Part shown: piece after piece, positions 1 to 64,000 of the stretch
Position numbering within the stretch: position 1 is the stretch's first letter
Layout of the letters: the number at the start of each line of letters is the position of its first letter
Source of the DNA: Bacteroidales bacterium
GTDB lineage: Bacteria; Bacteroidota; Bacteroidia; Bacteroidales; UBA1715
Direction: 5' to 3'
Length of the DNA stretch: 64,000 nucleotides
Assembly (NCBI GenBank): GCA_045599365.1
Contig: JAZRVS010000129.1
Span: 1,684 to 65,683, forward strand
The notes under the pieces: model-generated
Databases searched by the model: none
Told to the model about the DNA's origin: nothing
The model's input: the letters and a program-made list of their open reading frames with translations, nothing else
Made by a program: the position numbers and the translations under genes

Positions 1-209
1 TTTTCAATAAAATCAATGACTTAACTTGATGGGGGGTCTGACATTTTACTCGGCTTTATGGAAATTTCAAAGAATATGTTATATGAAAAAAATAGAAAGA
101 ATAAGAGGCATATTGGTTATTTGGAGCAATAACATATTGATATTATTGAAAAACCAGTTACAAGTTTATTATTAACCTATTGATTTTATTGGATTTTATA
201 AATCGCAAC

Positions 210-238
210 TTGACAACCGATACGAAATGTGGTATAAT
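210..238 (+). promoter_or_regulatory. Early sigma70-type promoter P1
   Basis: TTGACA 210-215, 17-nt spacer, extended -10 TGgTATAAT 230-238. It lies upstream of the first ORF. Confidence 0.7.
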
Positions 239-304
239 CGGAGTTGTAAAAAGAAACGAATTTCAAACAAAAAACAATTAACAAAAAGTTAATTTTGCAG
301 TCAA

Positions 305-327
305 AAACTAGGTTCAACACCTAGTTT
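305..327 (+). other. 5' leader hairpin AAACTAGGT-n5-ACCTAGTTT
   Basis: 9-bp inverted repeat read directly, between P1 and the RBS of ORF 348. The same stem core recurs at 63691-63713. Confidence 0.45.
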
Positions 328-347
328 ATAAGAAAGGAGAAAATAAA

Positions 348-743
348 ATGATTAAATATAAAAACTTTATAATCACTGATGTTTTAAAAGGTGTTTCAAA
401 GAACCAGTGTGATTTATTCACACGAGAACACGTCAAACACGACTTGGAAATAGAAATAATTGATAATTTAGGAAACAGTTTTATTTTTGAAACAACCTTT
501 CAATTCAACCCTAAATATTATAAATTCAAGAAAAACGACGGCTTGCAAGCTGTTATTTTGGACGCATTAGCTTTTGGCAATACGAGAAACTATGAGGATT
601 TTTGCACTTGTTTCGGATATGAAAGAGAAGAGGAAAAGAGTTATTCAATTTATAGAGCTTGCGAAAAGGCTTATAATTTTTTCAGAATAGCAGATTTAAG
701 TTTAGAAGATTTAAATAAATTAGCAGATTTATTAGATAGATAA
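348..743 (+). CDS. hypothetical early protein
   Basis: ORF with AAGGAG RBS 8 nt upstream. First gene after P1. No motif recognised. Confidence 0.6.
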   Translation: MIKYKNFIITDVLKGVSKNQCDLFTREHVKHDLEIEIIDNLGNSFIFETTFQFNPKYYKFKKNDGLQAVILDALAFGNTRNYEDFCTCFGYEREEEKSYSIYRACEKAYNFFRIADLSLEDLNKLADLLDR

Positions 744-754
744 GGAGGGAAACA

Positions 755-1297
755 ATGTTAAAAGCAATTAAAAAAGATTTAATGACTTGTGGTTATCGTC
801 CATTTAAGAAAGACGATTTAGAAATCAAATTTATTGACTGGCTGGATAGACATTTTTACGAAGCTTATCCATTTGGAAAAAGACGTAATTTGAAAGATGT
901 AATTTGGGACGATTACGAACCGAGTGGCGACTATGAAGAATTGAGAAGTGATAATTCTTGTAATTGGAGTGGTTTAGTTACATTTCACATTATGGTGTTC
1001 AGATATAAAGATACAACTTATACTGGAATTGCATTTCACAGAGGAGGCGATGTTCGTTGTAATTATACAAAATATGCCTGTTTTGAGATGAGTTTTGATG
1101 AGTTTTTTGAAGAGATATTACAATTTCAAATTGAAATTCCTTGTGAAAACGAAAATTGGCGTATTTTAACTGATTTAATAAGTGAAAGTGGTTGGGTGCG
1201 AGCTTGGAATCAAGAAACAGAAGAAGAGTTTGACGGCTATTATGGAAACAAAAATTGCCCGAAAGAAGTTCAGGAAGCGTGTGAAAAATTTTTTTAA
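755..1297 (+). CDS. hypothetical early protein
   Basis: ORF with AGGAGG RBS, tightly packed. The HRGGDVRCNY string looks familiar, but I cannot place the family. Confidence 0.6.
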   Translation: MLKAIKKDLMTCGYRPFKKDDLEIKFIDWLDRHFYEAYPFGKRRNLKDVIWDDYEPSGDYEELRSDNSCNWSGLVTFHIMVFRYKDTTYTGIAFHRGGDVRCNYTKYACFEMSFDEFFEEILQFQIEIPCENENWRILTDLISESGWVRAWNQETEEEFDGYYGNKNCPKEVQEACEKFF

Positions 1298-1361
1298 TGT
1301 AGGAGGTTAGCGAAGATGTTATTGAAATGAAAAAAGAATTAAAACGAAGAGGAGAATTAAA

Positions 1362-1901
1362 ATGACAAAATTAGAAAGAAGAAGTTATCTCAACCATTTT
1401 TTTGTTGAAGGGAATCTAATTAAAAGCATTCATTTATACGATGAGAACGGTGTTATTTTTTCAACAGGTCAAGGGTGGTTTGACAGTGCTTTTTCATACC
1501 CATTTAAAGATGGTTTAGAAGTACCTGATGTTAAGCGTCGACTCAAAGTCAATTTAAAAAAGAAAGAGTGCTTTTTTGTACAACTTAAAGGCAAACGTTG
1601 TGAATTGTATTTATACGTTGACGGAGTTGACATTAAAATTTTGAAAAAAGATTTAAAAAGCAAAAAAATGAACTCTTGTGAAATATGGGATTATGAAATC
1701 TACAGCATTGAAATTAAAGGAGTTACCTTCAGACAAGAAAATTTAAAAGAAATTAAAACAACCGCTTTTGGAGTTGAAGTTGAAAAGTTAAAAAATGAGC
1801 TTAACGATTTAAATATACACTTAATGAGATACGAGATTGAAACAATTTTACAAAATTATGACATTACAAAAAAAAGAAATAAAACGAAGAGGATGAAATA
1901 A
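1362..1901 (+). CDS. hypothetical early protein
   Basis: ORF with GAGGAG RBS. Its stop is coupled to the next start (ATAATG). Confidence 0.6.
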   Translation: MTKLERRSYLNHFFVEGNLIKSIHLYDENGVIFSTGQGWFDSAFSYPFKDGLEVPDVKRRLKVNLKKKECFFVQLKGKRCELYLYVDGVDIKILKKDLKSKKMNSCEIWDYEIYSIEIKGVTFRQENLKEIKTTAFGVEVEKLKNELNDLNIHLMRYEIETILQNYDITKKRNKTKRMK

Positions 1902-2146
1902 TGACTGAAAAATATATTGCATTTAAAATCATTGAAAAAGAAAAATTAAAAGACGGAGTTAAATATAGAACAATTAAAACTTCGCCTTATAAAATGATTT
2001 TATTAACTTCTATATCTTATAAATGGAGTGAACGAGGTCAATTTTTTGTTTGTGAAGACGGAAATTTTTATGAATATGAAGAGGTGAATCCAGTTAAAGA
2101 AGAAAGTGAAGATGAAATTTGGCACTTGGAGTTAATTGACAAGTGA
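1901..2146 (+). CDS. hypothetical early protein
   Basis: Co-directional ORF. Its 3' end overlaps the -35 of promoter P2. Confidence 0.55.
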   Translation: MTEKYIAFKIIEKEKLKDGVKYRTIKTSPYKMILLTSISYKWSERGQFFVCEDGNFYEYEEVNPVKEESEDEIWHLELIDK

Positions 2147-2164
2147 TACGAATTGTGCTACAAT
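2136..2164 (+). promoter_or_regulatory. Early sigma70-type promoter P2 (paralogous to P1)
   Basis: TTGACA 2136-2141, 17-nt spacer, TGcTACAAT 2156-2164. About 39 of 47 positions match the P1 block by hand alignment. Confidence 0.7.
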
Positions 2165-2194
2165 ACGAATTGTAAAAAGAAAAGGAGATTTAAA

Positions 2195-2530
2195 ATGATT
2201 GAAGTTTTAATTGATGAAGAAACGTTACTTGATATGCTGGATAGCAGATTAAATCATTATTGGAATCCAGATGAAGAAGTTGCTGATTTGTTTCACAAAA
2301 TGTGGAAATTAAACATTGATCGTGGAGCATTTACAGGAATAGAATTTGATGTAAAGACGATTGTTGATAATGATTATATCAATTGGTGTTCTGTTGTTCG
2401 TGAAGACGACGAGAGATTTGAGGAATTACTTAAATCGTATAAAGATAACGAATACGATGTAGCTGAAATCGGTCACATTGAGGCAGTTGATGATGAAGAT
2501 GAACCTACTATGTTTTTGATTAGGTGTTAA
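2195..2530 (+). CDS. hypothetical acidic protein
   Basis: Start moved from 2153 to ATG 2195, which has an AAGGAG RBS at 2182-2187. The longer ORF would cover the P2 -10 element. Confidence 0.6.
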   Translation: MIEVLIDEETLLDMLDSRLNHYWNPDEEVADLFHKMWKLNIDRGAFTGIEFDVKTIVDNDYINWCSVVREDDERFEELLKSYKDNEYDVAEIGHIEAVDDEDEPTMFLIRC

Positions 2531-2532
2531 AA

Positions 2533-2865
2533 ATGATTACAAGAAAAGAAATTGAATTATATTTGAGATTAGACCGAGTTCTCGTAAAACGAGAAGGTCT
2601 TTTCTCAAAGAAAATGGAAAATAAGTATTGGGAACTTGGTCGTAAAATTGACGAGCAAAATTGGAAATTGATTTATAAAGAGGCTTGCCGAGTTATTGAC
2701 AATGACGGAATGAATCAGTTTGATATGGCTAGAAGATATGCTGATGTTGTTTTAAATGACAGCAATTATTTCACGAATGATTCGCATTGGGAAATAAGTC
2801 AATTTCATACGAAAAAAGGTTTAGGTGCAGTTGTAGTTGATTTGTGTTGTGGGAGGTTAAAATGA
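2533..2865 (+). CDS. hypothetical protein
   Basis: ORF. ATG 2533 preferred over GTG 2524 (TAGGTG just upstream). Confidence 0.55.
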   Translation: MITRKEIELYLRLDRVLVKREGLFSKKMENKYWELGRKIDEQNWKLIYKEACRVIDNDGMNQFDMARRYADVVLNDSNYFTNDSHWEISQFHTKKGLGAVVVDLCCGRLK

Positions 2866-3089
2866 CTTGGGAAGAGTTATGCGAAAAGGCAAGAGAACTT
2901 GGGTATTGTCTTCATGAAGATGATTTGTTTGACGCACTAGATGGATATGGAAAAGTTTGTTATTTGGAAAAGAGAAACGGAGGCGTTTCGTTTTATGAAA
3001 AAGGAGGTATAGAAACAAATTTTGAAGTATTTGCCGAAAACAGAACTTATGAACAGATGTATGCAATAATGAAAGCATTGGAGGGATAA
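2862..3089 (+). CDS. hypothetical protein, TWEEL...RTYEQMY family (paralog 1)
   Basis: GGGAGG RBS before ATG 2862. MTWEELCEKARELGY...RTYEQMYAIMKALEG is paralogous to the C-terminal half of ORF 3090. Confidence 0.6.
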   Translation: MTWEELCEKARELGYCLHEDDLFDALDGYGKVCYLEKRNGGVSFYEKGGIETNFEVFAENRTYEQMYAIMKALEG

Positions 3090-3524
3090 ATGACAATTAA
3101 AGAAATTGAAATGTTAAGAGAAGAAAATATAAAACTTGCAGAAAAAATTGAAATTTCAAGAGATGCTGTTAGAACACTTAAAGAACAGTGTGATTATTGG
3201 TATTATATAGCAACAAAAGAAAACAATAAGTTAAAATACGAACACTCTCCGTTTTCGTGTTTTAAATGGTTTGGGAAAAAACTTAAAATTAAAACTCCAA
3301 TGACTTGGGAACGACTTGTTGAAAAAGCAGAAAAGATTGGTTACAGGCTCGTTTGTACAATGAACGAAGAACTTTTAGCCAAAGAATATGAAATAGGAAA
3401 ACACCTTGTGTTTAGAAAAAACGGAAAGTTTGAAATTATTTTTCCAGCTCGTTTTCAAGAAACGATATTAAAAGAAAGAACATACGAACAGATGTACGAA
3501 ATTATAAAAGAATTGGAGGATTAA
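3090..3524 (+). CDS. hypothetical protein, coiled-coil N-terminus plus TWERL...RTYEQMY domain (paralog 2)
   Basis: The C-terminal half MTWERLVEKAEKIGY...RTYEQMYEIIKELED matches the whole of ORF 2862. Confidence 0.6.
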   Translation: MTIKEIEMLREENIKLAEKIEISRDAVRTLKEQCDYWYYIATKENNKLKYEHSPFSCFKWFGKKLKIKTPMTWERLVEKAEKIGYRLVCTMNEELLAKEYEIGKHLVFRKNGKFEIIFPARFQETILKERTYEQMYEIIKELED

Positions 3525-3827
3525 ATGAAATTATTAAATTATACGAACGTTAAAGGAAGCAGAACGGCAACAAGTTTAGAAAAAGATTTTCTTGATGCGT
3601 TTAATGAAATTTGCAAAATGGAGAATTTGAAGAAGAGTCATTTTCTACCAGTTTTTGAATTATGTTTTGAAGAAAATATGGCGTCAAGCATACGAACGTT
3701 TGTATTGGCGTATTATAGAAGATTAGCGAATTTGAAAACTGAATTAGATGTCAAATTGATTTTAAAATTAGCAACAGTTGAAAAATTAAAAAGAAGAGAA
3801 AAGAGATTAAATGAAAATTACTTATGA
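3525..3827 (+). CDS. hypothetical protein
   Basis: GGAGGA RBS. Co-directional packed ORF. Confidence 0.55.
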   Translation: MKLLNYTNVKGSRTATSLEKDFLDAFNEICKMENLKKSHFLPVFELCFEENMASSIRTFVLAYYRRLANLKTELDVKLILKLATVEKLKRREKRLNENYL

Positions 3828-4068
3828 TAAAGGAACATTGTATTGTTTAGGAAATGAGAAAGTCTTGAAAAAAGACCCGAGAAGTGATAAGAAATATATG
3901 TTTCGTAAAAAACAAAGCTATGCTAGATTTGTTTTAGAAAATCACTTGGGAAGAAAATTAGAACGAAATGAAGTTGTTTATCATCTGGACGGAGATGTTT
4001 ATAACAATGAGATTTCAAATTTAGAAGTTATAACAAGAGCAGAATTGATTAGGAGGAATTCAAAATGA
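3811..4068 (+). CDS. small HNH-family endonuclease
   Basis: VVYHLDGDVYNNEISNLEVI fits the H-x-DG-x3-NN-x3-NL HNH core. Confidence 0.7.
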   Translation: MKITYDKGTLYCLGNEKVLKKDPRSDKKYMFRKKQSYARFVLENHLGRKLERNEVVYHLDGDVYNNEISNLEVITRAELIRRNSK

Positions 4069-4634
4069 GAAAAATATTTAATATTGAAAATGAAAACGAA
4101 AGAGAAGAGTTATTTGGTATTTTACCAGAAGATGTTGTTAAAATTGAAAGAGATTCTTTTAATAATACAATCTTTACTTACACAGACGGTTGTAAAGCAA
4201 CAAGTAACTTGTTTCAAATAAATTTTGGCAACTTGGCATTCATAACAAGACCTGTTGACCCGAAGGACTTGATTGGAAGTTTAGTTTGGTACAAAATTCA
4301 CGAGTCACAAGAGGCAAGAATTGGTTTCTTGTTAAAAGTAGTTGATGACGAAGAAAAACCTTATGTTTGTACGTCGTCTATTTCAGCACAAATTTTTCAC
4401 GATTGTTGCTGGATTAGAGCCGTAGCGAAAGACGAAATTTCAATTTATGAGCCGAAGGTTGAGGTTGCGTTACCTGAGAAAAAAGTTAATCGTAAAATAC
4501 CAGGTCGCAAAGGTAAATTCACATTGGAACAAAAAATTGAAATTGCTCGTTCAAAAAAGAGCATAAGAGAATTGATGGTTCAATATGATTGTACTGGAAA
4601 AACGATTTCAACTTATAGAAAGAAATACAGATGA
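4065..4634 (+). CDS. hypothetical protein with C-terminal HTH-like segment
   Basis: AGGAGG RBS. The C-terminus LTLEQKIEIARSKKSIRELMVQYDCTGKTISTYRKKY resembles resolvase/transposase-type HTH tails. Confidence 0.5.
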   Translation: MRKIFNIENENEREELFGILPEDVVKIERDSFNNTIFTYTDGCKATSNLFQINFGNLAFITRPVDPKDLIGSLVWYKIHESQEARIGFLLKVVDDEEKPYVCTSSISAQIFHDCCWIRAVAKDEISIYEPKVEVALPEKKVNRKIPGRKGKFTLEQKIEIARSKKSIRELMVQYDCTGKTISTYRKKYR

Positions 4635-4831
4635 GCGTTATATCTATTGCTAAGTTAAGAGAAATTGAAAATAACAAAGAAGATGGAATGTGTAAAACGA
4701 TTGATTTTTATTATGAACTTGTAAAGCAAGGTTTTAGTGAAAATCACGCTGAAAAGTTTTCTCTGGAAAGAATGGGAAAACGATTCAAAGAAGATTTTAG
4801 TTATATTGATTTTAGATTGGAGAATTGGTAA
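4631..4831 (+). CDS. hypothetical protein
   Basis: ATGA-coupled to the upstream ORF. Confidence 0.5.
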   Translation: MSVISIAKLREIENNKEDGMCKTIDFYYELVKQGFSENHAEKFSLERMGKRFKEDFSYIDFRLENW

Positions 4832-5235
4832 TGAAAAATAAAATTTATTTAAACAAATTAACATTCGAAGAAATCATTAAAAGATTAAAGGGTGGAGAAG
4901 TTGTAAAGATAAAAGATTCAAATGATTTCTACAAAATGGTAGATGGTATTATTTTTAAATACATCGGTGAGTATCGTATAGTTACTTGTGAAATCCATAT
5001 TGACGAACCATATTACTACTTTGAGGAAGAAAAACCTTTTGAAATAACAGAAACAGGTCTTTATAAAACTCGTGATGGTAGGAAGGCGTTTGTTTATCGT
5101 GTAGATAGAACTACAATATTTTCTGTTGAGTATGTCATTGAAAACGATATATGTCGTTCTGCTACTAAATATGGATTTAATCTTTTAGGCAACACTGAAA
5201 GTAATCTTGACATTGTTTCAAAATGGGAGGAATAA
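4831..5235 (+). CDS. hypothetical protein, ETGLYKTRDGRKAFVYR...VSKWEE family (copy 1)
   Basis: ATG 4831 after GGAG. Tandem paralog of ORF 5239, with DNA-level similarity visible around 5047-5110 versus 5461-5520. Confidence 0.6.
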   Translation: MKNKIYLNKLTFEEIIKRLKGGEVVKIKDSNDFYKMVDGIIFKYIGEYRIVTCEIHIDEPYYYFEEEKPFEITETGLYKTRDGRKAFVYRVDRTTIFSVEYVIENDICRSATKYGFNLLGNTESNLDIVSKWEE

Positions 5236-5238
5236 AAA

Positions 5239-5646
5239 ATGAAAAAGAAAATTTATTTAAATACGTTGAAAGACGAAGAAGTGATTGAACGGTTGAAAAA
5301 CGGAGGAGTAATCCATTCCGAAGGAAACAATTGTAAAATCAAAATGATGGAAGGTGTGATTGTTACAAAATTTAAAGATGTCACACAATTCGGTATGGGT
5401 TTTACGGTTTATTCACACAACGATTACTACTTTGAGGAAGATGAAAAGTTTGAAATAAAAGAAACAGGTTTGTATAAAACTCGTGACGGAAGAAAAGCGT
5501 TTGTTTATCGTATAGATAAAAATTTATCATTTTCGGTTGATTATTGCATTGAAAACGGTCTATGTGAATCGGCTACTGAATATGGATTTAGTCGTACAAA
5601 ATACTGTGAATGTGATAATGATTTAGTTTCAAAATGGGAGGAATAA
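5239..5646 (+). CDS. hypothetical protein, ETGLYKTRDGRKAFVYR...VSKWEE family (copy 2)
   Basis: Same architecture and C-terminal VSKWEE as ORF 4831. GGGAGG RBS. Confidence 0.6.
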   Translation: MKKKIYLNTLKDEEVIERLKNGGVIHSEGNNCKIKMMEGVIVTKFKDVTQFGMGFTVYSHNDYYFEEDEKFEIKETGLYKTRDGRKAFVYRIDKNLSFSVDYCIENGLCESATEYGFSRTKYCECDNDLVSKWEE

Positions 5647-5651
5647 AATAA

Positions 5652-6089
5652 ATGTGGGGATTTAACATAATAAATGGAGTTGAATTTTTTATTGAAGAAG
5701 GAAGAGAGTTACCTAACTTTTATCCCGAAAGCAAAGTTCCGAGTTGTTTTTGTCCCCACAAAACCATTGGTGAGGCAAAAAAGTGGAATAACGGAGAGAT
5801 TGGAATTTTTTGGAAAAACGGAGGTAAAAACGAAAACATTTTGCAAGACAATGTAACGGCACAACGAAGTGAGATTATTTACACAGGAATGGGTTGTCTG
5901 AAACATGTTGTTCCGTTGTTAAAGTTGACAAATTACATTCCGTTGGTTATATCTGATTTCAAAGTTGACGGAGTTCAAGATAGATTTCTTTTGAAATTAC
6001 AAAATGAAGTTGCTTTGTATGGTAGACCAGTTGTTTTAGTTGGCGATGATTTCACACCGTTGCCACATTTTGTAAAGGTTTTAAAATGA
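5652..6089 (+). CDS. hypothetical protein
   Basis: GGGAGG RBS. Packed ORF with no motif recognised. Confidence 0.55.
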   Translation: MWGFNIINGVEFFIEEGRELPNFYPESKVPSCFCPHKTIGEAKKWNNGEIGIFWKNGGKNENILQDNVTAQRSEIIYTGMGCLKHVVPLLKLTNYIPLVISDFKVDGVQDRFLLKLQNEVALYGRPVVLVGDDFTPLPHFVKVLK

Positions 6090-6235
6090 CACCGATTTTA
6101 TTTATTTGGTTAGTAGTTTGGTTTTTTAGTAAGTTTGAGAGAGAAGAGCCAAGACAAAAATTATTTGTTTATAACGACATCAGTGATGATTTGTTTTTGA
6201 ATGGCGTTTATAGAGTAGGAGATGAATTTAAATGA
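6086..6235 (+). CDS. small membrane protein (49 aa, below ORF-track cutoff)
   Basis: Hand translation MTPILFIWLVVWFFSKFEREEPRQKLFVYNDISDDLFLNGVYRVGDEFK. ATGA overlaps at both ends (6086-6089 and 6232-6235). Confidence 0.5.
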   Translation: MTPILFIWLVVWFFSKFEREEPRQKLFVYNDISDDLFLNGVYRVGDEFK

Positions 6236-6525
6236 CTTGTTTTAGAATGAAAGACGGACGGACAGTTAGGTCGTTTTTAAATAAAGATAGTTCTTATTGT
6301 GCATTTCAAAGACGAATTGAAAAAGGAGATACGATTGAGGAAGCTTTGGAATATGTATCAAAAGAACATAAAAGAGGAAGAGCTTGCTTGGTTTATTTTT
6401 ATCAAGGAAAGCCAATAATTGACATTTGCCGAGAACGTGGTATAAATTATCATACGGTCTATGAGAGAATTCAACGTGGACTTGAAATTAACGAAACTAT
6501 TTTTTATAAGGGGAAATTAAAATGA
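6232..6525 (+). CDS. hypothetical protein, possible HTH
   Basis: RGINYHTVYERIQRGL looks like an HTH recognition helix. Weak call. Confidence 0.45.
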   Translation: MTCFRMKDGRTVRSFLNKDSSYCAFQRRIEKGDTIEEALEYVSKEHKRGRACLVYFYQGKPIIDICRERGINYHTVYERIQRGLEINETIFYKGKLK

Positions 6526-6788
6526 GAAACATTATTATGAAAACACTTGAAAAGATGTATGAAAATTTCAAAGACGATTACGACTTTGAAATGGAAGACG
6601 ATTTTGCTCCGTATGGAGACACATACGTTTCAACAGGAAGTGAACCGACAGAAGAAAGTTTGGAGAAATGTTTAGAAGATTTCAAAGAGAAAATGAAAGA
6701 AAAATTGAACGAAGTTGTTGACGAATTGCTAAATGACGAAAGATTTTATTCTGAATTAGAAAACATAATTGATGAAATGGAGAATTAA
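6522..6788 (+). CDS. hypothetical highly acidic protein
   Basis: D/E-rich ORF, ATGA-coupled to its upstream neighbour. Confidence 0.55.
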   Translation: MRNIIMKTLEKMYENFKDDYDFEMEDDFAPYGDTYVSTGSEPTEESLEKCLEDFKEKMKEKLNEVVDELLNDERFYSELENIIDEMEN

Positions 6789-6789
6789 A

Positions 6790-6957
6790 ATGAGTGAAAC
6801 TTATTTACAAAGAGCAGAAGAAGAATTGAGATTTAAAATAAATATTGCAATTAAAACGTTAAATGATATATACAATATGAAAGAGGGTTCTCTGGAGCAA
6901 GTAAAACAGCTAGTGGAGAAATCACTTATTGAAATGAAATTGAAAGAGGATAATTAA
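6790..6957 (+). CDS. hypothetical small coiled-coil protein
   Basis: GGAG RBS before ATG 6790. It ends ...LKEDN followed by TAAATG, and the identical junction is repeated at 7107-7128. Confidence 0.5.
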   Translation: MSETYLQRAEEELRFKINIAIKTLNDIYNMKEGSLEQVKQLVEKSLIEMKLKEDN

Positions 6958-7125
6958 ATGGAGGAAAAAGAATTTTTGAATGAAATGAAAAAGGAATTTG
7001 AAAATCAGACTAAGGATTCTTATTATCAAGGACACATTGATTGTATTGAAGGTATGCTTATCTATTTGCTGGAATTAAAAAAGAGATTGATTAAAGCTAA
7101 AAACGAATTGAAAGAGGATAATTAA
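6958..7125 (+). CDS. hypothetical small protein (55 aa, below cutoff)
   Basis: Hand translation MEEKEFLNEMKKEFENQTKDSYYQGHIDCIEGMLIYLLELKKRLIKAKNELKEDN. It fills the gap exactly and is paralogous to the N-terminus of ORF 7126. Confidence 0.55.
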   Translation: MEEKEFLNEMKKEFENQTKDSYYQGHIDCIEGMLIYLLELKKRLIKAKNELKEDN

Positions 7126-7389
7126 ATGGACGAAGTTGAAGAAGCTGTTGATAAGATTATGGTTGAATTCAACAAACATAACGCTTATCAATATTATGAA
7201 GGTGGAATTGACACCATTCAAATGTTATCTGGAATAATAGCAAAAGAAGTGAATAAAGGATATGATGCAATTCAGTTAAAAGATTTGACAGAATTTCTAA
7301 ATAATGTTTGTGATGAATTAGTTGAGAAACAAAGTAAAATTGAATTAGAAAGCGAGAAAGGAGTAAAAAATGGATTGTTTTACAAGTAG
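7126..7389 (+). CDS. hypothetical protein
   Basis: AYQYYEGGIDTIQMLSGII parallels SYYQGHIDCIEGMLIYL of ORF 6958. Confidence 0.55.
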   Translation: MDEVEEAVDKIMVEFNKHNAYQYYEGGIDTIQMLSGIIAKEVNKGYDAIQLKDLTEFLNNVCDELVEKQSKIELESEKGVKNGLFYK

Positions 7390-7642
7390 AGATTTTGAGG
7401 AATTTGTGGTATTAAAAAAGCCTTTTAAACGTAGAAAACCAATTGTCAAAAAGGAAGCTATTGGAAAATTATGTAAGGTTAAAAATTCAAACGAATCTCA
7501 TTTTAATAATTATGCTTTGATAAGTAAAATCATTATAGATAACGACGAAGTTTATTATTGTGATTCGCTTGGTTTTTATTGGGACCAAGTTGAAGTTTTA
7601 ACGAGAGAAGAATTTGAAAAATTAAATGGAAAAGGAGAATAA
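7370..7642 (+). CDS. hypothetical protein
   Basis: Packed co-directional ORF. Confidence 0.5.
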   Translation: MDCFTSRDFEEFVVLKKPFKRRKPIVKKEAIGKLCKVKNSNESHFNNYALISKIIIDNDEVYYCDSLGFYWDQVEVLTREEFEKLNGKGE

Positions 7643-7643
7643 A

Positions 7644-7871
7644 ATGAACGAAGAATTATTACGTTACGTTGAAAGAATTGAAAAACTTGAAGAAGATAAA
7701 AAAGAAATTCAAGATGATATTAAAAGTGTCTATGACGAAGCTAGTGGAAAAGGATTTGATAAAAAGGCTTTGAAAGAGGTTCTTAAATTAAGAAAAATGA
7801 CACCCTCAGACAGAGCTGAATTTGAATTTTTAAGACAGAAATTTAAAACTGAAACAGGAATTGAAGAATAA
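7644..7871 (+). CDS. GapR-like / DUF2312-family DNA-binding protein
   Basis: LLRYVERIEKLEEDKKEIQDDIKSVYDEASGKGFDKKALKEVLKLRKM follows the DUF2312/GapR consensus (IERIERLEEEKK..DDIK.VY.EAK..GFD.K.L...I.LRK). AAGGAG RBS. Confidence 0.8.
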   Translation: MNEELLRYVERIEKLEEDKKEIQDDIKSVYDEASGKGFDKKALKEVLKLRKMTPSDRAEFEFLRQKFKTETGIEE

Positions 7872-8068
7872 TGAATGAAATGGAAATTGAAATCGGAGAT
7901 GAGGTTCGTCTTGAAGACAGATTTTATGTCGTAAAAGACATCAAGAAAGAGGAAGTGAAAACTATCCGTAAAGGAACGATTGTTTTTACGAGATTGTATT
8001 TTGATTATGAGCACGCTCCTGTTTATTCTTATTCGGTAAAAGAGGTTAGAAAAAAGAACAATGTTTAA
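7871..8068 (+). CDS. hypothetical protein
   Basis: TAATG-coupled ORF. Confidence 0.5.
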   Translation: MNEMEIEIGDEVRLEDRFYVVKDIKKEEVKTIRKGTIVFTRLYFDYEHAPVYSYSVKEVRKKNNV

Positions 8069-8411
8069 TGAAAATGAAGCGAGAGAGTTATTTGAAAACG
8101 GATATTCATATTCTCAAATTGCTTCAAAGTTATCTTGTTCTTATTCAACAGTTTGTCATAAGTTGCAAGGGGAAACGAAAAAGCGAAGAACAATTCGCAA
8201 ATCGTGTTCTCCCTTGCACGTAAGAATTGGCTTGAATTTATCGTATTATTTAGATAGAGATGATTTAGATTTAAAAAGATTATTTAGATTGAGTGGAATA
8301 CATTGGACAATCTTATCAAGAATTTTGACAGGTTCACACGACATTAAATTGTCAGAGTTGATACGGATTGCAAAAGCATTCCGAGTTGAAGTGGAAGATT
8401 TACTAAAATGA
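8061..8411 (+). CDS. HTH DNA-binding protein (two HTH-like segments)
   Basis: YSYSQIASKLSCSYSTVCHKL, plus an XRE-like LSGIHWTILSRILTG...LSELIRIAKAFRVEVEDLL. Confidence 0.6.
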   Translation: MFNENEARELFENGYSYSQIASKLSCSYSTVCHKLQGETKKRRTIRKSCSPLHVRIGLNLSYYLDRDDLDLKRLFRLSGIHWTILSRILTGSHDIKLSELIRIAKAFRVEVEDLLK

Positions 8412-9721
8412 AGTTGAGAGATTATCAATTAAAACAACTTGCTTTTCATTTGTCGGCAGACAGAACAATCAATCGTTCTGCTCCCTCAACTGGAAAGACA
8501 GCAACAGTTTGCACATATATGAAGATTAAATACAGAAACGAAAAGAAAAAGGCAGTTTTTGTTATGCCGTCTTCAATTATGTTGAAAAACAAAGAAGAGG
8601 TTTGTAACTGGTGTGAGTATTCAGAAGATGAAGTTGCGATTTGTAACGGAACACCAGCTAAACGTCTGGCTCAATATCAAGACAAAAACATAAAAGTTTT
8701 TGAAATGACATTTGAATGTTTTTCAAAAGAATGGCATTTGTTACCAAAAGACGTTGACGTTGTTATAATTGATGAATTTCATTTAGGTTTTTCAACTCAC
8801 ACAAGCAAACGAACTCAATCTTATTATCGTTCGTCAAGACGCTTTAAATATTTTATTATGATGAGTGGTACTTTGATTGACGGAAGATACAATTCAGCTT
8901 ATCCTGCTATTTGTGTAATTGAGCCGAGATATTATTTGAATTATGAAAACTTTATGCATTATCACGCAATTTACAACACTTGGGGTCAGGTTGTCGGTTG
9001 GAGAAATCCAGACAAAATCAAAGAGATTTTAAAACGACACTCTTGCTCAATTTCCGTTGAAGAAGCGTATAAAGACAGAAAGGAAAACATAATCATTTAT
9101 GAGAAATGTCAACTTGACGATAAGCATAAGAAAGCTTATTTACAAATGGAAAAAGATGCTCTGTTGGAATTAGAAGATAAATACATTGAAGCAGATTCGG
9201 GAGGTGTGAAACAAATTCGTTGTCGTCAGATTTTATCTTGTCCAGAAGTTTTAGATTTGAAAGTGGATAAGATTGGAAAAGACGAAATGTTGAAAATTCA
9301 TTTAGAAGACGCAGTTGCTTATAAAAAACAACTTTTGATTTTTGCAATTTTTGAAGCAGAACAAAAACGAATAGCAGAAGTTTGCAGACAAAATGGTTTG
9401 AAAACAGAAATAATTAACGGCACAGTTTCTTCAAAAAGACGTGGAGAAATTGACGTAGCATTTAGAAATGGTGAAATTGACGTTGTTGTTGGTTCACCAG
9501 CAACGTGTTCAATCGGTTTCAACTGGGAACACGTTGACCAAGTGATTTTTGCGAGTTGTGATTATAAAGATTCAACTTTTGAACAAGCCATAGCTCGTGG
9601 AAATAGGGGAACTAGAAAAACCCCACTTCGTGTGTATATTCTTACTTACGACACAAAAGTTGAAAGGAGAATTATGCAAATTATTAAAAGAAAATCGGAA
9701 GAAAGTAAAAAAATCTCTTGA
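8408..9721 (+). CDS. SF2 (DEAD/SNF2-like) helicase
   Basis: Walker A APSTGKTAT, motif II IIDEFH, motif III SGT, motif VI QAIARGNRG. Confidence 0.9.
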   Translation: MKLRDYQLKQLAFHLSADRTINRSAPSTGKTATVCTYMKIKYRNEKKKAVFVMPSSIMLKNKEEVCNWCEYSEDEVAICNGTPAKRLAQYQDKNIKVFEMTFECFSKEWHLLPKDVDVVIIDEFHLGFSTHTSKRTQSYYRSSRRFKYFIMMSGTLIDGRYNSAYPAICVIEPRYYLNYENFMHYHAIYNTWGQVVGWRNPDKIKEILKRHSCSISVEEAYKDRKENIIIYEKCQLDDKHKKAYLQMEKDALLELEDKYIEADSGGVKQIRCRQILSCPEVLDLKVDKIGKDEMLKIHLEDAVAYKKQLLIFAIFEAEQKRIAEVCRQNGLKTEIINGTVSSKRRGEIDVAFRNGEIDVVVGSPATCSIGFNWEHVDQVIFASCDYKDSTFEQAIARGNRGTRKTPLRVYILTYDTKVERRIMQIIKRKSEESKKIS

Positions 9722-9795
9722 CTATTTATTTTTTTCGTGTAAAAATAAGATTACTCCGAGTGAGTAAGATTTAGATTTAAAGAAAGGATATTAAA

Positions 9796-10551
9796 ATGAT
9801 TTTAGATAAAAATGTTTTAGCACAAATGAAAGCAGCAGGACTTCAAAAACCAGATATGGTTAGCGATATGGAATGGGAAAATTGTGATTCTCAAATTGAA
9901 GACAGTTTGCCAATCGTTGAAGTACCAGCTGTTCAACAAGCAGTTGTTCCTGTTGTTCCAATGCAACAAGCAGTTGTTCCTTCACAACAAGCAAATTATA
10001 TTGCAAAACCTTTAAGTATGTCTGATACTTTGCAATCTAGCAGTATGGTTGTTGACGCAACATTAAAATTAAAAAGTGGTGTTGTTAAAATTGGAGATTC
10101 AGCTGTTAGAACTCCTATTGTGGCAAAAGTTTTGTTTTCAGAATCAAAAGTGAAACAAACAATCACAGTTGAAAATTCTAAAAAAGAAATTGAATATTAC
10201 CACACATACGACGGCAGAGTTGAATCAAGAACTGGACGCTTGTTCCAAGATTGTGTAAATCATTGTACTTCAATCAATCCAAAAGCTTATGCTTTCACAG
10301 CTTTTGATATTGTTATGGAAATCACAGAAGATGTTTTGGATGAAGACGGAAGAGTGGCAGTAAAAGCTGGTACACGAATTGGTCATAGCACAAGTTCAAC
10401 GACAGCTACGAAATTTAAACAATTTTTAAATCAATGTAAGCAAGCAGGAGTTGACGTAAATAATGGAGAAGCAGGGGTTAAAATCAAAACTGAACTTCGT
10501 ACAAACAACAATCGTCAAGATTTCAGAGTGTTTGTTTTTGAAATGATTTAA
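9796..10551 (+). CDS. hypothetical protein with QQAVVP tandem repeat (ssDNA-binding or recombination role only guessed from position)
   Basis: AAGGA RBS. The 18-bp direct repeat caacaagcagttgttcct occurs at 9934 and 9964. The gene sits between the helicase and the FEN nuclease. Confidence 0.5.
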   Translation: MILDKNVLAQMKAAGLQKPDMVSDMEWENCDSQIEDSLPIVEVPAVQQAVVPVVPMQQAVVPSQQANYIAKPLSMSDTLQSSSMVVDATLKLKSGVVKIGDSAVRTPIVAKVLFSESKVKQTITVENSKKEIEYYHTYDGRVESRTGRLFQDCVNHCTSINPKAYAFTAFDIVMEITEDVLDEDGRVAVKAGTRIGHSTSSTTATKFKQFLNQCKQAGVDVNNGEAGVKIKTELRTNNNRQDFRVFVFEMI

Positions 10552-10558
10552 TAAGAGT

Positions 10559-10601
10559 TTGGAGCGAGATTTAATTATTTTTGAGGGCAATCTCGCTCCA
10601 A
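10559..10601 (+). other. Intergenic stem-loop TTGGAGCGAGAT-n19-ATCTCGCTCCAA
   Basis: Perfect 12-bp inverted repeat read directly. It is followed by AAGGAG and ATG 10619. Confidence 0.6.
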
Positions 10602-10618
10602 TCAAAAAAGGAGAGTTG

Positions 10619-11386
10619 ATGAAAAGATTACGAATTTATGACACGAATAACTGGGCACGAATTGTTTTAGAAAAAGATATTTTTGGAAAAGGAATTAGGG
10701 CTTTATGGGAAGAAGCAATAAAAGAAGACGGAATTGATTTAAAGATATTCGCCTTTGAAGGTATGTGTGGAAACCAAGCTAGACGTGACAAATATCCAGA
10801 TTACAAACTAACAAGAAAACCACCTCAAATTGATAGCTTTTTTGATAACTTGGATTTATTCAAACAACTTTTAGAAAACGCTCCTTGTAACGTAGCAAAA
10901 TGTCATTGTGATTATTACGAAGCAGACGATGTTATTTACAGTTTGAACGAAGTGTTCAAAAACAATTACGAAGTTTCAATTATGAGTACCGACCGAGATT
11001 TAACTCAAATTGAAAATGCACATTTTCCAATGGTGCAAAATGAATTGACAAAGAGAGAGTTTGTTAGAACTTATAAAACATTAGTTGGTGATACGAGTGA
11101 TAACATTCACGGAGTAAAAGGCTTTGGAAAAGGTCAATGGGAAAAAGAGATTGATAATTGGCATTTGTTGAAGCAATATTGCGAAGGAAGTTTGTCAACA
11201 TTTGAACTTGCAAGAATGGGTGTTTCAGAAAAGACAATAAAATTGTTAAAAGAAACTAGCAGAGAAGAAGTTGATATTTTGTGGGACATTACTGGTTTGA
11301 AAGACGTTAAGTCAATTATGAAAATGTCATTTGGAAATGGAAATATTCAAAAAACAGAAGAAAAATTAAAGGAGTTATTTATATGA
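10619..11386 (+). CDS. 5'-3' exonuclease / flap endonuclease (PolI N-terminal-like, PIN-FEN)
   Basis: YEADDVIYSL, STDRDLTQI and LVGDTSDNIHGVKGFGKG (the GDxSDNIPGVxGIG motif). Start placed at ATG 10619 after AAGGAG. Confidence 0.9.
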   Translation: MKRLRIYDTNNWARIVLEKDIFGKGIRALWEEAIKEDGIDLKIFAFEGMCGNQARRDKYPDYKLTRKPPQIDSFFDNLDLFKQLLENAPCNVAKCHCDYYEADDVIYSLNEVFKNNYEVSIMSTDRDLTQIENAHFPMVQNELTKREFVRTYKTLVGDTSDNIHGVKGFGKGQWEKEIDNWHLLKQYCEGSLSTFELARMGVSEKTIKLLKETSREEVDILWDITGLKDVKSIMKMSFGNGNIQKTEEKLKELFI

Positions 11387-11892
11387 AATTAGATTTTGTT
11401 GAAGAAGAAGGAATGTCAGAAGAACTTAAAAACATTTGTAAAGTTGAAAAACGAAAATACAAATATTTAAGGTATCTTGACGAAATGGGTGGAAGAGCGA
11501 GAGTTAATGACATTGTTCTTTACATTTACAAAAAAACAGGACTTTCAGTTAATCGTCAAAGTGTTCATCAATGTTTAACAATTGCATTAGAACGTGGATT
11601 AGTTGAACGAAACGGACACGAATTTGTTTTGAAAAATTCAACAAAAGAACGAGATGATATTGAAAAAGATTTGATTTACACAGCAGAGCACTACAACAAA
11701 ACATACGAAGAAATCTTTGAGAAAATTGACGCTCTCTTTGAGTGCAAACAATATGCAAAAGCTTACGTATTATCAAAACTTCTGATTAAAAAATACAACT
11801 CACATATTGGACAAATTCTTATTTCTTATTTGGAACCAAGAGTTACTTTTAATGATTTGAATTATTTATTGGAGGAACAAACAAATGCTTAA
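11383..11892 (+). CDS. winged-helix (MarR-like) DNA-binding protein, putative
   Basis: VNDIVLYIYKKTGLSVNRQSVHQCLTIALERGLVERNG resembles a wHTH. Confidence 0.45.
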   Translation: MKLDFVEEEGMSEELKNICKVEKRKYKYLRYLDEMGGRARVNDIVLYIYKKTGLSVNRQSVHQCLTIALERGLVERNGHEFVLKNSTKERDDIEKDLIYTAEHYNKTYEEIFEKIDALFECKQYAKAYVLSKLLIKKYNSHIGQILISYLEPRVTFNDLNYLLEEQTNA

Positions 11893-12469
11893 TCAGAAAG
11901 TTGAAATTTTCAAAAATGAATTGATGTTGATTGAAGATGATAATTTAAGAAAATTCATTTCAATTTACTTAGAAAATTGTCCAGATTATTTTTTCACAAT
12001 GCCTGCTTCCTCAACTGGAAAATATCATCCAGCATATACACTTGGAACTGGTGGTTTGATTAGACACACAAAAGCAGCAGTTAAAGTTGCTTATGATATG
12101 TTATCGTTAGAACAAAATCATTCTTTAAGATTGTTCAAAGACGAAATTATTGCGTCATTGATTGTTCACGACTCGTTGAAAAAAGGATTGAACGAACACA
12201 ATATGTACAGTTTAGCTGAACATCCAGTTTTAGCTTCACGTTACATAAAGGAAATCTGGAGCAAGTATTTTGAAACGAATAAAAATTCTTTCCCAGATAA
12301 AGACCAGATTGAATTTATTTCAAATTTGGTTTTATGTCACATGGGACAATGGAACACAGATTGGAAATCAAACGCAGAGATTATGCCGAAGCCTAGAACT
12401 GATTGTGAGAAATTTGTTCATTTATGTGATTATTTAGCGAGCAGAAAATTTTTAACTATTGAATTATGA
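11885..12469 (+). CDS. HD-domain phosphohydrolase
   Basis: SSTGKYHP...GGLIRHTKAA...IVHDSLKK gives an H..HD..D pattern like YhaM-type HD domains. Confidence 0.8.
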   Translation: MLNQKVEIFKNELMLIEDDNLRKFISIYLENCPDYFFTMPASSTGKYHPAYTLGTGGLIRHTKAAVKVAYDMLSLEQNHSLRLFKDEIIASLIVHDSLKKGLNEHNMYSLAEHPVLASRYIKEIWSKYFETNKNSFPDKDQIEFISNLVLCHMGQWNTDWKSNAEIMPKPRTDCEKFVHLCDYLASRKFLTIEL

Positions 12470-12481
12470 TTGGATATTAAG

Positions 12482-12817
12482 ATGAATTGGTTGGACGAAA
12501 TTATTGATTGGCACAAAAAGACTTTTCCGAAAGTTACTGAACAAAGTCAGTTTTTGAAAATTGGGGAAGAATTAGATGAATATGAAAAAGAAACTCCATT
12601 TTCAAATTCTTGGTACGAAGAACGAGCTGACGTTTTTATAACAACTCTTTGTTATTACGCTCGGTTTAACAAAGATGATTTGTACATAAAAACAATTCTT
12701 TCAAAATTTTGTCCTAGAACAGAAAAAGCAATTACGGCAGTTTTCAATAAATTTGAGAAATTAAAAGAAAGAGAATGGTTTTTCAATGACGAAGAATGTG
12801 TTTATAAACACAAATAA
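12482..12817 (+). CDS. MazG-like nucleotide pyrophosphohydrolase
   Basis: KIGEELDEYEKE...EERADVFITTL matches the MazG EExxE...ExxD helix pair. TTG 12470 is an alternative start. Confidence 0.6.
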   Translation: MNWLDEIIDWHKKTFPKVTEQSQFLKIGEELDEYEKETPFSNSWYEERADVFITTLCYYARFNKDDLYIKTILSKFCPRTEKAITAVFNKFEKLKEREWFFNDEECVYKHK

Positions 12818-13013
12818 AGAATTGATTTTTTATGGTTACAAATTTGAATCAATTTGTTCATATTTTGGTTTTGAGGGAAGTGTTAAAGGAAAGTTTAAAA
12901 ATGCAGTTTTAAAAGATAGAGGTTTGTATTTTTTAAAACGATATGATAAACTAGACGAGTTCAATGAGATAAAGGAGAACAAATATGATATTGAATCCAT
13001 GGAAGAAGTGTAG
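12786..13013 (+). CDS. hypothetical protein
   Basis: ORF-track ORF. It overlaps its neighbours at both ends, so boundaries are uncertain. Confidence 0.4.
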   Translation: MTKNVFINTNKELIFYGYKFESICSYFGFEGSVKGKFKNAVLKDRGLYFLKRYDKLDEFNEIKENKYDIESMEEV

Positions 13014-13158
13014 AGAGTTACAAGAGAAATGTGACATTTTGGTTGCAGAAATCTTGTGGCTCAGAAAAGAAAATTATTCATTAACCTATAAAACAAGAAG
13101 TCAATTTAAAAAAGGAAATCAAGAATGGAAGAAAAGCAAACGGTTTTTAAAGAGCTAA
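12985..13158 (+). CDS. hypothetical small protein (57 aa, below cutoff)
   Basis: AAGGAG RBS at 12972-12977. Hand translation MILNPWKKCRELQEKCDILVAEILWLRKENYSLTYKTRSQFKKGNQEWKKSKRFLKS. TAATG-coupled to the next ORF. Confidence 0.5.
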   Translation: MILNPWKKCRELQEKCDILVAEILWLRKENYSLTYKTRSQFKKGNQEWKKSKRFLKS

Positions 13159-13340
13159 TGTTTATGGCTAGAAACGAAATTGCAATGCCTGAAAAAGAAG
13201 GTGTAAAGCGAGAATATGCGATAAATCTAGCGAAGCTAATGTCAAAGAAAATTGTTTGGGGAAGTGATTTATCAAAATCGTTATTAAGAAGACAATTTTA
13301 TTTGTGTAGAAAAATGAAAGAATTAGAAAGGGAGAATTAA
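13158..13340 (+). CDS. hypothetical protein
   Basis: Track ORF 13125-13340 trimmed to ATG 13158 (MFMARNEI...), which overlaps the upstream stop. Confidence 0.45.
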   Translation: MFMARNEIAMPEKEGVKREYAINLAKLMSKKIVWGSDLSKSLLRRQFYLCRKMKELEREN

Positions 13341-13341
13341 A

Positions 13342-13536
13342 ATGAAAAAGAAAGTTGAGAATCTTCAAAAACAATTAGAGATAGCAAAACAATGTCTTAA
13401 AATGTATGGAAACAGAACTTTGTGGAATGAAAAAGGAGATTGTTTTATGACGTTTAAAGACGGCTATACTTACGCACAAGAAGCTTTGGAAAGAATGGAG
13501 GGTTGTGAATGGAAAACGAAAGAGAATTCGTTATAA
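13342..13536 (+). CDS. hypothetical protein, LQKQLEIAxxxLK motif family
   Basis: GGGAG RBS. LQKQLEIAKQCLKMYGN is shared with ORFs 14371 and 14864. Confidence 0.55.
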   Translation: MKKKVENLQKQLEIAKQCLKMYGNRTLWNEKGDCFMTFKDGYTYAQEALERMEGCEWKTKENSL

Positions 13537-14183
13537 ACGAATATAAAAACGAAGTTCCTATGGCACATATAGCAAAGAAAATAGGAGTTACTCCAGCCAC
13601 AATTAAAAATAGGCTTGTTAAATGGGGTGAGTTTAATTATAATAAAAAAATTACATTGAAAGAAAAGTGTTTGCGAAGCAATGTTTCTTATGGTGCTGTG
13701 CTTTCAAAATGTAAAAAATATAACTTAACACAAGAAGAAGCAATTGAAGAAGTAAAAGCTGGAATTAAAAGATATAGATTTCCTGAAAAATATAAAGAAG
13801 GAACAATGACTCGTGAATGTTATTTGGCAGGTCTTAATTATAGGTGTGTTTTGGCTAGAATGCGTAACAAAAAAGAGTCTGTTAAAGAAGCAATTGATTA
13901 TTTAAAAAAAAGAAGAGAAAGATTAGAAGCTGTACATCGTGAATGCGAGTTAAAAGGGCTAAATCACAAATATGTTTTGGCAAAAATGAATACAAAAAAT
14001 ATTTCTTTGGAAGAAGCAATTGAAGAAATGAAATATTACAAGACTATAAAACGAAGAGTTGTAAGAAAAAAAGAAAATGAAGTCAGAATGATTGAAGGTT
14101 TATCTTTGAAAGAATATGCTGAAAAGTATGGAATGAGTTTGTCTACAGCTAGATTGCATTGGAGAATTTTAAATGAGAAATGA
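13509..14183 (+). CDS. HTH protein with three internal ~45-aa repeats
   Basis: N-terminal HTH PMAHIAKKIGVTPATIKNRL. Repeats LTQEEAIEEVK / ESVKEAIDYLK / ISLEEAIEEMK, each preceded by a Y..VL.K. segment. Confidence 0.55.
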   Translation: MENEREFVINEYKNEVPMAHIAKKIGVTPATIKNRLVKWGEFNYNKKITLKEKCLRSNVSYGAVLSKCKKYNLTQEEAIEEVKAGIKRYRFPEKYKEGTMTRECYLAGLNYRCVLARMRNKKESVKEAIDYLKKRRERLEAVHRECELKGLNHKYVLAKMNTKNISLEEAIEEMKYYKTIKRRVVRKKENEVRMIEGLSLKEYAEKYGMSLSTARLHWRILNEK

Positions 14184-14189
14184 GGGATA

Positions 14190-14354
14190 AATGATTTTAG
14201 GTATTATATATTTTATAACGTTAGTGTGTGATGCGTTTGGTTTCAAACAATTTATTGAAATTGAAAACGAAAGAGCATTAGAGGATTGCATAGTTTGTGA
14301 AATTATATTTGAACTTGTGATTGCGTTACTTTTTTTATTTTATAAGATGATATA
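14190..14354 (+). CDS. small membrane protein (54 aa, below cutoff)
   Basis: GAGGGA RBS. Hand translation MILGIIYFITLVCDAFGFKQFIEIENERALEDCIVCEIIFELVIALLFLFYKMI has two hydrophobic segments. Confidence 0.5.
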
Positions 14355-14370
14355 AATGTTGGAGAGATAA

Positions 14371-14574
14371 ATGGACGCATTAGAAATGTGTGCTAGGGAC
14401 TTATGTAACGTGTTGCAAGAGTCTCAGAAATTACAAGAGGAAAATGAGCGATTACAAAATAAACTTGATATTGCTGTGAAAGCGTTAAAATTTATATCAT
14501 CGCAAAGCTATGGAAAAGATATGTATGATTGTGCAAAAGGGACATTAAAGCAGTTAGAGGAATTAGAAAAATGA
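14371..14574 (+). CDS. hypothetical protein, LQNKLDIAVKALKF motif family
   Basis: GGAGAG RBS. Shares the motif with ORFs 13342 and 14864. Confidence 0.55.
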   Translation: MDALEMCARDLCNVLQESQKLQEENERLQNKLDIAVKALKFISSQSYGKDMYDCAKGTLKQLEELEK

Positions 14575-14852
14575 AAGCGATAGAACAGTTAGAAGTTTTG
14601 AATCTTCTTAAAGAAAATGAGCGATTAACCCAACTTCAAATTGAATCACAAGAGATTATTGATAAATTGAAATTTGAAAATGAGCAATTAAAAAGATACA
14701 AAAGACGTTGCCATCGTTTGATAAAAATAATTGAAGCTATGAATGAGCGTCGTAGTGTTTTAATAGTAAGACCTGCCAGTGCTTTTACAAAAGCAAAACC
14801 AGAAATTATTAGTCCATTGAAAAAGGATTGGATAAAAAAGTGTTTTTATTAG
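14571..14852 (+). CDS. hypothetical coiled-coil protein
   Basis: ATGA-coupled at 14571-14574. ENERLTQLQIESQEIIDKLKFENEQLKRYK. Confidence 0.5.
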   Translation: MKAIEQLEVLNLLKENERLTQLQIESQEIIDKLKFENEQLKRYKRRCHRLIKIIEAMNERRSVLIVRPASAFTKAKPEIISPLKKDWIKKCFY

Positions 14853-14863
14853 AGGAGGATTAA

Positions 14864-15181
14864 ATGAAAAAAGAAGATGTTAAATACAACAATTTTATAA
14901 AGGGAGATAGAACTCCCGAAGATAAAATTTACAGTACATTATTATTAAAACCAGATGATATTACTTTTGCTTTTAACTTTTGTGATGGTGAGCAAGCAGT
15001 TTTTACAAACGATAAAGCAGGACTTAAAAGTATGCAAGATTTTTTGGATTTAATGAATAAAACTCATATCTTACAAAAGCAGTTGGAAATAGCTGTAGAT
15101 GCTTTGAAATTTTATTCAAACGACAATACAGCAGCTGTAGCACAAATAACACTTAAACAAATTGAGGAGTTGTTAAAATGA
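14864..15181 (+). CDS. hypothetical protein, LQKQLEIAVDALKF motif family
   Basis: GAGGAGG RBS. The C-terminal LKQIEELLK parallels LKQLEELEK of ORF 14371. Confidence 0.55.
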   Translation: MKKEDVKYNNFIKGDRTPEDKIYSTLLLKPDDITFAFNFCDGEQAVFTNDKAGLKSMQDFLDLMNKTHILQKQLEIAVDALKFYSNDNTAAVAQITLKQIEELLK

Positions 15182-15408
15182 GTTTGGAAGAATTGAGAAA
15201 TATAATGTCAAAGTCTTTTAAAATAAAAGAAACAGGTATTTATAAATTGGAGAATGGAAAAAAGGCTTTTGTTTCAAAAGTTTTAAAAAACAGAGATGTG
15301 TACGGAATTATTGAAGGTGAGATTACTCTTTCGACTTGGTATATAAATGGTCTTTATCTTGATAAATATAGTCCAGAGTTGAGCATCGTTTCAAAATGGA
15401 AGGGATAA
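15178..15408 (+). CDS. hypothetical protein, short member of the ETGxYK..GKKAFV...VSKW family (copy 3)
   Basis: KETGIYKLENGKKAFVSKV...SIVSKWKG matches the C-terminal halves of ORFs 4831 and 5239. Confidence 0.55.
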   Translation: MSLEELRNIMSKSFKIKETGIYKLENGKKAFVSKVLKNRDVYGIIEGEITLSTWYINGLYLDKYSPELSIVSKWKG

Positions 15409-15409
15409 A

Positions 15410-15721
15410 ATGAAAGACCACATTAAGATATACAACAAAGAGGCAATAAAATTCGCAGAAGAAACTAAATACACAAAGGCGACAATGAAAGCAGTGTATG
15501 AAGATTTAGAAAAATTAAGGAACGCCTCTGTAAAGTTTTATAATGATTATATCCATTGGTTGAATTATTACAAAGCCGACGCTCCTTATTTTGGTTGGAG
15601 TGACGATAACCCTGAATATGTTAATATGTGTGAAATGACAGAAGAAATTGAAACATTGTTTTTAAAGATGTATATTATTGCTGAAAAAGGGTTAGGTAAT
15701 GAGTTGGAGGTAAGGAAATGA
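15410..15721 (+). CDS. hypothetical protein
   Basis: Packed ORF. Confidence 0.5.
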   Translation: MKDHIKIYNKEAIKFAEETKYTKATMKAVYEDLEKLRNASVKFYNDYIHWLNYYKADAPYFGWSDDNPEYVNMCEMTEEIETLFLKMYIIAEKGLGNELEVRK

Positions 15722-15915
15722 CAAGAGAAGAATTATTGGAAAAACTAATTGAAAATGAGCGTAAGATTGAAATGATAAAATATGAAAACGGAATGTTGCT
15801 TATTGAAAATTCTGAAATTGTTGATGAATATTTTAAAATAATCCTAAGTGCCAAAATTGAACAAATGAAATCAAATTTAAAAAATGAAAATTATAAAATT
15901 ATAGTTAACGATTGA
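15718..15915 (+). CDS. hypothetical protein
   Basis: ATGA-coupled ORF. Confidence 0.5.
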   Translation: MTREELLEKLIENERKIEMIKYENGMLLIENSEIVDEYFKIILSAKIEQMKSNLKNENYKIIVND

Positions 15916-15925
15916 GGAGTTGAAA

Positions 15926-16120
15926 ATGAATGAAATGAATGATGACATTCCTGAAGATGATGACGTTTTTTCAGGTTTATTTTTATTTGTTGTTTGTATT
16001 GTAGCTGCAGCGTGTGTATTTTCTGCTGGACTCAAGGTCGGAAAAAATGACACGATAAAAGAACTGTGTCGGAAAAACAGTTATGATTTTTGTGAAACAA
16101 AATGTGGAGTTAATCAATGA
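15926..16120 (+). CDS. small single-pass membrane protein
   Basis: GAGGAG RBS. Hydrophobic segment GLFLFVVCIVAAACVFSAGL. Confidence 0.55.
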   Translation: MNEMNDDIPEDDDVFSGLFLFVVCIVAAACVFSAGLKVGKNDTIKELCRKNSYDFCETKCGVNQ

Positions 16121-16800
16121 CAATTAAATTATACAACAAAGATTGTTTGGAAGTGTTAAAAGAAATCTCCGATAAATCAATTGATTTAGTAATCACAGAC
16201 CCTCCGTACAGAACTATCTCTGGTGGACGGAATGACGATTTATCAAGAAGAAAATACAATTCACCAACTGGAATCTTGGCGAAAAATGATGGGAGAATGT
16301 TTCAACACAACGACATTTCGTTTGAAAGTTGGATTCCAGAAATTTACCGAGTTTTAAAAGATAATTCTGATTTCTATTGTATGACAAACGCTTTGAATTT
16401 ATTTAAGTTATATAATGTTTGTATAAACTCTGGATTTAAATTTCATAACTTGCTTGTCTGGGAAAAGAACAACGCAACACCTAACAAGTGGTATATGAAA
16501 AACTGTGAATACGTTTTATATTTTTACAAAGGATTTGCTAAACCGATAAACAACAAAGGAAGCAAAACCGTTCATAAATTTGATAATGTAAAAATCAAAA
16601 ATCACCCGACAGAAAAACCTTGCTCTTTGATGGAATTTTATGTTATAAATTCATCTGAAGAAGGTGCTCTGGTACTTGACCCATTTATGGGAAGTGGAAG
16701 TACTGGGTTAGCTTGCAAAAACACCAATAGAAATTTTATTGGAATTGAGTTAGACGAAATATATTTTAACATAGCAAAAGAAAGGATTGAAAATGAATAG
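16117..16800 (+). CDS. beta-class DNA methyltransferase (N6-adenine/N4-cytosine family, DPPY type)
   Basis: Motif IV VITDPPY is N-terminal and motif I [11 protein letters not shown] is C-terminal, giving the N6_N4_Mtase architecture. Confidence 0.9.
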   Translation: [227 protein letters not shown]

Positions 16801-17071
16801 AGAAAATTGTTTAGAAACAGCAAAAGCTTGTGTTACACAAGACAGACAAAATGATTATGGAAAACCAGAAAACAATTTCCAAAACATCGCTAATTTATGG
16901 AACGCTTATTTTGGAAAAGAGATTGTTAATTCAACTGACGTTTCTATTTTACTTATGCTTTTGAAAGTGGCAAGACTTAAAACAAGTCCTCACAAAGAAG
17001 ATAACTGGGTTGACATTGCAGGTTACGCAGCTTGTGGTTGCGAAATTTCAACTTTAACTATTGACAAGTAA
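16793..17071 (+). CDS. conserved phage protein (DUF6378-like, putative)
   Basis: DRQNDYGKPENNFQNIANLWNAYFG...LLMLLKVARL...EDNWVDIAGYAACG resembles the DRxxxYG..NF..IA.LW phage domain. Called from memory only. Confidence 0.5.
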   Translation: MNRENCLETAKACVTQDRQNDYGKPENNFQNIANLWNAYFGKEIVNSTDVSILLMLLKVARLKTSPHKEDNWVDIAGYAACGCEISTLTIDK

Positions 17072-17089
17072 TTTTTATTGTGATAGATT
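17061..17089 (+). promoter_or_regulatory. sigma70-type promoter
   Basis: TTGACA 17061-17066, 17-nt spacer, TGaTAGATT 17081-17089. It overlaps the stop of ORF 16793. Confidence 0.6.
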
Positions 17090-17094
17090 TGTTA

Positions 17095-17161
17095 TTGGAG
17101 CAGGAAGGCTTTTGTTTTCATAAAATTCTCCCATAAAAATCTCTCATTCTTCCTGCTCCAA
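17095..17161 (+). other. Stem-loop: 13-bp perfect inverted repeat TTGGAGCAGGAAG / CTTCCTGCTCCAA with 41-nt loop
   Basis: Read directly. It starts about 6 nt after the -10 at 17084-17089. Confidence 0.65.
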
Positions 17162-17169
17162 GATGTAAA

Positions 17170-17316
17170 ATGACAAAAGAAGAAAAAGCAAGACGAATTA
17201 TAACAAAGTTACAAATTAGATTGACAGTTGAAAAATGTCGTCCGTCAATGAGATTGATTTGCAGAAAACGTTGGGATAAGATTATGCCAATTCTGTTGAA
17301 GGAAAGACAAAAATAA
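17170..17316 (+). CDS. possible 48-aa basic sORF
   Basis: Hand translation MTKEEKARRIITKLQIRLTVEKCRPSMRLICRKRWDKIMPILLKERQK has 16 K/R in 48 residues. No convincing SD. Confidence 0.3.
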   Translation: MTKEEKARRIITKLQIRLTVEKCRPSMRLICRKRWDKIMPILLKERQK

Positions 17317-17320
17317 TTTC

Positions 17321-17349
17321 TTGACAAGTGTTTCAAAAAATTATATATT
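17321..17349 (+). promoter_or_regulatory. sigma70-type promoter of the polymerase operon
   Basis: TTGACA 17321-17326, 17-nt spacer, TATATT 17344-17349. Confidence 0.6.
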
Positions 17350-17355
17350 ATTTAC

Positions 17356-17450
17356 GATATGGTTTTTCTCAACTTTCTTCCCATATCTTAAGTGAGAGCG
17401 ATTCCCTCCTAAACCAAAATCGCTCTCACACCCACTAAAAAGTTGAGAAA
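17356..17450 (+). ncRNA. structured 5' leader (candidate cis-regulatory RNA)
   Basis: Three inverted-repeat pairs: GATATGG 17356 / CCATATC 17381; TTTCTCAACTTT 17365 / AAAGTTGAGAAA 17439; GTGAGAGCGATT 17392 / AATCGCTCTCAC 17418, whose loop is CCCTCCTAAACCAA. Confidence 0.45.
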
Positions 17451-17469
17451 TAAAGAAAGTGAGAATTAA

Positions 17470-17844
17470 ATGTTTAGCGAAGTAAAATCAAAGTTTGATA
17501 TTGCCGACATAAAACGTAAGGTATATCGGTTATCTCGTTTTCCAGCAGATGTTGGAATTCATAAAGATTGTACTATATGTGAGTTTGATTTAATCGGTGA
17601 TTATGCAATTTCTGTTGTGTTTAGGAACACAGAAGAAAAAGTCATTTCAAAAAGATTTCCTATGACAAAACTAGAAGATTTTTATGCGTTTTCAAGAAGT
17701 GTTGGTGTTACAATACAATTTGAAACGTTTGAAAGTTTTTCAAATGAAATTGAGAAAGCAAAAGAAATTTTAAAATTATTTGTTTTTGATGTTTATTGTG
17801 TTGATTGGGATATGATGGTTTTATCAAGGAGGATTAAATGCTAG
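17470..17844 (+). CDS. hypothetical protein
   Basis: First ORF after the leader. It overlaps the polymerase start. Confidence 0.55.
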   Translation: MFSEVKSKFDIADIKRKVYRLSRFPADVGIHKDCTICEFDLIGDYAISVVFRNTEEKVISKRFPMTKLEDFYAFSRSVGVTIQFETFESFSNEIEKAKEILKLFVFDVYCVDWDMMVLSRRIKC

Positions 17845-19598
17845 TATATGACTTTGAAGTATTTAAAGAAGATTGGTTAGTTGTTATTGCAGATTTAGAA
17901 AAAGAAGAAGTGACAACAATAACTAATGACGCTGACAAATTAAGAGCGTTTTATGAATTACATAAACACGATATTTGGATTGGTTTTAATTCAAGAAGTT
18001 ACGACTCGTTTATTTTAAAAGGAATTCTTTGTGGTTACAATCCGTTCAAGATTTCTCAATTCATTATTGAAGACGGAAGAAAAGGCTTTGAGTTTTCAAA
18101 GGAATTCAATCAAATAAAATTTTTAAATTATGATTGTATGACAGGGTTCTTTGGATTAAAAACTTTGGAAGCGTTTATGGGAGATATGATTAAAGAGAGT
18201 GACGTTTCGTTCTTAATTGACAGAAAATTAACTGAAGAAGAACTTGAACAAACAAAGTTTTATTGTGAACACGATGTCAGAGAAACGATTAAAGTTTTTG
18301 CCAACAGGAAAGCAGATTTTGACGCATATCTTTCTATTTTGGAAAAGTTTGATTTACCGATTGAAAATATCAGCAAAACAAAAGCACAATTATCGGCTAT
18401 TGTTTTGGGAGCTAAACGACGTGAGTGTGAAGACGAGTGGGACATTCGCTTACCAGAAACACTTAAAATTGAAAAATACACACACGTTTGCGATTGGTTT
18501 TTGAACGAAGAAAATCACAACGATAACGCAAAGTTGGAAACAGAAATTGATGGCTGTCCACACGTAGTCGCTTGGGGTGGATTACACGGTGCTTTAAATA
18601 GATTTTCTTATAAATGTGAAGATGATGAAGTGCTTGTTATGGCTGACGTTGACCAGCTTTATCCGACAATTATGATTAAATATAATTTGTTGTCACGTGC
18701 AATTACAAAGAAAGATTTGTTTCCGAAAATTTTAGCAATCAGTTTGGAATTGAAAGCAAAAGGTTTGAAAGCACAACGTCTTCCTTATAAAGAAATTTGT
18801 AATATCACTTACGGAGCTATGGGTGACAAGTACAATCCGATGTATGACCCACGAAATAAGAAACTTGTTTGTGTATTTGGTCAGTTGTTGATGATTGACT
18901 TGATTGAGAAAATTGAAGATTTCACGCAGTTAATTCAATCAAACACAGATGGTATTTTAATCAAAGTGAAGAAAGCTGATTTGCCGAGATTGAACGAAGA
19001 AATTGAAAAATGGCAAGATAGGGTAATGCTTCACATGAGTAGTGACGACTATTTGAAAGTTATTCAAAGAGATGTCAATAACTACATTGTCGTTCCGTTT
19101 GGTGAATTGTACGATAAAAAAGGAAAGCCTCGTTGGAAAGCAAAAGGGGCAGTTGTAAAACAGTTGTCAAAATTGGACTATGATTTGCCGATTGTCAACG
19201 AAGCTGTTAAAATGTGGTTTTTAAAAGGAATTCCACCTGAAAAAACGGTGTGGGATTGTGACGAACTGATTAAATTTCAAAACATTTTTAAATTAAGTTC
19301 GGCATATAAAGAAGCACGTATTGGTTGTTCTTTTAGAAAAGAGAAATCAAAAAACGTGTGGAACGAAGACGGAGAAATTTTGAAAGATAAAACTTTTCGG
19401 GTATTTGCTTCGTTAGGAGAAACAGGTGCTTTGTACAAGAAAAAGGACAACAAAAATCCAGAGAAATTTGCTAATTGTCCAGACAACTGTTTCATTGAAA
19501 ACGAATCCATAGTTGGAAAGTCTTGTTCTGAATATCCGTTGTTAGATAAAAATTGGTATGTTGAATTGGCGAATGATAGAATTAGGAAATTTGTGTAA
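17838..19598 (+). CDS. DNA polymerase, family-B-like, with 3'-5' exonuclease domain
   Basis: ExoI VYDFEV, ExoII GFNSRSYDSFIL, ExoIII YCEHDVRET. Motif A DVDQLYPTIM, motif B-like KEICNITYGAMG, motif C-like QSNTDGILI. AAGGAGG RBS. Confidence 0.85.
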   Translation: MLVYDFEVFKEDWLVVIADLEKEEVTTITNDADKLRAFYELHKHDIWIGFNSRSYDSFILKGILCGYNPFKISQFIIEDGRKGFEFSKEFNQIKFLNYDCMTGFFGLKTLEAFMGDMIKESDVSFLIDRKLTEEELEQTKFYCEHDVRETIKVFANRKADFDAYLSILEKFDLPIENISKTKAQLSAIVLGAKRRECEDEWDIRLPETLKIEKYTHVCDWFLNEENHNDNAKLETEIDGCPHVVAWGGLHGALNRFSYKCEDDEVLVMADVDQLYPTIMIKYNLLSRAITKKDLFPKILAISLELKAKGLKAQRLPYKEICNITYGAMGDKYNPMYDPRNKKLVCVFGQLLMIDLIEKIEDFTQLIQSNTDGILIKVKKADLPRLNEEIEKWQDRVMLHMSSDDYLKVIQRDVNNYIVVPFGELYDKKGKPRWKAKGAVVKQLSKLDYDLPIVNEAVKMWFLKGIPPEKTVWDCDELIKFQNIFKLSSAYKEARIGCSFRKEKSKNVWNEDGEILKDKTFRVFASLGETGALYKKKDNKNPEKFANCPDNCFIENESIVGKSCSEYPLLDKNWYVELANDRIRKFV

Positions 19599-20020
19599 TG
19601 GATAAATACGAAAAAGCAGTTTATAATTATTTTAACGAGAAATCTAAATCAAGCGTTTGTTTCAGATTTCAAGATGCATTAGACGCAAGCAAAGCTTCTG
19701 GAGTTATCGGAAAGGGACGCTTGGCGTTTATGAAAAAGAATCCAAGTGATTTGCTTGTTTGTGACAATGGAGATATGTTTTTTGCAGAGGTGAAACACAC
19801 ATCTGGAATTAAGGGAGTTACAAACTCATTGTTTGAAGAACAACGAGTCGCACGAGATAGAGTATTACAATCGAGTGGTAAATATTTTTATTTTATTTAT
19901 TCAACGAACATAAATATGTGGTACAAAGTTCCAGGTGCTTTTATCAGAGATAATCCAAATGCAAAATGGAAAGAATTGGGACAATTTTTAATTGATTATA
20001 TTCCAGCAGTTTATTTATAG
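19598..20020 (+). CDS. PD-(D/E)xK nuclease, RecU/Holliday-junction-resolvase-like
   Basis: DLLVCDNGDMFFAEVKHTSG gives a D...E-x-K core, followed by EEQRVARDRVLQSSGKYFYFIY, as in RecU/PrfA. Confidence 0.6.
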   Translation: MDKYEKAVYNYFNEKSKSSVCFRFQDALDASKASGVIGKGRLAFMKKNPSDLLVCDNGDMFFAEVKHTSGIKGVTNSLFEEQRVARDRVLQSSGKYFYFIYSTNINMWYKVPGAFIRDNPNAKWKELGQFLIDYIPAVYL

Positions 20021-20029
20021 GAGTTTAAA

Positions 20030-20275
20030 ATGAAGTTTATTTTATTTTCGGCAAGTTGGTGTTGCAAGTGTCAATCATTGAAAAGAGAATTAGAAAAACA
20101 TAGCGATATGAAAATAACAAAGTATGATGTTGACGAATGTTCAAACGAAATGCTTGACAAGTACGATGTAAATGAGTTACCATTGTTAATAGCAATTAAA
20201 AACGATAAAGAAGTTGCTCGCTATGATGAACGTGGTGGGAACTTGGACAGTTGGCTAAAGTTTATTGAGTGGTAG
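20030..20275 (+). CDS. thioredoxin-fold protein
   Basis: N-terminal beta-strand then SASWCCKCQ (WCxxC active-site position). 81 aa. Confidence 0.75.
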   Translation: MKFILFSASWCCKCQSLKRELEKHSDMKITKYDVDECSNEMLDKYDVNELPLLIAIKNDKEVARYDERGGNLDSWLKFIEW

Positions 20276-20283
20276 GAGTACAA

Positions 20284-20505
20284 ATGGAATTAAAAGAACA
20301 AATGCTTAAAATCTGTGCAACAGCAGGATTTGAGCCAACTGACAACATTGATAGAATTGTCAGATTAAAAGAACGATTTGGAATTGGGTTACGTTGTCCT
20401 TGTGATAAAGATAATCCAGCACGTTTTTGCATTAGCGAACAATGTGCAAACGATATAAAAAACGACGGTAGATGTCATTGTGGTTGCTACCGTAAAAAGA
20501 GTTAG
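20284..20505 (+). CDS. ferredoxin:thioredoxin reductase catalytic-subunit-like Cys-cluster protein
   Basis: CPCDKDNPARFCISEQCANDIKNDGRCHCGCY has the CPC...C..C...CHC pattern of FTR beta chain. AGGAG RBS before ATG 20284. Confidence 0.6.
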   Translation: MELKEQMLKICATAGFEPTDNIDRIVRLKERFGIGLRCPCDKDNPARFCISEQCANDIKNDGRCHCGCYRKKS

Positions 20506-20637
20506 GAAGGCAAATCCCCCAAATGGCTAGTCGGTGGGTCGTAAGATACAATGCTCAAGGTCTTGTCTTCCTTTGCTTATGCATATTTGCCTTAATTGTA
20601 TCAACACCGACATTTTAAAAGAAAGGAATTTAATGTT

Positions 20638-20820
20638 ATGAAAATGATAGCTATTAAAAAAGGAAACAAAACAACGTATAAGTTTGTGCCAGACGATTAT
20701 GTTGAAGAAGAAGGGGAAACAAAAGACATTCCACAACGTGATTTGACGACAACTGATTGCAACCAGTTGTATTTTGAAATGTCAAAAGAAGATTTTGAGA
20801 AAATATTTAGGAGCATTTAA
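20638..20820 (+). CDS. hypothetical small protein
   Basis: Track ORF 20596 trimmed to ATG 20638 (MKMIAIKKGN...) after AAAGGAA. TAATG-coupled to the SbcD-like gene. Confidence 0.5.
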   Translation: MKMIAIKKGNKTTYKFVPDDYVEEEGETKDIPQRDLTTTDCNQLYFEMSKEDFEKIFRSI

Positions 20821-21710
20821 TGTTAGAAAAAGTAAAGTTGATTGGGGACACGCACTTCGGAAAGGTTTTTAAAACAGGAGTGCCTTACGAAAGACGTGGC
20901 GAAATTGAAGAAAAGTTTTATGAGAAATTTGAAAAAGAGTTAAACGGTTCAGAGGAGTATGTAATTCATCTCGGAGATTTGTTTGACAACGTTGTTGTTT
21001 CTTTTGGAACTATTTTGCGAGTTTATAATCTGATTAAAAATGCAAGTAATTCAAATAAAAGATTTTATTTCATTCGTGGAAATCACGATTCGCAAAGAAA
21101 TAGTTTAGAAACGTCAGCTTTTGATATTTTGTCGGTAATGTTTTTGAACAATTTAAATGTGAATTTTGTTACAGATTATTTTTATATTTCAGATATAAAA
21201 TCACTTCTTATTGGCTGGGATTATCACAACGACAATTCGGAAAAAATTGAAGAAATAATTAAAGAAGAAAAACCAGATTTTGTTTTAGGTCACTTTGACG
21301 AAGTTTTGCCAGATTATTTATTTTCTTATACTGGAAAAGTTTATTCTGGACACATTCATAACGCACACAAATCTGGAAATACAACTTATGTTGGCAGTTT
21401 GTTGCCACTTGCTTTCGGGGAAGAAAGTGACGATTCGCTTATGATGACACTCACGTTAGACGAATTTCTTTCAAAGAGAGAAGATGAAATCAAAGACAAA
21501 CGAATTCGTGTTGTGTTAAAAGAAGGTGAAACTTTGCAAAACGTGAGAAATTGTTTGCAACTCGTTTTACAAAACGTGAAAAAAGAAGAAAATGTAAAAT
21601 TAGATGTTGAAATGGATTCTTTTGATATGCGACAACTTTTCAAAGAAGAATTGCCAGAAGAAATTTTTGAAGAAATGTATAACGAATATGTGGGGTTACT
21701 GGAATGCTAA
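20820..21710 (+). CDS. SbcD/Mre11-like nuclease (calcineurin-like phosphoesterase)
   Basis: Motifs IGDTHFG, HLGDLFD, IRGNHD, GHFD and GHIH in canonical order. Confidence 0.9.
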   Translation: MLEKVKLIGDTHFGKVFKTGVPYERRGEIEEKFYEKFEKELNGSEEYVIHLGDLFDNVVVSFGTILRVYNLIKNASNSNKRFYFIRGNHDSQRNSLETSAFDILSVMFLNNLNVNFVTDYFYISDIKSLLIGWDYHNDNSEKIEEIIKEEKPDFVLGHFDEVLPDYLFSYTGKVYSGHIHNAHKSGNTTYVGSLLPLAFGEESDDSLMMTLTLDEFLSKREDEIKDKRIRVVLKEGETLQNVRNCLQLVLQNVKKEENVKLDVEMDSFDMRQLFKEELPEEIFEEMYNEYVGLLEC

Positions 21711-23503
21711 ATAAATTATCAGTTACAAACGGAGTTAAGGGGAATCTGGATTTAGATTTTCATAAAGGTGTGACAATCATTCAAGGTGAAAACGGCAAAG
21801 GCAAATCATTAGTTCAAGAATACATTAGATTTGCTTTGTTTGGAACAAGTGCTTTACGTGGAAAAGCAAGTGAATATCCAAAACAAATGTCTGTCACATT
21901 GACTTTTACAATAAATGACAATGAACATATCATTAAACGAACATTAAATGATTGTTATTTTGACAACACCGTTGTTGGAACGACAGCTTGTAACAAAGCA
22001 ATTGTTAAATTACTTGGCTATGATTTATCAATTTTTGATATGGGAAATTGTGCTAAACAATTTGAAATTACAAAATTAGGTGAAATGAAACCGACAGAAA
22101 GAAAGCAGGCAGTTGATAAGTTAATTGGCATTGATTGTATTGAAAAACTTGAAAAGAAAGTAAAAGAAAAATTGCAAGCTGTTAACGGAGCTTTGTCAGT
22201 TATCCCTGATATTTTGAGAGAACCACAATTTCCAGAATTAGGATATGTTCCAGAATTAGATATGGAACGAGAATTACGCTTAATCACACAACAAGAAATG
22301 ATGATTTCAGAAATCAATAAAATGAAATCACAGGGTGTTGAAAAATGTGACGAGCCGATTAAACCGAACGGCACTTACGAAAAAGCAGTCCTAAAGAAAA
22401 GTTTATATGACGAATTGAAAAATATCGTTGTTGAAGAAATTTCTGATGAATATAATTCTGCCGAAAAAATTTACGATTTAATTAGCAAACGTCAAGCGTG
22501 GGATAACTTCGGAGAAATCCCAGAAGAGCCTTCAATGACATTAGAAGAAATCTCACAAGAAGAAAAGAAATGGTCAGATTGGAACGCTTGGCAAAATTCA
22601 AAGAAAGCAACTTGTCCCGATTGTGGAAAAGTGTTTTCATTGACAGGTGTTGAAGAATGTGAAAAACCGACTTATGATTTGTCTTATTTGAGAAATCAAA
22701 AAGAGTTAATTCAAAAGTTAGAAAGAATGCCGAAGTTTGAAAAGCCATACGAAACTGTTTCTGAATTAAACAAAAAGCTTTCTGATTTAACAAAGTTTTT
22801 GAATTACAAATCAAAAAAAGAAGAATTAGAAAAACTTGAAGATGAAACTTCGGTTGAAAATTGGGACACATACAACTCTGATTTAATTAAATATAAGAAA
22901 TACTTGGAATTAGAAAATCTTGTAAATGTTTTATTGAATAGCGAACACCCTGCGTTAAACCGAAATCTTTATAATAAATATCAGCAAACGATTTTGGAAA
23001 ATAAAGTAAAACAAGAAAATTATGAAAGAGAATTGTCCGACTACAAAACAAAAATTAAAATAAAAGAAACTTATGAAAAACAGAAAAAGTTATACACAGA
23101 AACTTTGGAAGGGCTTAAACGAATTAAATTACGTGTAAAATCAACGATAACGCCGAGTTTATCACGAGTCGCAAGTGAAATTTCTTCTGATATGACAGAC
23201 GGAGTTGTGTCAAAAGTTGAAATTAGCGAAAGTTTTGAAATAACAGTTAATGGAAAATCAATCGGTTTGCTATCTGGAAGTGAAAAAGCAGTTGCTAATT
23301 TGGCGATTCGTTTAGCATTGGGTCGCATTTTGACACACAAAGTTTTAAACATTTTCATTGGTGACGAAATTGACGCAAGTATGGACGACGAAAGAGCGTT
23401 GCTTGTTTCAAAATCATTACACAAACTTGCTTCACAAATTGACCAAGTTATCTTGATTTCGCATAAAAAAGTTGAAGGCGATTACATTATAACAATTCGT
23501 TAG
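21704..23503 (+). CDS. SbcC/Rad50-like ATPase
   Basis: Walker A GENGKGKS, central CPDCGK zinc-hook-like CxxC within coiled coil, signature LSGSEK, Walker B IFIGDEIDASMD. Confidence 0.9.
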   Translation: MLNKLSVTNGVKGNLDLDFHKGVTIIQGENGKGKSLVQEYIRFALFGTSALRGKASEYPKQMSVTLTFTINDNEHIIKRTLNDCYFDNTVVGTTACNKAIVKLLGYDLSIFDMGNCAKQFEITKLGEMKPTERKQAVDKLIGIDCIEKLEKKVKEKLQAVNGALSVIPDILREPQFPELGYVPELDMERELRLITQQEMMISEINKMKSQGVEKCDEPIKPNGTYEKAVLKKSLYDELKNIVVEEISDEYNSAEKIYDLISKRQAWDNFGEIPEEPSMTLEEISQEEKKWSDWNAWQNSKKATCPDCGKVFSLTGVEECEKPTYDLSYLRNQKELIQKLERMPKFEKPYETVSELNKKLSDLTKFLNYKSKKEELEKLEDETSVENWDTYNSDLIKYKKYLELENLVNVLLNSEHPALNRNLYNKYQQTILENKVKQENYERELSDYKTKIKIKETYEKQKKLYTETLEGLKRIKLRVKSTITPSLSRVASEISSDMTDGVVSKVEISESFEITVNGKSIGLLSGSEKAVANLAIRLALGRILTHKVLNIFIGDEIDASMDDERALLVSKSLHKLASQIDQVILISHKKVEGDYIITIR

Positions 23504-24978
23504 ATTTTTATATAAAATGTAACGTTTGTGTAAAAGTTATAACTGTTAATATTATTTGCGTTGCTACTGCTGGATTGTGGTAAATAAGGTCCTTGATATT
23601 GAATCTTGACATAGCCATTTCCAGCAGTTCCAACTGCTGGATTTCCAGAATAAGTTGCTGCCCAAGAACCAGCTCCATATCCACCATAAACAGATGCTCC
23701 ACCATCAAAATGTAAACCTGCTTCTTTGTAAGCGTTTGCGCCACCACCTACGTTTCCATTTATGTTTGTTGTAACATAACTTGCAGATGTGTTCAATATA
23801 ACAGTACCACCTGTTCCAACAAAGAAATTCAAATTATTCAAATCACGAGCTCCACCAAAGCCACGTGTTCCACCAGTGCAACTAATTAGATTTCCAATTG
23901 AGCTTGTTCCACCGTCAGTTGAACGACACGTTCCGTCGCCACTTGAATTTGAAGCTCCACCTTCTCCAACGACAACTTGATATTGTCCAGCTGGAATATA
24001 AATCGTCCCAACAAAAGCAGCTCCAGAGCCACCTGCAGCACAACCGTTCCACCAGTGAGAATAGTTACGAGAGAAAGCATAACTTCCACCACCTCCACCA
24101 ACTACTTGAACGTAATAATAACCAGAAGTAGCGATGTCTAATGTATAAGTTCCACTTGCACTGTTGCTTTCAAATAAAACTGTTCCAGGTGTGTTTGAAA
24201 AATAACTTGGGGAATCTGGAATACGCATTCTGCAAGAATTATCCCAATCTGCAGAAGCTGTCGTTTTAGTTATTTGAACACCTTTTGTGGAATAAAGAGG
24301 CAAATTCGGATTTTTCCAAAGCGTTTCAAAAAGAGATTTATATGAGTTTCCAATATAAGTTGCTCCAGATGTTGAATTTCCACAAGTTAAATTTGTAGCT
24401 AATTTAAGAAAACCGTTTTTTCCATTTTTATTGAAACTTGTGCAAATATCTCCAGACTTAAAAGGAGCGTCTGTGATTAAAGATGAAACAAACTTGTCTT
24501 GAGTTATGCTTCTATTTTCAAGCTCGTTTATTGAAATTGAATTTTTCTTTGACAAACCTTTTAAGCCTAATGTGTTATACAAATTGGTGGTTTGCATTAA
24601 CGTATTTTTAAAATAGTCGGTGAAAGTTTTTACAATTCCGTTTGAAACAAAACATTGTGTTGTAATTCTTGGCGAACCAAATGTTGACAAGTTTTGATTT
24701 AATGGTTGAAATCGTCCTTCAATTTGATTTCTTGTCAGATAACCAGACGAGTAATCAATTAAAAGTTTCCATTGAGCATTTGAAGAAAAATAAAGCTTTT
24801 TTTGTGATACATTGTTCCAACACCAGCCTTCTTCTGCATTTTGTGGAGCTGTGTCACCTGACATTAAAGTCATAGCTGTCAAATCACGATTTAACAGAGC
24901 AATCAAACCTTCGTCAATATAATCTGTTGAAACAAGTGATTTGAAACTTTGCATTATAATTTTATCCTTAAATAACAA
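23500..24978 (-). CDS. tail fibre protein with C-terminal glycine-rich domain
   Basis: N-terminus paralogous to ORF 24954-25760 (LLNRD...FPQ/APQ...Y/FQPLN.NL). The C-terminal ~200 aa are rich in GG/GGG strings (VVGGGGGSYAF...GNGYVKIQY). Confidence 0.75.
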   Translation of the reverse strand: MLFKDKIIMQSFKSLVSTDYIDEGLIALLNRDLTAMTLMSGDTAPQNAEEGWCWNNVSQKKLYFSSNAQWKLLIDYSSGYLTRNQIEGRFQPLNQNLSTFGSPRITTQCFVSNGIVKTFTDYFKNTLMQTTNLYNTLGLKGLSKKNSISINELENRSITQDKFVSSLITDAPFKSGDICTSFNKNGKNGFLKLATNLTCGNSTSGATYIGNSYKSLFETLWKNPNLPLYSTKGVQITKTTASADWDNSCRMRIPDSPSYFSNTPGTVLFESNSASGTYTLDIATSGYYYVQVVGGGGGSYAFSRNYSHWWNGCAAGGSGAAFVGTIYIPAGQYQVVVGEGGASNSSGDGTCRSTDGGTSSIGNLISCTGGTRGFGGARDLNNLNFFVGTGGTVILNTSASYVTTNINGNVGGGANAYKEAGLHFDGGASVYGGYGAGSWAATYSGNPAVGTAGNGYVKIQYQGPYLPQSSSSNANNINSYNFYTNVTFYIKI

Positions 24979-25760
24979 TTATTTAAAAGTGAAGCACGAG
25001 TCGGAAACTTCAACACTTTTCCACCACTCCAATCTGCGTCAGCTGAAGAACCCTTGCTTGGAGTAATTGTTACGCCAGAAAGTGACCACGCCATTTTAAA
25101 AAGATTTTGTGCGTTTGCGTTTTTATATTGAGCTGACGAATTTGTGTTTCCTATTGTGTAATCGTAGTTGACCCAACCTGTTTCAACTGTCGGATTTGAT
25201 GTTTCTTTTATATCGCCAGTTGTAAAAATTTCAGATGTTGTAACTGGAGTGAAAGCCAACTTATCAACGGTGATTGTATTGCTGTTTATGTCAGCGTTTG
25301 AAATAGTGTCTTTTAAAGCAAGTGAACCAAGACCGAGTAAAGAACGAACAGCAGCTGCGTTTGAAGCCGTTAATAAAGAATTTCCTAATTGTGTCAATGT
25401 GATAGTTGACATTTCGTTTGATTTTACGAAATATGGTATTTTATTTTGTCCGTCTGAAATAGCAGATAAAGCAGTTAAATTTGAGTTTAATGGTTGATAA
25501 CCGTTTTCAACTTGTGGTTTTGTTAGAACACCCGATGAATAATCAAGAACAAGAGTCCAAGTAACTGGATTTAATGACGTTAATGTATAAATCGCTTTTA
25601 AATCAGTGCGATTTACAATTCGTCCAATCATATTTTCAGTTAATTTTTGAGGAAAAGTCGTTCCAGAAGAACAAGAGAGGACAGTTTCATCTCTATTTAA
25701 AAGAGGTGATAAACTGTCCTTAATTGTCATATTTAATGTGACACTCTCAAAATTATCCAT
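24954..25760 (-). CDS. tail fibre protein (short paralog)
   Basis: Shares the N-terminal ~100 aa pattern with ORF 23500-24978. Different C-terminus. Confidence 0.7.
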   Translation of the reverse strand: MDNFESVTLNMTIKDSLSPLLNRDETVLSCSSGTTFPQKLTENMIGRIVNRTDLKAIYTLTSLNPVTWTLVLDYSSGVLTKPQVENGYQPLNSNLTALSAISDGQNKIPYFVKSNEMSTITLTQLGNSLLTASNAAAVRSLLGLGSLALKDTISNADINSNTITVDKLAFTPVTTSEIFTTGDIKETSNPTVETGWVNYDYTIGNTNSSAQYKNANAQNLFKMAWSLSGVTITPSKGSSADADWSGGKVLKFPTRASLLNNCYLRIKL

Positions 25761-25929
25761 TTTTGTTCCTTGATGTCACAGAAAATTTTTCTAACCAAAT
25801 TTGACATTTGCCAATAAAAGCATCGTCTTTTGGAGTAGGAGTTAATTTAGCAATAAAAGTTGCGAATACGACAAGCCCACCTAAAGCTGTCAATAAATCG
25901 TCTGAATAAGAAATAATTGTATCAAACAT
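25753..25929 (-). CDS. small single-pass membrane protein (TPTPKDD motif)
   Basis: Trimmed to MFDTIISY... with an AGGTG RBS. TM segment LTALGGLVVFATFIAKL followed by TPTPKDDAF. Confidence 0.5.
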   Translation of the reverse strand: MFDTIISYSDDLLTALGGLVVFATFIAKLTPTPKDDAFIGKCQIWLEKFSVTSRNKNG

Positions 25930-25951
25930 CTCACACCTGCCTTTCAAAATC

Positions 25952-25980
25952 ATTTTATCTAAAAAATAAATTTAAGTCAA
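25952..25980 (-). promoter_or_regulatory. sigma70-type promoter for the - strand fibre pair
   Basis: The minus strand reads TTGACT (25980-25975), 17 nt, TAAAAT (25957-25952). Confidence 0.55.
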
Positions 25981-25990
25981 GTGATATTGC

Positions 25991-26019
25991 TTGACAAGAC
26001 TATGTTTAAATGATATTTT
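25991..26019 (+). promoter_or_regulatory. sigma70-type promoter for the + strand fibre cassette
   Basis: TTGACA 25991-25996, 17 nt, TGaTATTTT 26011-26019. Back-to-back with the minus-strand promoter. Confidence 0.55.
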
Positions 26020-26038
26020 TTAAACAAAGGAGTTTGGT

Positions 26039-26377
26039 ATGATTTTAAGTAAAGAAATTATTGAATTAAGACGTGGTGATGACTTGGATTTTGCAGGTAC
26101 GAATCACAAAATTGAAATTGAAACAGATGAAGAAAGTGGAATTGATTTAAGCACTTGGAAAGCGATTTTACAAATAGCTCAAGTAAAACACGTTTTTGAA
26201 GATTTATCTGACAAAGTAATTCCTATTGAAATAAGCAAAGAAGAAAGTGAAGACTTACCACTTGGAAATCAGTTGCTCAAAATTAAATGTATTGACAGCG
26301 AACACAAGTATGGGACAATAGAATTTGGAATTAGATTTTTAATTAAACCGAAAGAGGTGGACAATGTCAACTTATAA
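26039..26377 (+). CDS. hypothetical protein (fibre cassette)
   Basis: AAGGAG RBS. First ORF of the + strand cassette. Confidence 0.55.
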   Translation: MILSKEIIELRRGDDLDFAGTNHKIEIETDEESGIDLSTWKAILQIAQVKHVFEDLSDKVIPIEISKEESEDLPLGNQLLKIKCIDSEHKYGTIEFGIRFLIKPKEVDNVNL

Positions 26378-28943
26378 AATAAAAATCGGAGAAGGTAAAT
26401 CAATCTCTTTTACTTTGCGAATTGCTACTTCTGATTATTCAAAATTAGATAATTTACCAACAATTAACGACGTTGTTATCAAAGGAGATTTAACAAGCTC
26501 CGATTTAGATATGTATTTGAAAAGCGAAGTTGACGATAAAATTAGCGAAGTAGCTGATTCAGTATCTGACTTAAATGACGAATTACAAGAAGAAATTTCA
26601 ACAAGACAACAAGTTGATACAAATTTATCTGGAAGAATTGACGAAGTAGCTGGTTCAGTATCTGACTTAAATGAAGAGTTACAACAGGAAGCAGAAACAC
26701 GTCAAGAACAATATGATTCAATAAACAATAAAATACCAGCGGAAGCAACTTCAGAAAATAAGTTAGCTGACAAGCAGTTTGTTATTGATAGAACAACTTT
26801 CACGCAATCACAATTAGACGCTATCAATTCTGGTGCAACAAGTGTCAAGATTGATAGAATTGAAGACAACGCCACGAACATTGAAAACTTAACCGATAGA
26901 ACAACGCAAGCCGAAGCTGATATTCAATCACTTAATTCAAGCAAGCTGGAAGTTAGCAATATTAAAGCAGGTGAAAATATCACTTTGTCTATTGAGGGAA
27001 ATAACATCACAATTAATGGCGAACAAGGTGGTGCAAGTTCATTTAGCGAATTAAGTGGTAGCCCATACGATAACACCAACTTGGCAAATGCTTTAAATGA
27101 AAAAGCGAGCGAAGAAGATTTACAGCTTGTTAATGATGATTTAGCACAAGTTCATATTGATTTAGCAAGTAAAGCCGAAGTATCAGCGTTAAACCAGACA
27201 AACGAAAACTTGTCAGCATTGACTGGCGATGTTGAAAATCTTGCTGGCGAAGTTGAAAATAAGCAAGACAAAATTAGTGATTTAGAGGAAATAAGAACAA
27301 ACGCTCAAACAGGTGCAGATTTAGCTCCACAAGTCGCTGTCAACACTCAACGAATTGAAGATTTAATTATTAATAGATTGCCGAACGTTATTTATAACGG
27401 AACTCCTACAATTATCGGCTCACAAGTTAGCAATTTTTCTGCAACGAATTATTTACAATTCCCTTTTACCGATATTTCCAAAGGAAACCCTTTTAGATTT
27501 AAGTTCAGTTTTACAACTGGTTCTGACGTAACGACACAGCAAAACTTCTTGGATTCTCGCTTCGGTATTGCTATTGCAATTAAGGACGGCAAAGGTATTA
27601 TGGCGTTATCAAGTAACGGCACAAGTTGGGATATAGGAAGCATTACAGGCACAAATACGTTATTGCCACGCACGACATATTATGGGTTGTTTGAATATAC
27701 AGGAACAGAATATACAACGGCTTTGTCACTTAACAAAGATGAGTATATACCTGATATGAGAGTTACGAGTAATAAGAAAATATTTATAACAACAACTTAT
27801 ATTGGTGGAAGTCCTGATTTGTTCGGACCAAATACAGCACACCCGTTTGGTGGAAGCATTGACTTTTCTGATAACATTGTTGAAGTGTATGTAGATACAG
27901 CGTGGACAACAATTTGGTTAGGTATGGCTGACGTGGGTTTAGCGTCACGTGCTAACGTGTCATTGACTAACGTTGATGAAGTCGGGCAAGCGAAGTTTGA
28001 TGCAAAAGCCGATAAAGACGACACTTACACTAAAACCATTGTTGACGGCTTGTTGAACGCAAAAGCAAATCAAAGTGATTTAGAAGAAACAACGGCAATA
28101 GCAAAAGGCGCTCAAAAAGGTGTATCTTTTAGCAATTATCAAAACGCCGTACAAAATATCAATTCATACGATTATGACAAGTACATTATTGGACAATCAG
28201 TTTATATTATCACGAAAGAAGTGCCTGATTTATGGATAAGTGCTAAATATGAAACAAGTGTGCCGTATGTTTATACAACTGATGACGCTATCGTTGAAGC
28301 GTTAAAAACAACGGGTGTAGTGCGTTTTGGTCGTTATCAGTTATCGCCTTTGGAAACAGATAAAATTGACTTATCTGAGTATCTTAAAAAAGACGGCGAT
28401 GAAACCCATAATGGGAAATTAACAAACACAGGCATTGTTGATATTTCAAGTGGTGCAGGGTCAGGTTCTTTGGTTTTGGGAGCAGACGTTAATGCGACGA
28501 CAAGAACGACAAACACAAGAAAAATCGGAAGAATTGTCGCACCGACACAAGAGGGTAACTTGTCAACACCAGCCACAGTATTGACTTTTGATACGCAAGG
28601 AGATTCAAGCTCAACAATAGGACAAACTGGTACAGGTATTTATAACAGAGTTGAGTTTGGTGGACGTTTAGGTTCAACAACGACAACCTCGCCTGACGGA
28701 ATGGCGTTTGCTGTTGCCAAAGTGCATAACGGCAAACAAACCAACCAAAAAGTGTACGCTCTTGAAATGGACGCTAATCAAGCTAGATTTAACGTGCAAC
28801 CTAATTTTAATGGCGTGAATCTTTTAACTACCAATGATATTGTAATCAAAGGTGTTCAACAAAATGGCGTTGATTTAATTCCTGATACAAACGGCAAAGT
28901 AAATGTTCAAGCTACTATTATAAACATTATTGAGGACGATTAA
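26364..28943 (+). CDS. tail fibre protein
   Basis: N-terminal DYSKLDNLPTINDV fibre motif. ~96-nt direct repeat (26546 and 26642) encoding EVA.SVSDLN.ELQ.E. Long coiled-coil region. Confidence 0.8.
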   Translation: MSTYKIKIGEGKSISFTLRIATSDYSKLDNLPTINDVVIKGDLTSSDLDMYLKSEVDDKISEVADSVSDLNDELQEEISTRQQVDTNLSGRIDEVAGSVSDLNEELQQEAETRQEQYDSINNKIPAEATSENKLADKQFVIDRTTFTQSQLDAINSGATSVKIDRIEDNATNIENLTDRTTQAEADIQSLNSSKLEVSNIKAGENITLSIEGNNITINGEQGGASSFSELSGSPYDNTNLANALNEKASEEDLQLVNDDLAQVHIDLASKAEVSALNQTNENLSALTGDVENLAGEVENKQDKISDLEEIRTNAQTGADLAPQVAVNTQRIEDLIINRLPNVIYNGTPTIIGSQVSNFSATNYLQFPFTDISKGNPFRFKFSFTTGSDVTTQQNFLDSRFGIAIAIKDGKGIMALSSNGTSWDIGSITGTNTLLPRTTYYGLFEYTGTEYTTALSLNKDEYIPDMRVTSNKKIFITTTYIGGSPDLFGPNTAHPFGGSIDFSDNIVEVYVDTAWTTIWLGMADVGLASRANVSLTNVDEVGQAKFDAKADKDDTYTKTIVDGLLNAKANQSDLEETTAIAKGAQKGVSFSNYQNAVQNINSYDYDKYIIGQSVYIITKEVPDLWISAKYETSVPYVYTTDDAIVEALKTTGVVRFGRYQLSPLETDKIDLSEYLKKDGDETHNGKLTNTGIVDISSGAGSGSLVLGADVNATTRTTNTRKIGRIVAPTQEGNLSTPATVLTFDTQGDSSSTIGQTGTGIYNRVEFGGRLGSTTTTSPDGMAFAVAKVHNGKQTNQKVYALEMDANQARFNVQPNFNGVNLLTTNDIVIKGVQQNGVDLIPDTNGKVNVQATIINIIEDD

Positions 28944-31900
28944 TGGCAAGAATACCCGACACATATCAAGAGGTTGAATATTTAAGAGGTACTGGAACGC
29001 AATATATCCGTACGAGTTATTTTGCGACTGGAAACACAAGCATTAAAATTAAATTCAGAGTTAATGAATTGAAAGGTTACGGTATCTTTGGTTCTCGTGA
29101 TACCACGACACCAACAAACGCTTATTTAATGTGGGGTGCAGGAGCAGGATTTTGGCGTGCACAATACGGTAATCAAAACTTTGTTTCGGAAATAGAACGT
29201 GATACCGAGTGGCACACTTGGGAACAACGGAAAAACGCTTGCTTTTTAGACGGTAAGTTGTTTTATACTTTTGAAAAACAGACGTTTCAAAACTCATACG
29301 AGCAATTATTGTTCGGTATCGGAAGTAGTGCGACTACTATAACTGGCTTGTATGTTGCAAAAAATGACATCGGCGTTGTGGAATATTGGGAAAATACCGA
29401 ATTAACAATGCAGTTAATTCCTTGTTATCGCAAAGCTGATAAAGAGGCAGGATATTACGATACTATTTATGACGAGTTTTTAACAAATGCAGGAACAGGC
29501 AAGTTTGAAGTTGGTCCTGACGTTTTATACGAAGACGAAGTACAAGAAGTTGAATATATTTACGGAACAGGTACGCAATACATTGACGGTGGAGTTATCG
29601 GTAAAACTGGCGAATATAAAATACGGACAAAGATAAGAACAAGCGATAACATATCGGGCTTGCAATCTATTTATGGCGTTAGAAAAGATAGTGGAAATAC
29701 TCGGTTTATGCTTGGTTTTTATACATCAAGCAATCAGATAAAGTTTGACTTCGCCATTAACACAGATAACTTTGGACAAGTTGTTTCTAAAAATACCGAT
29801 TATGAGTTTGAAGCAGATTATACAACTGACACAAGAACATTGAAAATTAACGGAGTTGTAAATATAACCAGTAGTGATTCATTGGACACAGGTGGAAATA
29901 TTTATATATTCGGTTATAACCGTATGTGGCAACCTGTGTCACAAATGACTTCGTTCTTCGTTGGTCGTATGTACGAGTTTGATATAATTGATAAAAACGG
30001 AAAAAGCATTTTATCATTAAAGCCTGCCTATCGTAAATCAGATAATAAAACAGGAATGTATGACAGAAAAAGAAAAGTGTTTTTTCCTAATTTAGGAGCA
30101 GGAGAGTTTTTACTTGGAGAAAACGTTTATCGTAAAGATTTACGTATGATTTATTGGCAGGGTGCTAATTCTCAACCTTTACCAAGTGAATATCAAGCAG
30201 TTGAATACGTTGAAAGTGCAGGTGCGTCAACAGACACAGCTAACACACATTCAATAGATTTAGGTTTTAAAGGAAATCAAGACACTGTTATGAATTGCAC
30301 TGTCGCAATGCTGAATAGTCCTAGACGTGTGTTCGGTAATAATACAATTTCAAGTAAAGCGATAACGTTATGTTTAGCAAGTTCAGGTAGCGAAATAAAT
30401 CGTTTTGGTACAAACTCGGTAACAGGTGCAATTCCTAGCACTTTGAAAATGGGCGAGTTTCAAAATTATACCGTTGATAAAAATGGCATTTATTGTGACG
30501 GACAACAAATTGCCGAATATTCGCCAGTTAGTTTTGAAACTGACGGAAACTTGAGATTTTTAACTATTGGTGGTTATGCACCAAATGTCGGTGTTTTAAG
30601 AGTTAAAAATTTTGAAATTGTCGGTAAAGTCAAGCTACAGGCTTGCAAAAGGAAAACTGACAATGTTGCAGGATTTTACGACTTTGTTTCAGGCGAGTTT
30701 AAAACTTGTGACGGATTAACTGCAGGGAATGACATTTATTATAAACAACAAATAAGATTTTTTTATACAGAAGCAAGTACGACAAAATTGCCTAATGAAT
30801 ATCAAGAAGTAAATTATATCAGTGGAACTAGCTATAATAGTTATATGGTTTCCGATTACAAGGCAAGTAGTAATACTCGTGTTGTTGTTGAAGCACGACC
30901 AAAAGGCAATGGTGGCTGGCTATTCGGAGCAAGAAGTGGTACAGGTTATACTGACTCATTTTCTTTAATGTTCGCTGCAAACGCTACTTATCCTCAATTT
31001 GGAAACGACGCTCAAACAATTGAAAGAGGATTTATTGATGGTGCAAAACATACGTTTAAACTATCGCAAGACGGTTTCTTCGTTGACGATGAGCAGATAA
31101 CAACATTTATGGCTCAAACATTCCAGTCTACCCACAATCAGTATTTGCTATGTATGAACAATAATGAAGTTAAAGCAAATGGATTTATTGGTGATGTTTT
31201 TAGTGTGAGATATTACGAAGGAAGCCAACTCGTTCGTGATTATGTACCATGCTATCGCAAGGCTGATAATGTTATTGGCTTGTATGACATAATCAATGGA
31301 AAATTCTGTGTCAATGTAGGAACGGTCAATTATGAAAAAGGTCCTTGTGTGCATATACCGAGTGAATATCAAGAAGTTGAATATATTGAATCTGACGGCA
31401 ACCAATACATAAATACTGGATATACAGGTAACATTGACACCGAAGTTAATTATCACGGAAAATTTTTGAGTGCGACAGGTACATTTTTTCAAATATTCGG
31501 AAACAACGTAACAAGCAGTAGAGCGTTAACTGTCAACTTAAATATAACTGGTAACGCAGCGACAAGCCGTTTTGGTAATAAAACAGCGTCAATGTCGTAT
31601 AGAGTACCAGCAGACGCAGAAGTTACATTAAAATTAAACAAAAACGTTTTCGGCTACATTGACAACAAAGGATATTTACAAGCGTCGCCGATTGACGCAA
31701 CAACATCTTTCACCACAAATGGAACACTTCATTTAATGTTTGTCAATGGTGACTCTTATAAAGGTGCTTCTCAATTTTATGAATCAACAATAGTTCAAGC
31801 TGGAGTTGTTGCTCGTAAATATAAACCTGTTTATCGTAAGGCAGACGGTGTTATCGGAGTTTATGACGTTATAACAGGAACGTTCTTGACAAATGCGGGA

Positions 31901-31963
31901 ACAGGGACATTTACTAAAGGTGCAGATGTAAAAAATAGAACAGTTAGATTTATTTATGTGTGA
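28943..31963 (+). CDS. tail fibre / receptor-binding protein built from five ~200-aa tandem modules
   Basis: The YQEVEY(I/L) motif occurs at nt ~28961, 29541, 30188, 30797 and 31363. Each module ends in P(C/A/V)YRK(A/S)D...G.YD....F..N.G.G.F..G. Confidence 0.75.
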   Translation: MARIPDTYQEVEYLRGTGTQYIRTSYFATGNTSIKIKFRVNELKGYGIFGSRDTTTPTNAYLMWGAGAGFWRAQYGNQNFVSEIERDTEWHTWEQRKNACFLDGKLFYTFEKQTFQNSYEQLLFGIGSSATTITGLYVAKNDIGVVEYWENTELTMQLIPCYRKADKEAGYYDTIYDEFLTNAGTGKFEVGPDVLYEDEVQEVEYIYGTGTQYIDGGVIGKTGEYKIRTKIRTSDNISGLQSIYGVRKDSGNTRFMLGFYTSSNQIKFDFAINTDNFGQVVSKNTDYEFEADYTTDTRTLKINGVVNITSSDSLDTGGNIYIFGYNRMWQPVSQMTSFFVGRMYEFDIIDKNGKSILSLKPAYRKSDNKTGMYDRKRKVFFPNLGAGEFLLGENVYRKDLRMIYWQGANSQPLPSEYQAVEYVESAGASTDTANTHSIDLGFKGNQDTVMNCTVAMLNSPRRVFGNNTISSKAITLCLASSGSEINRFGTNSVTGAIPSTLKMGEFQNYTVDKNGIYCDGQQIAEYSPVSFETDGNLRFLTIGGYAPNVGVLRVKNFEIVGKVKLQACKRKTDNVAGFYDFVSGEFKTCDGLTAGNDIYYKQQIRFFYTEASTTKLPNEYQEVNYISGTSYNSYMVSDYKASSNTRVVVEARPKGNGGWLFGARSGTGYTDSFSLMFAANATYPQFGNDAQTIERGFIDGAKHTFKLSQDGFFVDDEQITTFMAQTFQSTHNQYLLCMNNNEVKANGFIGDVFSVRYYEGSQLVRDYVPCYRKADNVIGLYDIINGKFCVNVGTVNYEKGPCVHIPSEYQEVEYIESDGNQYINTGYTGNIDTEVNYHGKFLSATGTFFQIFGNNVTSSRALTVNLNITGNAATSRFGNKTASMSYRVPADAEVTLKLNKNVFGYIDNKGYLQASPIDATTSFTTNGTLHLMFVNGDSYKGASQFYESTIVQAGVVARKYKPVYRKADGVIGVYDVITGTFLTNAGTGTFTKGADVKNRTVRFIYV

Positions 31964-31971
31964 GGTGTTAA

Positions 31972-32205
31972 ATGGATAAATTGGATATTGTAAAAACGAG
32001 TGAAGAAAAGTTTAAAGGTTACACTCCTGATAAAAACAAAATATTTGCCGTTAAAATAGCTTTTTCTGGGAATGAGCTTTTGTTCATTGATGAAAATGGG
32101 GTTGTAAAAGCGACTAATGATTTAAGCTTTATAGCTGGATATGACGCAAGTCAAACTCAAACATTAAAACAAATTAATGGAGTGTTGCAATGGGTAAACG
32201 GTTAA
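31972..32205 (+). CDS. hypothetical protein (possible fibre accessory or chaperone)
   Basis: Small ORF immediately after the fibre gene. Confidence 0.45.
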   Translation: MDKLDIVKTSEEKFKGYTPDKNKIFAVKIAFSGNELLFIDENGVVKATNDLSFIAGYDASQTQTLKQINGVLQWVNG

Positions 32206-32333
32206 AACAAGCGCAACGGATATGTGCAAAGGTTCAGGTTAAATTAACAGTTGACAGGAAAAAACTAACGCAAGCTGATAAAAGGGCTTGGAATGTAGCA
32301 ATTAAATATATTAACGAAAGCAGGCAAAGATGA
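32190..32333 (+). CDS. possible 47-aa basic sORF (below cutoff)
   Basis: Hand translation MGKRLKQAQRICAKVQVKLTVDRKKLTQADKRAWNVAIKYINESRQR. ATGA-coupled to ORF 32330. Confidence 0.35.
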   Translation: MGKRLKQAQRICAKVQVKLTVDRKKLTQADKRAWNVAIKYINESRQR

Positions 32334-32875
32334 GAATTATTTTAAGTTTATTATACGGTGTTTTTAGACGGATGTTTGGATCAAGTGGTTGGCATATACC
32401 TTTTTTAGAAAATCGTTTTGTTCAGCACATTTTCGGCTATTTAGTCGGTGTGTTATCTCTGTTATTATGCAATTACAAAGATTGGCAAGTGTTACTTGTT
32501 CCGATTGTTATTCAAGGGTTATTTTGGGCACCTGCTGTTGGAATGTATCAAGACATCGGCAGAGCAGGACAACCAGATGAAAAAATGGAAAAAAGATATA
32601 ACGCAATTTGGTATAATCGCTTTTTAAATAGGTGGTTTGGACGTTATAAATATTCTGACTTGTACGATTTTGTCGGCTTGACAATCAGATATACGTTGCC
32701 TGCTTTATTGATTGCGATATTGCTTGCTAAACCTGTGTTTTGTTTTACAGGCGTTGGAGTAGCTTGTATATATGCATTTATGTGGAAATTGTATGATTAT
32801 CAATATACCAAAGAGCCGACAGAATATGCAGAGTTTATCAGTGGCGTATTTTTTGGTTTAATGCTTGTATTTTAG
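32330..32875 (+). CDS. polytopic membrane protein
   Basis: At least four hydrophobic segments, for example FGYLVGVLSLLLC, VLLVPIVIQGLFWAPAV, LPALLIAILLAKPVFCFTGVGVACIYAFMW and ISGVFFGLMLVF. Confidence 0.6.
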   Translation: MRIILSLLYGVFRRMFGSSGWHIPFLENRFVQHIFGYLVGVLSLLLCNYKDWQVLLVPIVIQGLFWAPAVGMYQDIGRAGQPDEKMEKRYNAIWYNRFLNRWFGRYKYSDLYDFVGLTIRYTLPALLIAILLAKPVFCFTGVGVACIYAFMWKLYDYQYTKEPTEYAEFISGVFFGLMLVF

Positions 32876-33192
32876 CGAGCTGAATTCTTTAAAATAGCTA
32901 GGATTGTATCAAACTTATCTTCAATTCGTTTTGAAACGTTGTCATTGTTTTGTTTGATTGCCCGAAGTATGTCTTCTTTAAATGTACGGAAATCTTCTTT
33001 TGTTGCGTATGATGCAATTTTTCTTTCAATTTCATCTGTGAATTCTTCAAAATCTTTCTTACTTGCTTTTTGATATAATAATCCATAACAAGTAAATAAC
33101 CCACCAGCTAATGCAAAAAATGCTTCAATAATATATTTTTCCATACGTTTCCTCACTGATTTAGTTATAGCGAAACTTTTGTTAACTGTCAA
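32872..33192 (-). CDS. N-terminal TM plus charged helical tail (holin or i-spanin-like)
   Basis: TM segment IIEAFFALAGGLFTCYGLLY, then a K/E/D-rich helical region. Last gene of the late arm. Confidence 0.45.
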   Translation of the reverse strand: MTVNKSFAITKSVRKRMEKYIIEAFFALAGGLFTCYGLLYQKASKKDFEEFTDEIERKIASYATKEDFRTFKEDILRAIKQNNDNVSKRIEDKFDTILAILKNSAR

Positions 33193-33679
33193 GAATTTTT
33201 GCCAACGACAATCCTTTTTTTATAACTTCGTCAGAGTAAGGTTGAATTCCGTTTTCGTGTAAAATTATTCCTTCAATTAACTTTTTAAAATCAGATAGTT
33301 GTATTTTATCATCAGGTAATACGCCAACTTTATCGCAAACGTGTTTTACATAAGCTGACGTGTTGTTTTCGTTTGTTGGTGCGTATCTGTTAATAATTTG
33401 ACGAATCGTCTTTAAATTGTATTTGTTGTAATAATTAAATAATAATTTTGCTAAAGCACGAATTCCGTATTCAGGTGAAACAAATACGCAAAATGAAGCG
33501 TCTTTGCTTTTTCCGTCTTTATCTAATCCTTGCCAAGCTGAAGATGACCAACGGATATTTCCAGGATTGTTGTTTCGGATTCCTCTTGGTTGTGGGGTAA
33601 CTTGTGGGACAACTTGTGGGGTAGCTTGTGCTGTAGGTTTTGATTTTTTACAAAAAAGTTTTAACAACAATTTAATCAT
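33182..33679 (-). CDS. putative peptidoglycan hydrolase (RNNNPGNIR-motif family) with N-terminal hydrophobic leader
   Basis: Trimmed to MIKLLLKLFC... Has a TPQVVPQVTPQP linker, then GIRNNNPGNIR...YGIRA...IINRYAP..EN. I recall this motif from phage muralytic or structural P5-like proteins. Confidence 0.5.
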   Translation of the reverse strand: MIKLLLKLFCKKSKPTAQATPQVVPQVTPQPRGIRNNNPGNIRWSSSAWQGLDKDGKSKDASFCVFVSPEYGIRALAKLLFNYYNKYNLKTIRQIINRYAPTNENNTSAYVKHVCDKVGVLPDDKIQLSDFKKLIEGIILHENGIQPYSDEVIKKGLSLAKILDS

Positions 33680-34127
33680 TTTCCACTTCCTCCAAATAAT
33701 GATAATCGCCAGTTTCAAAATAAAGGTCCAAATTCTCGCTTGTGATTTGCAAATGTTCTGCCACAAGATTTACTAAAGTATGACCTCTATGGAAATCTTC
33801 AACGTCGTCAACGTCAATACGAGCAATTTCTTTAGCCATTTTTTCTTCTTCTGTTTCTTCAGGCATTTCTTCAATAATGTCACGAACATTTTGCTTAGTG
33901 AACATACGAGCTTGAATTAACGCACGCCAGACTTCAGCACGAGTGCGAGTTAAATCGTTAATTCGTTCTCTTTCCTGTTCCTCAAGTTCCTCTTGAGTGT
34001 AACCCCAAGCTTCTAATGCAGTTTCTGTTTCACGAATTTCATAACCCAATCTGTGATTTTGTGAAACAATAAATTCAAGTCTATCTTCTTCTTCGTATGG
34101 TTTTTCCAAACTTGATTTGATTTCCAT
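33672..34127 (-). CDS. hypothetical acidic protein
   Basis: Packed late ORF, E/D-rich. Confidence 0.5.
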   Translation of the reverse strand: MEIKSSLEKPYEEEDRLEFIVSQNHRLGYEIRETETALEAWGYTQEELEEQERERINDLTRTRAEVWRALIQARMFTKQNVRDIIEEMPEETEEEKMAKEIARIDVDDVEDFHRGHTLVNLVAEHLQITSENLDLYFETGDYHYLEEVEND

Positions 34128-34738
34128 TATAATACTCCTTTTAACTTATTTCCGTCTTGAAAAGCTTTAAAAATATCAATTACTTGTGTTTCTGTATAAT
34201 CAGTTGGACTTCCTTCAACTCGTTGTTGTGCAGTTATTGTTATTTCTGTTATGCGTGAAGGGTATCTGTCGCCATTATTATCTGGTCTAATACAAATACG
34301 AATTGCTGTACAAGTTCTTGAAAACGTGTGTGTATTTGTATTGGCAGATGATTGTGTACTCACGTGAACTGGAGTTCCACTTGAAATATCATAAATTATT
34401 GAACCTGTAATAGACGAAGCGTAACCTACAACAACTGATCCGTTAATGTAAATCTTTGATATTTTAAGTTTGTTTGAAAAATAGAGGTCAATGACACTGT
34501 ATGTCTTTGAACCCTTGTTCACAGTAAAATAACCGTTTTTTATAAAAGGATTAGTTATTGATTGATAATCTGTTATTGATTGATTTGAGAACGTCGGACT
34601 TGTTGGAGTATCTATTGTTGACCCCGATAATTGTGGGTCAGATATAGAAATTTGACCAAGCAAACCAGATACAGTTGTTGCTTGACTCCAAGTTCCATAT
34701 TTATAATAAAGCGTTTTCGTATCTTTAAATAATTTCAT
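34127..34738 (-). CDS. hypothetical tail-associated protein
   Basis: Follows the 800-aa fibre. No motif recognised. Confidence 0.5.
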   Translation of the reverse strand: MKLFKDTKTLYYKYGTWSQATTVSGLLGQISISDPQLSGSTIDTPTSPTFSNQSITDYQSITNPFIKNGYFTVNKGSKTYSVIDLYFSNKLKISKIYINGSVVVGYASSITGSIIYDISSGTPVHVSTQSSANTNTHTFSRTCTAIRICIRPDNNGDRYPSRITEITITAQQRVEGSPTDYTETQVIDIFKAFQDGNKLKGVL

Positions 34739-34739
34739 T

Positions 34740-37142
34740 TTATTGTCCGTCTGCTAAATAACCGTAAGCACGCCACATGAGTCTTTTTAAATCAGCAGTA
34801 TATTCTTTGTGTGTAAATCCAGTTACTGAAATAGAATTTGCATATAATTCAATGTCGTGAGATGCTCCAGCTCTAGTTGTAACTCTGGTTAAATAAACTT
34901 GAGGAACCCACTTAAATTTCTTAACGAACGTAAGCGTTTGTACAGTTGATGAAAAACTTGTGTCACCCCATTGTTCACAATAATTATCATCATAGATACG
35001 ATAACCACTTAATCCATCTGAACTTACATACGTTCTTGTTACACAATGAACTTCTGATGACATCTTTGAGTTGACCCACTCTGTTGTTGCTATGTGATTA
35101 GTAGTAGATGTGGAAGGTGGAGTTGGGGCGAAGGCATAAAAGTCCCCACTAGGAGTTGCAACTATAGATATTACACCATTGGATGTAGAGCCTAATGTTG
35201 GAGTATATGCCCTCATAGAAGCAACCAACTCTCCGTTAGTATTATACTCGCAACCAAATCGTGCAAGTCTTCCTGTACTTGTGTTTTCAGTTGAATCAAC
35301 CATCAGGTACTGATTTCCTACTGTTGCAGAAGGTACAGTTCCTTTTGTATAGTTAGTGGCTACAGAATAAATAGTGTTATTATTAGATTTAAAAGCGTTA
35401 TTAGCACTCAAACTTGCATACTCTTTAAGTTTAGTATTTCTAGCTCCTACTGTGTCACCTTGTGTTGATGATAAAGTGTCTTCTTGTGGGTGTGGAAACC
35501 TAACAAAACCAGCTTTACCTGTTTCACCACTATTAAGAATTTCAAAACTTGTAAAAGTATTATTTGTTTTATTATATAATTGAAAGTTAAGTCCAGCGGA
35601 TCCTGATTCAGATACATATCCTTTAAATCCTGCTGTACTACCTTCTCTTAAATTCGCTAAAAAAGCAGGTCCACCACTACTTGCAGATGTATAAGTTATG
35701 TTTCCGTTAAGATATACTGGTTTTGTAAATGTTTTAGTGCCAGTTATGGTTTGCGGTCCATTTAAATCAACATAATTAGCTAATTTAGTATTTCTTGCAC
35801 CAACTGTGTCAATCTGAACTGATCCAGTTGTATCGTCTGTTGGTGTCGGCGCGCTAGTTGAAAATGCACCAGTTTTTAAAGCATATATACCTAATGCTCC
35901 AAAAACACGAGTATCTCCGTTATAGATACTAGGACGTAAAAAAACTCCATTCGCATCGCTGCTTACGTGAGCGAACTCAATGCAGCTACCCGCTTTTTTA
36001 TCAGAGAATTGTTCAGTAATGTAATAACTATAATTAGCAGAAGTTGATACAGTACTACTAGCTGGATTATTCATTTGTAAGAATCTTCCAGAATTTGAAG
36101 ATGATGAGTAAGTTTTAACTATAATGCTAGTAAATGTTTTATCACCATCAATCGTCTGATTTCCAGTTGTTTTCACAACTGACGAATCAAGTTCAGTAAC
36201 TTTGTTTGATAAATCGGAGAATTCATCGTATTTAACTAACTGAACAGGTGATTTGACTTTCATTGATGTGACTTTATATGGAGAAGTTCTATCACGTTCT
36301 TCGTTCCAAATAACGACACCAACTCGTTTTGTTGCAACTCCTCCGACAACGGTATATAAAATATTCTCAGAAGGTTTATACCACAATGTATAATTAGTGG
36401 TTGGCTTATCTTCAGAAACAACAAAACTAGTAAATCCGTTATCAAAGTTGTGAGCATTACTTACAACAAGACCTATAAAAGGACCCCCATTAATAGTTCT
36501 TGTATAAGATATAGCTCTATCACTAGTCCACTTTAAATTATTATTTTTTCCATATTCATTTTTTCCGTCTGGAGCTGACATTTCAACTCCAGGTAACATA
36601 TAAACTGTACTTCCCATAAAGCCAAATCCGTTAAAAATTTGGTCTATTGAGATAATTTTACCTGTTGAATCACAACTAATAATGGCTAAAGGAAGACTTC
36701 CATATCGGTCAATCATTCCACTTGAATCATAAAAACGAATTGCATTTGTAGTAGTGTCCCACCAAGTAGTTGATGAAACTGGAGATACGACTTGTGGTCC
36801 AGATTGCCAAGTTGATAAATAACGAAGTCTTATTGTATCCTTATCAATAAACGCAGCCATAGCTTCATCTGGATTTGTTGTGCCACCACTTCTTGTAATG
36901 TCGTTTTGAACAACTACGGTTTCATACGTATTAACACCTTTTGGAACGTAATACTTACTTCCTGCTTTTAATGTCAATACACCTTCACTACTCAATTCCA
37001 ACTTAATATCTTGTGGAATTTTTGTAATGCAGTTTGAGATTTTAGAAGAAGCTTCTAAATCAATTTCATCTGCAATCTGATTAACTGTTTCATATAACGC
37101 TTCATCTGCTAATTGTTGCTTGTTAATTCTTGTGTTTGACAT
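34740..37142 (-). CDS. tail fibre protein
   Basis: Repeated fibre motifs G(N/P)QTI(D/T)G(D/T)KTFT and DTVGARNTKL (twice). Confidence 0.8.
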   Translation of the reverse strand: MSNTRINKQQLADEALYETVNQIADEIDLEASSKISNCITKIPQDIKLELSSEGVLTLKAGSKYYVPKGVNTYETVVVQNDITRSGGTTNPDEAMAAFIDKDTIRLRYLSTWQSGPQVVSPVSSTTWWDTTTNAIRFYDSSGMIDRYGSLPLAIISCDSTGKIISIDQIFNGFGFMGSTVYMLPGVEMSAPDGKNEYGKNNNLKWTSDRAISYTRTINGGPFIGLVVSNAHNFDNGFTSFVVSEDKPTTNYTLWYKPSENILYTVVGGVATKRVGVVIWNEERDRTSPYKVTSMKVKSPVQLVKYDEFSDLSNKVTELDSSVVKTTGNQTIDGDKTFTSIIVKTYSSSSNSGRFLQMNNPASSTVSTSANYSYYITEQFSDKKAGSCIEFAHVSSDANGVFLRPSIYNGDTRVFGALGIYALKTGAFSTSAPTPTDDTTGSVQIDTVGARNTKLANYVDLNGPQTITGTKTFTKPVYLNGNITYTSASSGGPAFLANLREGSTAGFKGYVSESGSAGLNFQLYNKTNNTFTSFEILNSGETGKAGFVRFPHPQEDTLSSTQGDTVGARNTKLKEYASLSANNAFKSNNNTIYSVATNYTKGTVPSATVGNQYLMVDSTENTSTGRLARFGCEYNTNGELVASMRAYTPTLGSTSNGVISIVATPSGDFYAFAPTPPSTSTTNHIATTEWVNSKMSSEVHCVTRTYVSSDGLSGYRIYDDNYCEQWGDTSFSSTVQTLTFVKKFKWVPQVYLTRVTTRAGASHDIELYANSISVTGFTHKEYTADLKRLMWRAYGYLADGQ

Positions 37143-37151
37143 TCACTTCTC

Positions 37152-37865
37152 CTAATATCCGTCTGCTAGATAATCTATTGTACCATTAACATAAACGCTT
37201 GTATTTGTCAAGCTCTTAATTCCTATTTTAAAGCTGTCCCTACTGACTTCACTTACTTCAATCACTCCATATCCGTCACTTTCAACTAACGCACTTGTAA
37301 TGTGTGGAATTGTGTAATATTTTTTACTTAATAAAACTGTTGTCGGACCTGAACTTGAGCAAGTAACTCGTCCTTTTTGAATCACATCTTCAACGTCAAT
37401 CGTTAATTTCTGACCAATTAAACCGAACCGTCCTTGAGTTTGAGCAATTTGCATTTGAACACCAACAATCGCTTCTTTATATTCGTATTCACCTGGAACA
37501 AGTGGACGTAATTCACTATAACCTAAAGGAGTTCTCTTTAAAGCAAATTCTTCAAAAACATCTCTGCTACTTGAGAAATTGTCTATCTCAAAATCATATA
37601 AAACAGTACTTCCTGCTTTTAAATCGTCTTCGTCAGCGATTTTGATTAAATCTTCTTTTACGGTTTTTGTGACATCTATTGTGTATTTGTCGCTTACCGT
37701 TAATTTGTCTTCAAGTCCTTTTACGTCAATAGCAGTTCGGTTTTTTCCCCAACCACTATAGTTGTATTGCATTTCTGGAGAACCAGAAATAAGCTGTAAC
37801 GCTTTCAGTTCTTCGTAAGTATATCCGTTTCCTTTTGTCCAAGTTATAATTACGTTTGAAGACAT
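37152..37865 (-). CDS. hypothetical tail protein
   Basis: Packed ORF between the gpJ-like gene and the fibre. Confidence 0.5.
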   Translation of the reverse strand: MSSNVIITWTKGNGYTYEELKALQLISGSPEMQYNYSGWGKNRTAIDVKGLEDKLTVSDKYTIDVTKTVKEDLIKIADEDDLKAGSTVLYDFEIDNFSSSRDVFEEFALKRTPLGYSELRPLVPGEYEYKEAIVGVQMQIAQTQGRFGLIGQKLTIDVEDVIQKGRVTCSSSGPTTVLLSKKYYTIPHITSALVESDGYGVIEVSEVSRDSFKIGIKSLTNTSVYVNGTIDYLADGY

Positions 37866-37867
37866 TT

Positions 37868-38299
37868 TTAAATTAACTCAAATTCAAATTCTTGTGTAAA
37901 ATCAACTGACGAATCAACTGTAATTGGTGTTGTGAAAAGCAATCTATCTAACATCGTTCCACCTGAGCTCGCATTGAAAACACCACCTTCAGTTATGTTT
38001 CCTGTAACAACTCCACGACCAAACGGTGCTGTGATAACAAAAGTTTTTCCACTAATTTGCCACGTTCCAACGTGACGATTGCTTTCATTGACTAATTTTG
38101 TCATAGCTGAAGTTGTTGCACCACCACCTTTTCCAACGGCAACATATTGCATAACAGCTGGACGACCACTCGTAGCTGTCATCGCTTTCATAATGAACTC
38201 AAAACCGACATTCACAATCATATTGTTTTGTTCGTAAATTTCAACGTGCCCATCATCGTATTTTAAAATTGCACGCCCTTTTCCTTTTACTTTAATCAT
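37868..38299 (-). CDS. hypothetical tail protein
   Basis: Trimmed to MIKVKGKG... with a GGAGG RBS. Overlaps the gpJ-like stop by 8 nt. Confidence 0.5.
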   Translation of the reverse strand: MIKVKGKGRAILKYDDGHVEIYEQNNMIVNVGFEFIMKAMTATSGRPAVMQYVAVGKGGGATTSAMTKLVNESNRHVGTWQISGKTFVITAPFGRGVVTGNITEGGVFNASSGGTMLDRLLFTTPITVDSSVDFTQEFEFELI

Positions 38300-41200
38300 A
38301 ATTGCCTCCGAAATACAACTTCGTGAACCCACCAATAGGTCCTGCTTCTACTTCTAAACTACTTGTAATATTAGCATATTCAACCGAATAGTCAAGTGAT
38401 AATTTGGTGTCACTTTGAGATACCATAACGTGCAAGTAATCTTGATTTTCAAATCTTGTAAATGGCTCTCTTAAAATAACTCCGTCACTACGTTCTAAAA
38501 ATAATTCCTTCTCAATAACGTATGCTTGAATCCAATTTGTGTTACTTGCGTTGCTCAAACGAAATATTCCGAAATAGTTACTCGTTTGACTTGTCATTTT
38601 AACTCTGAATTTAACCGTATAATTAGCAAATACATTAACGTTGTCATAACGCACTTCCATAACTTTGTTTAAGACAAGTCCCTTTGAAAAGTGAGCGTTT
38701 GCATAATAAACTTTGTAAGAATAAGCTGGAGCAATCGTGTTGTTGTAATCAACTAAAGTTTCGTTTAACGTAAAACCATAATTGTGTAAATACGGCTCCT
38801 CAATTTTATAAGTTATAACTGGAGTAATTGTCCCTTGTATTTCGGAGAATGTGCTTGAGTTAAGCCAGTTGAGTTTGGCTGCTTCTTCACTTCCCCACAT
38901 ATAATCCAAATCTTCAAATGTTAATCGTGAGCCGAATTTAAATCCTTCTGTCGTGAACCAGTTTCTCGCACGAATTACCTCTGGCAATTCAACTTTAAAG
39001 AAATGCTCGGCAAAATAAATTCCGTCAGACATCGCTTTAACGTCATCAAATTGTGTGTCTTCTAATCCGTAACTCACGCCTTGCCAACCTTGACTTGCGT
39101 TGTCAATTTCCATAATAACGTTTCTGTCTTGCTTTAATTCTTGTAAAGCTAAAGCATATCTGAATTCTTCTGAATAAACTCCAGAAGCAGAAACGGCTTT
39201 AATCATATATCCATTTTCAGAAATACCTGGATTTAAAATCGTGTTGTTCGTTCCTTTAACTCGGAATAAGGTAATGCCAGAGTCCCAATCAGCACCTGCC
39301 CGAACTTCAAATTCAACACCGTTTCCTGTTTCAGCACTCCAATCAAATCGCAAGTTATCGTTGCTTGGAGTTACGTAAAAGTTTCTCACAGGTGATGGAG
39401 CTGATAAATGGGAAATGTTATAAGCATAATTTACCGAATAATTACCTAAAACGTCAATCGCTTTAATCATATATTTGCGTTCATCTGTTCCAATATAATT
39501 GTCAATAAAGCGATTGTCTGTCAAATAACTTGCGATAACATCCCCTGTTTCCCAATCTTCGCCAATTCTGATTTCATATCCAATTAAGTCGGCGTCTTGA
39601 ACTTTGTCCCACGTTAAAACAACGTTGTTTATATTCGGTGTTGCTATGAAATTCCATACGTCAGCAGGTGGCTCTGATAAATCACTTATTACACATTCAA
39701 AAATAGGAGCTGTGTCAAAATCAGCCACACTTCCATAAACGTTGCTAGGCAAAACAATAAATTCATAATCACCTGCTGGGTGATTGATAATTGTATCTCC
39801 GTCAACTAACGTTCTGACTTGCCAATCGTAGTTGTCGTCTTCTGTTCCAGTTCCTTCTTTCAATCGTGAATAAACATAAAAGCGATTGCTGTAAAATGGG
39901 TACCTGTTTTTATCAAGCTCTGGTGTTAATACAAGTTGCGTTTGTTTTTCGTCTTTTACATAATACTCAGAGAAAGATAAGCCGATTATGTGTGGAACGA
40001 CATACGAACTTGGCATTGTGCTATTGTCAATCGTTGTTATTTCATAACCTGTGTCAGCTTCGTATTGTTTGTTGCGATAAATTTCAATTGCGTTTATTGA
40101 AATTGTGTCAATGTCGTCTTGTCCTTCTGCTATTGAAATGACTTTGAAAGGTTTAGCTGAACCGAAATTATCTTTACTTCCTGTCAAAGAGAAAACTGCT
40201 TTTTCAGGTAAGTTAATTGGCAACGACTCGTTTAAATATAAGGTTTTTACTTCACCGTATTCTTTTACGTCAAGTTGCATTTCAACAACACCGTCTGGCA
40301 ACTGTAAGTTAATTCCGTATAAACTGCCAGCTTCAATAAAAACTGGGTCACGTAATTTAATGCTCATTCTGTCTTCGGAAACTGATTTAATACGTCCAGA
40401 TTGTGAATATTGCATATTCGGGTCAGCGACTAAAATCGTATCAAAAATATCAATATTTTGCCCAGCACGATTTGTCACAAAAGAAACTGACATAACTTCC
40501 TTTACAGATGAAAGCAAGTGATAACGAGCTCGTCTAATTGCTTCGCTTTCTTTTGTACAACCAACTGCTTGGAAATCCTCAGTAATTCTTCCATATAATT
40601 CAATTTGTTCGTCGTCTTTTACTTGTCGTCTGTCTTCCGACCAGTTTAAATTCGGGTTGACGAACGTGACACTAACTTCATTATAACGTGTACTTGGGTC
40701 AGTAAAAGAATAATTAAAGCCAGCTGCAGTTACATTTTCTGGAGAAAAAATGTGTTTCGCTTGTCTGTTTCTGTCATAAGACAAACGCACATATCCAGTT
40801 GCGTCTTCATAAATCGTCGCATTGAAAATTGAAGCAATATAATTCAACATTTCTGGTCCAGATTTTGCTTCAGAAATAACGATGTTTAACGTATATCGTG
40901 GTTCAACTCCACCTTTTCCGTCATCAACTAATTCGTCACAAAATTGTCCAGCTTCATAAAAATCGTATTTATCAGGCAATACTTCCCAATAAGAATTAAC
41001 ACCGTATCTGTCATTAACTAGCAAATCATATAAACACCAAGCTGGGTTATCGGTCCACTCCATTTTAAATGTGCCGTCCCATTCTCCGTTATACGTTCTG
41101 TTTTCTGGATTATAGTTACTCGGCACTTTTACAACTAAACCTTTATAAATTCCACTAAAACTCGGTAATTGTGAAAATTGGTCTGAAGTTGATACGTTTA

Positions 41201-41894
41201 TGTGAGCGATTGCCGTATTTTCAAAGTTATAATCTTTCGCAACAACTTCTTCAAATTGTTGGAAATACAATGAGTTATAATAACCTTTTCCACTTTCAGG
41301 TGAATTTTCACTCGTTTTTGTCAAACGAATATCGTAAGTTGTGTTTTCTAAACGTGGAACTGGCACACGATAATCACGAGAATATTGTGACGTAGTTTTA
41401 CCAGAAATCACCATATCTTCATTTCGGTATGTCGTCCACATTTGAGAATTAGTCGGCTTGTATTCAATTTTGAATTTTACGCTTGATGCATACTGACTTC
41501 CACTTTTTGTTTCCCAATACAATAGATTACACATAACACGAATATCTAAATAATCAATGTCACCTGTTTGAGTTGTTCTTGTAATTGGTTCGTTGTGTTT
41601 TAATTCAACTCCGACATTTGTGGCTCTTGCCACACCACCTAATTTTAATTTTATTTCTTCATCTTGAGAAGGGTCGCCCAATTTAATGTCTAAATCGTAA
41701 TCGGAAAAATTTTTACTTCCGTCTTCGTTAATTAAAGGTGTGTCGTCCAAGAAAAATGATTTTTCTCCGTTTTCAAGACCTGAAATCGGACCTTCGCAAA
41801 GTCCAATAACAAGTTCAGCACTGTCCTCTGAACGAAGTGTATCAGAAGCTATTTTTGGCGTTTTTTGACTTTTTGCGAAAGATATATTTTTCAT
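38292..41894 (-). CDS. gpJ-like tail tip / host-specificity protein
   Basis: 1200 aa, directly after the gpI-like gene. Synteny M-L-K-I-J. Central repeated beta-rich (FN3-like) segments. Confidence 0.85.
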   Translation of the reverse strand: MKNISFAKSQKTPKIASDTLRSEDSAELVIGLCEGPISGLENGEKSFFLDDTPLINEDGSKNFSDYDLDIKLGDPSQDEEIKLKLGGVARATNVGVELKHNEPITRTTQTGDIDYLDIRVMCNLLYWETKSGSQYASSVKFKIEYKPTNSQMWTTYRNEDMVISGKTTSQYSRDYRVPVPRLENTTYDIRLTKTSENSPESGKGYYNSLYFQQFEEVVAKDYNFENTAIAHINVSTSDQFSQLPSFSGIYKGLVVKVPSNYNPENRTYNGEWDGTFKMEWTDNPAWCLYDLLVNDRYGVNSYWEVLPDKYDFYEAGQFCDELVDDGKGGVEPRYTLNIVISEAKSGPEMLNYIASIFNATIYEDATGYVRLSYDRNRQAKHIFSPENVTAAGFNYSFTDPSTRYNEVSVTFVNPNLNWSEDRRQVKDDEQIELYGRITEDFQAVGCTKESEAIRRARYHLLSSVKEVMSVSFVTNRAGQNIDIFDTILVADPNMQYSQSGRIKSVSEDRMSIKLRDPVFIEAGSLYGINLQLPDGVVEMQLDVKEYGEVKTLYLNESLPINLPEKAVFSLTGSKDNFGSAKPFKVISIAEGQDDIDTISINAIEIYRNKQYEADTGYEITTIDNSTMPSSYVVPHIIGLSFSEYYVKDEKQTQLVLTPELDKNRYPFYSNRFYVYSRLKEGTGTEDDNYDWQVRTLVDGDTIINHPAGDYEFIVLPSNVYGSVADFDTAPIFECVISDLSEPPADVWNFIATPNINNVVLTWDKVQDADLIGYEIRIGEDWETGDVIASYLTDNRFIDNYIGTDERKYMIKAIDVLGNYSVNYAYNISHLSAPSPVRNFYVTPSNDNLRFDWSAETGNGVEFEVRAGADWDSGITLFRVKGTNNTILNPGISENGYMIKAVSASGVYSEEFRYALALQELKQDRNVIMEIDNASQGWQGVSYGLEDTQFDDVKAMSDGIYFAEHFFKVELPEVIRARNWFTTEGFKFGSRLTFEDLDYMWGSEEAAKLNWLNSSTFSEIQGTITPVITYKIEEPYLHNYGFTLNETLVDYNNTIAPAYSYKVYYANAHFSKGLVLNKVMEVRYDNVNVFANYTVKFRVKMTSQTSNYFGIFRLSNASNTNWIQAYVIEKELFLERSDGVILREPFTRFENQDYLHVMVSQSDTKLSLDYSVEYANITSSLEVEAGPIGGFTKLYFGGNYD

Positions 41895-41897
41895 TTC

Positions 41898-42473
41898 TTA
41901 TCCGTTTCTATCACTTGATTGTAAATTCAACGACAACAAATGTCCATACATTTTGTGCTTTCCATAACACAAAGCAATTCTAGTGCCACTTGTTGTTGTA
42001 TTTTGATGATTAAACATTCTTGATTGTGGAACATCTCCTGTTGACGAAGCTTTCGGTACAGGTGTTAATAACGTTGAAACACCTGATAACATCATACCGA
42101 TTCCAAGCGATAAAAAAGAACCAGCAATTGGTCCTAAAGTTCCACCACTGAGAACAACTGCCGTAATCGTTAAACCTACAATAACAGCTCCGATTGCAAT
42201 TTGTGTCCAACCAGCTTTTTTTCCACCACCGCCAGCAGCAACAAATGAAGGAAATATATTTAACTCAGTTATATCCTCTAAGTTTGAAAAAATACGTTCT
42301 TTTGTCGGACATTCTTTTACACGACAGACATATCTAGTTCCGTCTTTTTTGTATAATTGAGGAAGCTGATTTGTCAAACCACGAATTGCCTCAGCTGGAG
42401 TGCTTGCGTCAATTTCATAAACTTTCGGACAATGCTTTTTCAAAATACCGTGAAATTTAATCTTTACAAACAT
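41898..42473 (-). CDS. gpI-like tail assembly protein
   Basis: N-terminal ubiquitin-like MFVKIKFHG..., Gly-rich and hydrophobic C-terminal half. Position is as in lambda. Confidence 0.7.
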   Translation of the reverse strand: MFVKIKFHGILKKHCPKVYEIDASTPAEAIRGLTNQLPQLYKKDGTRYVCRVKECPTKERIFSNLEDITELNIFPSFVAAGGGGKKAGWTQIAIGAVIVGLTITAVVLSGGTLGPIAGSFLSLGIGMMLSGVSTLLTPVPKASSTGDVPQSRMFNHQNTTTSGTRIALCYGKHKMYGHLLSLNLQSSDRNG

Positions 42474-42816
42474 TTATTTCCTCAATCAAAATCGTGTTAC
42501 GTTCACTAACCTTATAGCACGAAATTCCGTCTTTGCCAACAATAAAATGAAGTAAGTTCGCCCAATTTTTAAAAGCTTCACAATCTTGTTTTGATAAATT
42601 CTTTTCTCCATTTGGGTGAGTGTGAAAAGTGGCAATTACTTCGTCGTCTTCCAGCATTTCCAACGAGTCGCAGGAAAATGAAAATCCTTCAAGTGGATTT
42701 ATGTGGTCGTTTTCAACTTCAATTACTTCGTTTCCTTTTAAATAACCACCACGCTCAATTCCGTCATCGGAATAAAATGACAATAATTTATTATAAGTTA
42801 ACTCGTTTAAATTCAT
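42457..42816 (-). CDS. JAB/MPN metalloprotease domain protein (gpK N-domain-like)
   Basis: JAMM motif HTHPNGEKNLSKQD (HxH-x7-S-x2-D). Confidence 0.8.
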   Translation of the reverse strand: MNLNELTYNKLLSFYSDDGIERGGYLKGNEVIEVENDHINPLEGFSFSCDSLEMLEDDEVIATFHTHPNGEKNLSKQDCEAFKNWANLLHFIVGKDGISCYKVSERNTILIEEINVCKD

Positions 42817-43225
42817 AAGGTTTTCTCACTTTCTGTTTTTTATTTTGAATGTGTCTAATTCTAGCTACAGTTAAATTTTTCCACATTCCACGATATTTGT
42901 CAACTGAAGACAATCTTCCAATAACGTGATGTAAAATAAATCCGTCCCCGATATAAATTGCTCCGTGACAAGCAACACTACTTCCTAAAGCGATTAAAAA
43001 CAAGTCGCCAAATTGAGCTTCTTCATCGTCTTCCAATAAATAAAAACCTTCTTTCTTAAAATTTTGAATATAAAGATTTTCTCCGTTGTCCCACCAAAAG
43101 TCAGCTCTAGCGTAATTTGTCAAATCAATGTCAAATTCGTTTTTATAAAATTCACGAATTAACCCATAACAATCAGTATCTCCGTGAACAAAAGCTTTCC
43201 CACAATAAGAATCTGTGTTAAACAT
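42791..43225 (-). CDS. NlpC/P60 cysteine peptidase domain protein (gpK C-domain-like)
   Basis: Catalytic-Cys context GDTDCYGLIREFY, and downstream H in GFILHHV. Confidence 0.75.
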   Translation of the reverse strand: MFNTDSYCGKAFVHGDTDCYGLIREFYKNEFDIDLTNYARADFWWDNGENLYIQNFKKEGFYLLEDDEEAQFGDLFLIALGSSVACHGAIYIGDGFILHHVIGRLSSVDKYRGMWKNLTVARIRHIQNKKQKVRKPYEFKRVNL

Positions 43226-43292
43226 TTCTCCTCCCTATAACAAAATAATAAATTAAAGCTACCATAAGAGATACAAACGTCATTTCAAACAT
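43221..43292 (-). CDS. possible 23-aa hydrophobic micro-ORF
   Basis: GGAGGAAGT RBS, then MFEMTFVSLMVALIYYFVIGRRNV. Its stop overlaps the start region of the next gene. Speculative. Confidence 0.2.
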
Positions 43293-43300
43293 ACTTCCTC

Positions 43301-43783
43301 CTATAAAGTTACCGTTGGAAATTCAGGTGGCATATACATACGAGCAGGAACATTGAAATTAACTCCGTCCATTGGATTTCTCAATTCTAACTGAATGTAA
43401 TTTGAGTTCAACGATGGCGTGTTCCAGATGACCCACTTCTTACTTTGATAAATATTTCGGTTATTCAAAATATCATCGTATAAAACAATATAACGTGTTA
43501 ATGTCGCTTTGACAAGTAATCCGTCACGAATAAATGTGGAAAACGCACCATTTGGATTCGCAATAGACATTGTTGGGCGAGAATAAGTGTCTGAACTTGC
43601 TGAAGAAAATCCAGAAAAAGATAAAGGCAAACCTGTCCAAGTTGTCCCCTGCCATTCAACTGAATTGTTGTTTTTTAAGTTAATGTAATCGCCGTTTCTC
43701 AACTTAATTTCAAACAACTGCACGTAACCGTCAGCTACTAATTTCTCGTTTTCCTCTCTGTGTGATTGTGGTAAATCTGACAT
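43301..43783 (-). CDS. gpL-like minor tail protein
   Basis: VQLFEIKL...VEWQGTTWTGLPLSFSGF...SRPTMSIANPNG parallels lambda gpL (V.LWEIDL...WQG..Y.P.P..G.GFE...RPTL.VSN). Confidence 0.75.
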   Translation of the reverse strand: MSDLPQSHREENEKLVADGYVQLFEIKLRNGDYINLKNNNSVEWQGTTWTGLPLSFSGFSSASSDTYSRPTMSIANPNGAFSTFIRDGLLVKATLTRYIVLYDDILNNRNIYQSKKWVIWNTPSLNSNYIQLELRNPMDGVNFNVPARMYMPPEFPTVTL

Positions 43784-44178
43784 TATTCGGCAACCTCTTT
43801 TAGTGTAACTGTGAAATCTGAAACAACACCAAAGCCGTCCCCAACTGGTTCTGGAACATCCAACGGCTCGGCAAATCTAACTGGAACGTGACCGAATTGC
43901 AAATCTTTATAAATAAAAGTTTCCCACATATTCATCGTTTCGTAAAACGAACACAACGCAGCAACGTTGTTTTTGTTTTTGTAAGAATTATAATCAATCG
44001 TTCCGTCATCATTAAAATAGTAACGCCAACCAGAAAAAGATAATGTGAATTCTTTTATCAAAGGAGAATCTGGCTTTGAAACATAAGAATAACCTTTTCC
44101 TAAATCAATGGAGTTCGTGTTTCTCACATATTTAAACCGTCTTTTGTGGTTCATAAAATTATCAAAATTTTCTGCCAT
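43783..44178 (-). CDS. gpM-like minor tail protein
   Basis: Trimmed to MAENFDNF... GKGYSYVSKPDSPLIKEFTLSFSG parallels lambda gpM FGDGYSQR....L..Y.VTL. Confidence 0.65.
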   Translation of the reverse strand: MAENFDNFMNHKRRFKYVRNTNSIDLGKGYSYVSKPDSPLIKEFTLSFSGWRYYFNDDGTIDYNSYKNKNNVAALCSFYETMNMWETFIYKDLQFGHVPVRFAEPLDVPEPVGDGFGVVSDFTVTLKEVAE

Positions 44179-44180
44179 TT

Positions 44181-47100
44181 TTATTTCCTTCCTGCCACAA
44201 CGCTTTGAATTAAACGTTTTGTTGTTCCACCAGTTAAAATGTCTTTTGAAATTGTCGCAATAACATCGTTCGGTCCCATTTGAGCTTGTTGTTCTTCTGC
44301 TACAACCCAAACATTGACAACACTTCCAGAACTGTCTTTTTCTTCGTATGTCAAACCAGGTTGTAATGCTGACAACGTTCCTTGAGCGTCTTTGTTTAAT
44401 GCATATAAGAAATCTTCGCCTAATTGTGACACAGCTGATTTCTTCATAACAAATTCACCTGGCATAAGTTTAGCATTGACCGAATCTCTATTTGCCAGAG
44501 CTCCTCTTACAGAGCCACCAGTTGCAAAATGTTGACGACCTACAATTCCTCCTTCTGCTTTATTCTCAGTTGCACCAGTTGAAAGTTTTGCTACAATTTT
44601 CAGCCACCCATCTGTTGCAGCGTCAAGAGCTTGAAATATCAAAGCTTTTATTGACAATTCAATTAAAAGGTCACCAACGGATTTTAAAATTGACAAAGCC
44701 ATATCTTTAATAGATTGTCCAATAGACTTACTTCCGTCCCCCACAGATTTAACTGCGTCAGTGAAGCTTTTTGCAAATATATCAATTCCTTCAGTTGTTG
44801 CCGTAATAAGTGTTTGTTTAAAATCTTTGACATTTTCATTTGCTTTTTTCCATTTTTCAGCAGCTTGGTCAAAAATTCCAAGCTCTTCTGTCTTTTTTCC
44901 ACCAGAGGTTTGACCTCGCAAATAAGCAATTCTTTCTTCTGTGTCCAAAATTTGTTTCTCTATTGAAAGCTGTGTTTCAAGAGTTTGATTGTATTCGGCT
45001 TTCTTTTCGTTGTTTCCTTTCAAACCTTCCAATAAAACTTTGTTTCTTTCAGCAAAAGATTTTTGAATTTCAAGCAATTTTTCTTGCAAAACAATTTCTT
45101 TCGGAGTCGCTTCTAATTCAAGACTATGAATTTTCTCTTTTGTTTTTGCGTATTCGTGAGTTTGACTTAATTCAGCTTTTGACAAACCTGACAAATAACC
45201 AGATTGTATCTTTGCTTCCCTTGCTTCTGGAATTTCAGAAATAGAACGCTTGATGTCTTGAGTTGCTCGTTTTAATTCGTCAGCAAGTGTTCTTGTCGCA
45301 GAACCAAGTCGTTGATTGTGTTCTTTTATTGTTGCCTTTTCGTCAACTTGTGCCAAAGCAAAAGCTCTATCTCTTTGAAGTTCTCTCTTTTTTTCAGCCT
45401 CTTGTTCAGCTTCAATAAGAGTTTTGTATTTTATTTCAATATATTTTTTCTCTTCAGAAACAGCTTGAGATAATTCCTCAGTTGTCTTTTTGCCGTCAAC
45501 TTCAACACTAATTCCTTTTTCTTTAAAGAATTTTTCACGTTCAACTCTTTTACTTGATTCTTTGATTTCCTTATCAAGTTCTTTTATTGAATCTGCGATT
45601 TTATTCTCTACTGTTTTGTTGACACCTTTGAGAGAATCTAAAATAAAGTCAAACAAAGAGCTAACTTCATTAGGAATTTCACCAAGATTAGGATTTTTTT
45701 CAATAATATCTTTTATCTTTGTGTTATATTTATCGTAAGTTGAAGATATTGTTTCACGAACATCAAGCAAAACTTTGTTATATTCTTCTTCTGTGATTTC
45801 ACCTTTCGCAAATTTAGAAGACGCTTCTTCAAATTTTTTCTTTTGCTCTGTTACAAATTTTGCAACGTTTCTTGACATATCAATAGCTGTAAATTGATTT
45901 TCTGAAATGCTTACATTCATATCTTCCAGTGTGTCAATCAATTTAACTTGAAGAGCGTTATTATAAATCTTTAATTGTGCAGAACGTTCTTTTGCATTTT
46001 TTATTGCCATAATTCTTTCTTGAATGGCACTTCTTTCGTCTTCATCGGAAGCCAAAACTTCTTGGAAAAGTCTTTCATACATATCTTGCTTGAATTTATA
46101 GACTTGTCCTTGACCAGTAAATGAAGCTATCGTTGCGTCAAAAATATTTCCTTTGTGTTCAGTTCTCAAAAGAGCTTGCTGTTCTTTAAGAAGTTCTGTT
46201 TTTTCTAACTGTTTTTGAATTCTAAATTCAGCCATTTTGGCAATGACTTGCTCGTAAGAATCAGACAAATCAAGAAGGAATAATTTTTCATCTTTAAAAG
46301 ATTTGTTCAATTCAATAATTCTTTTTCTTAATTCTTGAGAATTTGTTGAATACAAAGTTGATTTTTCAACCATCTCTGTCATTCTTTCTGAAACAGTAGC
46401 TGTCGTTTGAGCGTTTGTTTGTAACTCTCCTTCAACTGTAGCTAAATCTTTTTTATAAACACCTAAAGCTTTTGAAATATCGTCCCAATAAGAATAAACT
46501 AATTGAAGAGCACCGAACCAAAAACCAAAAGATGTCAACATTGCTTTTATAGCCGTCGTCAAACCTTTAACAGCAACTGTGAATTTTCCAATCGCACTTG
46601 TTGCTGCAATGGTGTCTTCAGCAACTTTTTTTAATTTGAGAACTGCAAGAACTTTAGTAAAAGCTAGAACAATGTTCTTTAATGTCGTAAATGTAACTCC
46701 TAATGTTCCCAAAGCTCCTATCAATTTTCCAACAGGAGTTCCTGCCAAATTAGTCAACAATTCAACTAATTTTGTAACAATTGTTAAGGCTGGTGCGAAA
46801 GCTCTATTCATCGTTTCCGACATAACATCTCGTAAAGATTGCCAACGTGAAAGAACGGTGTTCATTTGAATTTCGTTGGCTCGCATAGCAGCACCTTCTT
46901 CTAAAAACGCATCTCTCAACATATCCATTGTATTTAATTGAGATGTAGCAGCTAAATAGAATGAAGCAGCACGTCTATCTAATGCGTTGAAAGCTTCAAC
47001 TGAACCAAATCCAGCTTGCTTTAACGTTTTCAAAACGTTTGTTAAACCACGAGAACGAATGTCAACATCGTCCAATGTCAAGCCAAGTTTTTCTAATTGC

Positions 47101-48134
47101 TTTTGTAATTTCTTTGTCGGAGCAACCAATTCAGTAGCCAAAGCACGAGAACCTGTACCAACAACTGAACGAGCTTTCAAACCAGCATTCGTAACGGCTG
47201 CAAATAACGCAACTGATTCTTCAAGAGAAACTCCTAAATCAGCAAATGCAGAACCAGCATATTGAATACCTTGAGCAATAGTTCCAATTTCTGCTTTCGT
47301 TTTATTGACGGCAGTTGTCAAAATGTCAGCTACGTGTGCCATTTCACTTGCTTGCATATTCCAAACAGTTATGGCAGATGTGCCGACTTGCACAGATTGA
47401 GCCAAATCAGTTCCAGTTGCTGAAGCCAAAACTGCGATTGAACCTAATGCTGATTTGATTTCTTCTGCTGAAAAACCTGCTTGACCTAATGTAACTGTAG
47501 CTTTTGCTAATTCTTCGTTTGAGAAACGTGTTGATTCACCAACTTTGAAAATTGTATTTTTCAAGCTTGTCATTTGAGAATCAGTTGAGGCAGTAATAGC
47601 TTGAATGTTGGCAAATTCTTTTTGTAAAGTAGCAACTTCACCAATGCTTTCTTGAACTGCGCCAACCATAAGATTGATTGCACGATAAGAAGCATAAATT
47701 CCAAGACGCTTTCCAATATCAGAAAACGAATCTTTCATAACTTTGGCTAAACCAGTTAACTTTACTTCGGCTTCTTTTGTTACCTCACCAGTTTCTTCAA
47801 CTTTTTCATTGACTTCCTGCAAACTTTCAGCAACGGTTTTGTTGGTTTTGTCAACACCTTTTAAATTTTGATTAAATCCAGAAATCTCTGTGGCAATTCC
47901 TTTTCTCAAACCGTCACGAAGTTCGTCAAGCATAACTTTGAAATTCGTCCCACCAGCGCTAAATTGGTTTAACGCTTTTCCCAATCCTTTAATTGATTGT
48001 AAATCAAACTTTAATTGTTCAAGTTCTTTTAGTTGCTTTACTTTATCTTTTAAAACGCCGAGCTTGTCGTTTGCATTTTCGTACCCAACTAACTCTAACT
48101 CAACTCTTACTTTACTTTTATCTCCGTTTGCCAT
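44181..48134 (-). CDS. tape measure protein
   Basis: 1317 aa, helical and hydrophobic-patch rich. Sits between the chaperone pair and the gpM-like gene. Confidence 0.9.
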   Translation of the reverse strand: MANGDKSKVRVELELVGYENANDKLGVLKDKVKQLKELEQLKFDLQSIKGLGKALNQFSAGGTNFKVMLDELRDGLRKGIATEISGFNQNLKGVDKTNKTVAESLQEVNEKVEETGEVTKEAEVKLTGLAKVMKDSFSDIGKRLGIYASYRAINLMVGAVQESIGEVATLQKEFANIQAITASTDSQMTSLKNTIFKVGESTRFSNEELAKATVTLGQAGFSAEEIKSALGSIAVLASATGTDLAQSVQVGTSAITVWNMQASEMAHVADILTTAVNKTKAEIGTIAQGIQYAGSAFADLGVSLEESVALFAAVTNAGLKARSVVGTGSRALATELVAPTKKLQKQLEKLGLTLDDVDIRSRGLTNVLKTLKQAGFGSVEAFNALDRRAASFYLAATSQLNTMDMLRDAFLEEGAAMRANEIQMNTVLSRWQSLRDVMSETMNRAFAPALTIVTKLVELLTNLAGTPVGKLIGALGTLGVTFTTLKNIVLAFTKVLAVLKLKKVAEDTIAATSAIGKFTVAVKGLTTAIKAMLTSFGFWFGALQLVYSYWDDISKALGVYKKDLATVEGELQTNAQTTATVSERMTEMVEKSTLYSTNSQELRKRIIELNKSFKDEKLFLLDLSDSYEQVIAKMAEFRIQKQLEKTELLKEQQALLRTEHKGNIFDATIASFTGQGQVYKFKQDMYERLFQEVLASDEDERSAIQERIMAIKNAKERSAQLKIYNNALQVKLIDTLEDMNVSISENQFTAIDMSRNVAKFVTEQKKKFEEASSKFAKGEITEEEYNKVLLDVRETISSTYDKYNTKIKDIIEKNPNLGEIPNEVSSLFDFILDSLKGVNKTVENKIADSIKELDKEIKESSKRVEREKFFKEKGISVEVDGKKTTEELSQAVSEEKKYIEIKYKTLIEAEQEAEKKRELQRDRAFALAQVDEKATIKEHNQRLGSATRTLADELKRATQDIKRSISEIPEAREAKIQSGYLSGLSKAELSQTHEYAKTKEKIHSLELEATPKEIVLQEKLLEIQKSFAERNKVLLEGLKGNNEKKAEYNQTLETQLSIEKQILDTEERIAYLRGQTSGGKKTEELGIFDQAAEKWKKANENVKDFKQTLITATTEGIDIFAKSFTDAVKSVGDGSKSIGQSIKDMALSILKSVGDLLIELSIKALIFQALDAATDGWLKIVAKLSTGATENKAEGGIVGRQHFATGGSVRGALANRDSVNAKLMPGEFVMKKSAVSQLGEDFLYALNKDAQGTLSALQPGLTYEEKDSSGSVVNVWVVAEEQQAQMGPNDVIATISKDILTGGTTKRLIQSVVAGRK

Positions 48135-48776
48135 TTACGTTTTCCTTCATTCTAGCAACTAATTCATTCACAGATGACACATTATGAACTCGGTCTGGTG
48201 TCGGTTGTCCTTTCTTCTTTCCACCACCTAATGCCATTGAAACAATAGTAGCAAAAGTTTCGTGATTTTGCAAGAGTTTCATTTGCTCAAATTGAATAAA
48301 ACTTTCAACTCCCATAACAATTTCTCGGTATGTGAGTTGAAAGCTCAATTCTCTGAAAGTTTTTCCGAAAGCTAAAAATACACTTTTTTCAAAATCAACG
48401 TTTTTTATCCAGCTTGAGAAACATTTGAACCCATCTTGGTTGCCAGTTTCTCTGCTTTCTCCTGCAGTTGCTTTGCTTTCTGAATTTTCTCTATAAAAAA
48501 ATCGCTTACGTGTTCTCCACAGAATTCAATGATTTTATTGTAACTATCAACATCTAATGTGAAAACACTTGCTTTTTCACTAACAACTTCGCCTTTTTCG
48601 TTGTAATTTTGTAAGCAAAGTTTGACAACTTCTTCTTGAACGTTTGTGTCAACATAAATTGCAGGAAGATTGTCAATCCCACCAATTGTCGTGATAATTC
48701 GGGATAATAAACCTGCATACATAACAATTTCAACGTCTTTGTCTGCCACTTTTAAAATTAAGCTGTCATTCGCCAT
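48118..48776 (-). CDS. gpG-T-like fusion via putative -1 programmed frameshift
   Basis: A run of seven T on the coding strand (48501-48495) lies in-frame as gaT TTT TTT. By hand translation the -1 frame is open from there to 48118 and overlaps the tape-measure start. Confidence 0.5.
48405..48776 (-). CDS. tail assembly chaperone (gpG-like)
   Basis: 123-aa ORF directly upstream of the tape measure, following its own promoter. Confidence 0.7.
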   Translation of the reverse strand: MANDSLILKVADKDVEIVMYAGLLSRIITTIGGIDNLPAIYVDTNVQEEVVKLCLQNYNEKGEVVSEKASVFTLDVDSYNKIIEFCGEHVSDFFIEKIQKAKQLQEKAEKLATKMGSNVSQAG

Positions 48777-48810
48777 AGTAATTCCTTTCTTTTTAGTTGA
48801 ACGATAACTA

Positions 48811-48839
48811 AATATAATCTTTTTAAATTAACTTGTCAA
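48811..48839 (-). promoter_or_regulatory. sigma70-type promoter for the chaperone / tape-measure genes
   Basis: The minus strand reads TTGACA (48839-48834), 17 nt, TATATT (48816-48811). Confidence 0.55.
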
Positions 48840-48846
48840 CTAAAAA

Positions 48847-48870
48847 AGAGAGCTCGTTTCCGAACTCTCT
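48847..48870. terminator. bidirectional-looking terminator hairpin after the major tail gene
   Basis: AGAGAGCTCG-tttc-CGAACTCTCT (9 of 10 bp paired), flanked by an A-run upstream and a T-run downstream. On the minus strand a TTTTT follows the hairpin. Confidence 0.65.
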
Positions 48871-48893
48871 TTTCACAACCATCTTAATACAAA

Positions 48894-49724
48894 TTATCGT
48901 GTTAAAATGTATGCGTTTGCGATTGAAGATAAACCTCTGAAATAATCAAACATAGCGTCTGATTTTGTCAAAGCATAAGGTTTGATTTCAAACGGCATAT
49001 TGCTGTAATCGTCTGTCGTGAAACCAAGTGTCATACCAGAAGTGATTTTTGCTTTTGGAATGATGATTGTCACTGGTTCGTTTCCGTTTGGTAACATACC
49101 AACAATTTTCACACCTAAATATGGTTGTGGTTTGTCTGAACCAACTGGAATTACGTTGACAGTTTGCACTTTGTCACCAGCTGAGAAGTTCCAACCCAAT
49201 GGGATAGCTTCTGATAATGTGATTGTAACTTTGTTTGTTGCAAAAGTAGCAGATTCAACAACTGCTAAATACACTTTATCAAATTCTTCAGTTGAAGAAG
49301 CTTGTAACATAATTTTTGTTCCTTTAGGGAATTTGCTTGTAATGTCACTGTCAGCTACGATTGAAACAGTAGTTGCAGAAGAACCACCTGTGACAGCTGC
49401 TGATAAAGCGTATGTGCCACCAGTAGCGAATTCGTTACCGTCTAATTGTGCAGCATAAGCCAAGTTGCTAGCTGTGTATTCATAAACTTCTGTGCTGATT
49501 GTTGTGTCAACGCCTGTAACTTGTGAGTCAACTGTCGTACCACGAATGCCGTATTTCAATTCAACTTCACTTGTTTCAGATGTCATTGTAACATTTTTAA
49601 CTAAACCCAAAGAGTGTTCTTCAGGGTTTAACTCTAAAATTTTATCCATTGGACCGACCATAAGTGTAGCCACACCAATGTTAAATTTATCTGTGATAGG
49701 TCCACCAACGCCTGTACTACTCAT
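48894..49724 (-). CDS. major tail (tube) protein, putative
   Basis: 276-aa ORF immediately upstream of the chaperone pair, followed by a terminator hairpin. Called from position only. Confidence 0.6.
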   Translation of the reverse strand: MSSTGVGGPITDKFNIGVATLMVGPMDKILELNPEEHSLGLVKNVTMTSETSEVELKYGIRGTTVDSQVTGVDTTISTEVYEYTASNLAYAAQLDGNEFATGGTYALSAAVTGGSSATTVSIVADSDITSKFPKGTKIMLQASSTEEFDKVYLAVVESATFATNKVTITLSEAIPLGWNFSAGDKVQTVNVIPVGSDKPQPYLGVKIVGMLPNGNEPVTIIIPKAKITSGMTLGFTTDDYSNMPFEIKPYALTKSDAMFDYFRGLSSIANAYILTR

Positions 49725-49762
49725 TTTTAAATTCCTTTCCTATGAATAACGTTATTTCACTC

Positions 49763-49791
49763 TTGCATTTTATAAAAATGTGTGTTATATT
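49763..49791 (+). promoter_or_regulatory. sigma70-type promoter of the antisense RHH-like mini-gene
   Basis: TTGCAT 49763-49768, 17 nt, TGtTATATT 49783-49791. Confidence 0.5.
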
Positions 49792-49820
49792 TCAATAGTT
49801 ATTTTTTAACAGGAGTGAAC
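49790..49820. repeat. 31-bp element, copy A (TTTCAATAGTTATTTTTTAACAG core)
   Basis: 23-nt perfect core and 28 of 31 positions identical to 55650-55680. Confidence 0.8.
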
Positions 49821-49824
49821 AAAA

Positions 49825-50004
49825 ATGATTGAAGAAAAAAGAGCATTAACAATTTCAATTCCAGCAAGTTATTACAATTTAATTGAAAAAACAAGACTTG
49901 AAGAAAAACGTACTAAAGTTCAACAAATCTTGTTTCTTCTTGATAAGGGAATAACTGCTTATTACGGAAAACCTATCTCGTCTTTGCTGAAAGAAGACAA
50001 CTAA
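49825..50004 (+). CDS. ribbon-helix-helix-like small protein (59 aa, below cutoff)
   Basis: AGGAGTG RBS. Hand translation MIEEKRALTISIPASYYNLIEKTRLEEKRTKVQQILFLLDKGITAYYGKPISSLLKEDN. KRALTISIP plus a helix is a typical RHH N-terminus. Confidence 0.5.
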   Translation: MIEEKRALTISIPASYYNLIEKTRLEEKRTKVQQILFLLDKGITAYYGKPISSLLKEDN

Positions 50005-50440
50005 CGTCAACATATTGAGCCATTCGGTTGTCGGCTTTTGACATAGGCATAACTTCAGTTCCAGAAGTAATGTTTAACGAAGTTATTATTTCACTTTCTT
50101 CGTTAAATACGTTTATTGTGTTTCCAGAAAGAAATCTTGCAAAAACATAAGAAACTATCTTTGAAAGACGAATTCCATTTTTGTCGTTCATTGTTGAGCA
50201 AACAACATAAAACGAATTGCGAACAACTCCGTCTTCATCATAGGTCGCATAAGAACGCAATCCAATGACGTCGTTTTGAATTAACTCAAAATTTTCTGCG
50301 TGTGAATCAAAGTCAAAAAAAGTGGCGTCTTTTGATATTTCTAATTCTTTTACCACTCTGCAACAATCAGAAATAGCTCTGATTACAGATGAACGTGATA
50401 AATAATAAATCTTTGCGTTAAATTCCTGCTGTTTATTCAT
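49973..50440 (-). CDS. hypothetical head-tail connector or tail completion protein
   Basis: Packed late ORF between the capsid and tail genes. Confidence 0.5.
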   Translation of the reverse strand: MNKQQEFNAKIYYLSRSSVIRAISDCCRVVKELEISKDATFFDFDSHAENFELIQNDVIGLRSYATYDEDGVVRNSFYVVCSTMNDKNGIRLSKIVSYVFARFLSGNTINVFNEESEIITSLNITSGTEVMPMSKADNRMAQYVDVSCLLSAKTR

Positions 50441-50450
50441 TTACAACTCC

Positions 50451-51101
50451 TTATTTTAATTCTAATTTATAACCATTTCTTTTCAATTCCTCGTTTATCT
50501 TTCGTGGAATTTTATATTTAACATAATATTGAGCCATAGGCTCAAACAAAGGACGCAATTCTTCGTTGCTTTTTCCCTCACTTCCACTCACAACACCTGT
50601 AATTTTTGTTTCTTGTGTTTTACTTCCTTTTCCAGATTCGTTTTGTATAAATCTCTTCGTTCTATAATGTCCCAAACTAACATCTAAAGCAAATCTTCTA
50701 TAATAACTATTTCTTATTTTAATAGGCTGATATTTAATAAGTTTAGTGCTTGGAAAATAATCTTCAACAGAAACAGTTGTCAAAAAATCTTGTAAGTGAG
50801 TAACTCCTTCTTCACCACTTCTCCATTTTCTTCCGTTTCCTTTTGCAGCTCGTGTTGTTGATTTCAAATTTTTCCAATGGATATTTGAGAAAACGGCACT
50901 ATAGTTCTCTTCTCCAGTGTTTCTCGGTTTGAAATATTTATCCATAGCTGATGAAACTTCTCTGAAATATCCTTCTTGAACTCTTCTCGTCACAGAATAA
51001 GCAATTTTTGCAATATCTTCAAAGCGAGATTCACTAATGCGAATCGCTTTTTCCATAACTATTTCACTTATTTTTTCTATGAAATCATTGTCTTTGGACA
51101 T
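50451..51101 (-). CDS. hypothetical head-tail connector protein
   Basis: Packed late ORF. Confidence 0.5.
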   Translation of the reverse strand: MSKDNDFIEKISEIVMEKAIRISESRFEDIAKIAYSVTRRVQEGYFREVSSAMDKYFKPRNTGEENYSAVFSNIHWKNLKSTTRAAKGNGRKWRSGEEGVTHLQDFLTTVSVEDYFPSTKLIKYQPIKIRNSYYRRFALDVSLGHYRTKRFIQNESGKGSKTQETKITGVVSGSEGKSNEELRPLFEPMAQYYVKYKIPRKINEELKRNGYKLELK

Positions 51102-51639
51102 TTGCTACAGTTGCTCCTACATAATGTTCGGAACGCATTACAACAAATCTTTCGTCTTTGTCATTGACAAGAATATCATTAACTTGCAATTCTTTGTTCG
51201 TTACGACATTGTATTTGTCAAACTTGATTTGCATTGTGTCCATACTTTTTCCGTCATCTTCAAACGCACAATACAAGTTGCCTAAATCTTCATATTCACC
51301 AGAGTCACTTAATTCACCAGAAACAGGGTCTTCAATGAACTTTGCACGAAGCCAGTTCATCTTTGTTTCAACGATTTTTAAAGTGAATAATTTTTGAGTT
51401 GAACCTAAACTTTCCTCTGGCATATCGTCCATACACATAACTGCACGATTGAAATTAGTGAAAAAAATGTCACCAACTTTTACATTCGCTGTCGGAGATG
51501 TGTATAAAATCGTACCACCAATGGCGTAGTTTGTGTAACGACCAGTTAAAGGAGATTTACCAATCAATCCTTTGAAAAAAGAACCGTCTTCTTTTCTATA
51601 AACTTTATAAAAGTTGCGTCCAACTCTCTTTAAGTCCAT
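51085..51639 (-). CDS. hypothetical head-tail connector protein
   Basis: Packed late ORF. Confidence 0.5.
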   Translation of the reverse strand: MDLKRVGRNFYKVYRKEDGSFFKGLIGKSPLTGRYTNYAIGGTILYTSPTANVKVGDIFFTNFNRAVMCMDDMPEESLGSTQKLFTLKIVETKMNWLRAKFIEDPVSGELSDSGEYEDLGNLYCAFEDDGKSMDTMQIKFDKYNVVTNKELQVNDILVNDKDERFVVMRSEHYVGATVANVQRQ

Positions 51640-52388
51640 TATTGACCTCCAGTAAATATGTCGTCAAAACTTCCGATTACAAATCCAAGTGTCATACTGT
51701 CAGCTGTGTCGCCAGTTATTTCGTCAGTTAGCTCTTCTAATTCACCTTTTAAACGTGAGATTAAATCCATAAAATCGTCTTTTGTCATTGTAAAACGAGT
51801 TTGACTTACAATAGAGTCCGATTCAATCTTTGCAACAATAATCGGTAAAGCAACTTCTAACGAAATTGCAGAAGTCAATGCAATCATGCGATTCGCTTTT
51901 TGTGAAGTTAATCCAAAAGAAGTTATTGCTTCGTCAAACTCATCTCCAAGATTTTGCTTAACTTTTAAATACGATGAATACAAGTCAAGCATATCGTCAG
52001 TTATAACGTTTGAAGTTAAACCGAATATATTTCTAACGTCATCTTTTGTGACCGTGTACGGAACAAATTTTATAATTCTATACGGAACTCTCTTGTGTAT
52101 GTAACTTCCATTAAGCGTACAAGTTACGTCAACAAAACGAATCGTAAAATCAGAACTTTCTTCAATAGTATTTATATCACAAGGAAGTGGAATTTGAACA
52201 ATAGACGGATTTGTTGCGTTTATTGCTAAATCAATTTCTTTGAAATTCTCAAGTGGAACTCCGTTTGTATCTAAAATTGAATACACAATGCTGTCACGCC
52301 CTTCTTGAAACGAAATAAAATTTTCTTCTCCGTTTTCAATAAGAGGTATTTCAATCGTGTGACTTGTTGCAACAAATACGTCAATCAT
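51639..52388 (-). CDS. hypothetical head-associated protein
   Basis: Packed late ORF. Confidence 0.5.
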   Translation of the reverse strand: MIDVFVATSHTIEIPLIENGEENFISFQEGRDSIVYSILDTNGVPLENFKEIDLAINATNPSIVQIPLPCDINTIEESSDFTIRFVDVTCTLNGSYIHKRVPYRIIKFVPYTVTKDDVRNIFGLTSNVITDDMLDLYSSYLKVKQNLGDEFDEAITSFGLTSQKANRMIALTSAISLEVALPIIVAKIESDSIVSQTRFTMTKDDFMDLISRLKGELEELTDEITGDTADSMTLGFVIGSFDDIFTGGQ

Positions 52389-52390
52389 TC

Positions 52391-52723
52391 TTATTTACCT
52401 TTTCTTGATTTTGTTTTTGGTTGAGCTTCTTCTTTAACTTCAGCTACTACTTCTTCTTTAATTTCAGCTACTACTTCTTCTTTTTTCTCAAACTTTTTAA
52501 TATATTCTTTAGGGCTATCGCTCCCAAATTCTTTAATAAAAGCCTTATAATCGTCGTCATTTGCTTCGTCGTCCACATAAAAAAGAGAAATTAAGTTTCT
52601 GCCTTCCCAATTATCCATAACAGGATAAATGTCTTTGACACGATAACGAGATGAATCAATAAAATCAGCGTCAGGCAAAACTAAAACTGTTGATTCACTA
52701 TTTGTTTTAACTAAAACTTTCAT
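52391..52723 (-). CDS. hypothetical protein with EEVVAE(I/V)KEE repeat tail
   Basis: First ORF after the capsid-gene hairpin. C-terminal direct repeat EEVVAEIKEEVVAEVKEE. Confidence 0.5.
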   Translation of the reverse strand: MKVLVKTNSESTVLVLPDADFIDSSRYRVKDIYPVMDNWEGRNLISLFYVDDEANDDDYKAFIKEFGSDSPKEYIKKFEKKEEVVAEIKEEVVAEVKEEAQPKTKSRKGK

Positions 52724-52744
52724 TTTATCTCCTTTAAGTTTTAA

Positions 52745-52767
52745 AGCCTCCTCTTTTGGAGGAGGCT
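52745..52767 (-). terminator. terminator/attenuator-like hairpin after the major capsid gene
   Basis: AGCCTCCTC / GAGGAGGCT, a 9-bp perfect stem with a 5-nt loop. Only a short T-run (TTT) follows on the minus strand. Confidence 0.5.
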
Positions 52768-52777
52768 CTATTTAGTT

Positions 52778-53947
52778 TTAAGCTTGTGTTCTATATGTTA
52801 ACAAGTAACGAGTTTTCGGGAAAATCAAACTGTAACCTGTGTTCTCTGTACGAACATAAGTAATTGTTTGGTTCATAACTGCTCTTGTTTCTTCTTCAAT
52901 ACGAGAACCAGCTTCCACTAATTCTTCAATCGTTTCTTCTTTATTGAAGCATAACAATTTGCCAGCTGGAACATTTGTGTTCAACACAAATTTTAATGGC
53001 ATAAAGAGGTTTTGTTGTAAGGATAAACCAACACCACCTTTGCCAGCTAATTGGTCAGCATTGTAAGCTGAAGAAATAGCAGCTGTACCAAATAATTTGA
53101 CAAATTGAGCATAAGCGTCTAAGTTACCAGCGATTGTGTTAATTGGGTTTTTGTCACGTAATGCACGCATAGCGATTTCCATTAACATATCGTATGTTAA
53201 ATCAGAACTTGTCGTAGCACCAGTTGCCGTAACAGCGATAGCACCAGCATTTGTGCCGTCACCATTTAACATAATACCTGTACAAGCAGATAATTTAGAA
53301 GCGTTCAAGTCACGTTCAATACGAGCAGCAAACGGAGTAATTAAATCTAAAGCGTTTCTGCGATTGAATTCGTATGTCATTTCAACACCAGAACCGTGTT
53401 TGTAAATTTTCACGGAACGTTCGCTCATTGTCACACGATGGACAGGGATGCGAGAACCTTCTGGAACACCGTATGTTTTACGGTCTTCGTCTGTGTCTTT
53501 ACCAATAACACGGACTAATTCAACGCCACGAATTGTACGTGAACCAGAAATCATATTTTCAACGCTTTCTAAGTTGTCCAAACGATTTTCCCAACGTAAC
53601 ACAGAGTCAATCGTATATGGGAATAAAATACGAGTACCTGGTTTTGTTGTGAATGTGTCAGAAGCTTGAGCTAATGTGATTTGATTACGGTAATCGTTTT
53701 TACCAGGTAATCCCAATTTAGCACAAGTCATTTCATAACCACTTAAACCGTTAGCGTGAGCTTTTGCTTCTTCGCCTTCTGATAAATCAACTGCTAAATC
53801 CAAAAAGTCTTTTAAGTTGATGCCATAATCAGCTGCTTCACGAGATAATGATAAACCAGCTTCGCGAGATTTTGTTTCAGAATCGTCTAACAAAGGTTTT
53901 ACGATGTCTTCAAGTTTTCTTTTTTTAATTTTTGTAATCGGTTCCAT
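52778..53947 (-). CDS. major capsid protein
   Basis: 389 aa, after the scaffold and DUF2190-like genes and followed by a hairpin. Called from position and size. Confidence 0.75.
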   Translation of the reverse strand: MEPITKIKKRKLEDIVKPLLDDSETKSREAGLSLSREAADYGINLKDFLDLAVDLSEGEEAKAHANGLSGYEMTCAKLGLPGKNDYRNQITLAQASDTFTTKPGTRILFPYTIDSVLRWENRLDNLESVENMISGSRTIRGVELVRVIGKDTDEDRKTYGVPEGSRIPVHRVTMSERSVKIYKHGSGVEMTYEFNRRNALDLITPFAARIERDLNASKLSACTGIMLNGDGTNAGAIAVTATGATTSSDLTYDMLMEIAMRALRDKNPINTIAGNLDAYAQFVKLFGTAAISSAYNADQLAGKGGVGLSLQQNLFMPLKFVLNTNVPAGKLLCFNKEETIEELVEAGSRIEEETRAVMNQTITYVRTENTGYSLIFPKTRYLLTYRTQA

Positions 53948-53958
53948 TTTCTAGCTCC

Positions 53959-54369
53959 TTATAAAACACAAACTGTTACTGTTTTGTTTGTTGTGTCAAC
54001 TGCCCAAACACGAAGTCCTTGAACGGCTGTGTCACCAGTTGTTTTCTTACGAACTTTACCACCAGCAGCACCAACAACCATATCACCAACAGAGATTGAT
54101 TGACCGTCAGCATAAGCTAATTTGTAGCCACCTTTTGTTTCAACAGTAGCGACAACAGAACCACCTTGTTCAGTTCTATCTTCAACCATAAAGAGTCTTC
54201 CTAAAATTTCGTCACCGTCAGTTGCAATTTTAACAGATTCTGCAGCAGATGTATCTTGTGTAACAGCTAATCCGATTACAGCGTCAATATCAGAAACAGT
54301 ATCAGTCAAATTGAATGCGAGTCTAAAATCAGGAAAAACTTGTCCATTTAATGTAATTTCAAATGCCAT
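53959..54369 (-). CDS. DUF2190-like head decoration/cement protein, putative
   Basis: 136 aa. Pattern ...IGLAVTQDTSA...GEILGRLF...VGDMVVGAAGGKV resembles the DUF2190 family, usually found just upstream of the capsid gene. Confidence 0.55.
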   Translation of the reverse strand: MAFEITLNGQVFPDFRLAFNLTDTVSDIDAVIGLAVTQDTSAAESVKIATDGDEILGRLFMVEDRTEQGGSVVATVETKGGYKLAYADGQSISVGDMVVGAAGGKVRKKTTGDTAVQGLRVWAVDTTNKTVTVCVL

Positions 54370-54386
54370 TTTTTGTTCCTTTCATA

Positions 54387-55607
54387 TTATTTGACTTGAA
54401 ATGCCTTTAGTTGCTCAGCACTGTATTCGCCAAAGAAAGCTTCTTTTTTAGAATCTTTGTTTTCAAATTGTGCTGACACACCACCTGCTGGGATTAAGGA
54501 AGCCAATAATTGCTGACCTTTTCCGAGCACTTCAGAAATCCCATTCAAGTCTTCTGGGACTTCTTCGTTATTTGAGCCAGAAGCCACTAAAACTTTTTTA
54601 ACTTCTTCTCTCAAAAAATTCATAACCTTACCACTTTCCTCTTTTTCAGAAGATAATTGACTTTCTAATTCGTCTTTACCTTCTTTTAAAGATAAAAGTT
54701 CAGTTTCTTTTTCAGCTAATTTAGCTTCTAAGTCAGCAATTTGACTTTCTTTTTCAGCTAATTTAGCTTCCATTTCTTTGATTTTTTCTTGTAAGTCAAG
54801 TTTGGCATTAGCTTCAGCTAATTTTGTTTCCAAATCTTTGACTTTTTCCTCTAAATCCACAGCAGGAGCTACCACTTCTTCTGTGGCTTGAGATTGTACT
54901 AATTCTTCGTTTGCCATTAAAGCTTTCTCCATTTTTTCAAAACAAACAACCAATTTGTTTGGCTTACCACCACTAGCAGCCAACAAATAACTTTGTTCTT
55001 TTGGATTATCCAAAATTTTTGGTTTGTTTGCTGCACCTCTGTTGACTATTGACGTTTCTGAAAAATGTTCAGCACCGTTCAATATCAAATGAGTTCCGTC
55101 TTTTCCAATAGTATGTCCTTCTGGACAAGTCATTGAAAACCAATGTTCCATATCAGCTTCATCACTCATATAATCAAAGCCACATTTATTGCATTTTGCT
55201 TCTTTTGCTGTGAAACTGACTGAAACTTCGTCTAACACATTGTTCTCAATTTTAGCAATAACAGATTTTGTTTCTTCTGTTTTTAAAATCGCCATATAAA
55301 GAATTAAAGATTTTACACCACCTTCATCTTGAACTCGTGAAAAGAAACATCTTCCAACACTCAAAGACTCGTGGTCGTGCATAATAGCCACACCAACATT
55401 GTTATTAGTATTGTTAACTTCATCTGATAAATCAAAAATAACTTGCTCTGTTGGAACAGCTCCGTCAAAAATTGTTCCTTGATGTAAAGGTTCTGTACTG
55501 ATTGCCCTAACTTTAATACAATAAAAATTTGAAGGTTCTACTTCTTCGCCAAATTTGTCTTTAAATCTGTCTAACAACTCACCACTTAAAATCAATTCTT
55601 TACTCAT
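54387..55607 (-). CDS. scaffolding protein (possible N-terminal protease-like domain)
   Basis: Lies between portal and capsid. Cys pairs CNKCGF...CPEGH. C-terminal coiled-coil with repeated KLAE(A/K)..(K/E)L. Confidence 0.6.
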   Translation of the reverse strand: MSKELILSGELLDRFKDKFGEEVEPSNFYCIKVRAISTEPLHQGTIFDGAVPTEQVIFDLSDEVNNTNNNVGVAIMHDHESLSVGRCFFSRVQDEGGVKSLILYMAILKTEETKSVIAKIENNVLDEVSVSFTAKEAKCNKCGFDYMSDEADMEHWFSMTCPEGHTIGKDGTHLILNGAEHFSETSIVNRGAANKPKILDNPKEQSYLLAASGGKPNKLVVCFEKMEKALMANEELVQSQATEEVVAPAVDLEEKVKDLETKLAEANAKLDLQEKIKEMEAKLAEKESQIADLEAKLAEKETELLSLKEGKDELESQLSSEKEESGKVMNFLREEVKKVLVASGSNNEEVPEDLNGISEVLGKGQQLLASLIPAGGVSAQFENKDSKKEAFFGEYSAEQLKAFQVK

Positions 55608-55649
55608 AATATACCTCGCTTTTTCATTGATAAAACATTTTAGTTAAAT

Positions 55650-55680
55650 TTTCAATAGTTATTTTTTAACAGAACTTAAC
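55650..55680. repeat. 31-bp element, copy B
   Basis: See 49790-49820. It lies between the portal stop and the scaffold start. Confidence 0.8.
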
Positions 55681-57149
55681 TATTTGTTCACATTGGAGTC
55701 AGCTGAGTCTGCGTCTTGAGGTGTTAAAGAACGACCTAAGGAATTGTCACGAGTTGTTTCACCAACAGCTGATTCATCGCCAGCACTATCTTGAGCGTCT
55801 AAAAAGTTAGTGCCAGATAATTCTGGAGCTGTATCAAGTGGAGCTCGTCCATACATTTCCATAGCGTATTCTTCGTCTGAAATAATACCCAATGACAAAT
55901 CTTTTTGTAAGCGAGTTTGCTTTTGAATACGCATAGCTTCCAACTCCAAGTCTGGACGAAGTTCAGCTGGAGCAAACCAGAAGGTAACAAAACCGTCAAA
56001 ACCAGCCATACGTAATGCGAGTGTCATACAACGTGACAACAAGTCAGCAATCGGCTTGTTTAATGTGTCAGCACTCAAACTGAAAATACGGCTTTCAACT
56101 GAAGCTGTATTAACGCCAGCTTCGCCACGACCTAAAACAGTAGGTACAACTTTCAAGCTGGCTTGGTTTTGAGCGTTCAATGTTTCAATAATTTCTTCAA
56201 CTTGTAACGCAGCACCTGGATTTTTCTCGTTTAAGATAGAAACTTTAATGCTGTCTGTGTGAGCAAACGGAGAATCAGCACGAATATCAGAAAATCTAGC
56301 TGCAATTTGATTTAATTGACGATTTACCCACTCGTTAAATTTACGTTTGTCGTTTTTCAATTCGTCTGGACAACGATTTTTCAAAATTTCTTCAACAACT
56401 TCCAATGTAACTCTTGGAAAACCAGTAATTCTCATAATTCTATACAAATCATTGATAACCGTTTGTCTTGCTGCAATCGTGTTAATCGCTGAAGTGAAGA
56501 AAGAATATGAATAAACATCTGTCGGGTCTTGTTTATATCTCGTTGTGAAAAATGTCGGAATATCCAAACTCGTTTCGTCAACGTTATCTGTTTCTTGAAC
56601 TGGCTTAAACTCACCAGAAGATTTTTCAATAAATTTGACAGTTGCCATATCAACACAACGAATTGTTGAAGGTTGCATTGTCTTATCATAAATAAGTTCA
56701 GCTCCGACAGAACCTCTCATTAACAACAAATAACGCAAGTTGTTCAAAAATTCATTTAAAGACGGCTTTGATTGATAACCCAAAGTATAATCGGTAATTG
56801 AAAAAATGCGATAAAGAAGAGAATATAATAATGATTGTCCGTCTTTGCTGACTTGCCCTTGCGAATCTCTAACTTGATATAATAATTTTGTATCGGCAAC
56901 TGTTAAATAAGCATTAGCTGCAGCACTAACATCTGGGTCAGTGCGCATAAGATTTTTAACCAACTCCATACTGTTATCTGAAACACGGCTTTCTTGAATG
57001 TCAGTTAAATGCTCTTGATATTCGGGTAAAGTTAACGCTTCACTTGTGTTTGAAGGGTCAAAACTGTCAGTTATACTTACCCCACCAGCTCTTTGTTTGC
57101 TTTTAGGCAGGATAAACTCAAACATTTTACTTAAACTTGTCGTTGCCAT
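55680..57149 (-). CDS. portal protein
   Basis: 489 aa, immediately downstream of the large terminase. Confidence 0.75.
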   Translation of the reverse strand: MATTSLSKMFEFILPKSKQRAGGVSITDSFDPSNTSEALTLPEYQEHLTDIQESRVSDNSMELVKNLMRTDPDVSAAANAYLTVADTKLLYQVRDSQGQVSKDGQSLLYSLLYRIFSITDYTLGYQSKPSLNEFLNNLRYLLLMRGSVGAELIYDKTMQPSTIRCVDMATVKFIEKSSGEFKPVQETDNVDETSLDIPTFFTTRYKQDPTDVYSYSFFTSAINTIAARQTVINDLYRIMRITGFPRVTLEVVEEILKNRCPDELKNDKRKFNEWVNRQLNQIAARFSDIRADSPFAHTDSIKVSILNEKNPGAALQVEEIIETLNAQNQASLKVVPTVLGRGEAGVNTASVESRIFSLSADTLNKPIADLLSRCMTLALRMAGFDGFVTFWFAPAELRPDLELEAMRIQKQTRLQKDLSLGIISDEEYAMEMYGRAPLDTAPELSGTNFLDAQDSAGDESAVGETTRDNSLGRSLTPQDADSADSNVNK

Positions 57150-57150
57150 T

Positions 57151-58866
57151 TTACCATCGCTTTCGTATTGTATTGTTAAATCTTCTGTTAGAATACTCTA
57201 ATAAATCGTCATTGTAAAGCTCTTTTTGAGCTCCACCAAAATCTAACCACTCTCTCGTTTCTTTTGTTTCGTTCAAACCAATTTCAAAGTTTCCGATTTC
57301 AATGGCTATGAACGAATATGCTAATGCGTGGAAAAAGTGGTCGTTCCCTCTAATCTTTTTCCAAATAGGCTGTTTGTCGGCATTGGAATCATCTCTAAAC
57401 ATATCTCTTAAATGCTCAATCAAAACATTTTGATATGTGGTGTAGCCATACAATTCCAAGAAACCAGAGTTAATTCCTTGCATAATTAAATCCAAAGCAT
57501 TAGTTCTGTTTGCTCTGTAATATGATATTTCTCCGGCAACCTCTTTTACTGGTTCAACCGTTTTACCGTAGCTATATTCAATCGGAAAAATTCTTCGGTT
57601 TGACATATCTCTTATTTCATTTGATGTCGGAGTATATGGGTATCTATCAATAGCTCCATAGACAATGTTGTATTTCTTACACAATTCTTCAACTGTCGGT
57701 TTCAACGCCTCTGGAGGAACTGCTGTGAAATAAAAAGCGTGTCTTTTACTTGTTGACAAAACAATGTGACAAGAACTACCCATATCAATTCCAATAAAAA
57801 CAGGTGTTGCACTATTTATTTCAGGAACACGACTTTCTTTCATACAAGCAATAATCGCAGATTTATCTAATCGTGTCTGCGAGTCGCTGTATTCTTCTCC
57901 TAATACGGTGTTAATTCCACGTCTTATTTCGTTTTTCTTAATAAAGTCTGCCATTGTCGTTACCAAATATCTAATTGATAAAACACTTGAAGAAAATGGT
58001 CTTACCCAATATCCGTGTGTATATCTATCAGGAAATTCGGCAACCCATTCTCGTCTATCTCCATTTGAAAGCTCTTTAATCGGCTTTCCACACTTTTCAC
58101 AGAACACGTAAGCGTTGTCTAAATCTAATCCAGCTACAATGCTTTCTGTTAATTCTGTTTTTAAATCTGTAACTTCATCTGGCAAACCTGGAATGTGAAC
58201 AAAAGCTCTGTCATACAACGGAACTTGCCAATGCCCACAATGTTCACATTTATAAAAGTATTCTCTTTTGTCAGAACTCTCATATTCCAAAGAAATTCCG
58301 TAACCAGAAAACGTTGGCGTTGAAAAACCGTGCTTTATTTTATAATCTGAACCCTGAATACGAGAATTAACTAACGCCAAGAACTCTTGGTTTGACAAAT
58401 CGTACTCGTCATTCATAATAAAGTCAACTGCAGTTGACGTAGCCGACGATTCGGTGTTCGCCGATATATATAAAAACGAATCGTTTAATTGCATAACGTC
58501 ATTATTTCTAATATCTTCTTTTCTAGCTGGAAAATCGTTATCAAAAATCGGCTTAATACGAGTTTGTGCCTGAATTTTCTTCATAACTAAATCAGGATAA
58601 GTGTATAAACCAGTAACTCCTTTGTTTCGTGCCAAGAAACCTATCATTTTTCTGTAGTTAATCTCAGATAAACCAACCTGTGATAACTTTTTAACACAAA
58701 CAGAGGGGTGCATATCGTCAGCAATCGCCTTTTGAAAGGGATATTTTGTAAAAGAAAACTTATTTCCTGCACGAGTCGTATTCGCACAAATCCAATCGCC
58801 CATTGTAGCAACTGCAGCTCTTTCTTTTAGTCTGTTTGCAAATCTTTCTAAATAGTCGTTTGCCAT
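57151..58866 (-). CDS. terL: terminase large subunit (GpA-like)
   Basis: Trimmed to MANDYLERF... with an AAGGAG RBS. VCVKKLSQVGLSEI matches the GpA-type K.aQ.G.SE ATPase motif. Cys pairs CEHCGHW...CEKCGKP. Confidence 0.85.
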   Translation of the reverse strand: MANDYLERFANRLKERAAVATMGDWICANTTRAGNKFSFTKYPFQKAIADDMHPSVCVKKLSQVGLSEINYRKMIGFLARNKGVTGLYTYPDLVMKKIQAQTRIKPIFDNDFPARKEDIRNNDVMQLNDSFLYISANTESSATSTAVDFIMNDEYDLSNQEFLALVNSRIQGSDYKIKHGFSTPTFSGYGISLEYESSDKREYFYKCEHCGHWQVPLYDRAFVHIPGLPDEVTDLKTELTESIVAGLDLDNAYVFCEKCGKPIKELSNGDRREWVAEFPDRYTHGYWVRPFSSSVLSIRYLVTTMADFIKKNEIRRGINTVLGEEYSDSQTRLDKSAIIACMKESRVPEINSATPVFIGIDMGSSCHIVLSTSKRHAFYFTAVPPEALKPTVEELCKKYNIVYGAIDRYPYTPTSNEIRDMSNRRIFPIEYSYGKTVEPVKEVAGEISYYRANRTNALDLIMQGINSGFLELYGYTTYQNVLIEHLRDMFRDDSNADKQPIWKKIRGNDHFFHALAYSFIAIEIGNFEIGLNETKETREWLDFGGAQKELYNDDLLEYSNRRFNNTIRKRW

Positions 58867-58925
58867 ATCAACTCCTTGATTTTTATAGATTAGCAAAAAA
58901 ATTTTAAAAAAGCAACATTTTTTTC

Positions 58926-58955
58926 TTGACTTATTTTGTAAAAGTGTGCCATAGT
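58926..58955 (+). promoter_or_regulatory. sigma70-type promoter of the rightward replication arm
   Basis: TTGACT 58926-58931, 18 nt, TGcCATAGT 58947-58955. GTGTGCCA is repeated at 58944 and 58954. CTTGACT (58925) pairs with AGTCAAG (58961) as an inverted repeat. Confidence 0.55.
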
Positions 58956-58986
58956 GTGCCAGTCAAGAAAAGAAAGTGAGGAAATT

Positions 58987-59433
58987 ATGAATTTATCTAA
59001 AATGTTTTCGTTGTTGAACAGACACAATGTTATCTGTTTTAACAAAAAGAACGAATTATCAAGGCATTGGATATACCAAAATTGCAATAGCATTGAAAGA
59101 AACAAATTTGTAAGAGAACTTCTCAGTTGTTTAGACGTACAAAGTGTTCGGTATGACGGTTCTTGTTTAAAGAAAAAATGTAACATTGACCGTTGTGTTA
59201 ACCCAGATTGTTATGAAGTTTGCTTTAGAAAAAAAGATTCTATATCAAACAGTTTTTCTTACGAAGATATGCTTGATTTAGCTGAAATGATTGATTTAGA
59301 GAAGATATGCCAGATTGGTGAAAAGAAATACTTAGAGATTTTCAATAATGAACAACCAGATTTTCTTAAAATAACAATGAAAGACCTTAAAAAAACAATA
59401 GAATTTGTTAAAATGAAAGAAAAGGAGATATAA
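58987..59433 (+). CDS. hypothetical Cys-rich protein (degenerate His-Me-finger-like Cx3CVNPxC)
   Basis: GTGAGGA RBS. CNIDRCVNPDCYEV resembles the C...CVNP.HL motif of HNH-type homing endonucleases but lacks the His. Confidence 0.5.
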   Translation: MNLSKMFSLLNRHNVICFNKKNELSRHWIYQNCNSIERNKFVRELLSCLDVQSVRYDGSCLKKKCNIDRCVNPDCYEVCFRKKDSISNSFSYEDMLDLAEMIDLEKICQIGEKKYLEIFNNEQPDFLKITMKDLKKTIEFVKMKEKEI

Positions 59434-59633
59434 TGTTAAAATATAATGTTAAAGAATTTGCCGAAATGTTAGGCATTTCAAGACGTACTATGTACCGATA
59501 TATTGAACGTGGTGACATTACGCCAAAAACAAACTTTAGAGGAAAACGCTTTTTCACAGCTGACCAATTGGAAGAATATCAAAACTTAATAAACGAGGAA
59601 AAAGAAAATGGAATATCCACAGATAGAATTTAA
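59433..59633 (+). CDS. MerR/excisionase-type HTH DNA-binding protein
   Basis: VKEFAEMLGISRRTMYRYIERGDI is the classical excisionase/AlpA-family HTH. Confidence 0.75.
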   Translation: MLKYNVKEFAEMLGISRRTMYRYIERGDITPKTNFRGKRFFTADQLEEYQNLINEEKENGISTDRI

Positions 59634-60030
59634 AAAAGTGTACGAACTGCTTTCATTTATGCTTGAATTAAAGAAAAATCCAAGTTTGTTAGATAAAGCT
59701 CCGTATGATGATATGACAAAAAAAGCGTTGTCAGATGTTCTTCTTAAAAAATATTCAGATGACGATACTTCAAAGAAAAACTTACACGACGTTGACATTG
59801 AAGAAGAAACAGTGCGTTTATACGAATCAATGCAGTTAATTGATATTAAAGAAGATTTAGACCCTCGTGAACAAATCGCTTTAATCAAATTGAAGACAAC
59901 CACATTAAAAGATTTGCTGGATATGATGAAAGAATCCAAAGAAATCAAAAATGTAAGACAATTTGAAAACGCTGTTTTAGAAATATTAACAGAAGAACAA
60001 GCAAATAGAGTTATTGACTTAATTAAATAG
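59608..60030 (+). CDS. hypothetical protein
   Basis: Packed ORF upstream of the primase. Confidence 0.5.
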   Translation: MEYPQIEFKKVYELLSFMLELKKNPSLLDKAPYDDMTKKALSDVLLKKYSDDDTSKKNLHDVDIEEETVRLYESMQLIDIKEDLDPREQIALIKLKTTTLKDLLDMMKESKEIKNVRQFENAVLEILTEEQANRVIDLIK

Positions 60031-60039
60031 GAGTTAATT

Positions 60040-62529
60040 ATGATTTTTAGAGAAAATGCTCCAAAATATTGGGATAAAGGATTACCTGTCATTCCGTTAC
60101 ACAAATGGGACGCACTCAACGCTGACGGAAAATCTATGGGAAAAGCTCCTTGTCCTGCTGGCTGGCAGAGATACTCTGACCAAATGCCAGATAAAGAATC
60201 ACAAGAAAAATGGTTGCAACAATTCAGTGAAAACAATATTGGTTTGCCATTGGGGAAACAATCTCGCTGTGTCGCACTTGATATTGATAGTACAAACGAA
60301 GCAGAAATCGCTTTAATTGACACTCTCGTTCCAAAATCAGCTTGGGTTCGTATTGGTAAAAAAGGAAAAGTATTGATGTTTCGTTACAATGGCGAAAAAA
60401 CTTTCCGTATCAAAGACGAATTAGGGAGAACAATCTGCGAGTTACTCTCTTCTGGAACACAAGTGGTGTTGCCTCCATCAATTCACCCAGATACCAAGCA
60501 ACCTTATGTGGCAAACGCAAACTTATATGATGTAGTTGACCAATTACCACCTTTGCCGAAAAATATTGAAACGTTATTACGTTCAGCATTTGAAGAAAGT
60601 TTGGGAATTAAATTAAACAATTCTGGTTGGACACGAACAGTTGACTACGTGTCACAAGGCTCTCGTGACGTTAAAATGACTTCTGTGGCTGGCGTTTATG
60701 CACAAGCAGTTCTTCGTGGTGAAGTAACATTAAAAGAAGCTATGGATATGTTAGTTGCTTGGTGCTCAACTCAAGTGGAACAAGTGTCAGGTGACCCTGT
60801 TGACGTAAACAAAGGTATCAAAAATCTCGTAAAATTTGTTATGAAAGATGTTCTCGGACCAAAAAAGAAGGTATTGCCAAAAGGCTGGGACGTTGACTTG
60901 AGTGACAAAGAAAAACAAGAACTCGGAATTGACGCAAAAGAAGACATTGAAAGCTGGGACTTTGAAAAAGTGAAACAATATGTCAAAGAACATCTTGAGC
61001 CAACTGAATTAAACTCAGTAGAAAGAAGTAATGTCATTGAATACGTTGTTGAACGAATTGCTCGCTCAAATATGTCAGTTATCCAAGAAGAACAATCAAT
61101 AAAACACTTGGTTAACACAAACAAAGACAGCATTTCAGTTCCGGCTTTAAGAAAACGCATTATTGAACTTCGTTCAAACGGAGTTAGTGGCTTAAATCAC
61201 ACAGAAATCGCAAAAGCTGTGTTAAAAGACATAAATGACCGTATTCCAGACGAGGACCAATACGAAGTACAACGTGAATACAACTCGATTCGCTTTTGGC
61301 GTGACCAATTCTGGAAATGGGGTGGTTCACACTGGGAAACATTGGAAAAAAATGAAATTTTAAAAGAAATTTCTTCAGAATATGGATATTTACCAGCTGC
61401 AAAGAAAAACTCCGACCATTTGGGAATTTACAACGTTATGAAATCTCTTGTTGACCAACAAATTTGTGATGTTGAAACAAAAGGTGTGAATTTCTCAAAC
61501 GGATTTGTTGATGTGAACGGTGAAATACACAAACACGACAAAAAATATGGTTGCACATACACGTTGCCTTATCCATATTCACCAGAAAAAGCAAGTTTGG
61601 ACAATTCACCGAAATTCAAAAAGTTGCTTCAATCATATTGGAACACCGACTCTGACTACGAAGACAAAGTTAAAGCATTACAAGAGGCTTTTGCAGTCAC
61701 TATCTTCGGATATGGACCATCCTTTGCACGAGCTGTATTGCTTTACGGAATTGCTGGGTCAGGGAAAAGCCAAGTGTTGACAGTATTATCAAATTTATTG
61801 CCAACTGAGGTAACATCTTGCGTCACACCATACGATTTTGACAATGGCTTTTATTTAGCGTCTTTATCCACTTCATATTTAAACATTTGTGGAGAATTAG
61901 ACGAAACAAAATCAATTCCAAGTGCTGTTTTCAAACAAGTAATTGACGGAAGTGAGCTTGAAACGTCTTACAAATTCGGACAAAACTTCAAGTTCAGACC
62001 AAAAGCAACACATTGGTTTGCGTCAAATCACTTACCAAAATCAAAAGATACCACAGAAGGTTTCAATAGACGTTGGTTGGTGCTTGAATTCAACAATGTT
62101 GTTAAAGAAGAAGACAAAATCATTGATATTGGCAGAATAATTGCAGCTGAAGAACGTGAAAGCATTGTTGCGTGGGCAATTTCCACAATGAAAGAAGTTC
62201 GTGACAGAGGTGATTACACATTACCAGACAGCCATTTGAGAATTGTATCTGATATGATTTCTCAAAATAACTCCGTTTTTTTCTATCTGACTTCGGAGGA
62301 AGGACCGAAGAAAGACCAGAATTCCTCAATACAAATAGATACGCTGTACGAAAGTTATCGGAATTTCTGTTACGCCAAAGCAGATGCAAAGCCTGTGGGA
62401 CGGAGGAAATTCTCCTATACGCTAAGAGAACAGGGTATTTTGTACGGCTTCTCAGTGAACAACTTGTTGGTGAATGGACTCACACTGGACAAGGACAAAG
62501 GGACACCTGTCAGAAGGGAAAAAAGATAA
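60040..62529 (+). CDS. bifunctional primase-polymerase (prim-pol) / SF3 helicase (P4-D5 type)
   Basis: N-terminal LPVIPL...GKAPCPAGWQ, VALDIDS and LPPSIHPDT..PY (prim-pol). C-terminal Walker A GIAGSGKSQ and Walker B-like NICGELDE (SF3). Confidence 0.9.
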   Translation: MIFRENAPKYWDKGLPVIPLHKWDALNADGKSMGKAPCPAGWQRYSDQMPDKESQEKWLQQFSENNIGLPLGKQSRCVALDIDSTNEAEIALIDTLVPKSAWVRIGKKGKVLMFRYNGEKTFRIKDELGRTICELLSSGTQVVLPPSIHPDTKQPYVANANLYDVVDQLPPLPKNIETLLRSAFEESLGIKLNNSGWTRTVDYVSQGSRDVKMTSVAGVYAQAVLRGEVTLKEAMDMLVAWCSTQVEQVSGDPVDVNKGIKNLVKFVMKDVLGPKKKVLPKGWDVDLSDKEKQELGIDAKEDIESWDFEKVKQYVKEHLEPTELNSVERSNVIEYVVERIARSNMSVIQEEQSIKHLVNTNKDSISVPALRKRIIELRSNGVSGLNHTEIAKAVLKDINDRIPDEDQYEVQREYNSIRFWRDQFWKWGGSHWETLEKNEILKEISSEYGYLPAAKKNSDHLGIYNVMKSLVDQQICDVETKGVNFSNGFVDVNGEIHKHDKKYGCTYTLPYPYSPEKASLDNSPKFKKLLQSYWNTDSDYEDKVKALQEAFAVTIFGYGPSFARAVLLYGIAGSGKSQVLTVLSNLLPTEVTSCVTPYDFDNGFYLASLSTSYLNICGELDETKSIPSAVFKQVIDGSELETSYKFGQNFKFRPKATHWFASNHLPKSKDTTEGFNRRWLVLEFNNVVKEEDKIIDIGRIIAAEERESIVAWAISTMKEVRDRGDYTLPDSHLRIVSDMISQNNSVFFYLTSEEGPKKDQNSSIQIDTLYESYRNFCYAKADAKPVGRRKFSYTLREQGILYGFSVNNLLVNGLTLDKDKGTPVRREKR

Positions 62530-62531
62530 TC

Positions 62532-62636
62532 GTTAAAAAAGAAAGAGAAAAGGATGAAAACATCTCGGAACTTGGTAAGTGTTAAAAAAAGAAAGAGAAA
62601 AGGATGAAAACATCTCGGAACTTGGTAAGTGTTAAA
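62532..62636 (+). repeat. tandem duplication 49 + 50 bp, plus a 6-bp third start
   Basis: The unit gttaaaaaa(a)gaaagagaaaaggatgaaaacatctcggaacttggtaagt occurs at 62532-62580 and 62581-62630. The copies differ by one A. Confidence 0.95.
62554..62607 (+). CDS. uORF1 (17 aa) created by repeat copy 1
   Basis: AAAAGG then ATG. MKTSRNLVSVKKRKRKG. Its stop TGA overlaps the ATG of uORF2 (ATGA). Confidence 0.35.
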   Translation: MKTSRNLVSVKKRKRKG

Positions 62637-62693
62637 CCAGCAAGTAACAAAGAACTTGAACTAATAGAAAAAAGAAAGGGAAATAAGTTATGA
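62604..62693 (+). CDS. uORF2 (29 aa) created by repeat copy 2
   Basis: MKTSRNLVSVKPASNKELELIEKRKGNKL. Its stop overlaps the methyltransferase ATG (ATGA at 62690-62693). Confidence 0.4.
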   Translation: MKTSRNLVSVKPASNKELELIEKRKGNKL

Positions 62694-63484
62694 CATTAGA
62701 AATTATAGAATATATCAGAGAACAGGGAGGCAATCTCCCTGTTCAGGAAGCCAACTCACAATTATATAACGGAGATTGCTTTGAAATTATGGAGGAAATG
62801 ATACAAAAAGGCGTTAAAGTTGACGCAATTATAACATCACCTCCATATAATATGAATTTACGTGTCAGAAAAGGAAAATATGTGAGTCGCTGTGGATATA
62901 AAGAATCCGTAAATGAATTCTCAACAAAATACAAAAACTTTTCAGACGATTTGCCAATGGACAAATACTTTGAGCAACAAAAAGAATTTTTAACAAAAGC
63001 ATTAACATTGTCGGACATTGTTTTTTATAATATTCAAATGATTACTGGAAACAAACCAGCATTGTTCAAACTTCTCGGAGAATTTTCAGACAAAATTAAA
63101 GAAGTAATTATATGGAACAAAGGCTATGCTCAACCAGCTATGATGTCTAAAATGTTGAATTCTCAATTTGAATTTATTTTTGTACTCCAGAATAGCAAAC
63201 CTTATAACAGAGCCTTTGATGTTTGCAATTTTGCTCGTGGAACTGAAACAAATGTGTGGGATATAAAAAGAGAACGAAACACAAAACACAAAGCCTCTTT
63301 TCCAGTTGAGCTAGTTGAACGTATTTTGAGAAATTTTACAACAGAAAATTCAACTGTGCTTGACCCATTTATGGGCTCTGGAACAACAGGTGTCGCTTGC
63401 AAGAATTTGAATCGTAATTTTATCGGAATAGAATTGGATAAAGAATATTATCAAATAGCTAAAAAGAGCATTGAGATGAGATGA
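62690..63484 (+). CDS. beta-class DNA methyltransferase (SPPY type, N4-cytosine or N6-adenine)
   Basis: Motif IV IITSPPY, motif I LDPFMGSGTTG. The C-terminal ~40 aa nearly match those of ORF 16117. Confidence 0.9.
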   Translation: MTLEIIEYIREQGGNLPVQEANSQLYNGDCFEIMEEMIQKGVKVDAIITSPPYNMNLRVRKGKYVSRCGYKESVNEFSTKYKNFSDDLPMDKYFEQQKEFLTKALTLSDIVFYNIQMITGNKPALFKLLGEFSDKIKEVIIWNKGYAQPAMMSKMLNSQFEFIFVLQNSKPYNRAFDVCNFARGTETNVWDIKRERNTKHKASFPVELVERILRNFTTENSTVLDPFMGSGTTGVACKNLNRNFIGIELDKEYYQIAKKSIEMR

Positions 63485-63487
63485 GTG

Positions 63488-63595
63488 CTTGGAGCTGGTG
63501 TTGGTGGCAAGTGGTGAGTGCCCAGCTCAAAATAAGCTGCTCCAAGTAGTAAGTGCCAAGTGCCCAGCTCCAAGTTCCCATACGCTTGGAGCTGG
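63488..63595. repeat. five copies of the 11-mer CTTGGAGC(T/A)G(G/C) in alternating orientation
   Basis: Forward copies at 63488-63498 and 63585-63595. Reverse copies at 63522-63528 (partial), 63536-63546 and 63564-63574. The region is locally GC-rich. Confidence 0.85.
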
Positions 63596-63690
63596 CACAC
63601 TTGAAAATCAAAAATTGGGTCGGTTGGTGTGAGGGAGTGGGTTGGGAAGTTATCCTGTTTTTTCGGTATATTTTAGGGATGGGCTTTTTT

Positions 63691-63730
63691 TAACTAGGTG
63701 CACAACCTAGTTATTTTTTTTTATTTTTTA
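63691..63730 (+). terminator. rho-independent terminator
   Basis: TAACTAGGT-gcaca-ACCTAGTTA hairpin followed by a long T-rich tract. Confidence 0.75.
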
Positions 63731-63741
63731 TAAAAAACATC

Positions 63742-63770
63742 TTGACAATTTAAAAAAAAAGTGATATAGT
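63742..63770 (+). promoter_or_regulatory. sigma70-type promoter
   Basis: TTGACA 63742-63747, 17 nt, TGaTATAGT 63762-63770. Confidence 0.65.
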
Positions 63771-63810
63771 TAATATATCAAAAGGCAATAAAGCCTTTTG
63801 ATATATTAAC
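63769..63810. promoter_or_regulatory. 18-bp perfect palindrome (operator or leader hairpin)
   Basis: GTTAATATATCAAAAGGC-aataaa-GCCTTTTGATATATTAAC. It begins inside the -10 hexamer. Confidence 0.7.
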
Positions 63811-63837
63811 AAAAAAAAAAAAAAAAAAAAAAAAAAA
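63811..63837 (+). repeat. A27 homopolymer
   Basis: 27 consecutive A counted in the sequence, between the palindrome and the AAGGAG RBS. Confidence 0.95.
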
Positions 63838-63853
63838 CATTAAGGAGTCCAAC

Positions 63854-64000
63854 ATGACTATATACTTTATAAATAAAGAAACCATTGCAAAAATTGAAAA
63901 AACAACAAAAACCACAAGTTTTAATGCGCTTGTAACCTATGCGCTAGACTCTAAAAAAAGACTTGCTGACAACAAAGATTTTAACAACGATTTTAAAAAA
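63854..64000 (+). CDS. hypothetical protein, 3'-truncated by the window end
   Basis: AAGGAG RBS at 63842-63847, ATG at 63854. Open to the last base (MTIYFINKETIAKIEKTTKTTSFNALVTYALDSKKRLADNKDFNNDFKK...). Confidence 0.55.
   Translation, partial: MTIYFINKETIAKIEKTTKTTSFNALVTYALDSKKRLADNKDFNNDFKK

Follow-up and report, generated by a model that had tools for sequence, protein, structure and literature searches.

The locus analysed here poses a simple question. A 23-nt sequence is found twice in a phage region of 64,000 nt (the window, i.e. the whole stretch of DNA that was analysed), and it was asked what such a repeat does near two blocks of structural genes. The sequence TTTCAATAGTTATTTTTTAACAG is present at 49790-49812 and 55650-55672 (plus strand), and these are the only two sites in the window; no further match was obtained on either strand with up to three mismatches, and 0.00 occurrences were expected from 100 dinucleotide-preserving shuffles. 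Over 31 nt (49790-49820 versus 55650-55680), 28 positions are identical. A first-pass annotation had reported the perfect 23-mer and the 28/31 similarity, and exact and mismatch searches bore this out; the genes around both copies were also as described there, according to PHROGs annotation. On the late (minus) strand the repeat reads CTGTTAAAAAATAACTATTGAAA, and its 3' end is TTGAAA, a -35 box. The copies and the genes concerned are:

49790..49820, minus strand: copy A of the repeat (23 nt perfect, 28/31), at about -30 to -60 of the predicted major-tail promoter P_A, kept in relatives
55650..55683, minus strand: copy B of the repeat plus a third half-site, upstream part of the predicted scaffold/capsid promoter P_B, kept in relatives
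48894..49724, minus strand: major tail protein gene (PHROGs), assigned to predicted P_A
52778-53947, minus strand: major head protein gene (PHROGs)
54387-55607, minus strand: coiled-coil scaffold-like gene (PHROGs)
52778..55607, minus strand: block of scaffold-like, small virion protein and major head genes, assigned to predicted P_B
55680-57149, minus strand: portal gene (PHROGs)

The third half-site of copy B overlaps the portal stop codon. Other occurrences of TAACTATTG (12453, 17055, 30561) were rejected as additional sites; they are located within genes or at gene ends and lack the array described below.

It had been stated earlier that no sigma70-like -35/-10 pair is obvious at the repeats. 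Such a pair does exist, since the repeat ends in TTGAAA and TAAAAT is present 17 nt downstream at copy A. The following promoter and terminator elements were recognised:

49790..49795, minus strand: P_A -35 hexamer TTGAAA, within the repeat (promoter scan, site 49795..49767, 10/12 matches)
49767..49772, minus strand: P_A -10 hexamer TAAAAT, 17-nt spacer (promoter scan)
55650..55655, minus strand: P_B -35 hexamer TTGAAA, within the repeat, register identical in all relatives
55627..55632, minus strand: P_B -10-like hexamer TATCAA (4/6, without the final T), 17-nt spacer, read from the sequence and unlisted by the promoter scan
48841..48872, minus strand: intrinsic terminator 3' of the major tail gene, 14-bp stem as folded, GAAA loop, T run (-19.9 kcal/mol, z = -5.7)
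52745..52767, minus strand: strong hairpin 3' of the major head gene (-19.9 kcal/mol, z = -6.1; scan and folding)

At both copies TTGAAA matches the TTGACA-type -35 hexamer in five of six positions. Transcription from P_A is predicted to start near 49760 (inferred start), leaving about 36 nt of leader before the ATG at 49724, and from P_B near 55620, with a predicted leader of only about 13 nt. In the alignment, relatives show TAAAAT, TTTAAT, TGTAAT or TAATAT at the -10 of P_A, spaced again by 17 nt, while TAACCT, TAACTT, TAATCT or TATCTT occupy this position of P_B in other clades. In the window phage the -10 of P_B (TATCAA) is poor and the predicted leader short, and P_A comes close to the consensus and might work unregulated; these observations count against the regulated arrangement favoured below. 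Behind the major tail gene, a terminator is annotated at the matching position in phage JWF, and the hairpin behind the major head gene is a putative terminator or attenuator closing the P_B unit. A layout of hairpin-closed units is annotated in phage JWF as well. From these sequence features, the repeat very probably constitutes the upstream half of each of two internal late-strand promoters of the sigma-A/sigma-70 type. The proposal of a transcription-control site common to two high-demand structural gene blocks is supported, the composite being kept in syntenic relatives. A phage-encoded sigma factor was considered and rejected because the sole candidate, a 224-aa protein giving the only Sigma70_ECF match and consisting of repeated region-4-like HTH units, lacks region 2, and because both promoters look sigma-A-like.

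The remainder of the repeat is not random sequence. Short half-sites resembling TAGTTA/TAACTA, two in copy A and three in copy B, follow one another at distances of 10-11 bp within the 17-30 bp that precede the -35 box:

49796..49801, no strand assigned: copy A half-site 1, TAGTTA on the plus and TAACTA on the late strand, abutting the -35 box
49807..49812, no strand assigned: copy A half-site 2, TAACAG on the plus and CTGTTA on the late strand, 11 bp centre-to-centre from half-site 1
55656..55661, no strand assigned: copy B half-site 1, TAGTTA
55667..55672, no strand assigned: copy B half-site 2, TAACAG
55677..55682, no strand assigned: copy B half-site 3, TAACTA on the plus strand, 10 bp from half-site 2

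The half-sites flank an A-tract at both copies, AAAAAA at -42 to -47 on the non-template strand, and this part is A-rich in all relatives. A-tract and -35 box would also make up an ordinary UP-element promoter, a further point against the favoured arrangement. The dyad CTGTTA-AAAAA-TAACTA spans -52 to -36, with its centre near -44, and abuts the -35 box. In copy B, half-site 3 is the perfect inverted partner of half-site 1 at a 15-nt spacer; the pattern TAGTTW-N15-WAACTA has this single site in the window versus 0.12 expected, and, being palindromic, matches it on either strand. The small dyad GTTA-t5-TAAC, which had been pointed out before, is near chance frequency on its own: GTTW-N5-WAAC is present at 16 sites, or 32 strand-hits, versus 28 strand-hits expected from shuffles (both strands), each site being counted twice because the pattern is its own reverse complement. 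It is a degenerate instance of the larger phased array.

To follow the element in syntenic relatives had been suggested in the first-pass annotation, and it was found there: metagenomic relatives with portal identities as low as about 50% have the same composite at both syntenic sites. These relatives were gathered via look-ups in a protein database, which yielded about 1300 portal homologues, and of contigs, and by a portal alignment search of IMG/VR. The exact 23-mer is absent from IMG/VR, megablast of 48500-57000 against INPHARED phages yielded no match, and no relatives were confirmed by a single-protein portal search of IMG/VR and metagenome contigs. From relatives whose portals are 50-75% identical, 25 non-redundant sites were aligned; the site sequences numbered 27 and came from 15 genomes. 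AACTA and the TTG of the -35 box are in fixed register in all 25 sites, and in most of these T predominates at -12 and -7. Information content is highest at G-33 (2.56 bits) and C-38 (2.28), followed by T-35/-34, A-39/-40/-43 (1.6), G-50 (1.27) and G-60 (0.94), values to be read with the facts in mind that some of the conservation at -39 to -33 was imposed by the alignment anchor and that related sequences are not independent. Spacer and -10 are far less conserved in these sites than array and -35.

Matches of upstream 6-mers to the reverse complement of the promoter-proximal half-site peak sharply at spacers of 5 nt (3.72/6) and 15 nt (3.88/6), which differ by one helical turn; at most other offsets 1.3-2.0 of 6 positions are matched. 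Both spacers are used across the relatives, in direct and inverted orientation. Compensatory changes were detected in L017, where AACGA is accompanied by TCGTT or CCGTT at both sites, and in L032, where AACTG is accompanied by CAGT. L102 (67% portal identity) has an identical stretch of 27 nt at site A, in which the 23-mer is contained, while its flanks have diverged. In distant relatives, different genome-specific elements are common to the same two sites, namely repeats of GCATAG (L042), ATAACAC (L036) or TATGCAC (L096), and GGTTTAAATTAAACC (L062). A/T richness alone fails to explain the conserved C-38, G-50 and G-60, the inverted half-sites at fixed spacers and the compensatory changes. It is likely that a phased protein-binding array is present, and not merely an UP element.

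A candidate for the binding protein is encoded next to copy A:

49825..50004, plus strand: Arc-like ribbon-helix-helix (RHH) protein, 59 aa, candidate ligand (family HMM E = 4.7e-9)
49763..49791, plus strand: putative RHH-gene promoter TTGCAT-17-TGtTATATT (extended -10), read from the sequence

The reading frame is antisense to the late operon and starts 13 nt past the 23-mer of copy A. It is the sole member in the window of a family whose HMM was built from 23 syntenic homologues, the window protein being left out. Direct Pfam searches of the window protein gave 0 families at E <= 0.01 and at E <= 0.1, and its assignment as RHH protein runs through the family HMM, which counts against the favoured arrangement. 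The family profile matches Arc (E = 6.5e-7), AmrZ (3qoq, E = 1.8e-4, the second-best solved-structure match), Mnt (E = 7.8e-4) and CopG, and Pfam Arc is matched by 13/24 family members. In 49 of 58 related loci the RHH gene is antisense and directly upstream of the tail gene, and the HMM search detected it nowhere else in those loci. In phage JWF the RHH gene is gp017. In the window it is convergent with the upstream late genes, with an overlap at 49973-50004. The putative RHH promoter is unlisted by the scan because its -35 matches only 3/6. It overlaps P_A completely, and its predicted start near 49798 is inside half-site 1; that copy A overlaps the leader of the antisense gene, as noted before, is supported. 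TTGCAT-17-TAACTT/TAAGTT/TATATT is kept in L008, L010, L012, L014 and L102, the geometry of RHH promoter and array in the same lineages and in L026, and in L018 the -35 box of the RHH promoter is placed between half-sites.

The repeat is accordingly read here, with a probability of roughly 60%, as a composite promoter/operator tying both structural-gene promoters to the Arc-like RHH protein, and the same confidence is given to this protein being the ligand of the array. It had already been proposed as ligand, and three observations make it the best candidate: its synteny, the geometry of the RHH promoter, and the fact that gene and element were lost together in two lineages. The array is present in all low-GC RHH-positive lineages examined, L103 having a variant; in the RHH-less lineages, of which the comparison includes two only (L016/L101 and L024/L030), promoters are kept at both sites and the half-site array is absent. 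A match between sites A and B with p <= 0.01 was obtained for 17/44 RHH-positive and 1/7 RHH-negative genomes, which is not statistically decisive; A-B identity is higher within (0.68) than between genomes (0.62, permutation p = 0.02-0.04). Beta-strand residues of the RHH proteins were compared with the half-site variants in search of a simple code, and no clear correspondence emerged.

In the proposed circuit, P_A would serve the major tail gene up to the terminator, and P_B the scaffold, small virion protein and major capsid genes up to the strong hairpin. The array would be the operator of the 59-aa protein, whose dimers would bind cooperatively along one face of the helix. At copy A the RHH promoter and P_A would occupy the same DNA, with one operator for both. 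Since the predicted RHH start lies in half-site 1, on shared DNA, binding would shut off RHH synthesis, and it would also decide the use of that DNA by RNA polymerase for the tail gene. Copy B would couple the capsid block to the same protein.

Parts of this arrangement are known from other viruses. In P22, Arc acts from a single operator on two promoters that diverge and overlap; RHH proteins occupy DNA as dimers of dimers (PMC2724298). The P22 immI region (Arc/Mnt, Pant and Pmnt) likewise combines a small RHH protein of the Arc family with subsites that are spaced by about one helical turn and bound by cooperating dimers, and with one operator over divergent overlapping promoters, one of which makes the regulator, as is predicted here (PMC2724298). 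In contrast, the targets here are structural genes instead of an antirepressor, a second operator copy is found 5.9 kb away at another promoter, and the array is upstream of the structural-promoter -35, whereas the P22 operator is inside the promoter core. SvtR of SIRV1 and AvtR of AFV6 are virus RHH proteins binding their own promoter and that of a virion structural gene; AvtR is able to act as activator and as repressor, and RHH proteins can oligomerise along degenerate sites (PMC5569661). A virus-encoded RHH protein acting on its own and a structural-gene promoter is predicted here as well, but SvtR and AvtR work on archaeal TBP/TFB-dependent promoters, and gene order and operator position differ. 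No account of such a promoter/operator plus RHH module was found in the literature searched.

The sign of control is less clear. If the RHH protein binds, positive control would come close to an even chance, negative control would be somewhat less probable, and a dual role is rather unlikely. With positive control, binding would switch transcription from the RHH promoter to P_A and would activate P_B by contact. Lambda cI at OR2/PRM and Mu Mor and C at middle/late promoters use activator sites abutting the -35 box, and these phage proteins, which have helix-turn-helix folds, turn on later genes. The sites here are similar, with the dyad centre at about -42 to -44 and the proximal half-site near -38 touching the -35 box; however, the candidate ligand is an RHH and not an HTH or Mor/C-type protein, and P_A matches 10/12. 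Mor/C-dependent promoters are without a usable -35 box, whereas TTGAAA matches 5/6. For the RHH fold a positive role has a precedent, because AmrZ (AlgZ) of Pseudomonas, an Arc-like RHH protein, both activates and represses, but AmrZ is a chromosomal global regulator with unrelated targets and activation sites far upstream.

Negative control by the same protein through the same operator, which is contained within the probability given above for the composite operator, is possible but taken by itself doubtful. Early RHH protein on the UP/-35 edge of P_A, P_B and its own promoter would keep the structural promoters low, with relief by late antisense transcription through the RHH gene or by titration on replicated genomes. 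The antisense gene, convergent with late genes, is placed such that late transcription would silence it. The near-consensus P_A is in accordance with this variant, and in relatives without the RHH gene both promoters are used although their hexamers are of no better quality. Most of the RHH proteins characterised act as repressors, which also makes the positive sign less likely. Arc represses both Pant and Pmnt, which overlap (PMC2724298), and SvtR represses its own and a structural-gene promoter, proposed to prevent premature expression (PMC5569661). Against negative control, the array is upstream of the -35 box in an invariant register, with its centre near -44 and that of the proximal half-site near -38.5, the -10 of P_B is weak in the clade of the window phage, and a relief mechanism has to be added. 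Operators of typical RHH repressors overlap -35 to +1, and a centre near -44 is the classical activator position, as for lambda cI at PRM and Mu Mor/C.

A wider version of positive control by the RHH protein is tentative and rather unlikely to hold in full. It supposes a timer for structural genes across a whole family of siphoviruses of about 65-85 kb, with hosts from low-GC (apparently Firmicutes-type) bacteria to Proteobacteria. The product of the Arc-like gene embedded antisense in the late operon would bind the phased half-sites abutting the -35 box and act positively, which is unusual for the fold. With two promoters that overlap fully and point in opposite directions, it would redirect transcription from the RHH gene to the tail-tube gene, and it would turn on the capsid-block promoter 5.9 kb away, and operator pairs would co-evolve with the RHH protein in each lineage.

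The composite operator would be unnecessary if a strong-promoter module, A-tract UP element plus -35, were simply used twice without a dedicated regulator; selection for a strong promoter, or gene conversion taking place occasionally between copies A and B, would then keep them similar. This is unlikely, but several observations agree with it. The A-rich tract is directly upstream of a 5/6 -35 box at both sites, in the manner of the non-template A-tracts at about -40 to -47 in UP elements of strong promoters of bacteria and phages, and A-tract plus TTG persists even in relatives infecting Proteobacteria. RHH-less phages keep the A-tract and TTGCAA at both sites, and these alone render the A-B match of L016 significant. 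TCAAC motifs at site B of L012 and L020 resemble features of site A, a hint of conversion. UP elements are read via A/T-rich minor-groove shape, however, and would leave unexplained the conserved C-38, G-50 and G-60, the inverted-repeat peaks at exactly 5 and 15 nt, the compensatory changes in L017 and L032, and the GC-rich genome-specific repeats common to both sites in distant relatives.

Further DNA-binding proteins are encoded in the window, which weakens the case for the RHH protein, and the array could be the operator of one of them:

13509-14183: 224-aa protein with repeated sigma-region-4-like HTH units
3525-3827: RHH_4-domain protein
8061-8411: Cro/C1-type HTH protein
59433-59633: HTH_17/MerR-like protein

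Tandem HTH units could indeed read half-sites one turn apart. Nevertheless, a ligand among these four candidates is improbable: no linkage to site A or B exists for any of them, L016 has lost the array but keeps the HTH_17 gene, and the Arc-like gene is the sole regulator syntenic with site A family-wide, its promoter being embedded in the array.

An RNA element boosting the structural proteins, or an antiterminator target, as considered in the first-pass annotation, or another leader/intercistronic structure or processing site in the late transcript, is very improbable: copy B is situated in the portal-scaffold intercistronic region, and would be part of any read-through transcript, and copy A in the RHH mRNA leader, but shuffled sequences fold as well as the copies do (-1.1 to -7.6 kcal/mol, z = +0.8 to -1.2), no terminator or hairpin was detected at either copy by terminator scan and folding, and neither copy has an Rfam match. 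The sole Rfam match in 48500-56000 is at chance level (52745-52836), far below the gathering score. Copy A is upstream of the predicted late start and would therefore be absent from tail mRNA made from P_A, and half-sites at 5- and 15-nt spacers in direct and inverted orientation fit protein phasing and not a single hairpin.

If the composite promoter/operator is real, it would explain how proteins needed in hundreds of copies, scaffold, capsid and tail tube, are supplied in a widespread but little-studied phage family: two promoter-to-terminator cassettes would be nested in the late operon and tied to one small regulator. A 59-aa antisense reading frame and two 30-bp sequences would become a concrete, testable regulator-operator pair, for which cultured relatives are available in Achromobacter phage JWF, Caulobacter phage Seuss and Acinetobacter phage TCUP2199. 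RHH-DNA recognition might be decoded with the aid of the dozens of operator/protein pairs that co-vary in nature, and in metagenomic phages an antisense RHH gene together with paired elements would mark the promoters of tail-tube and capsid genes.

A 23-nt sequence, TTTCAATAGTTATTTTTTAACAG, is present in two exact copies at 49790-49812 (copy A, upstream of the major tail gene) and 55650-55672 (copy B, in the portal-scaffold region), and 28 of 31 positions are identical if both copies are extended to 31 nt. These values, already given in the first-pass annotation, were reproduced. Further copies with up to three mismatches were not detected on either strand of the window, and none are expected from shuffled sequences. 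Read on the late strand, the repeat is CTGTTAAAAAATAACTATTGAAA, the terminal six bases of which form a -35 hexamer. The G+C content of the window is about 34%, early genes are carried on the plus strand, and a 68,118-bp NCBI contig carries the portal gene of the window. The gene context on the minus, or late, strand was confirmed by PHROG and Pfam scans:

57151-58896, minus strand: large terminase
55680-57149, minus strand: portal
54387-55607, minus strand: coiled-coil scaffold-like protein, 406 aa
53959-54369, minus strand: small virion protein
52778-53947, minus strand: major head protein
48894-49724, minus strand: major tail protein
downstream of the major tail gene, minus strand: tape-measure chaperone and tape measure

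After the 123-aa chaperone gene, a 76-aa ORF overlaps the tape-measure start (48118-48776, minus strand), which is the layout usual for programmed-frameshift chaperone pairs.

From the sequence features described here, we conclude that the repeat represents a predicted composite promoter/operator. The first-pass annotation saw no obvious -35/-10 pair at either site; for copy A this does not hold, and for copy B it is open to doubt. Copy A is part of TTGAAA-17-TAAAAT (10 out of 12 matches in a promoter scan), and transcription from this promoter, P_A, is predicted to start near 49760, yielding a leader of 36 nt up to the major tail ATG. The corresponding promoter at copy B, P_B, reads TTGAAA-17-TATCAA with a poor -10 box lacking the final T, and its predicted leader to the scaffold ATG is short, about 13 nt. 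The unit of each promoter is closed by a strong hairpin, at 52745-52767 after the major head gene and at 48841-48872, with a T run, after the tail gene (both -19.9 kcal/mol, z about -6). Terminators are annotated at the same two positions in Achromobacter phage JWF. Directly after the tail-gene terminator, a near-consensus promoter, TTGACA-17-TATATT (48839..48811), would serve the downstream tail genes. Its -35 context TTGACAAGT (within 48811-48872, minus strand) recurs at 17321, 17061, and 2136 on the plus strand, a recurrence suggesting that strong promoters of host type form a class here.

A close relative was not found among deposited phages. The nearest named ones are Achromobacter phages 2-1 (48% portal identity) and JWF (46%), Caulobacter phage Seuss, and Acinetobacter phage TCUP2199. 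Portal homologues were numerous (1319 at E <= 1e-30, top identity 75%), all of them metagenomic. The surrounding DNA was compared for 11 portal homologues, 80 IMG/VR loci from the portal alignment, and a few other loci, designated L with a number; most are metagenomic contigs and not independent samples. Two syntenic sites were compared, site A upstream of the major tail gene and site B from portal to scaffold. This search of related phages, suggested in the first-pass annotation, revealed that the element recurs upstream of scaffold/capsid and tail genes in low-G+C relatives. In every one with a small antisense gene, the same composite is found at both sites in the order A-tract, AACTA, TTGAAA-like hexamer, 17-nt spacer, and -10-like hexamer. 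Information content, determined from 25 non-redundant sites, is highest at G-33, C-38, T-35/-34, and A-39/-40/-43, followed by G-50 and G-60, with part of the conservation from -39 to -33 imposed by the anchor pattern of the alignment and -50 and -60 unaffected. Spacer and -10 are weakly conserved among these sites. At site A of L102 (67% portal identity), 27 nt including the entire 23-mer are identical to the window and the flanks diverge.

Upstream of the -35 box, the plus strand of copy A reads TTTCAA[TAGTTA]TTTTT[TAACAG] and that of copy B TTTCAA[TAGTTA]TTTTT[TAACAG]AACT[TAACTA], half-sites being bracketed and their centres spaced 11 and 10 bp. Half-site 3 of copy B overlaps the portal stop codon and is the perfect inverted partner of half-site 1; TAGTTW-N15-WAACTA is contained in copy B only in the window (0.12 expected). 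The small dyad noted earlier is not distinctive, since bare GTTW-N5-WAAC is common by chance in the window. When the proximal half-site was reverse-complemented and compared with the 6-mers upstream of it, sharp peaks appeared at spacers of 5 nt (3.72/6) and 15 nt (3.88/6) over a background of 1.3-2.0, and a minor broad peak at 10-11 nt. The 5- and 15-nt peaks correspond to a phasing of one helical turn. At some sites, two left half-sites in direct orientation are combined with an inverted right one, as in [TAGTTT]ATTT[TAGTTT]AAAAA[AAACTA]TTGAAA at site B of L018 and site A of L026. Compensatory changes are seen in L017, where AACGA at both sites is matched by TCGTT or CCGTT in the left half-site, and in L032 (AACTG with CAGT).

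Over positions -65 to -30, A-B identity amounts to 0.68 within genomes versus 0.62 between genomes, a slight but significant difference (p = 0.02-0.04), and A and B match better than shuffles (p <= 0.01) in 17 of the 44 non-redundant genomes carrying the small gene. The elements common to the two sites are quite different in high-G+C relatives, where, for example, phased repeats of GCATAG, ATAACAC or TATGCAC, or the palindrome GGTTTAAATTAAACC, lie beside sigma-70-like hexamers. Such genome-specific, phased, G/C-containing repeats cannot be accounted for by an UP element and a -35 box alone, but can be by a co-evolving DNA-binding protein.

The candidate ligand is a 59-aa ORF at 49825-50004 on the plus strand, antisense to the late genes. 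It shows no direct Pfam match and aligns with antisense ORFs at the same position in relatives. The profile of this family matches solved structures of Arc (E = 6.5e-7, Arc-derived construct pArc), AmrZ, Mnt, and CopG, all pointing to a ribbon-helix-helix (RHH) protein; Pfam Arc is matched by 13 of 24 family members, and in JWF the antisense gene is annotated as encoding an Arc-like DNA-binding domain protein. An HMM from which the window protein had been excluded detected the 59-aa ORF (E = 4.7e-9) as sole match among 392 ORFs of the window. This HMM found one gene per locus in 49 of the 58 loci covering the tail gene and none elsewhere in those loci; the gene is antisense throughout and, in all cases but one, immediately upstream of the tail gene. 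In the Seuss-like L042 and L096, the antisense protein upstream of the major tail gene comprises 130-151 aa with two tandem RHH units, and the common A-B element is made up of direct repeats recurring every 10 nt (GCATAG-N4, TATGCAC-N3), which hints at fused-dimer RHH proteins pairing with direct-repeat operators. The 3' ends of the RHH ORF and a 155-aa late gene overlap convergently by 32 nt (49973-50004); therefore, late and RHH transcription must collide or yield complementary RNAs.

For the RHH gene, a likely promoter was read from the sequence:

49763-49791, plus strand: TTGCAT-17-TGtTATATT

The extended -10 is good and the -35 weak (3/6), which explains its absence from the scan list. 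TTGCAT with the 17-nt spacer is kept in L008, L010, L012, L014, and L102. P_A runs over the same stretch of DNA in the opposite direction; the two predicted starts are separated by about 38 bp, that of the RHH gene falling inside half-site 1. In the L017-L019 clade, the -35 box of the RHH promoter is located between half-sites instead. In either geometry, a protein on the array would occlude the RHH promoter, an autoregulatory arrangement usual for this protein family. Lineages devoid of RHH (L016/L101 and L024/L030) have kept promoters at both sites, such as TTGCAA-17-TGcTATTGT at both sites of L016, and are devoid of the half-site array. These two independent co-losses link gene and array in a suggestive but not decisive way. 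Site B of L012 and L020 contains TTTTCAAC, the sequence that serves other clades as -35 box of the RHH promoter at site A; neither the antisense gene nor a -10 box is present beside it, and it may be left over from an exchange of sequence between the sites.

The predicted major tail mRNA leader opens with a palindrome (49745-49756), whose position, not sequence, is conserved in L102, L014, L016, L101, L017-L019, L001, and L103: AATAACGTTATT in the window, GTATGAAATA-GAAAT-TATTTCATAC in L102, TTAAAACATGTTTTAA in L014, and GAGA-GAAA-TCTC in L017 and L019. The hairpin of the window is weak (-2.7 kcal/mol). Since phages lacking the RHH gene have the palindrome too, a 5' stem-loop of the mRNA is a more likely interpretation than an RHH site.

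The HTH_17 protein as ligand of the array is disfavoured because L016, in which the array is absent, retains its gene, along with another, dissimilar repeat in front of the terminase gene. In the window, this HTH_17/MerR-like gene (59433-59633, 66 aa) adjoins the direct repeat TGGCACAC-TA-TGGCACAC with a 10-nt period (58944-58961, minus strand), located between terminase and a divergent 159-aa gene just upstream of the terminase-operon promoter region. This direct repeat, kept as GACACAC-TAT-GACACAC in L008, L010, L012, L014, and also in L016, which lacks RHH, probably serves another regulator as operator. A phage sigma factor was also considered. The sole sigma-like match, a 224-aa protein (13509-14183, plus strand) with several repeated sigma-70-region-4-like HTH units (Sigma70_ECF, E = 1.7e-5; HTH_28; Sigma70_r4), is not a true sigma factor, since region 2 is missing; its gene contains 87-nt DNA repeats (13811-13897 and 13937-14023). 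The early region specifies a second, unrelated RHH-domain protein (3525-3827, plus strand, 100 aa; Pfam RHH_4, E = 2.7e-7) and tandem paralogous genes (4825-5235 and 5239-5646; 136 and 135 aa) with DNA stretches 74-79% identical. The RNA element proposed earlier is contradicted by folds of either strand over the repeat, which are no better than shuffles, and by Rfam, matching at neither copy. A terminator is dismissed, a G+C-rich hairpin being present at neither copy, and chance was ruled out by the uniqueness search against shuffles and the half-site pattern counts.

All results derive from sequence analysis, in which transcription starts and binding are predictions; at this level, promoter elements, phased half-sites, conservation at two sites, the Arc-like family of the neighbouring protein, and the overlap of its promoter with P_A are established. 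Binding of the Arc-like protein to the array is assigned a probability of roughly 0.6. Its effect on P_A and P_B is interpretation, not a direct reading of the sequence. The array geometry argues for a positive role: the dyad is centred near -44 and its proximal half-site near -38.5, their register with the -35 box being invariant, and lambda cI at PRM and Mu Mor/C act from this position. Occlusion of the RHH promoter would also release P_A, which overlaps it, and the weak -10 of P_B would fit as well. Precedent within the family speaks for a negative role: Arc represses both Pant and Pmnt, which are overlapping promoters (PMC2724298), and among RHH proteins of archaeal viruses, SvtR represses the promoter of its own gene and that of a structural gene, AvtR both activating and repressing (PMC5569661). 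The near-consensus P_A and relatives coping without the protein would be consistent with repression. Given binding, positive control is tentatively put first, negative control is nearly as plausible, and a dual role appears unlikely.

Full-text literature searches did not reveal a description of this antisense-Arc/paired-operator module. Its components, sigma-A promoter, A-tract, RHH operator, and autoregulation, are familiar; what appears to be new is the arrangement, an Arc-like gene antisense inside a structural operon and paired, co-varying operators at capsid-block and tail-tube promoters. Although an Alistipes genome was the bin of one relative, the window, with its strong Shine-Dalgarno sites and promoters of TTGACA/TATAAT type, probably comes from a phage of a Firmicutes-like host. 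The arrangement is kept across phages whose hosts range from apparently Firmicutes-type bacteria to Proteobacteria.

Follow-up and report, generated by a model that had tools for sequence, protein, structure and literature searches.

The window analysed here is a 64-kb stretch of DNA comprising bases 1684-65683 of contig C129, which comes from an assembly of 196 contigs and 2.86 Mb. C129 measures 68,118 bp at 33.8% GC and has the gene content of a tailed phage, with genes for a GpA-type large terminase, an HTH_17/MerR-like protein, a 140-aa protein, a primase-helicase and a DNA methyltransferase (MTase) following one another in that order. The first 141 bases of the contig are identical to its last 141, as expected of a genome of ~67,977 bp that was assembled as a circle from 141-base words. 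The primase-helicase gene ends in a TAA at 62527-62529, and between this stop codon and the MTase lies a short spacer occupied by two copies of a 50-bp unit and two mini-ORFs, uORF1 and uORF2. The features of the locus are collected in Table 1.

The phage contig was binned into the 196-contig MAG, and it may have been placed there wrongly. A CRISPR-spacer link to a host was sought and yielded a single 32-bp match, on contig C56, that lies outside any repeat array. The long ORFs of other contigs (the five largest) show no enrichment of Shine-Dalgarno (SD) sequences (-4.9, versus -4.3 in a matched random control). The phage contig, by contrast, has strong SDs (median -8.9 kcal/mol) and a sigma-70-type promoter, TTGACA-17-TATAGT, at 63742-63770.

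Table 1. Features of the primase-methyltransferase locus (window coordinates) and repeats at the equivalent position in related phage contigs (coordinates of each contig).
Feature	Position	Strand	Basis and remarks
Primase-helicase, 829 aa	60040..62529	+	ORF; Pfam Prim-Pol 4.4e-18, DUF5906 3.3e-13, D5_N 4.9e-8; upstream cistron of the operon
Primase-helicase/MTase spacer, 160 bp	62530..62689	+	110 bp if the duplication is removed
Repeat unit 1, 50 bp	62535..62584	+	TRF and exact pattern match
uORF1, 17 codons	62554..62607	+	Created by the duplication; translation MKTSRNLVSVKKRKRKG, then stop; SD -6.5 kcal/mol
Repeat unit 2, 50 bp, identical to unit 1	62585..62634	+	TRF and exact pattern match
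uORF2, 29 codons	62604..62693	+	Presumed ancestral mini-ORF; translation MKTSRNLVSVKPASNKELELIEKRKGNKL, then stop
Junction microhomology	62631..62636	+	AA (62635-36) in the 50-bp register; third GTTAAA in the 49/50-bp register
MTase SD, AGAAAGGGA	62673..62681	+	8 nt before the ATG, within uORF2; anti-SD duplex -9.4 kcal/mol
Orphan DNA MTase, 264 aa, beta-class N6A/N4C	62690..63484	+	PF01555, phrog_67
Repeats in the relatives' slot	L018 6446-6494, 7311-7443; L019 6735-6768; L020 6448-6481; L022 5920-5979		

The methyltransferase and its flanks

The MTase aligns with the whole of the N6_N4_Mtase profile PF01555 (positions 1-221 of 221, E = 9.9e-39), and matches phrog_67 at 2.1e-56 and the adenine MTase structures 5HFJ and 5HEK at ~6e-29. 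Both the catalytic (S/D)PPY motif, here SPPY at residues 50-53, and the AdoMet motif FxGxG are present, and SPPY and FMGSGTTG are invariant in the alignment of homologues; this combination is that of beta-class enzymes of the orphan phage type, and no endonuclease gene was found adjacent to the MTase. SPPY is seen more typically in N4-cytosine enzymes, whereas the closest structure solved, 5HFJ, belongs to an adenine MTase, and the enzyme may modify either base.

Homologues of the MTase number more than 7,900, the best being ~70% identical, and they occur in many unrelated phage contexts. The gene upstream of a homologue often overlaps it, as in the ATGA overlaps with a 55-aa ORF in contig L003 and with a 99-aa ORF in contig L027. 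A leader common to the closest homologues was looked for and discarded, as their upstream contexts all differ. The possibility of a start codon further downstream was likewise rejected, since the sequence ahead of the conserved LYNGDC motif offers no other ATG, GTG or TTG in frame. The N-terminal extension of ~22 aa (MTLEIIEYIREQGGNLPVQEAN, 62690-62755) is absent in most homologues and variable where present.

On the 3' side of the MTase is a 369-bp non-coding stretch (63485-63853) in which inverted and direct repeats (GCTTGGAGCTGG / CCAGCTCCAAG) are succeeded by a terminator hairpin at 63691-63713 and by the promoter at 63742-63770, which is a strong one. Next come a palindrome, an uninterrupted tract of 27 A residues at 63811-63837, and an AAGGAG followed by an ATG.

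A perfect 50-bp tandem duplication in the spacer

The spacer contains a tandem array that TRF placed at 62535-62636, with a period of 50, 2.0 (2.04) copies, 100% matches, 0% indels and a score of 204. Exact matching finds two adjoining occurrences of the 50-mer AAAAAAGAAAGAGAAAAGGATGAAAACATCTCGGAACTTGGTAAGTGTTA and no more, against 0 expected from 100 dinucleotide-preserving shuffles. Within the 64-kb window there is no second repeat of comparable quality, and no further copy of the unit was found elsewhere across the 2.86-Mb assembly. Unit 1 comprises an A6 run, an SD-like stretch AGAAAGAGAA (62540-62549), an ATG at 62554 and codons 1-10 of a mini-ORF; the SD-like stretch and the ATG recur in unit 2 at 62590-62599 and 62604, respectively.

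An earlier note on this DNA had described two head-to-tail copies in the 160-bp gap, had called the duplication recent, and had pointed to a third copy beginning with gttaaa. All of this was confirmed: the copies are evident both in the TRF array and in the exact matches of the 50-mer, the gttaaa lies at 62631-62636, and since the copies are 100% identical, with zero substitutions between them, the duplication is indeed recent. The further statement that the copies are identical except for one extra A depends on how the same letters are divided. In a 49/50-bp register the copies run from 62532 to 62580 (49 bp, with A6) and from 62581 to 62630 (50 bp, with A7), followed by gttaaa, and here the statement holds; in the 50-bp register it does not, as the two copies are identical and the A7 run at 62584-62590 is simply the final A of unit 1 joined to the A6 of unit 2.

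In either register the array has contiguous, head-to-tail copies with microhomology at their boundaries, as expected of a tandem duplication. The boundary microhomology in the 50-bp register is AA, at 62535-36, 62585-86 and 62635-36, and in the 49/50-bp register it is GTTAAA, at 62532, 62581 and 62631. Reversible microhomology-mediated tandem duplications (MTDs) have been described (PMC8639346; bioRxiv 10.1101/2020.03.03.972455). The spacer array resembles these MTDs in being a perfect head-to-tail repeat of tens of base pairs with identical short ends (AA, or GTTAAA three times), and like them it would be expected to revert easily. It departs from them in having a period of 50 bp with 6-bp microhomologies spaced 49 bp apart. 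This offset calls for either of two histories. In the first, a single 50-bp duplication would have occurred through the 2-bp microhomology AA; in the second, a 49-bp duplication would have taken place between the GTTAAA at 62532 and its ancestral counterpart at 62581, and the A run would then have gained one A by slippage.

The contig is a product of metagenome assembly, and a phage contig inside a 196-contig MAG invites the question of whether the array is an assembly artefact or has been given the wrong copy number, the true genome having one copy or some other number. We consider this very improbable. The junction, in which GTGTTA is followed by AAAAAAG to form the A7 run, is impossible to obtain from a single-copy genome, and the contig ends are 3.8 kb away from the array. 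In addition, the terminal overlap of 141 bp points to assembly with 141-base words (the relatives' contigs carry names of the form k141_, in line with assembly at k=141), and these are longer than the 102-bp array. Since a word of that length can span the entire array, an artefact of copy number would be unlikely.

Mini-ORFs linked by ATGA overlaps

The 17-codon and 29-codon ORFs that the earlier note had reported, joined by two stop/start overlaps of the ATGA type, were recovered in the translations. The TGA of uORF1 lies on the ATG of uORF2 at 62604-62607, and the TGA of uORF2 lies on the ATG of the MTase at 62690-62693. Each repeat unit does carry, as had been proposed, a purine-rich, RBS-like stretch ahead of an ATG; its pairing energy of -6.5 kcal/mol beats that of 96% of random positions and is weaker than that of 79% of phage genes.

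The single-A difference between copies had been held responsible for bringing uORF1 into the frame in which it stops on the ATGA. This claim does not survive a change of register, and amounts to saying that the period is 50, a number of the form 3n+2. When an ATG followed by an A is duplicated with such a period (50 + 1 = 51 = 17 x 3), the stop codon necessarily falls on the next ATGA. The relay geometry is thus a by-product of arithmetic and not of design. This is borne out by variants of the spacer constructed in silico. With a single copy, the 29-codon ORF stands alone ahead of the MTase and is joined to it by the ATGA; with two copies, a 17-codon ORF precedes it, again ATGA-linked; and with three copies, there are ORFs of 17, 17 and 29 codons with every link an ATGA. 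Shortening the A run at the junction to A6 extends uORF1 to 26 codons, ending at a TAA within uORF2, and lengthening it to A8 fuses uORF1 and uORF2 in frame into an ORF of 46 codons that still ends on the ATGA of the MTase. Across all of the copy-number and A-run variants tested, uORF2, its junction with the MTase and the RBS of the MTase are unaltered.

Overlaps of this kind are routine in the phage. In a crude ORF-based gene set (94 ORFs with 85 same-strand junctions), 9 of the 85 junctions are of the ATGA type, 7 are of the TAATG type and 16 overlap otherwise.

The presence of a mini-ORF in the spacer is harder to attribute to accident. Short ORFs (10-59 codons) that begin with ATG and have an SD scoring -6.5 or better arise at a rate of 0.26 per kb per strand, which gives an expectation of ~0.03 for such an ORF in the 110-bp ancestral spacer. 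The 29-codon ORF is therefore probably not a chance product, and some translational coupling from it into the MTase is plausible. It may be a mini-gene or the leftover start of a gene, with about even odds. No family or homologue of uORF2 was found in Pfam, PHROGs or the retrieved relatives. The mini-ORF ATG at 62554 is in the same frame as the primase TAA, 27 nt downstream of it and with no intervening stop codon, so that hypothetical readthrough of the TAA would run the primase into the mini-ORF.

A variable slot downstream of the primase in related phages

The nearest relatives of the primase are ~70-73% identical at the amino acid level (73% over residues 400-829) and are encoded in phage contigs of 69-74 kb. 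Their upstream gene order matches that of C129, with a terminase, a 151-aa protein, an HTH protein, a 141-aa protein and the primase. The genes that follow the primase differ. An identical 827-aa primase, P0003, is found in four contigs (L018-L021, 5485-8484), and the post-primase slot of these contigs contains two to four differing genes, drawn from sets that include unknown proteins of 89-148 aa, DUF3310 proteins of 177-394 aa, a DPPY N6_N4 MTase and an MT-A70 MTase. Contig L022 has ~860 bp of non-coding DNA (5491-6349) between the primase and the next called gene, and in L031 the primase is followed by 395 bp without a called gene (3020-3414), comprising a promoter, a terminator and G-rich non-coding DNA. 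In three independent assemblies, the contig breaks 12-395 bp past the primase stop.

The slot also contains tandem repeats (Table 1). A 15-bp unit, AAGAAAACGTTAAGG, within a DUF3310 gene is present in 3.3 copies in one phage and 2.3 copies in a near-identical one, and the relatives' module additionally contains a perfect 10-bp unit, AAAGCAAACC, in 13.3 copies and a perfect 7-bp unit, CTAGACA, in 8.6 copies. The MTase gene is an accessory cassette in a recombination-prone and slippage-prone slot. Given that the slot is variable and that its repeats change copy number, the 50-bp duplication is one more event of the same sort.

With the duplication removed, uORF2 would start 24 nt past the primase stop. 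In the relatives, the next gene starts 21-27 nt past the primase stop and is preceded by an AAAGGAG-type SD, a position that matches that of the mini-ORF. We also asked whether the 29-codon ORF could be what remains of the N-terminus of the relatives' DUF3310 protein (MDKSQNWSPVLN...), and rejected this for want of evidence: BLASTP gave no alignment, and tblastn and blastn-short gave only chance-level matches.

Comparison with relatives lent no backing to the leader that the earlier note had envisaged, as neither the spacer nor its peptides were present in any relative or database sequence searched. A near-identical genome with a single copy was also sought, and none turned up in these collections. 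Exact patterns were not found in IMG/VR or in JGI metagenome contigs, and a blastn search against INPHARED phages returned just an unrelated 77-bp match. In 24 genomes of the MAG's family, there was no match besides the window's own genome. A search for the primase in GTDB genome contigs and IMG/VR found nothing, and the 90%-identity clusters of the primase and of the MTase have a single member each. Across Pfam, PHROGs, the retrieved relatives, IMG/VR, JGI, INPHARED and the same-family genomes, the uORFs thus show no conservation.

The methyltransferase has its own ribosome-binding site

According to the earlier note, the MTase might be translated through a relay, in which termination and reinitiation at the successive mini-ORFs are needed to reach it, and repeat copy number or A-run length could then tune or switch an anti-restriction enzyme. 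Such a scheme would resemble a contingency locus. The two ATGA overlaps are real, the SD-like stretch at each mini-ORF start stands above 96% of random positions, the mini-ORF has the low chance expectation given above, and the perfect 50-bp repeat and the A6/A7 runs are mutable sequence. Against such control, the MTase is preceded, at good spacing, by an independent SD (AGAAAGGGA). Its energy of -9.4 kcal/mol is slightly stronger than the phage-gene median of -8.9 kcal/mol. These energies assume a canonical 16S 3' tail, and no 16S 3' end was found in the assembly; they were scored for 86 long phage ORFs, and since the median of their best energies is -8.9 kcal/mol as compared with -1.5 kcal/mol for random positions, the phage is clearly SD-reliant. 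The segment from the SD to the ATG of the MTase has a predicted unpaired probability of 0.61 in the one-copy and the two-copy mRNA alike, and its predicted accessibility is therefore unaltered by the duplication. Reliance of the MTase on termination and reinitiation is not supported by these values.

The minimum free energy of the spacer RNA, -18 kcal/mol, compares with a shuffle mean of -17.35 kcal/mol (z = -0.21), so that there is no significant fold, and no alternative hairpins were found. No promoter-like or terminator-like site and no Rfam match was found in the spacer. Three Rfam matches elsewhere in 62300-64000 were considered as a known RNA element and set aside, having E values of 0.2-0.5 and scores far below the gathering score. 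Because the spacer lacks a promoter and a terminator and the MTase has its own SD, the MTase would be co-transcribed with the primase and would load ribosomes itself.

Reinitiation at the overlapping stop and start codons of polycistronic bacterial and phage operons has been studied (PMC2268962). The stop/start geometry of ATGA and TAATG coupling in operons is present here twice running, within a single mRNA whose cistrons are not separated by a promoter or terminator. Where coupling is of the classic dependent type, no accessible SD serves the downstream start itself, whereas here the MTase and uORF2 each have one, and so, to judge from the sequence, coupling would be optional. ATGA coupling may, according to the predicted energies and accessibilities, add to MTase translation without being required.

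Translational attenuation by leader peptides is known from the rRNA methyltransferase genes ermC and ermB, where drug-stalled ribosomes switch alternative hairpins that hide the RBS. The present locus likewise has a short leader ORF directly upstream of a methyltransferase gene, but the enzyme is a DNA methylase, the spacer RNA has no hairpins that would sequester the RBS (z = -0.21), which according to the prediction is open. In phasevarions, many units of 1-7 nt lie in an ORF or promoter, and changes in their length toggle the reading frame or the promoter spacing. Mutable repeat DNA at a DNA MTase gene is common to both; the unit here, in contrast, is 50 bp, is present twice and lies upstream of the gene in a promoter-less spacer, and the MTase ORF and its RBS stay undisturbed in all length variants tested. 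The proposed copy-number or A-run switch has no OFF state, because uORF2, its junction with the MTase and the RBS of the MTase come through every tested variant unchanged.

Four results thus contradict the functional reading, namely the SD of the MTase, the behaviour of the in-silico variants, the lack of RNA structure and the failure of any relative searched to conserve the leader or the repeat, and the ATGA overlaps on which it was built are generic in this genome. We regard a relay that the MTase needs, and that copy number or A-run length tunes, as improbable in any form, including that of a modest quantitative effect on MTase translation.

The 50-bp units could also be duplicated protein-binding sites, either iterons of a replication origin or an operator. 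Their position directly 3' of the primase-helicase gene would suit such a role, and the spacer has three occurrences of GAACTTG along with an inverted CAAGT that lies between copies. Origin iterons are typically several short, diverged repeats, accompanied by AT-rich DNA and keeping their position among relatives, whereas just two identical and contiguous 50-mers are seen here, which are the signature of a fresh duplication. The 21-27-bp spacers of the relatives are repeat-free at the same position, and there is no promoter in the spacer for an operator to control. These features do not describe a replication-origin iteron array, and we hold a binding-site origin of the units to be extremely improbable.

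Discussion

The evidence presented here makes it likely that the spacer records a recent and near-neutral 50-bp tandem duplication that arose by slippage or through microhomology. A single event of replication slippage or microhomology-mediated duplication would have taken place in an accessory-gene slot of a circularly assembled phage genome of ~68 kb. Before this event, the locus would have had the tight packing of a phage genome, in which the primase stop was followed by 24 nt containing an SD, the mini-ORF and its ATGA overlap with the MTase. The orphan MTase gene would have been acquired, with the mini-ORF filling the gap between it and the primase. The duplicated segment would then have consisted of the ribosome-binding stretch, the ATG and the initial 10 codons of the 29-codon mini-ORF. 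We infer the slippage mechanism, the neutrality of the duplication and the translation of the mini-ORFs.

Since the MTase has a strong SD of its own and the junction of the 29-codon ORF with it is unaltered, MTase expression is predicted to be little affected. The additional ribosome-loading site could modestly change the level of the enzyme. The duplication would be near-neutral and transient, as perfect 50-bp tandem copies are expected to collapse readily. If the 49-bp duplication came first and the slip in the A run second, the second mutation would have restored the stop on the ATGA, which could be a hint of selection.

A bolder proposal is that a reversible, microhomology-mediated polymorphism in copy number acts through ATGA-coupled, ribosome-loading mini-ORFs to grade methylation and escape from restriction across a phage population. 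To our knowledge, no translational dosage dial made from a long tandem unit, as opposed to a simple-sequence repeat, has been described, and we judge its operation here to be highly improbable.

As found, the duplication is of little import, being a single new structural mutation in an uncultured phage, at an accessory slot whose contents turn over fast. Its main use is to illustrate that chained mini-ORFs arise automatically once an 'SD-ATGA' start is tandemly duplicated. Were stable copy-number heterogeneity tied to methylation to prove true, however, the locus would represent a new way for a phage to tune an anti-restriction enzyme.

Follow-up and report, generated by a model that had tools for sequence, protein, structure and literature searches.

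A GC-rich island at positions 63485-63660 of the window – the whole stretch of 64,000 nucleotides analysed here, from an uncultured gut phage – has, on the sequence evidence, an even chance of being unique sequence that directly adjoins a direct terminal repeat (DTR) of roughly 2 kb at its left edge and that carries an array of protein sites positioning end formation. The parts of this reading differ in strength. The location of the island at the flank of the left terminal-repeat edge is probable, and the role of its site module in end formation by terminase has at best an even chance of being correct. We infer that the window phage has a DTR from its cultured relatives, in which the ends are known, and by the same analogy its left genome end is predicted to lie near 63624-63638.

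Composition and repeat units of the island

The island stands out by its composition, as the preliminary description had noted: GC content is 0.52-0.54 at 63500-63650 compared with 0.29-0.38 across the window (about 0.33 for the genome), and is 0.17-0.26 at 63650-63850, with 17-20% at 63700-63850. Five copies of the 11-mer CTTGGAGCTGG had been reported within about 110 bp, and all five are recovered; three are exact, at 63488 (+), 63564 (-), and 63585 (+), and two carry two mismatches, at 63522 (-) and 63536 (-). When up to two mismatches are allowed, the whole window contains 16 matches as against 5.7 +/- 2.2 in shuffled sequences, with none of 100 shuffled windows reaching 16, and five of the 16 are packed into these 110 bp. 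The 11-mer is the 3′ half of a unit of ~18 nt, AAGTG(T)GCCAGCTCCAAG, the 5′ half of which is the operator motif AGTGTGCCA discussed below. The GTGC described as preceding several copies is indeed present, but belongs to this longer unit and is not a separate element.

The five units vary in completeness and orientation. The first (63485-63498, minus strand) reads GTG-CTTGGAGCTGG, or CCAGCTCCAAGCAC on the minus strand, and is a degenerate copy of the ~18-nt site; the second (63516-63531, plus strand), AGTGCCCAGCTCAAAA, is its inverted partner, the two forming a looser palindrome whose 10-nt arms are 90% complementary and 23 nt apart. The third (63533-63546, plus strand), AAGCTGCTCCAAG, is a degenerate copy without the AGTG half. 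The fourth (63557-63574, plus strand), AAGTGCCCAGCTCCAAG, and the fifth (63585-63602, minus strand), CTTGGAGCTGGCACACTT or AAGTGTGCCAGCTCCAAG on the minus strand, contribute the left and right arms of a perfect inverted repeat (63564-63574 and 63585-63595), in which 11-nt arms with 100% complementarity are separated by 10 nt, confirming the 11-bp hairpin and 10-nt loop initially proposed. The fifth unit also contains the conserved operator 9-mer. A direct repeat of 39 nt with 42-nt spacing is also present, although the repeat copies are mainly inverted, with spacings of 23, 10, and 42 nt, and lack the regular helical phasing of iterons. A small island-encoded protein was considered and rejected; the ORFs of 47-50 aa located here are not conserved, because the island sequence itself is not conserved.

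The repeats are followed by a G-run segment (63617-63646, plus strand; GGGTCGGTTGGTGTGAGGGAGTGGGTTGGG), the first part of which (GGGTCGG.T.GTG.G.GGG) is conserved. Its arrangement, GGG-n13-GGG-n3-GGG-n2-GGG, was correctly described, and is the only match to four G3 runs within 64 kb. Prediction of G-quadruplexes, which had been recommended as a check, gives a mixed outcome: G4Hunter scores across the window peak at 63622 (1.52), but with a first loop of 13 nt the segment departs from a canonical, conserved G-quadruplex, in which loops are 1-7 nt long. More strongly G4-prone arrays are found at other positions in relatives, with the exception of one (L026) that has none.

A second conserved block (63657-63691, plus strand) consists of TGTTTTTTCGGTATATTTT followed by AGGGATGGGC and a T-run, and its counterpart in relatives is TTTTTGTCTAYTTTT followed by a C-run or G-run and one or more T-runs. 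The terminator placed at 63691 is supported by an intrinsic-terminator-like hairpin (63691-63722, plus strand; hairpin at 63691-63713) with 9 bp, a 5-nt loop, and a T9 run. Downstream is a strong sigma-70-like promoter (63742-63770, plus strand; TTGACA-17-TATAGT with a TG extension), which is conserved in relatives and drives the first gene of an array of small genes starting at 63854; it is presumed to be the first early promoter inside the terminal repeat.

Because there is no terminator 5′ of the island in the window phage, transcription of the island is probable, and its proposed inclusion in a 3′ UTR is plausible here, but in several relatives a terminator hairpin lies ahead of the equivalent region. 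It is very improbable that the product is a structured 3′-UTR RNA or small RNA, with hairpins that stabilise or regulate the methyltransferase transcript. The fold z-scores (-2.15 for the plus strand and -3.31 for the minus strand) are in keeping with such a role, but RNAalifold finds 0 consensus pairs across seven lineages, Rfam searches at permissive E-values yield no credible match (the best in the island, E = 0.62, is to a microRNA model and far below the gathering score), and the hairpin-forming 11-mers are missing from all relatives. The RNA interpretation in the preliminary description is thus not sustained.

A conserved core in metagenomic relatives

Family relatives of the window phage come solely from ENA and Logan assemblies, and have primase identities of 57-73% and an unchanged gene order. 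A blastn comparison of this region with 50,697 phage records matched only the methyltransferase gene, searches of IMG/VR with primase peptides and the hairpin pattern gave no match, and the core pattern described below matched nothing in IMG/VR, in JGI metagenomes, or among GTDB genomes (185,579 species genomes); these collections thus yielded no close relative of the window phage. CTTGGAGCTGG is found in none of the 31 related loci and is private to the window phage, such that the 11-mer on which the island was originally defined is not retained in syntenic relatives.

What is shared is a core at 63593-63646, composed of TGGCACAC (the operator motif inverted), an A-tract box, and then the G-runs. 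The stretch at 63593-63635, TGGCACACTTGAAAATCAAAAATTGGGTCGGTTGGTGTGAGGG, is 81-84% identical in the nearest lineages (those with 73% primase identity), and remains recognisable in lineages with primase identity as low as 58%. It occupies the matching syntenic position in all family loci, always 3′ of the gene that closes the primase operon, and ahead of the terminator, the T-run, and the strong promoter, which in relatives also opens an array of small plus-strand genes. The conserved site (63593-63601, minus strand; TGGCACACT, an inverted copy of AGTGTGCCA) is present in every family member and covaries with the operator of the lineage, and the A-tract box (63601-63616, plus strand; TTGAAAATCAAAAATT) is evident in family alignments. 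The pairing of TGGCACAC with an A-tract box was not singled out in the preliminary description.

The repeats 5′ of the core differ between lineages, and include G/T-rich runs (L003-L006), (ACTAGAC)x9 (L009), TTAGGG-like repeats (L011), and a 16-nt unit in about 15 copies (L022); in L026 the core directly follows a coding gene and there are no upstream repeats. The array is therefore optional and fast-evolving, and the core is the constrained part. Comparison of the window end with the rest of the window revealed no second copy of that end. Contig ends located close to the island in three loci (L005, L006, and L008) were considered as evidence and set aside as uninformative, because DTR genomes assemble as circles and the region is rich in repeats and homopolymers.

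The same searches bear on whether the island is an attP-like integration site or some other recombination site, one of the roles first suggested for it. Inverted repeats and an excisionase-like HTH_17 gene nearby are what such a site might have, but scans for tRNA and tmRNA genes found no tRNA or tRNA fragment, no integrase is present among the ten large ORFs scanned, and the core pattern is missing from the 185,579 species genomes. Moreover, the genes for replication and recombination, like the relatives, are of a virulent siphovirus type, and the cultured relative EAb13 is predicted to be virulent (PMC10508131). An attP role is barely credible.

Operator sites at the primase-operon promoter

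The motif AGTGTGCCA is present in exact form four times in 64 kb: twice at the promoter of the primase operon (58943 and 58953), once in the core (63593, inverted), and once within a gene (29210). The promoter, TTGACT (58926-58931)-N18-CATAGT (58950-58955), drives ORF A, the HTH_17 gene, ORF C, and the primase-helicase gene, and is divergent from terL (57151-58896, minus strand), which codes for a gpA-type large terminase. The two promoter sites form a tandem operator pair (58943-58961, plus strand; AGTGTGCCAT-AGTGTGCCA) with 10-bp spacing that overlaps the -10.

Operator and core site change together across lineages, with GCCA, GTCA, GCAA, and AAAG versions. The shared sequence is GTGTGCCA in the window phage and L007, GTGTGTCA in L011 and L022, GTGTGCAA in L026, and GTGTAAAG in L013. 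These sites are strongly localized; the 8-mer of L026 is restricted to three operator/core places in 18.4 kb, and the six copies of the 9-mer in 22.5 kb of L013, where 0.26 would be expected, all fall within three non-coding clusters. A third site cluster is located 1.9-2.3 kb 3′ of the core in L007, L013, and L022, and in L007 it is a tandem pair, again 10 bp apart.

Since the ~18-bp site of the island also lies on the primase-operon promoter, the repeats are probably sites for a phage-encoded, sequence-specific protein that are common to the promoter operator. The candidate binder is an HTH_17/MerR-like protein of 66 aa (59433-59633, plus strand), and it is the best candidate because its recognition helix tracks the variable half of the site: SRRTMYRY or SRRTLYRY corresponds to GCCA (RY), RRTLYRW to GTCA (RW), SRRTLYYW to GCAA (YW), and SRVTIYSY to AAAG (V..SY). 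From the few lineages available, this protein most likely binds the ~18-nt sites. It scores 20.4 bits against Pfam Terminase_5 (cut-off 20.3) and matches small-terminase PHROGs weakly; its gene is in the replication operon and not beside terL, and is absent from the cultured relatives JWF, EAb13, and Lumi. Because the site is also on the primase-operon promoter, the binder may be a regulator, instead of or besides a terminase subunit. ORF C, a clade-wide gene upstream of the primase, gave an AlphaFold model with a pLDDT of 53 that was judged unusable.

A purely transcriptional function would have HTH_17 repressor operators or roadblocks shutting off the primase operon and insulating it from the early region, the proximity to a DTR edge being incidental. 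In every lineage the tandem sites cover the promoter spacer and -10, as would be expected for a repressor, HTH_17/MerR/excisionase-type proteins are commonly regulators, and in phage Lumi the flank sites are just upstream of a ribosome binding site and ATG. On the minus strand, the core has a T-rich stretch followed by the site, resembling the upstream half of the promoter but without a -10. Against this, the core site overlaps no promoter, the next one being about 150 nt downstream, there is no conserved minus-strand gene to the left of the site, and in several relatives the units are already set apart by intrinsic terminators; the conserved A-tract and the G-rich/C-rich symmetry of the flanks at measured DTR edges would also be left unexplained. 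We regard this function on its own as unlikely. A minus-strand promoter at the core was considered separately and rejected, with no acceptable -10 in any lineage.

Terminal-repeat edges in cultured relatives

The nearest cultured phages, with 33-42% primase identity, are EAb13 and fJoAci04 (Acinetobacter), Seuss (Caulobacter), Lumi (Xylophilus), and JWF (Achromobacter). Their genomes share the arrangement portal-terL(-)/ORF C-primase(+) with the window, and the terL of the window phage and of these phages falls in one PHROG (675). Counting EAb13 and fJoAci04 as one, there are four independent cases in which the left DTR edge is located just after the primase operon, syntenic with the island, and the DTRs are about 1.5-2.3 kb in length. 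The DTR is 2177 bp in EAb13, as determined with PhageTerm (PMC10508131), 1748 bp in Seuss, as determined with PAUSE (PMC4591317), and about 2.2 kb in fJoAci04 (79465-81646; PhageTerm); in Lumi (2298 bp) and JWF (1466 bp) both copies are in the sequence record, with 100% identity. Edge sequences are not described in the two genome announcements (PMC10508131, PMC4591317).

The flank outside the left edge often has a terminator hairpin, followed by lineage-specific G-rich short repeats, an A-tract, and then the edge itself. The distance from A-tract to edge is 21 nt in EAb13 (GAAAATTTTTAGAACGGAGATACTGAACACT/GTCGC, with the slash marking the edge), 22 nt in Seuss (CAAAAATTTCACCGGGGTGTTTTTCGAACAG/TCGAC), 21 nt in Lumi (CAAAATTTTTCCCGGGCGTAAGTGTAGGGTG/ACATC), and 7 nt in JWF (CAAAAATTTTACAATTG/TGGGG). 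When this 7-22-nt spacing is applied to the window, the predicted end falls within the G-run, at about 63624-63638. On the same strand, EAb13, Lumi, JWF, and the family loci have a C-rich flank at the far side of the DTR, and G-rich repeats therefore face the DTR from both sides.

In Lumi, an exact 22-mer of the terL/ORF C intergenic region recurs at two sites that lie 8-50 nt beyond the DTR on its right side; at the level of sequence, this is the promoter-to-flank link of the window family in a phage with defined ends. In JWF, the motif common to the promoter region and flank resembles the promoter consensus, and a 12-mer, TGAAAAATAAGG, that is 44 nt outside the right edge of EAb13 is found exactly in L007 and L022. 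A profile of the family cores used with nhmmer had no significant match in the flanks of the cultured phages, and the link to these phages therefore rests on synteny and shared architecture; homology is not claimed. In the comparison with the Seuss flank, 8-mers were shared at chance level only.

These positions also bear on whether the island is an iteron-type replication origin, as had been considered, in which an initiator – the HTH_17 protein or the primase-helicase – would bind the sites, autoregulate its own promoter, and melt the adjacent A/T-rich DNA. In SaPI, P4, and iteron-plasmid origins the initiator autoregulates its own promoter through origin sites, and melting starts in adjacent A/T-rich DNA. 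Some of this fits: the island is directly 3′ of the primase-helicase operon, the motif is also on that operon's own promoter (58943-58961), site specificity is lineage-specific and covarying, an A-tract adjoins the sites with DNA of 17-20% GC beyond it (63700-63850), and the second site cluster about 2 kb away recalls the P4 ori/crr arrangement. However, a single core site is conserved across lineages and the multi-copy array is private to the window phage, the copies are mostly inverted and irregularly spaced and not helically phased direct iterons, the exact position is that of the measured DTR edge in four cultured lineages, and the distance between site clusters matches DTR lengths. The cumulative GC skew, proposed as a way of mapping the origin, has turning points that follow gene orientation and do not single out the island, and a PDB sequence search with the primase returned nothing informative on an origin-binding domain. 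An origin at this position is unlikely. Of the four roles originally put forward, a packaging site fits best, with a DTR edge at the syntenic spot in relatives, but it would be neither a cos site nor a headful pac site.

Discussion

The reading that we prefer, an island flanking the left DTR edge, can be set out as three layers. The first would be four to five ~18-bp sites, AAGTG(T)GCCAGCTCCAAG, in both orientations, bound by a phage protein that is most likely HTH_17. The second would be the family-wide core, in which one inverted site, TGGCACAC, is joined to the A-tract box, TTGAAAATCAAAAATT, probably forming a bend. The third would be the G-rich stretch, containing the physical left end of the packaged genome. 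Bound protein and bent A-tract could then together mark the repeat edge as the place at which the concatemer is cut or nicked by the gpA-type large terminase, and a second site cluster about 2 kb downstream, beyond the window, would mark the other DTR edge. The window closes at 64000, and this other edge would be expected in the remaining 4,118 bp of the 68,118-bp source contig.

Some observations count against this reading. The sites overlap the -10 of the primase-operon promoter, and the repeat array is missing in L026, in which the core lacks upstream repeats; the repeat arrays are therefore dispensable. The position of the sites over the -10 suggests repression, and their presence in and after the replication operon suggests an origin.

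Extended to the whole clade – from gut-metagenome phages to those of Acinetobacter, Caulobacter, Xylophilus, and Achromobacter – the proposal would be that a changeable 'address' marks both DTR edges. Sites for a small protein would co-evolve at the promoter beside terL and at the two flanks, and with the A-tract box and the G-rich/C-rich (often G4-prone) arrays would set the cut of the gpA-type terminase. The protein would in this case be a split specificity factor of the small-terminase kind, and would time the transcription of the replication operon as well. This generalization is tentative, and we consider it somewhat doubtful.

Elements of this general kind are known, and it is their layout that is undescribed for this little-studied group of phages. 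The way in which terminases find and generate long terminal repeats with exact ends has been worked out in very few phages, and the clade is unstudied in the literature examined. The analysis yields a testable prediction for an uncultured gut phage, namely a terminal repeat of about 2 kb with one end near 63624-63638, and also a candidate pair of protein and site with natural specificity variants (GCCA, GTCA, GCAA, and AAAG) that lend themselves to exchange in tests of end formation, transcription, or replication. The signature of G-rich repeats, site, A-tract, and strong promoter could also be used to locate the true ends of metagenome-assembled relatives that appear circular.

Comparison with known systems

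The closest parallels are the DTR edges of the cultured relatives, which like the island are found in genomes with the order portal, terL(-), ORF C, and primase(+), and have a similar non-coding layout of G-rich repeats, A-tract, edge, strong promoter, and small genes. They differ in that primase identity is 33-42% and the flanks are without statistically supported DNA similarity, in the lack of ORF A and the HTH_17 gene (the latter absence being established by name for JWF, EAb13, and Lumi), and in having ends that are measured or recorded, whereas that of the window phage is predicted.

In the cos site of phage lambda, the R-sites of cosB and an IHF-induced bend are next to the nick site cosN, and the sites are bound by the winged-helix domain of Nu1. 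The island is similar in having several short sites in both orientations for a small winged-helix/MerR-like protein (a candidate here), a putative bend element between sites and cut (the A-tract), and a large terminase of the gpA family. Unlike lambda, relatives of the window phage make DTRs of 1.5-2.3 kb and not 12-nt cohesive ends. A distance of 4.6 kb, occupied by the primase operon, separates the island from terL, whereas the lambda site is immediately upstream of the terminase genes. At 66 aa, the candidate binder is not encoded adjacent to terL, and its site doubles as a promoter operator.

The pac region of SPP1 has pacL and pacR boxes that are bound by the small terminase and flank the cut at pacC, and thus shares with the arrangement proposed here sites on both sides of the cut region and intrinsically bent DNA. 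However, SPP1 packages by a headful mechanism with a single pac cut per concatemer, whereas the window phage is expected to have two fixed edges about 2 kb apart. In the T7 concatemer junction, the terminal repeat is flanked by short-repeat arrays and pac elements; the likeness would be in an exact direct terminal repeat placed between short-repeat arrays, and T7 end formation needs sequences outside the repeat. T7 differs in its 160-bp repeat, an unrelated terminase, its own RNA polymerase, and the lack of a known operator-type site common to a promoter.

Finally, the island resembles the SaPI and P4 origins, in which iterons are found by the primase-helicase gene, in its location 3′ of a primase-helicase operon, its lineage-specific sites, and the A/T-rich DNA adjacent to them. 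It differs from these origins in having one conserved site with inverted and irregular copies, and in coinciding with the DTR edges measured in relatives.

A probable accessory-gene slot and repeats around the core

The primase gene and the conserved core (the segment carrying the inverted operator motif, the A-tract box and the G-runs) are separated by a slot that spans positions 62690-63484 of the window, and corresponding slots are present in the related phage loci L003 (12512-15481), L005 (12510-16497), L007 (12506-15575) and L026 (10445-11310). Its contents vary from relative to relative; examples include N6_N4 and MT-A70 methyltransferases, DUF3310 proteins, a 642-aa protein and, in L026, a coding gene. 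The slot looks like a hot spot for accessory-gene swapping.

Several relatives carry repeats close to the core. The loci L011 (12455-12535) and L012 (12720-12940) have G-rich, telomere-like repeats (GGGGATTAGGGTGTTAGGG; G4Hunter 2.32) 5′ of the core and a tandem array, (CGAATGCCTGCC)n, 3′ of it; two assemblies of one phage disagree on the copy number of this array, which interrupts the scaffold with N gaps. In L022, a tandem run of approximately 15 copies of the 16-nt unit GGCACTCACAGGGSAG (13140-13330) separates the primase terminator from the core, and a roughly 300-bp imperfect palindrome (16040-16440) is located approximately 2.3 kb downstream of the core. The palindrome contains the exact 12-mer TGAAAAATAAGG, which is also found 44 nt outside the right edge of the direct terminal repeat (DTR) of the cultured relative EAb13. 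Short tandem repeats, (CAAA)n in L003 (18940-18975) and (GGAACAA)n in L022 (16661-16705), are positioned directly 5′ of gene ribosome binding sites, in the presumed post-repeat region.

A hairpin and A-run beyond the early promoter

Directly 3′ of the early promoter is a near-perfect 42-nt hairpin (63769-63810), adjoined on its 3′ side by a run of 27 A residues (63811-63837) and followed shortly by a ribosome binding site (63842-63847) and an ATG start codon at 63854. The A-run is the only homopolymer of at least 12 nt in the window, and no similar run is present at the corresponding place in the relatives.

Genes upstream of the primase

Three genes precede the primase: ORF A, the gene for the 66-aa HTH_17/MerR-like protein, and ORF C. 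The HTH_17 reading frame (59433-59633) shares 26 nt with ORF C (59608-60030), which is read in a different frame; most relatives have an overlap of this kind, and L026 has none. Of the three genes, only ORF C also occurs in the cultured relatives JWF and EAb13, and its AlphaFold model was of too low a quality for use. Taken together, HTH_17 and ORF C would match a small terminase in size. ORF A (58987-59433) is restricted to the family of the window phage, within which a C-x4-C-V-x-P-x-C motif is invariant, and it has no match in Pfam or PHROG; it is a possible further DNA-binding candidate for the repeated sites, beside the putative binder HTH_17.

Relatives in isolate genomes and other window genes

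Primase relatives with 41-43% identity were found within two isolate genome assemblies, those of Inquilinus limosus MP06 (L028; a 119,858-bp contig) and Chelativorans composti (L029; a 7,920-bp contig). As the Inquilinus contig is larger than any phage of the clade, it may represent an integrated or co-assembled relative.

The plus-strand block of the window also encodes a second N6_N4 DNA methyltransferase (16117-16800) and a Metallophos and SMC_N/AAA_23 gene pair (20820-23503) that resembles SbcCD/Mre11-Rad50-like systems.
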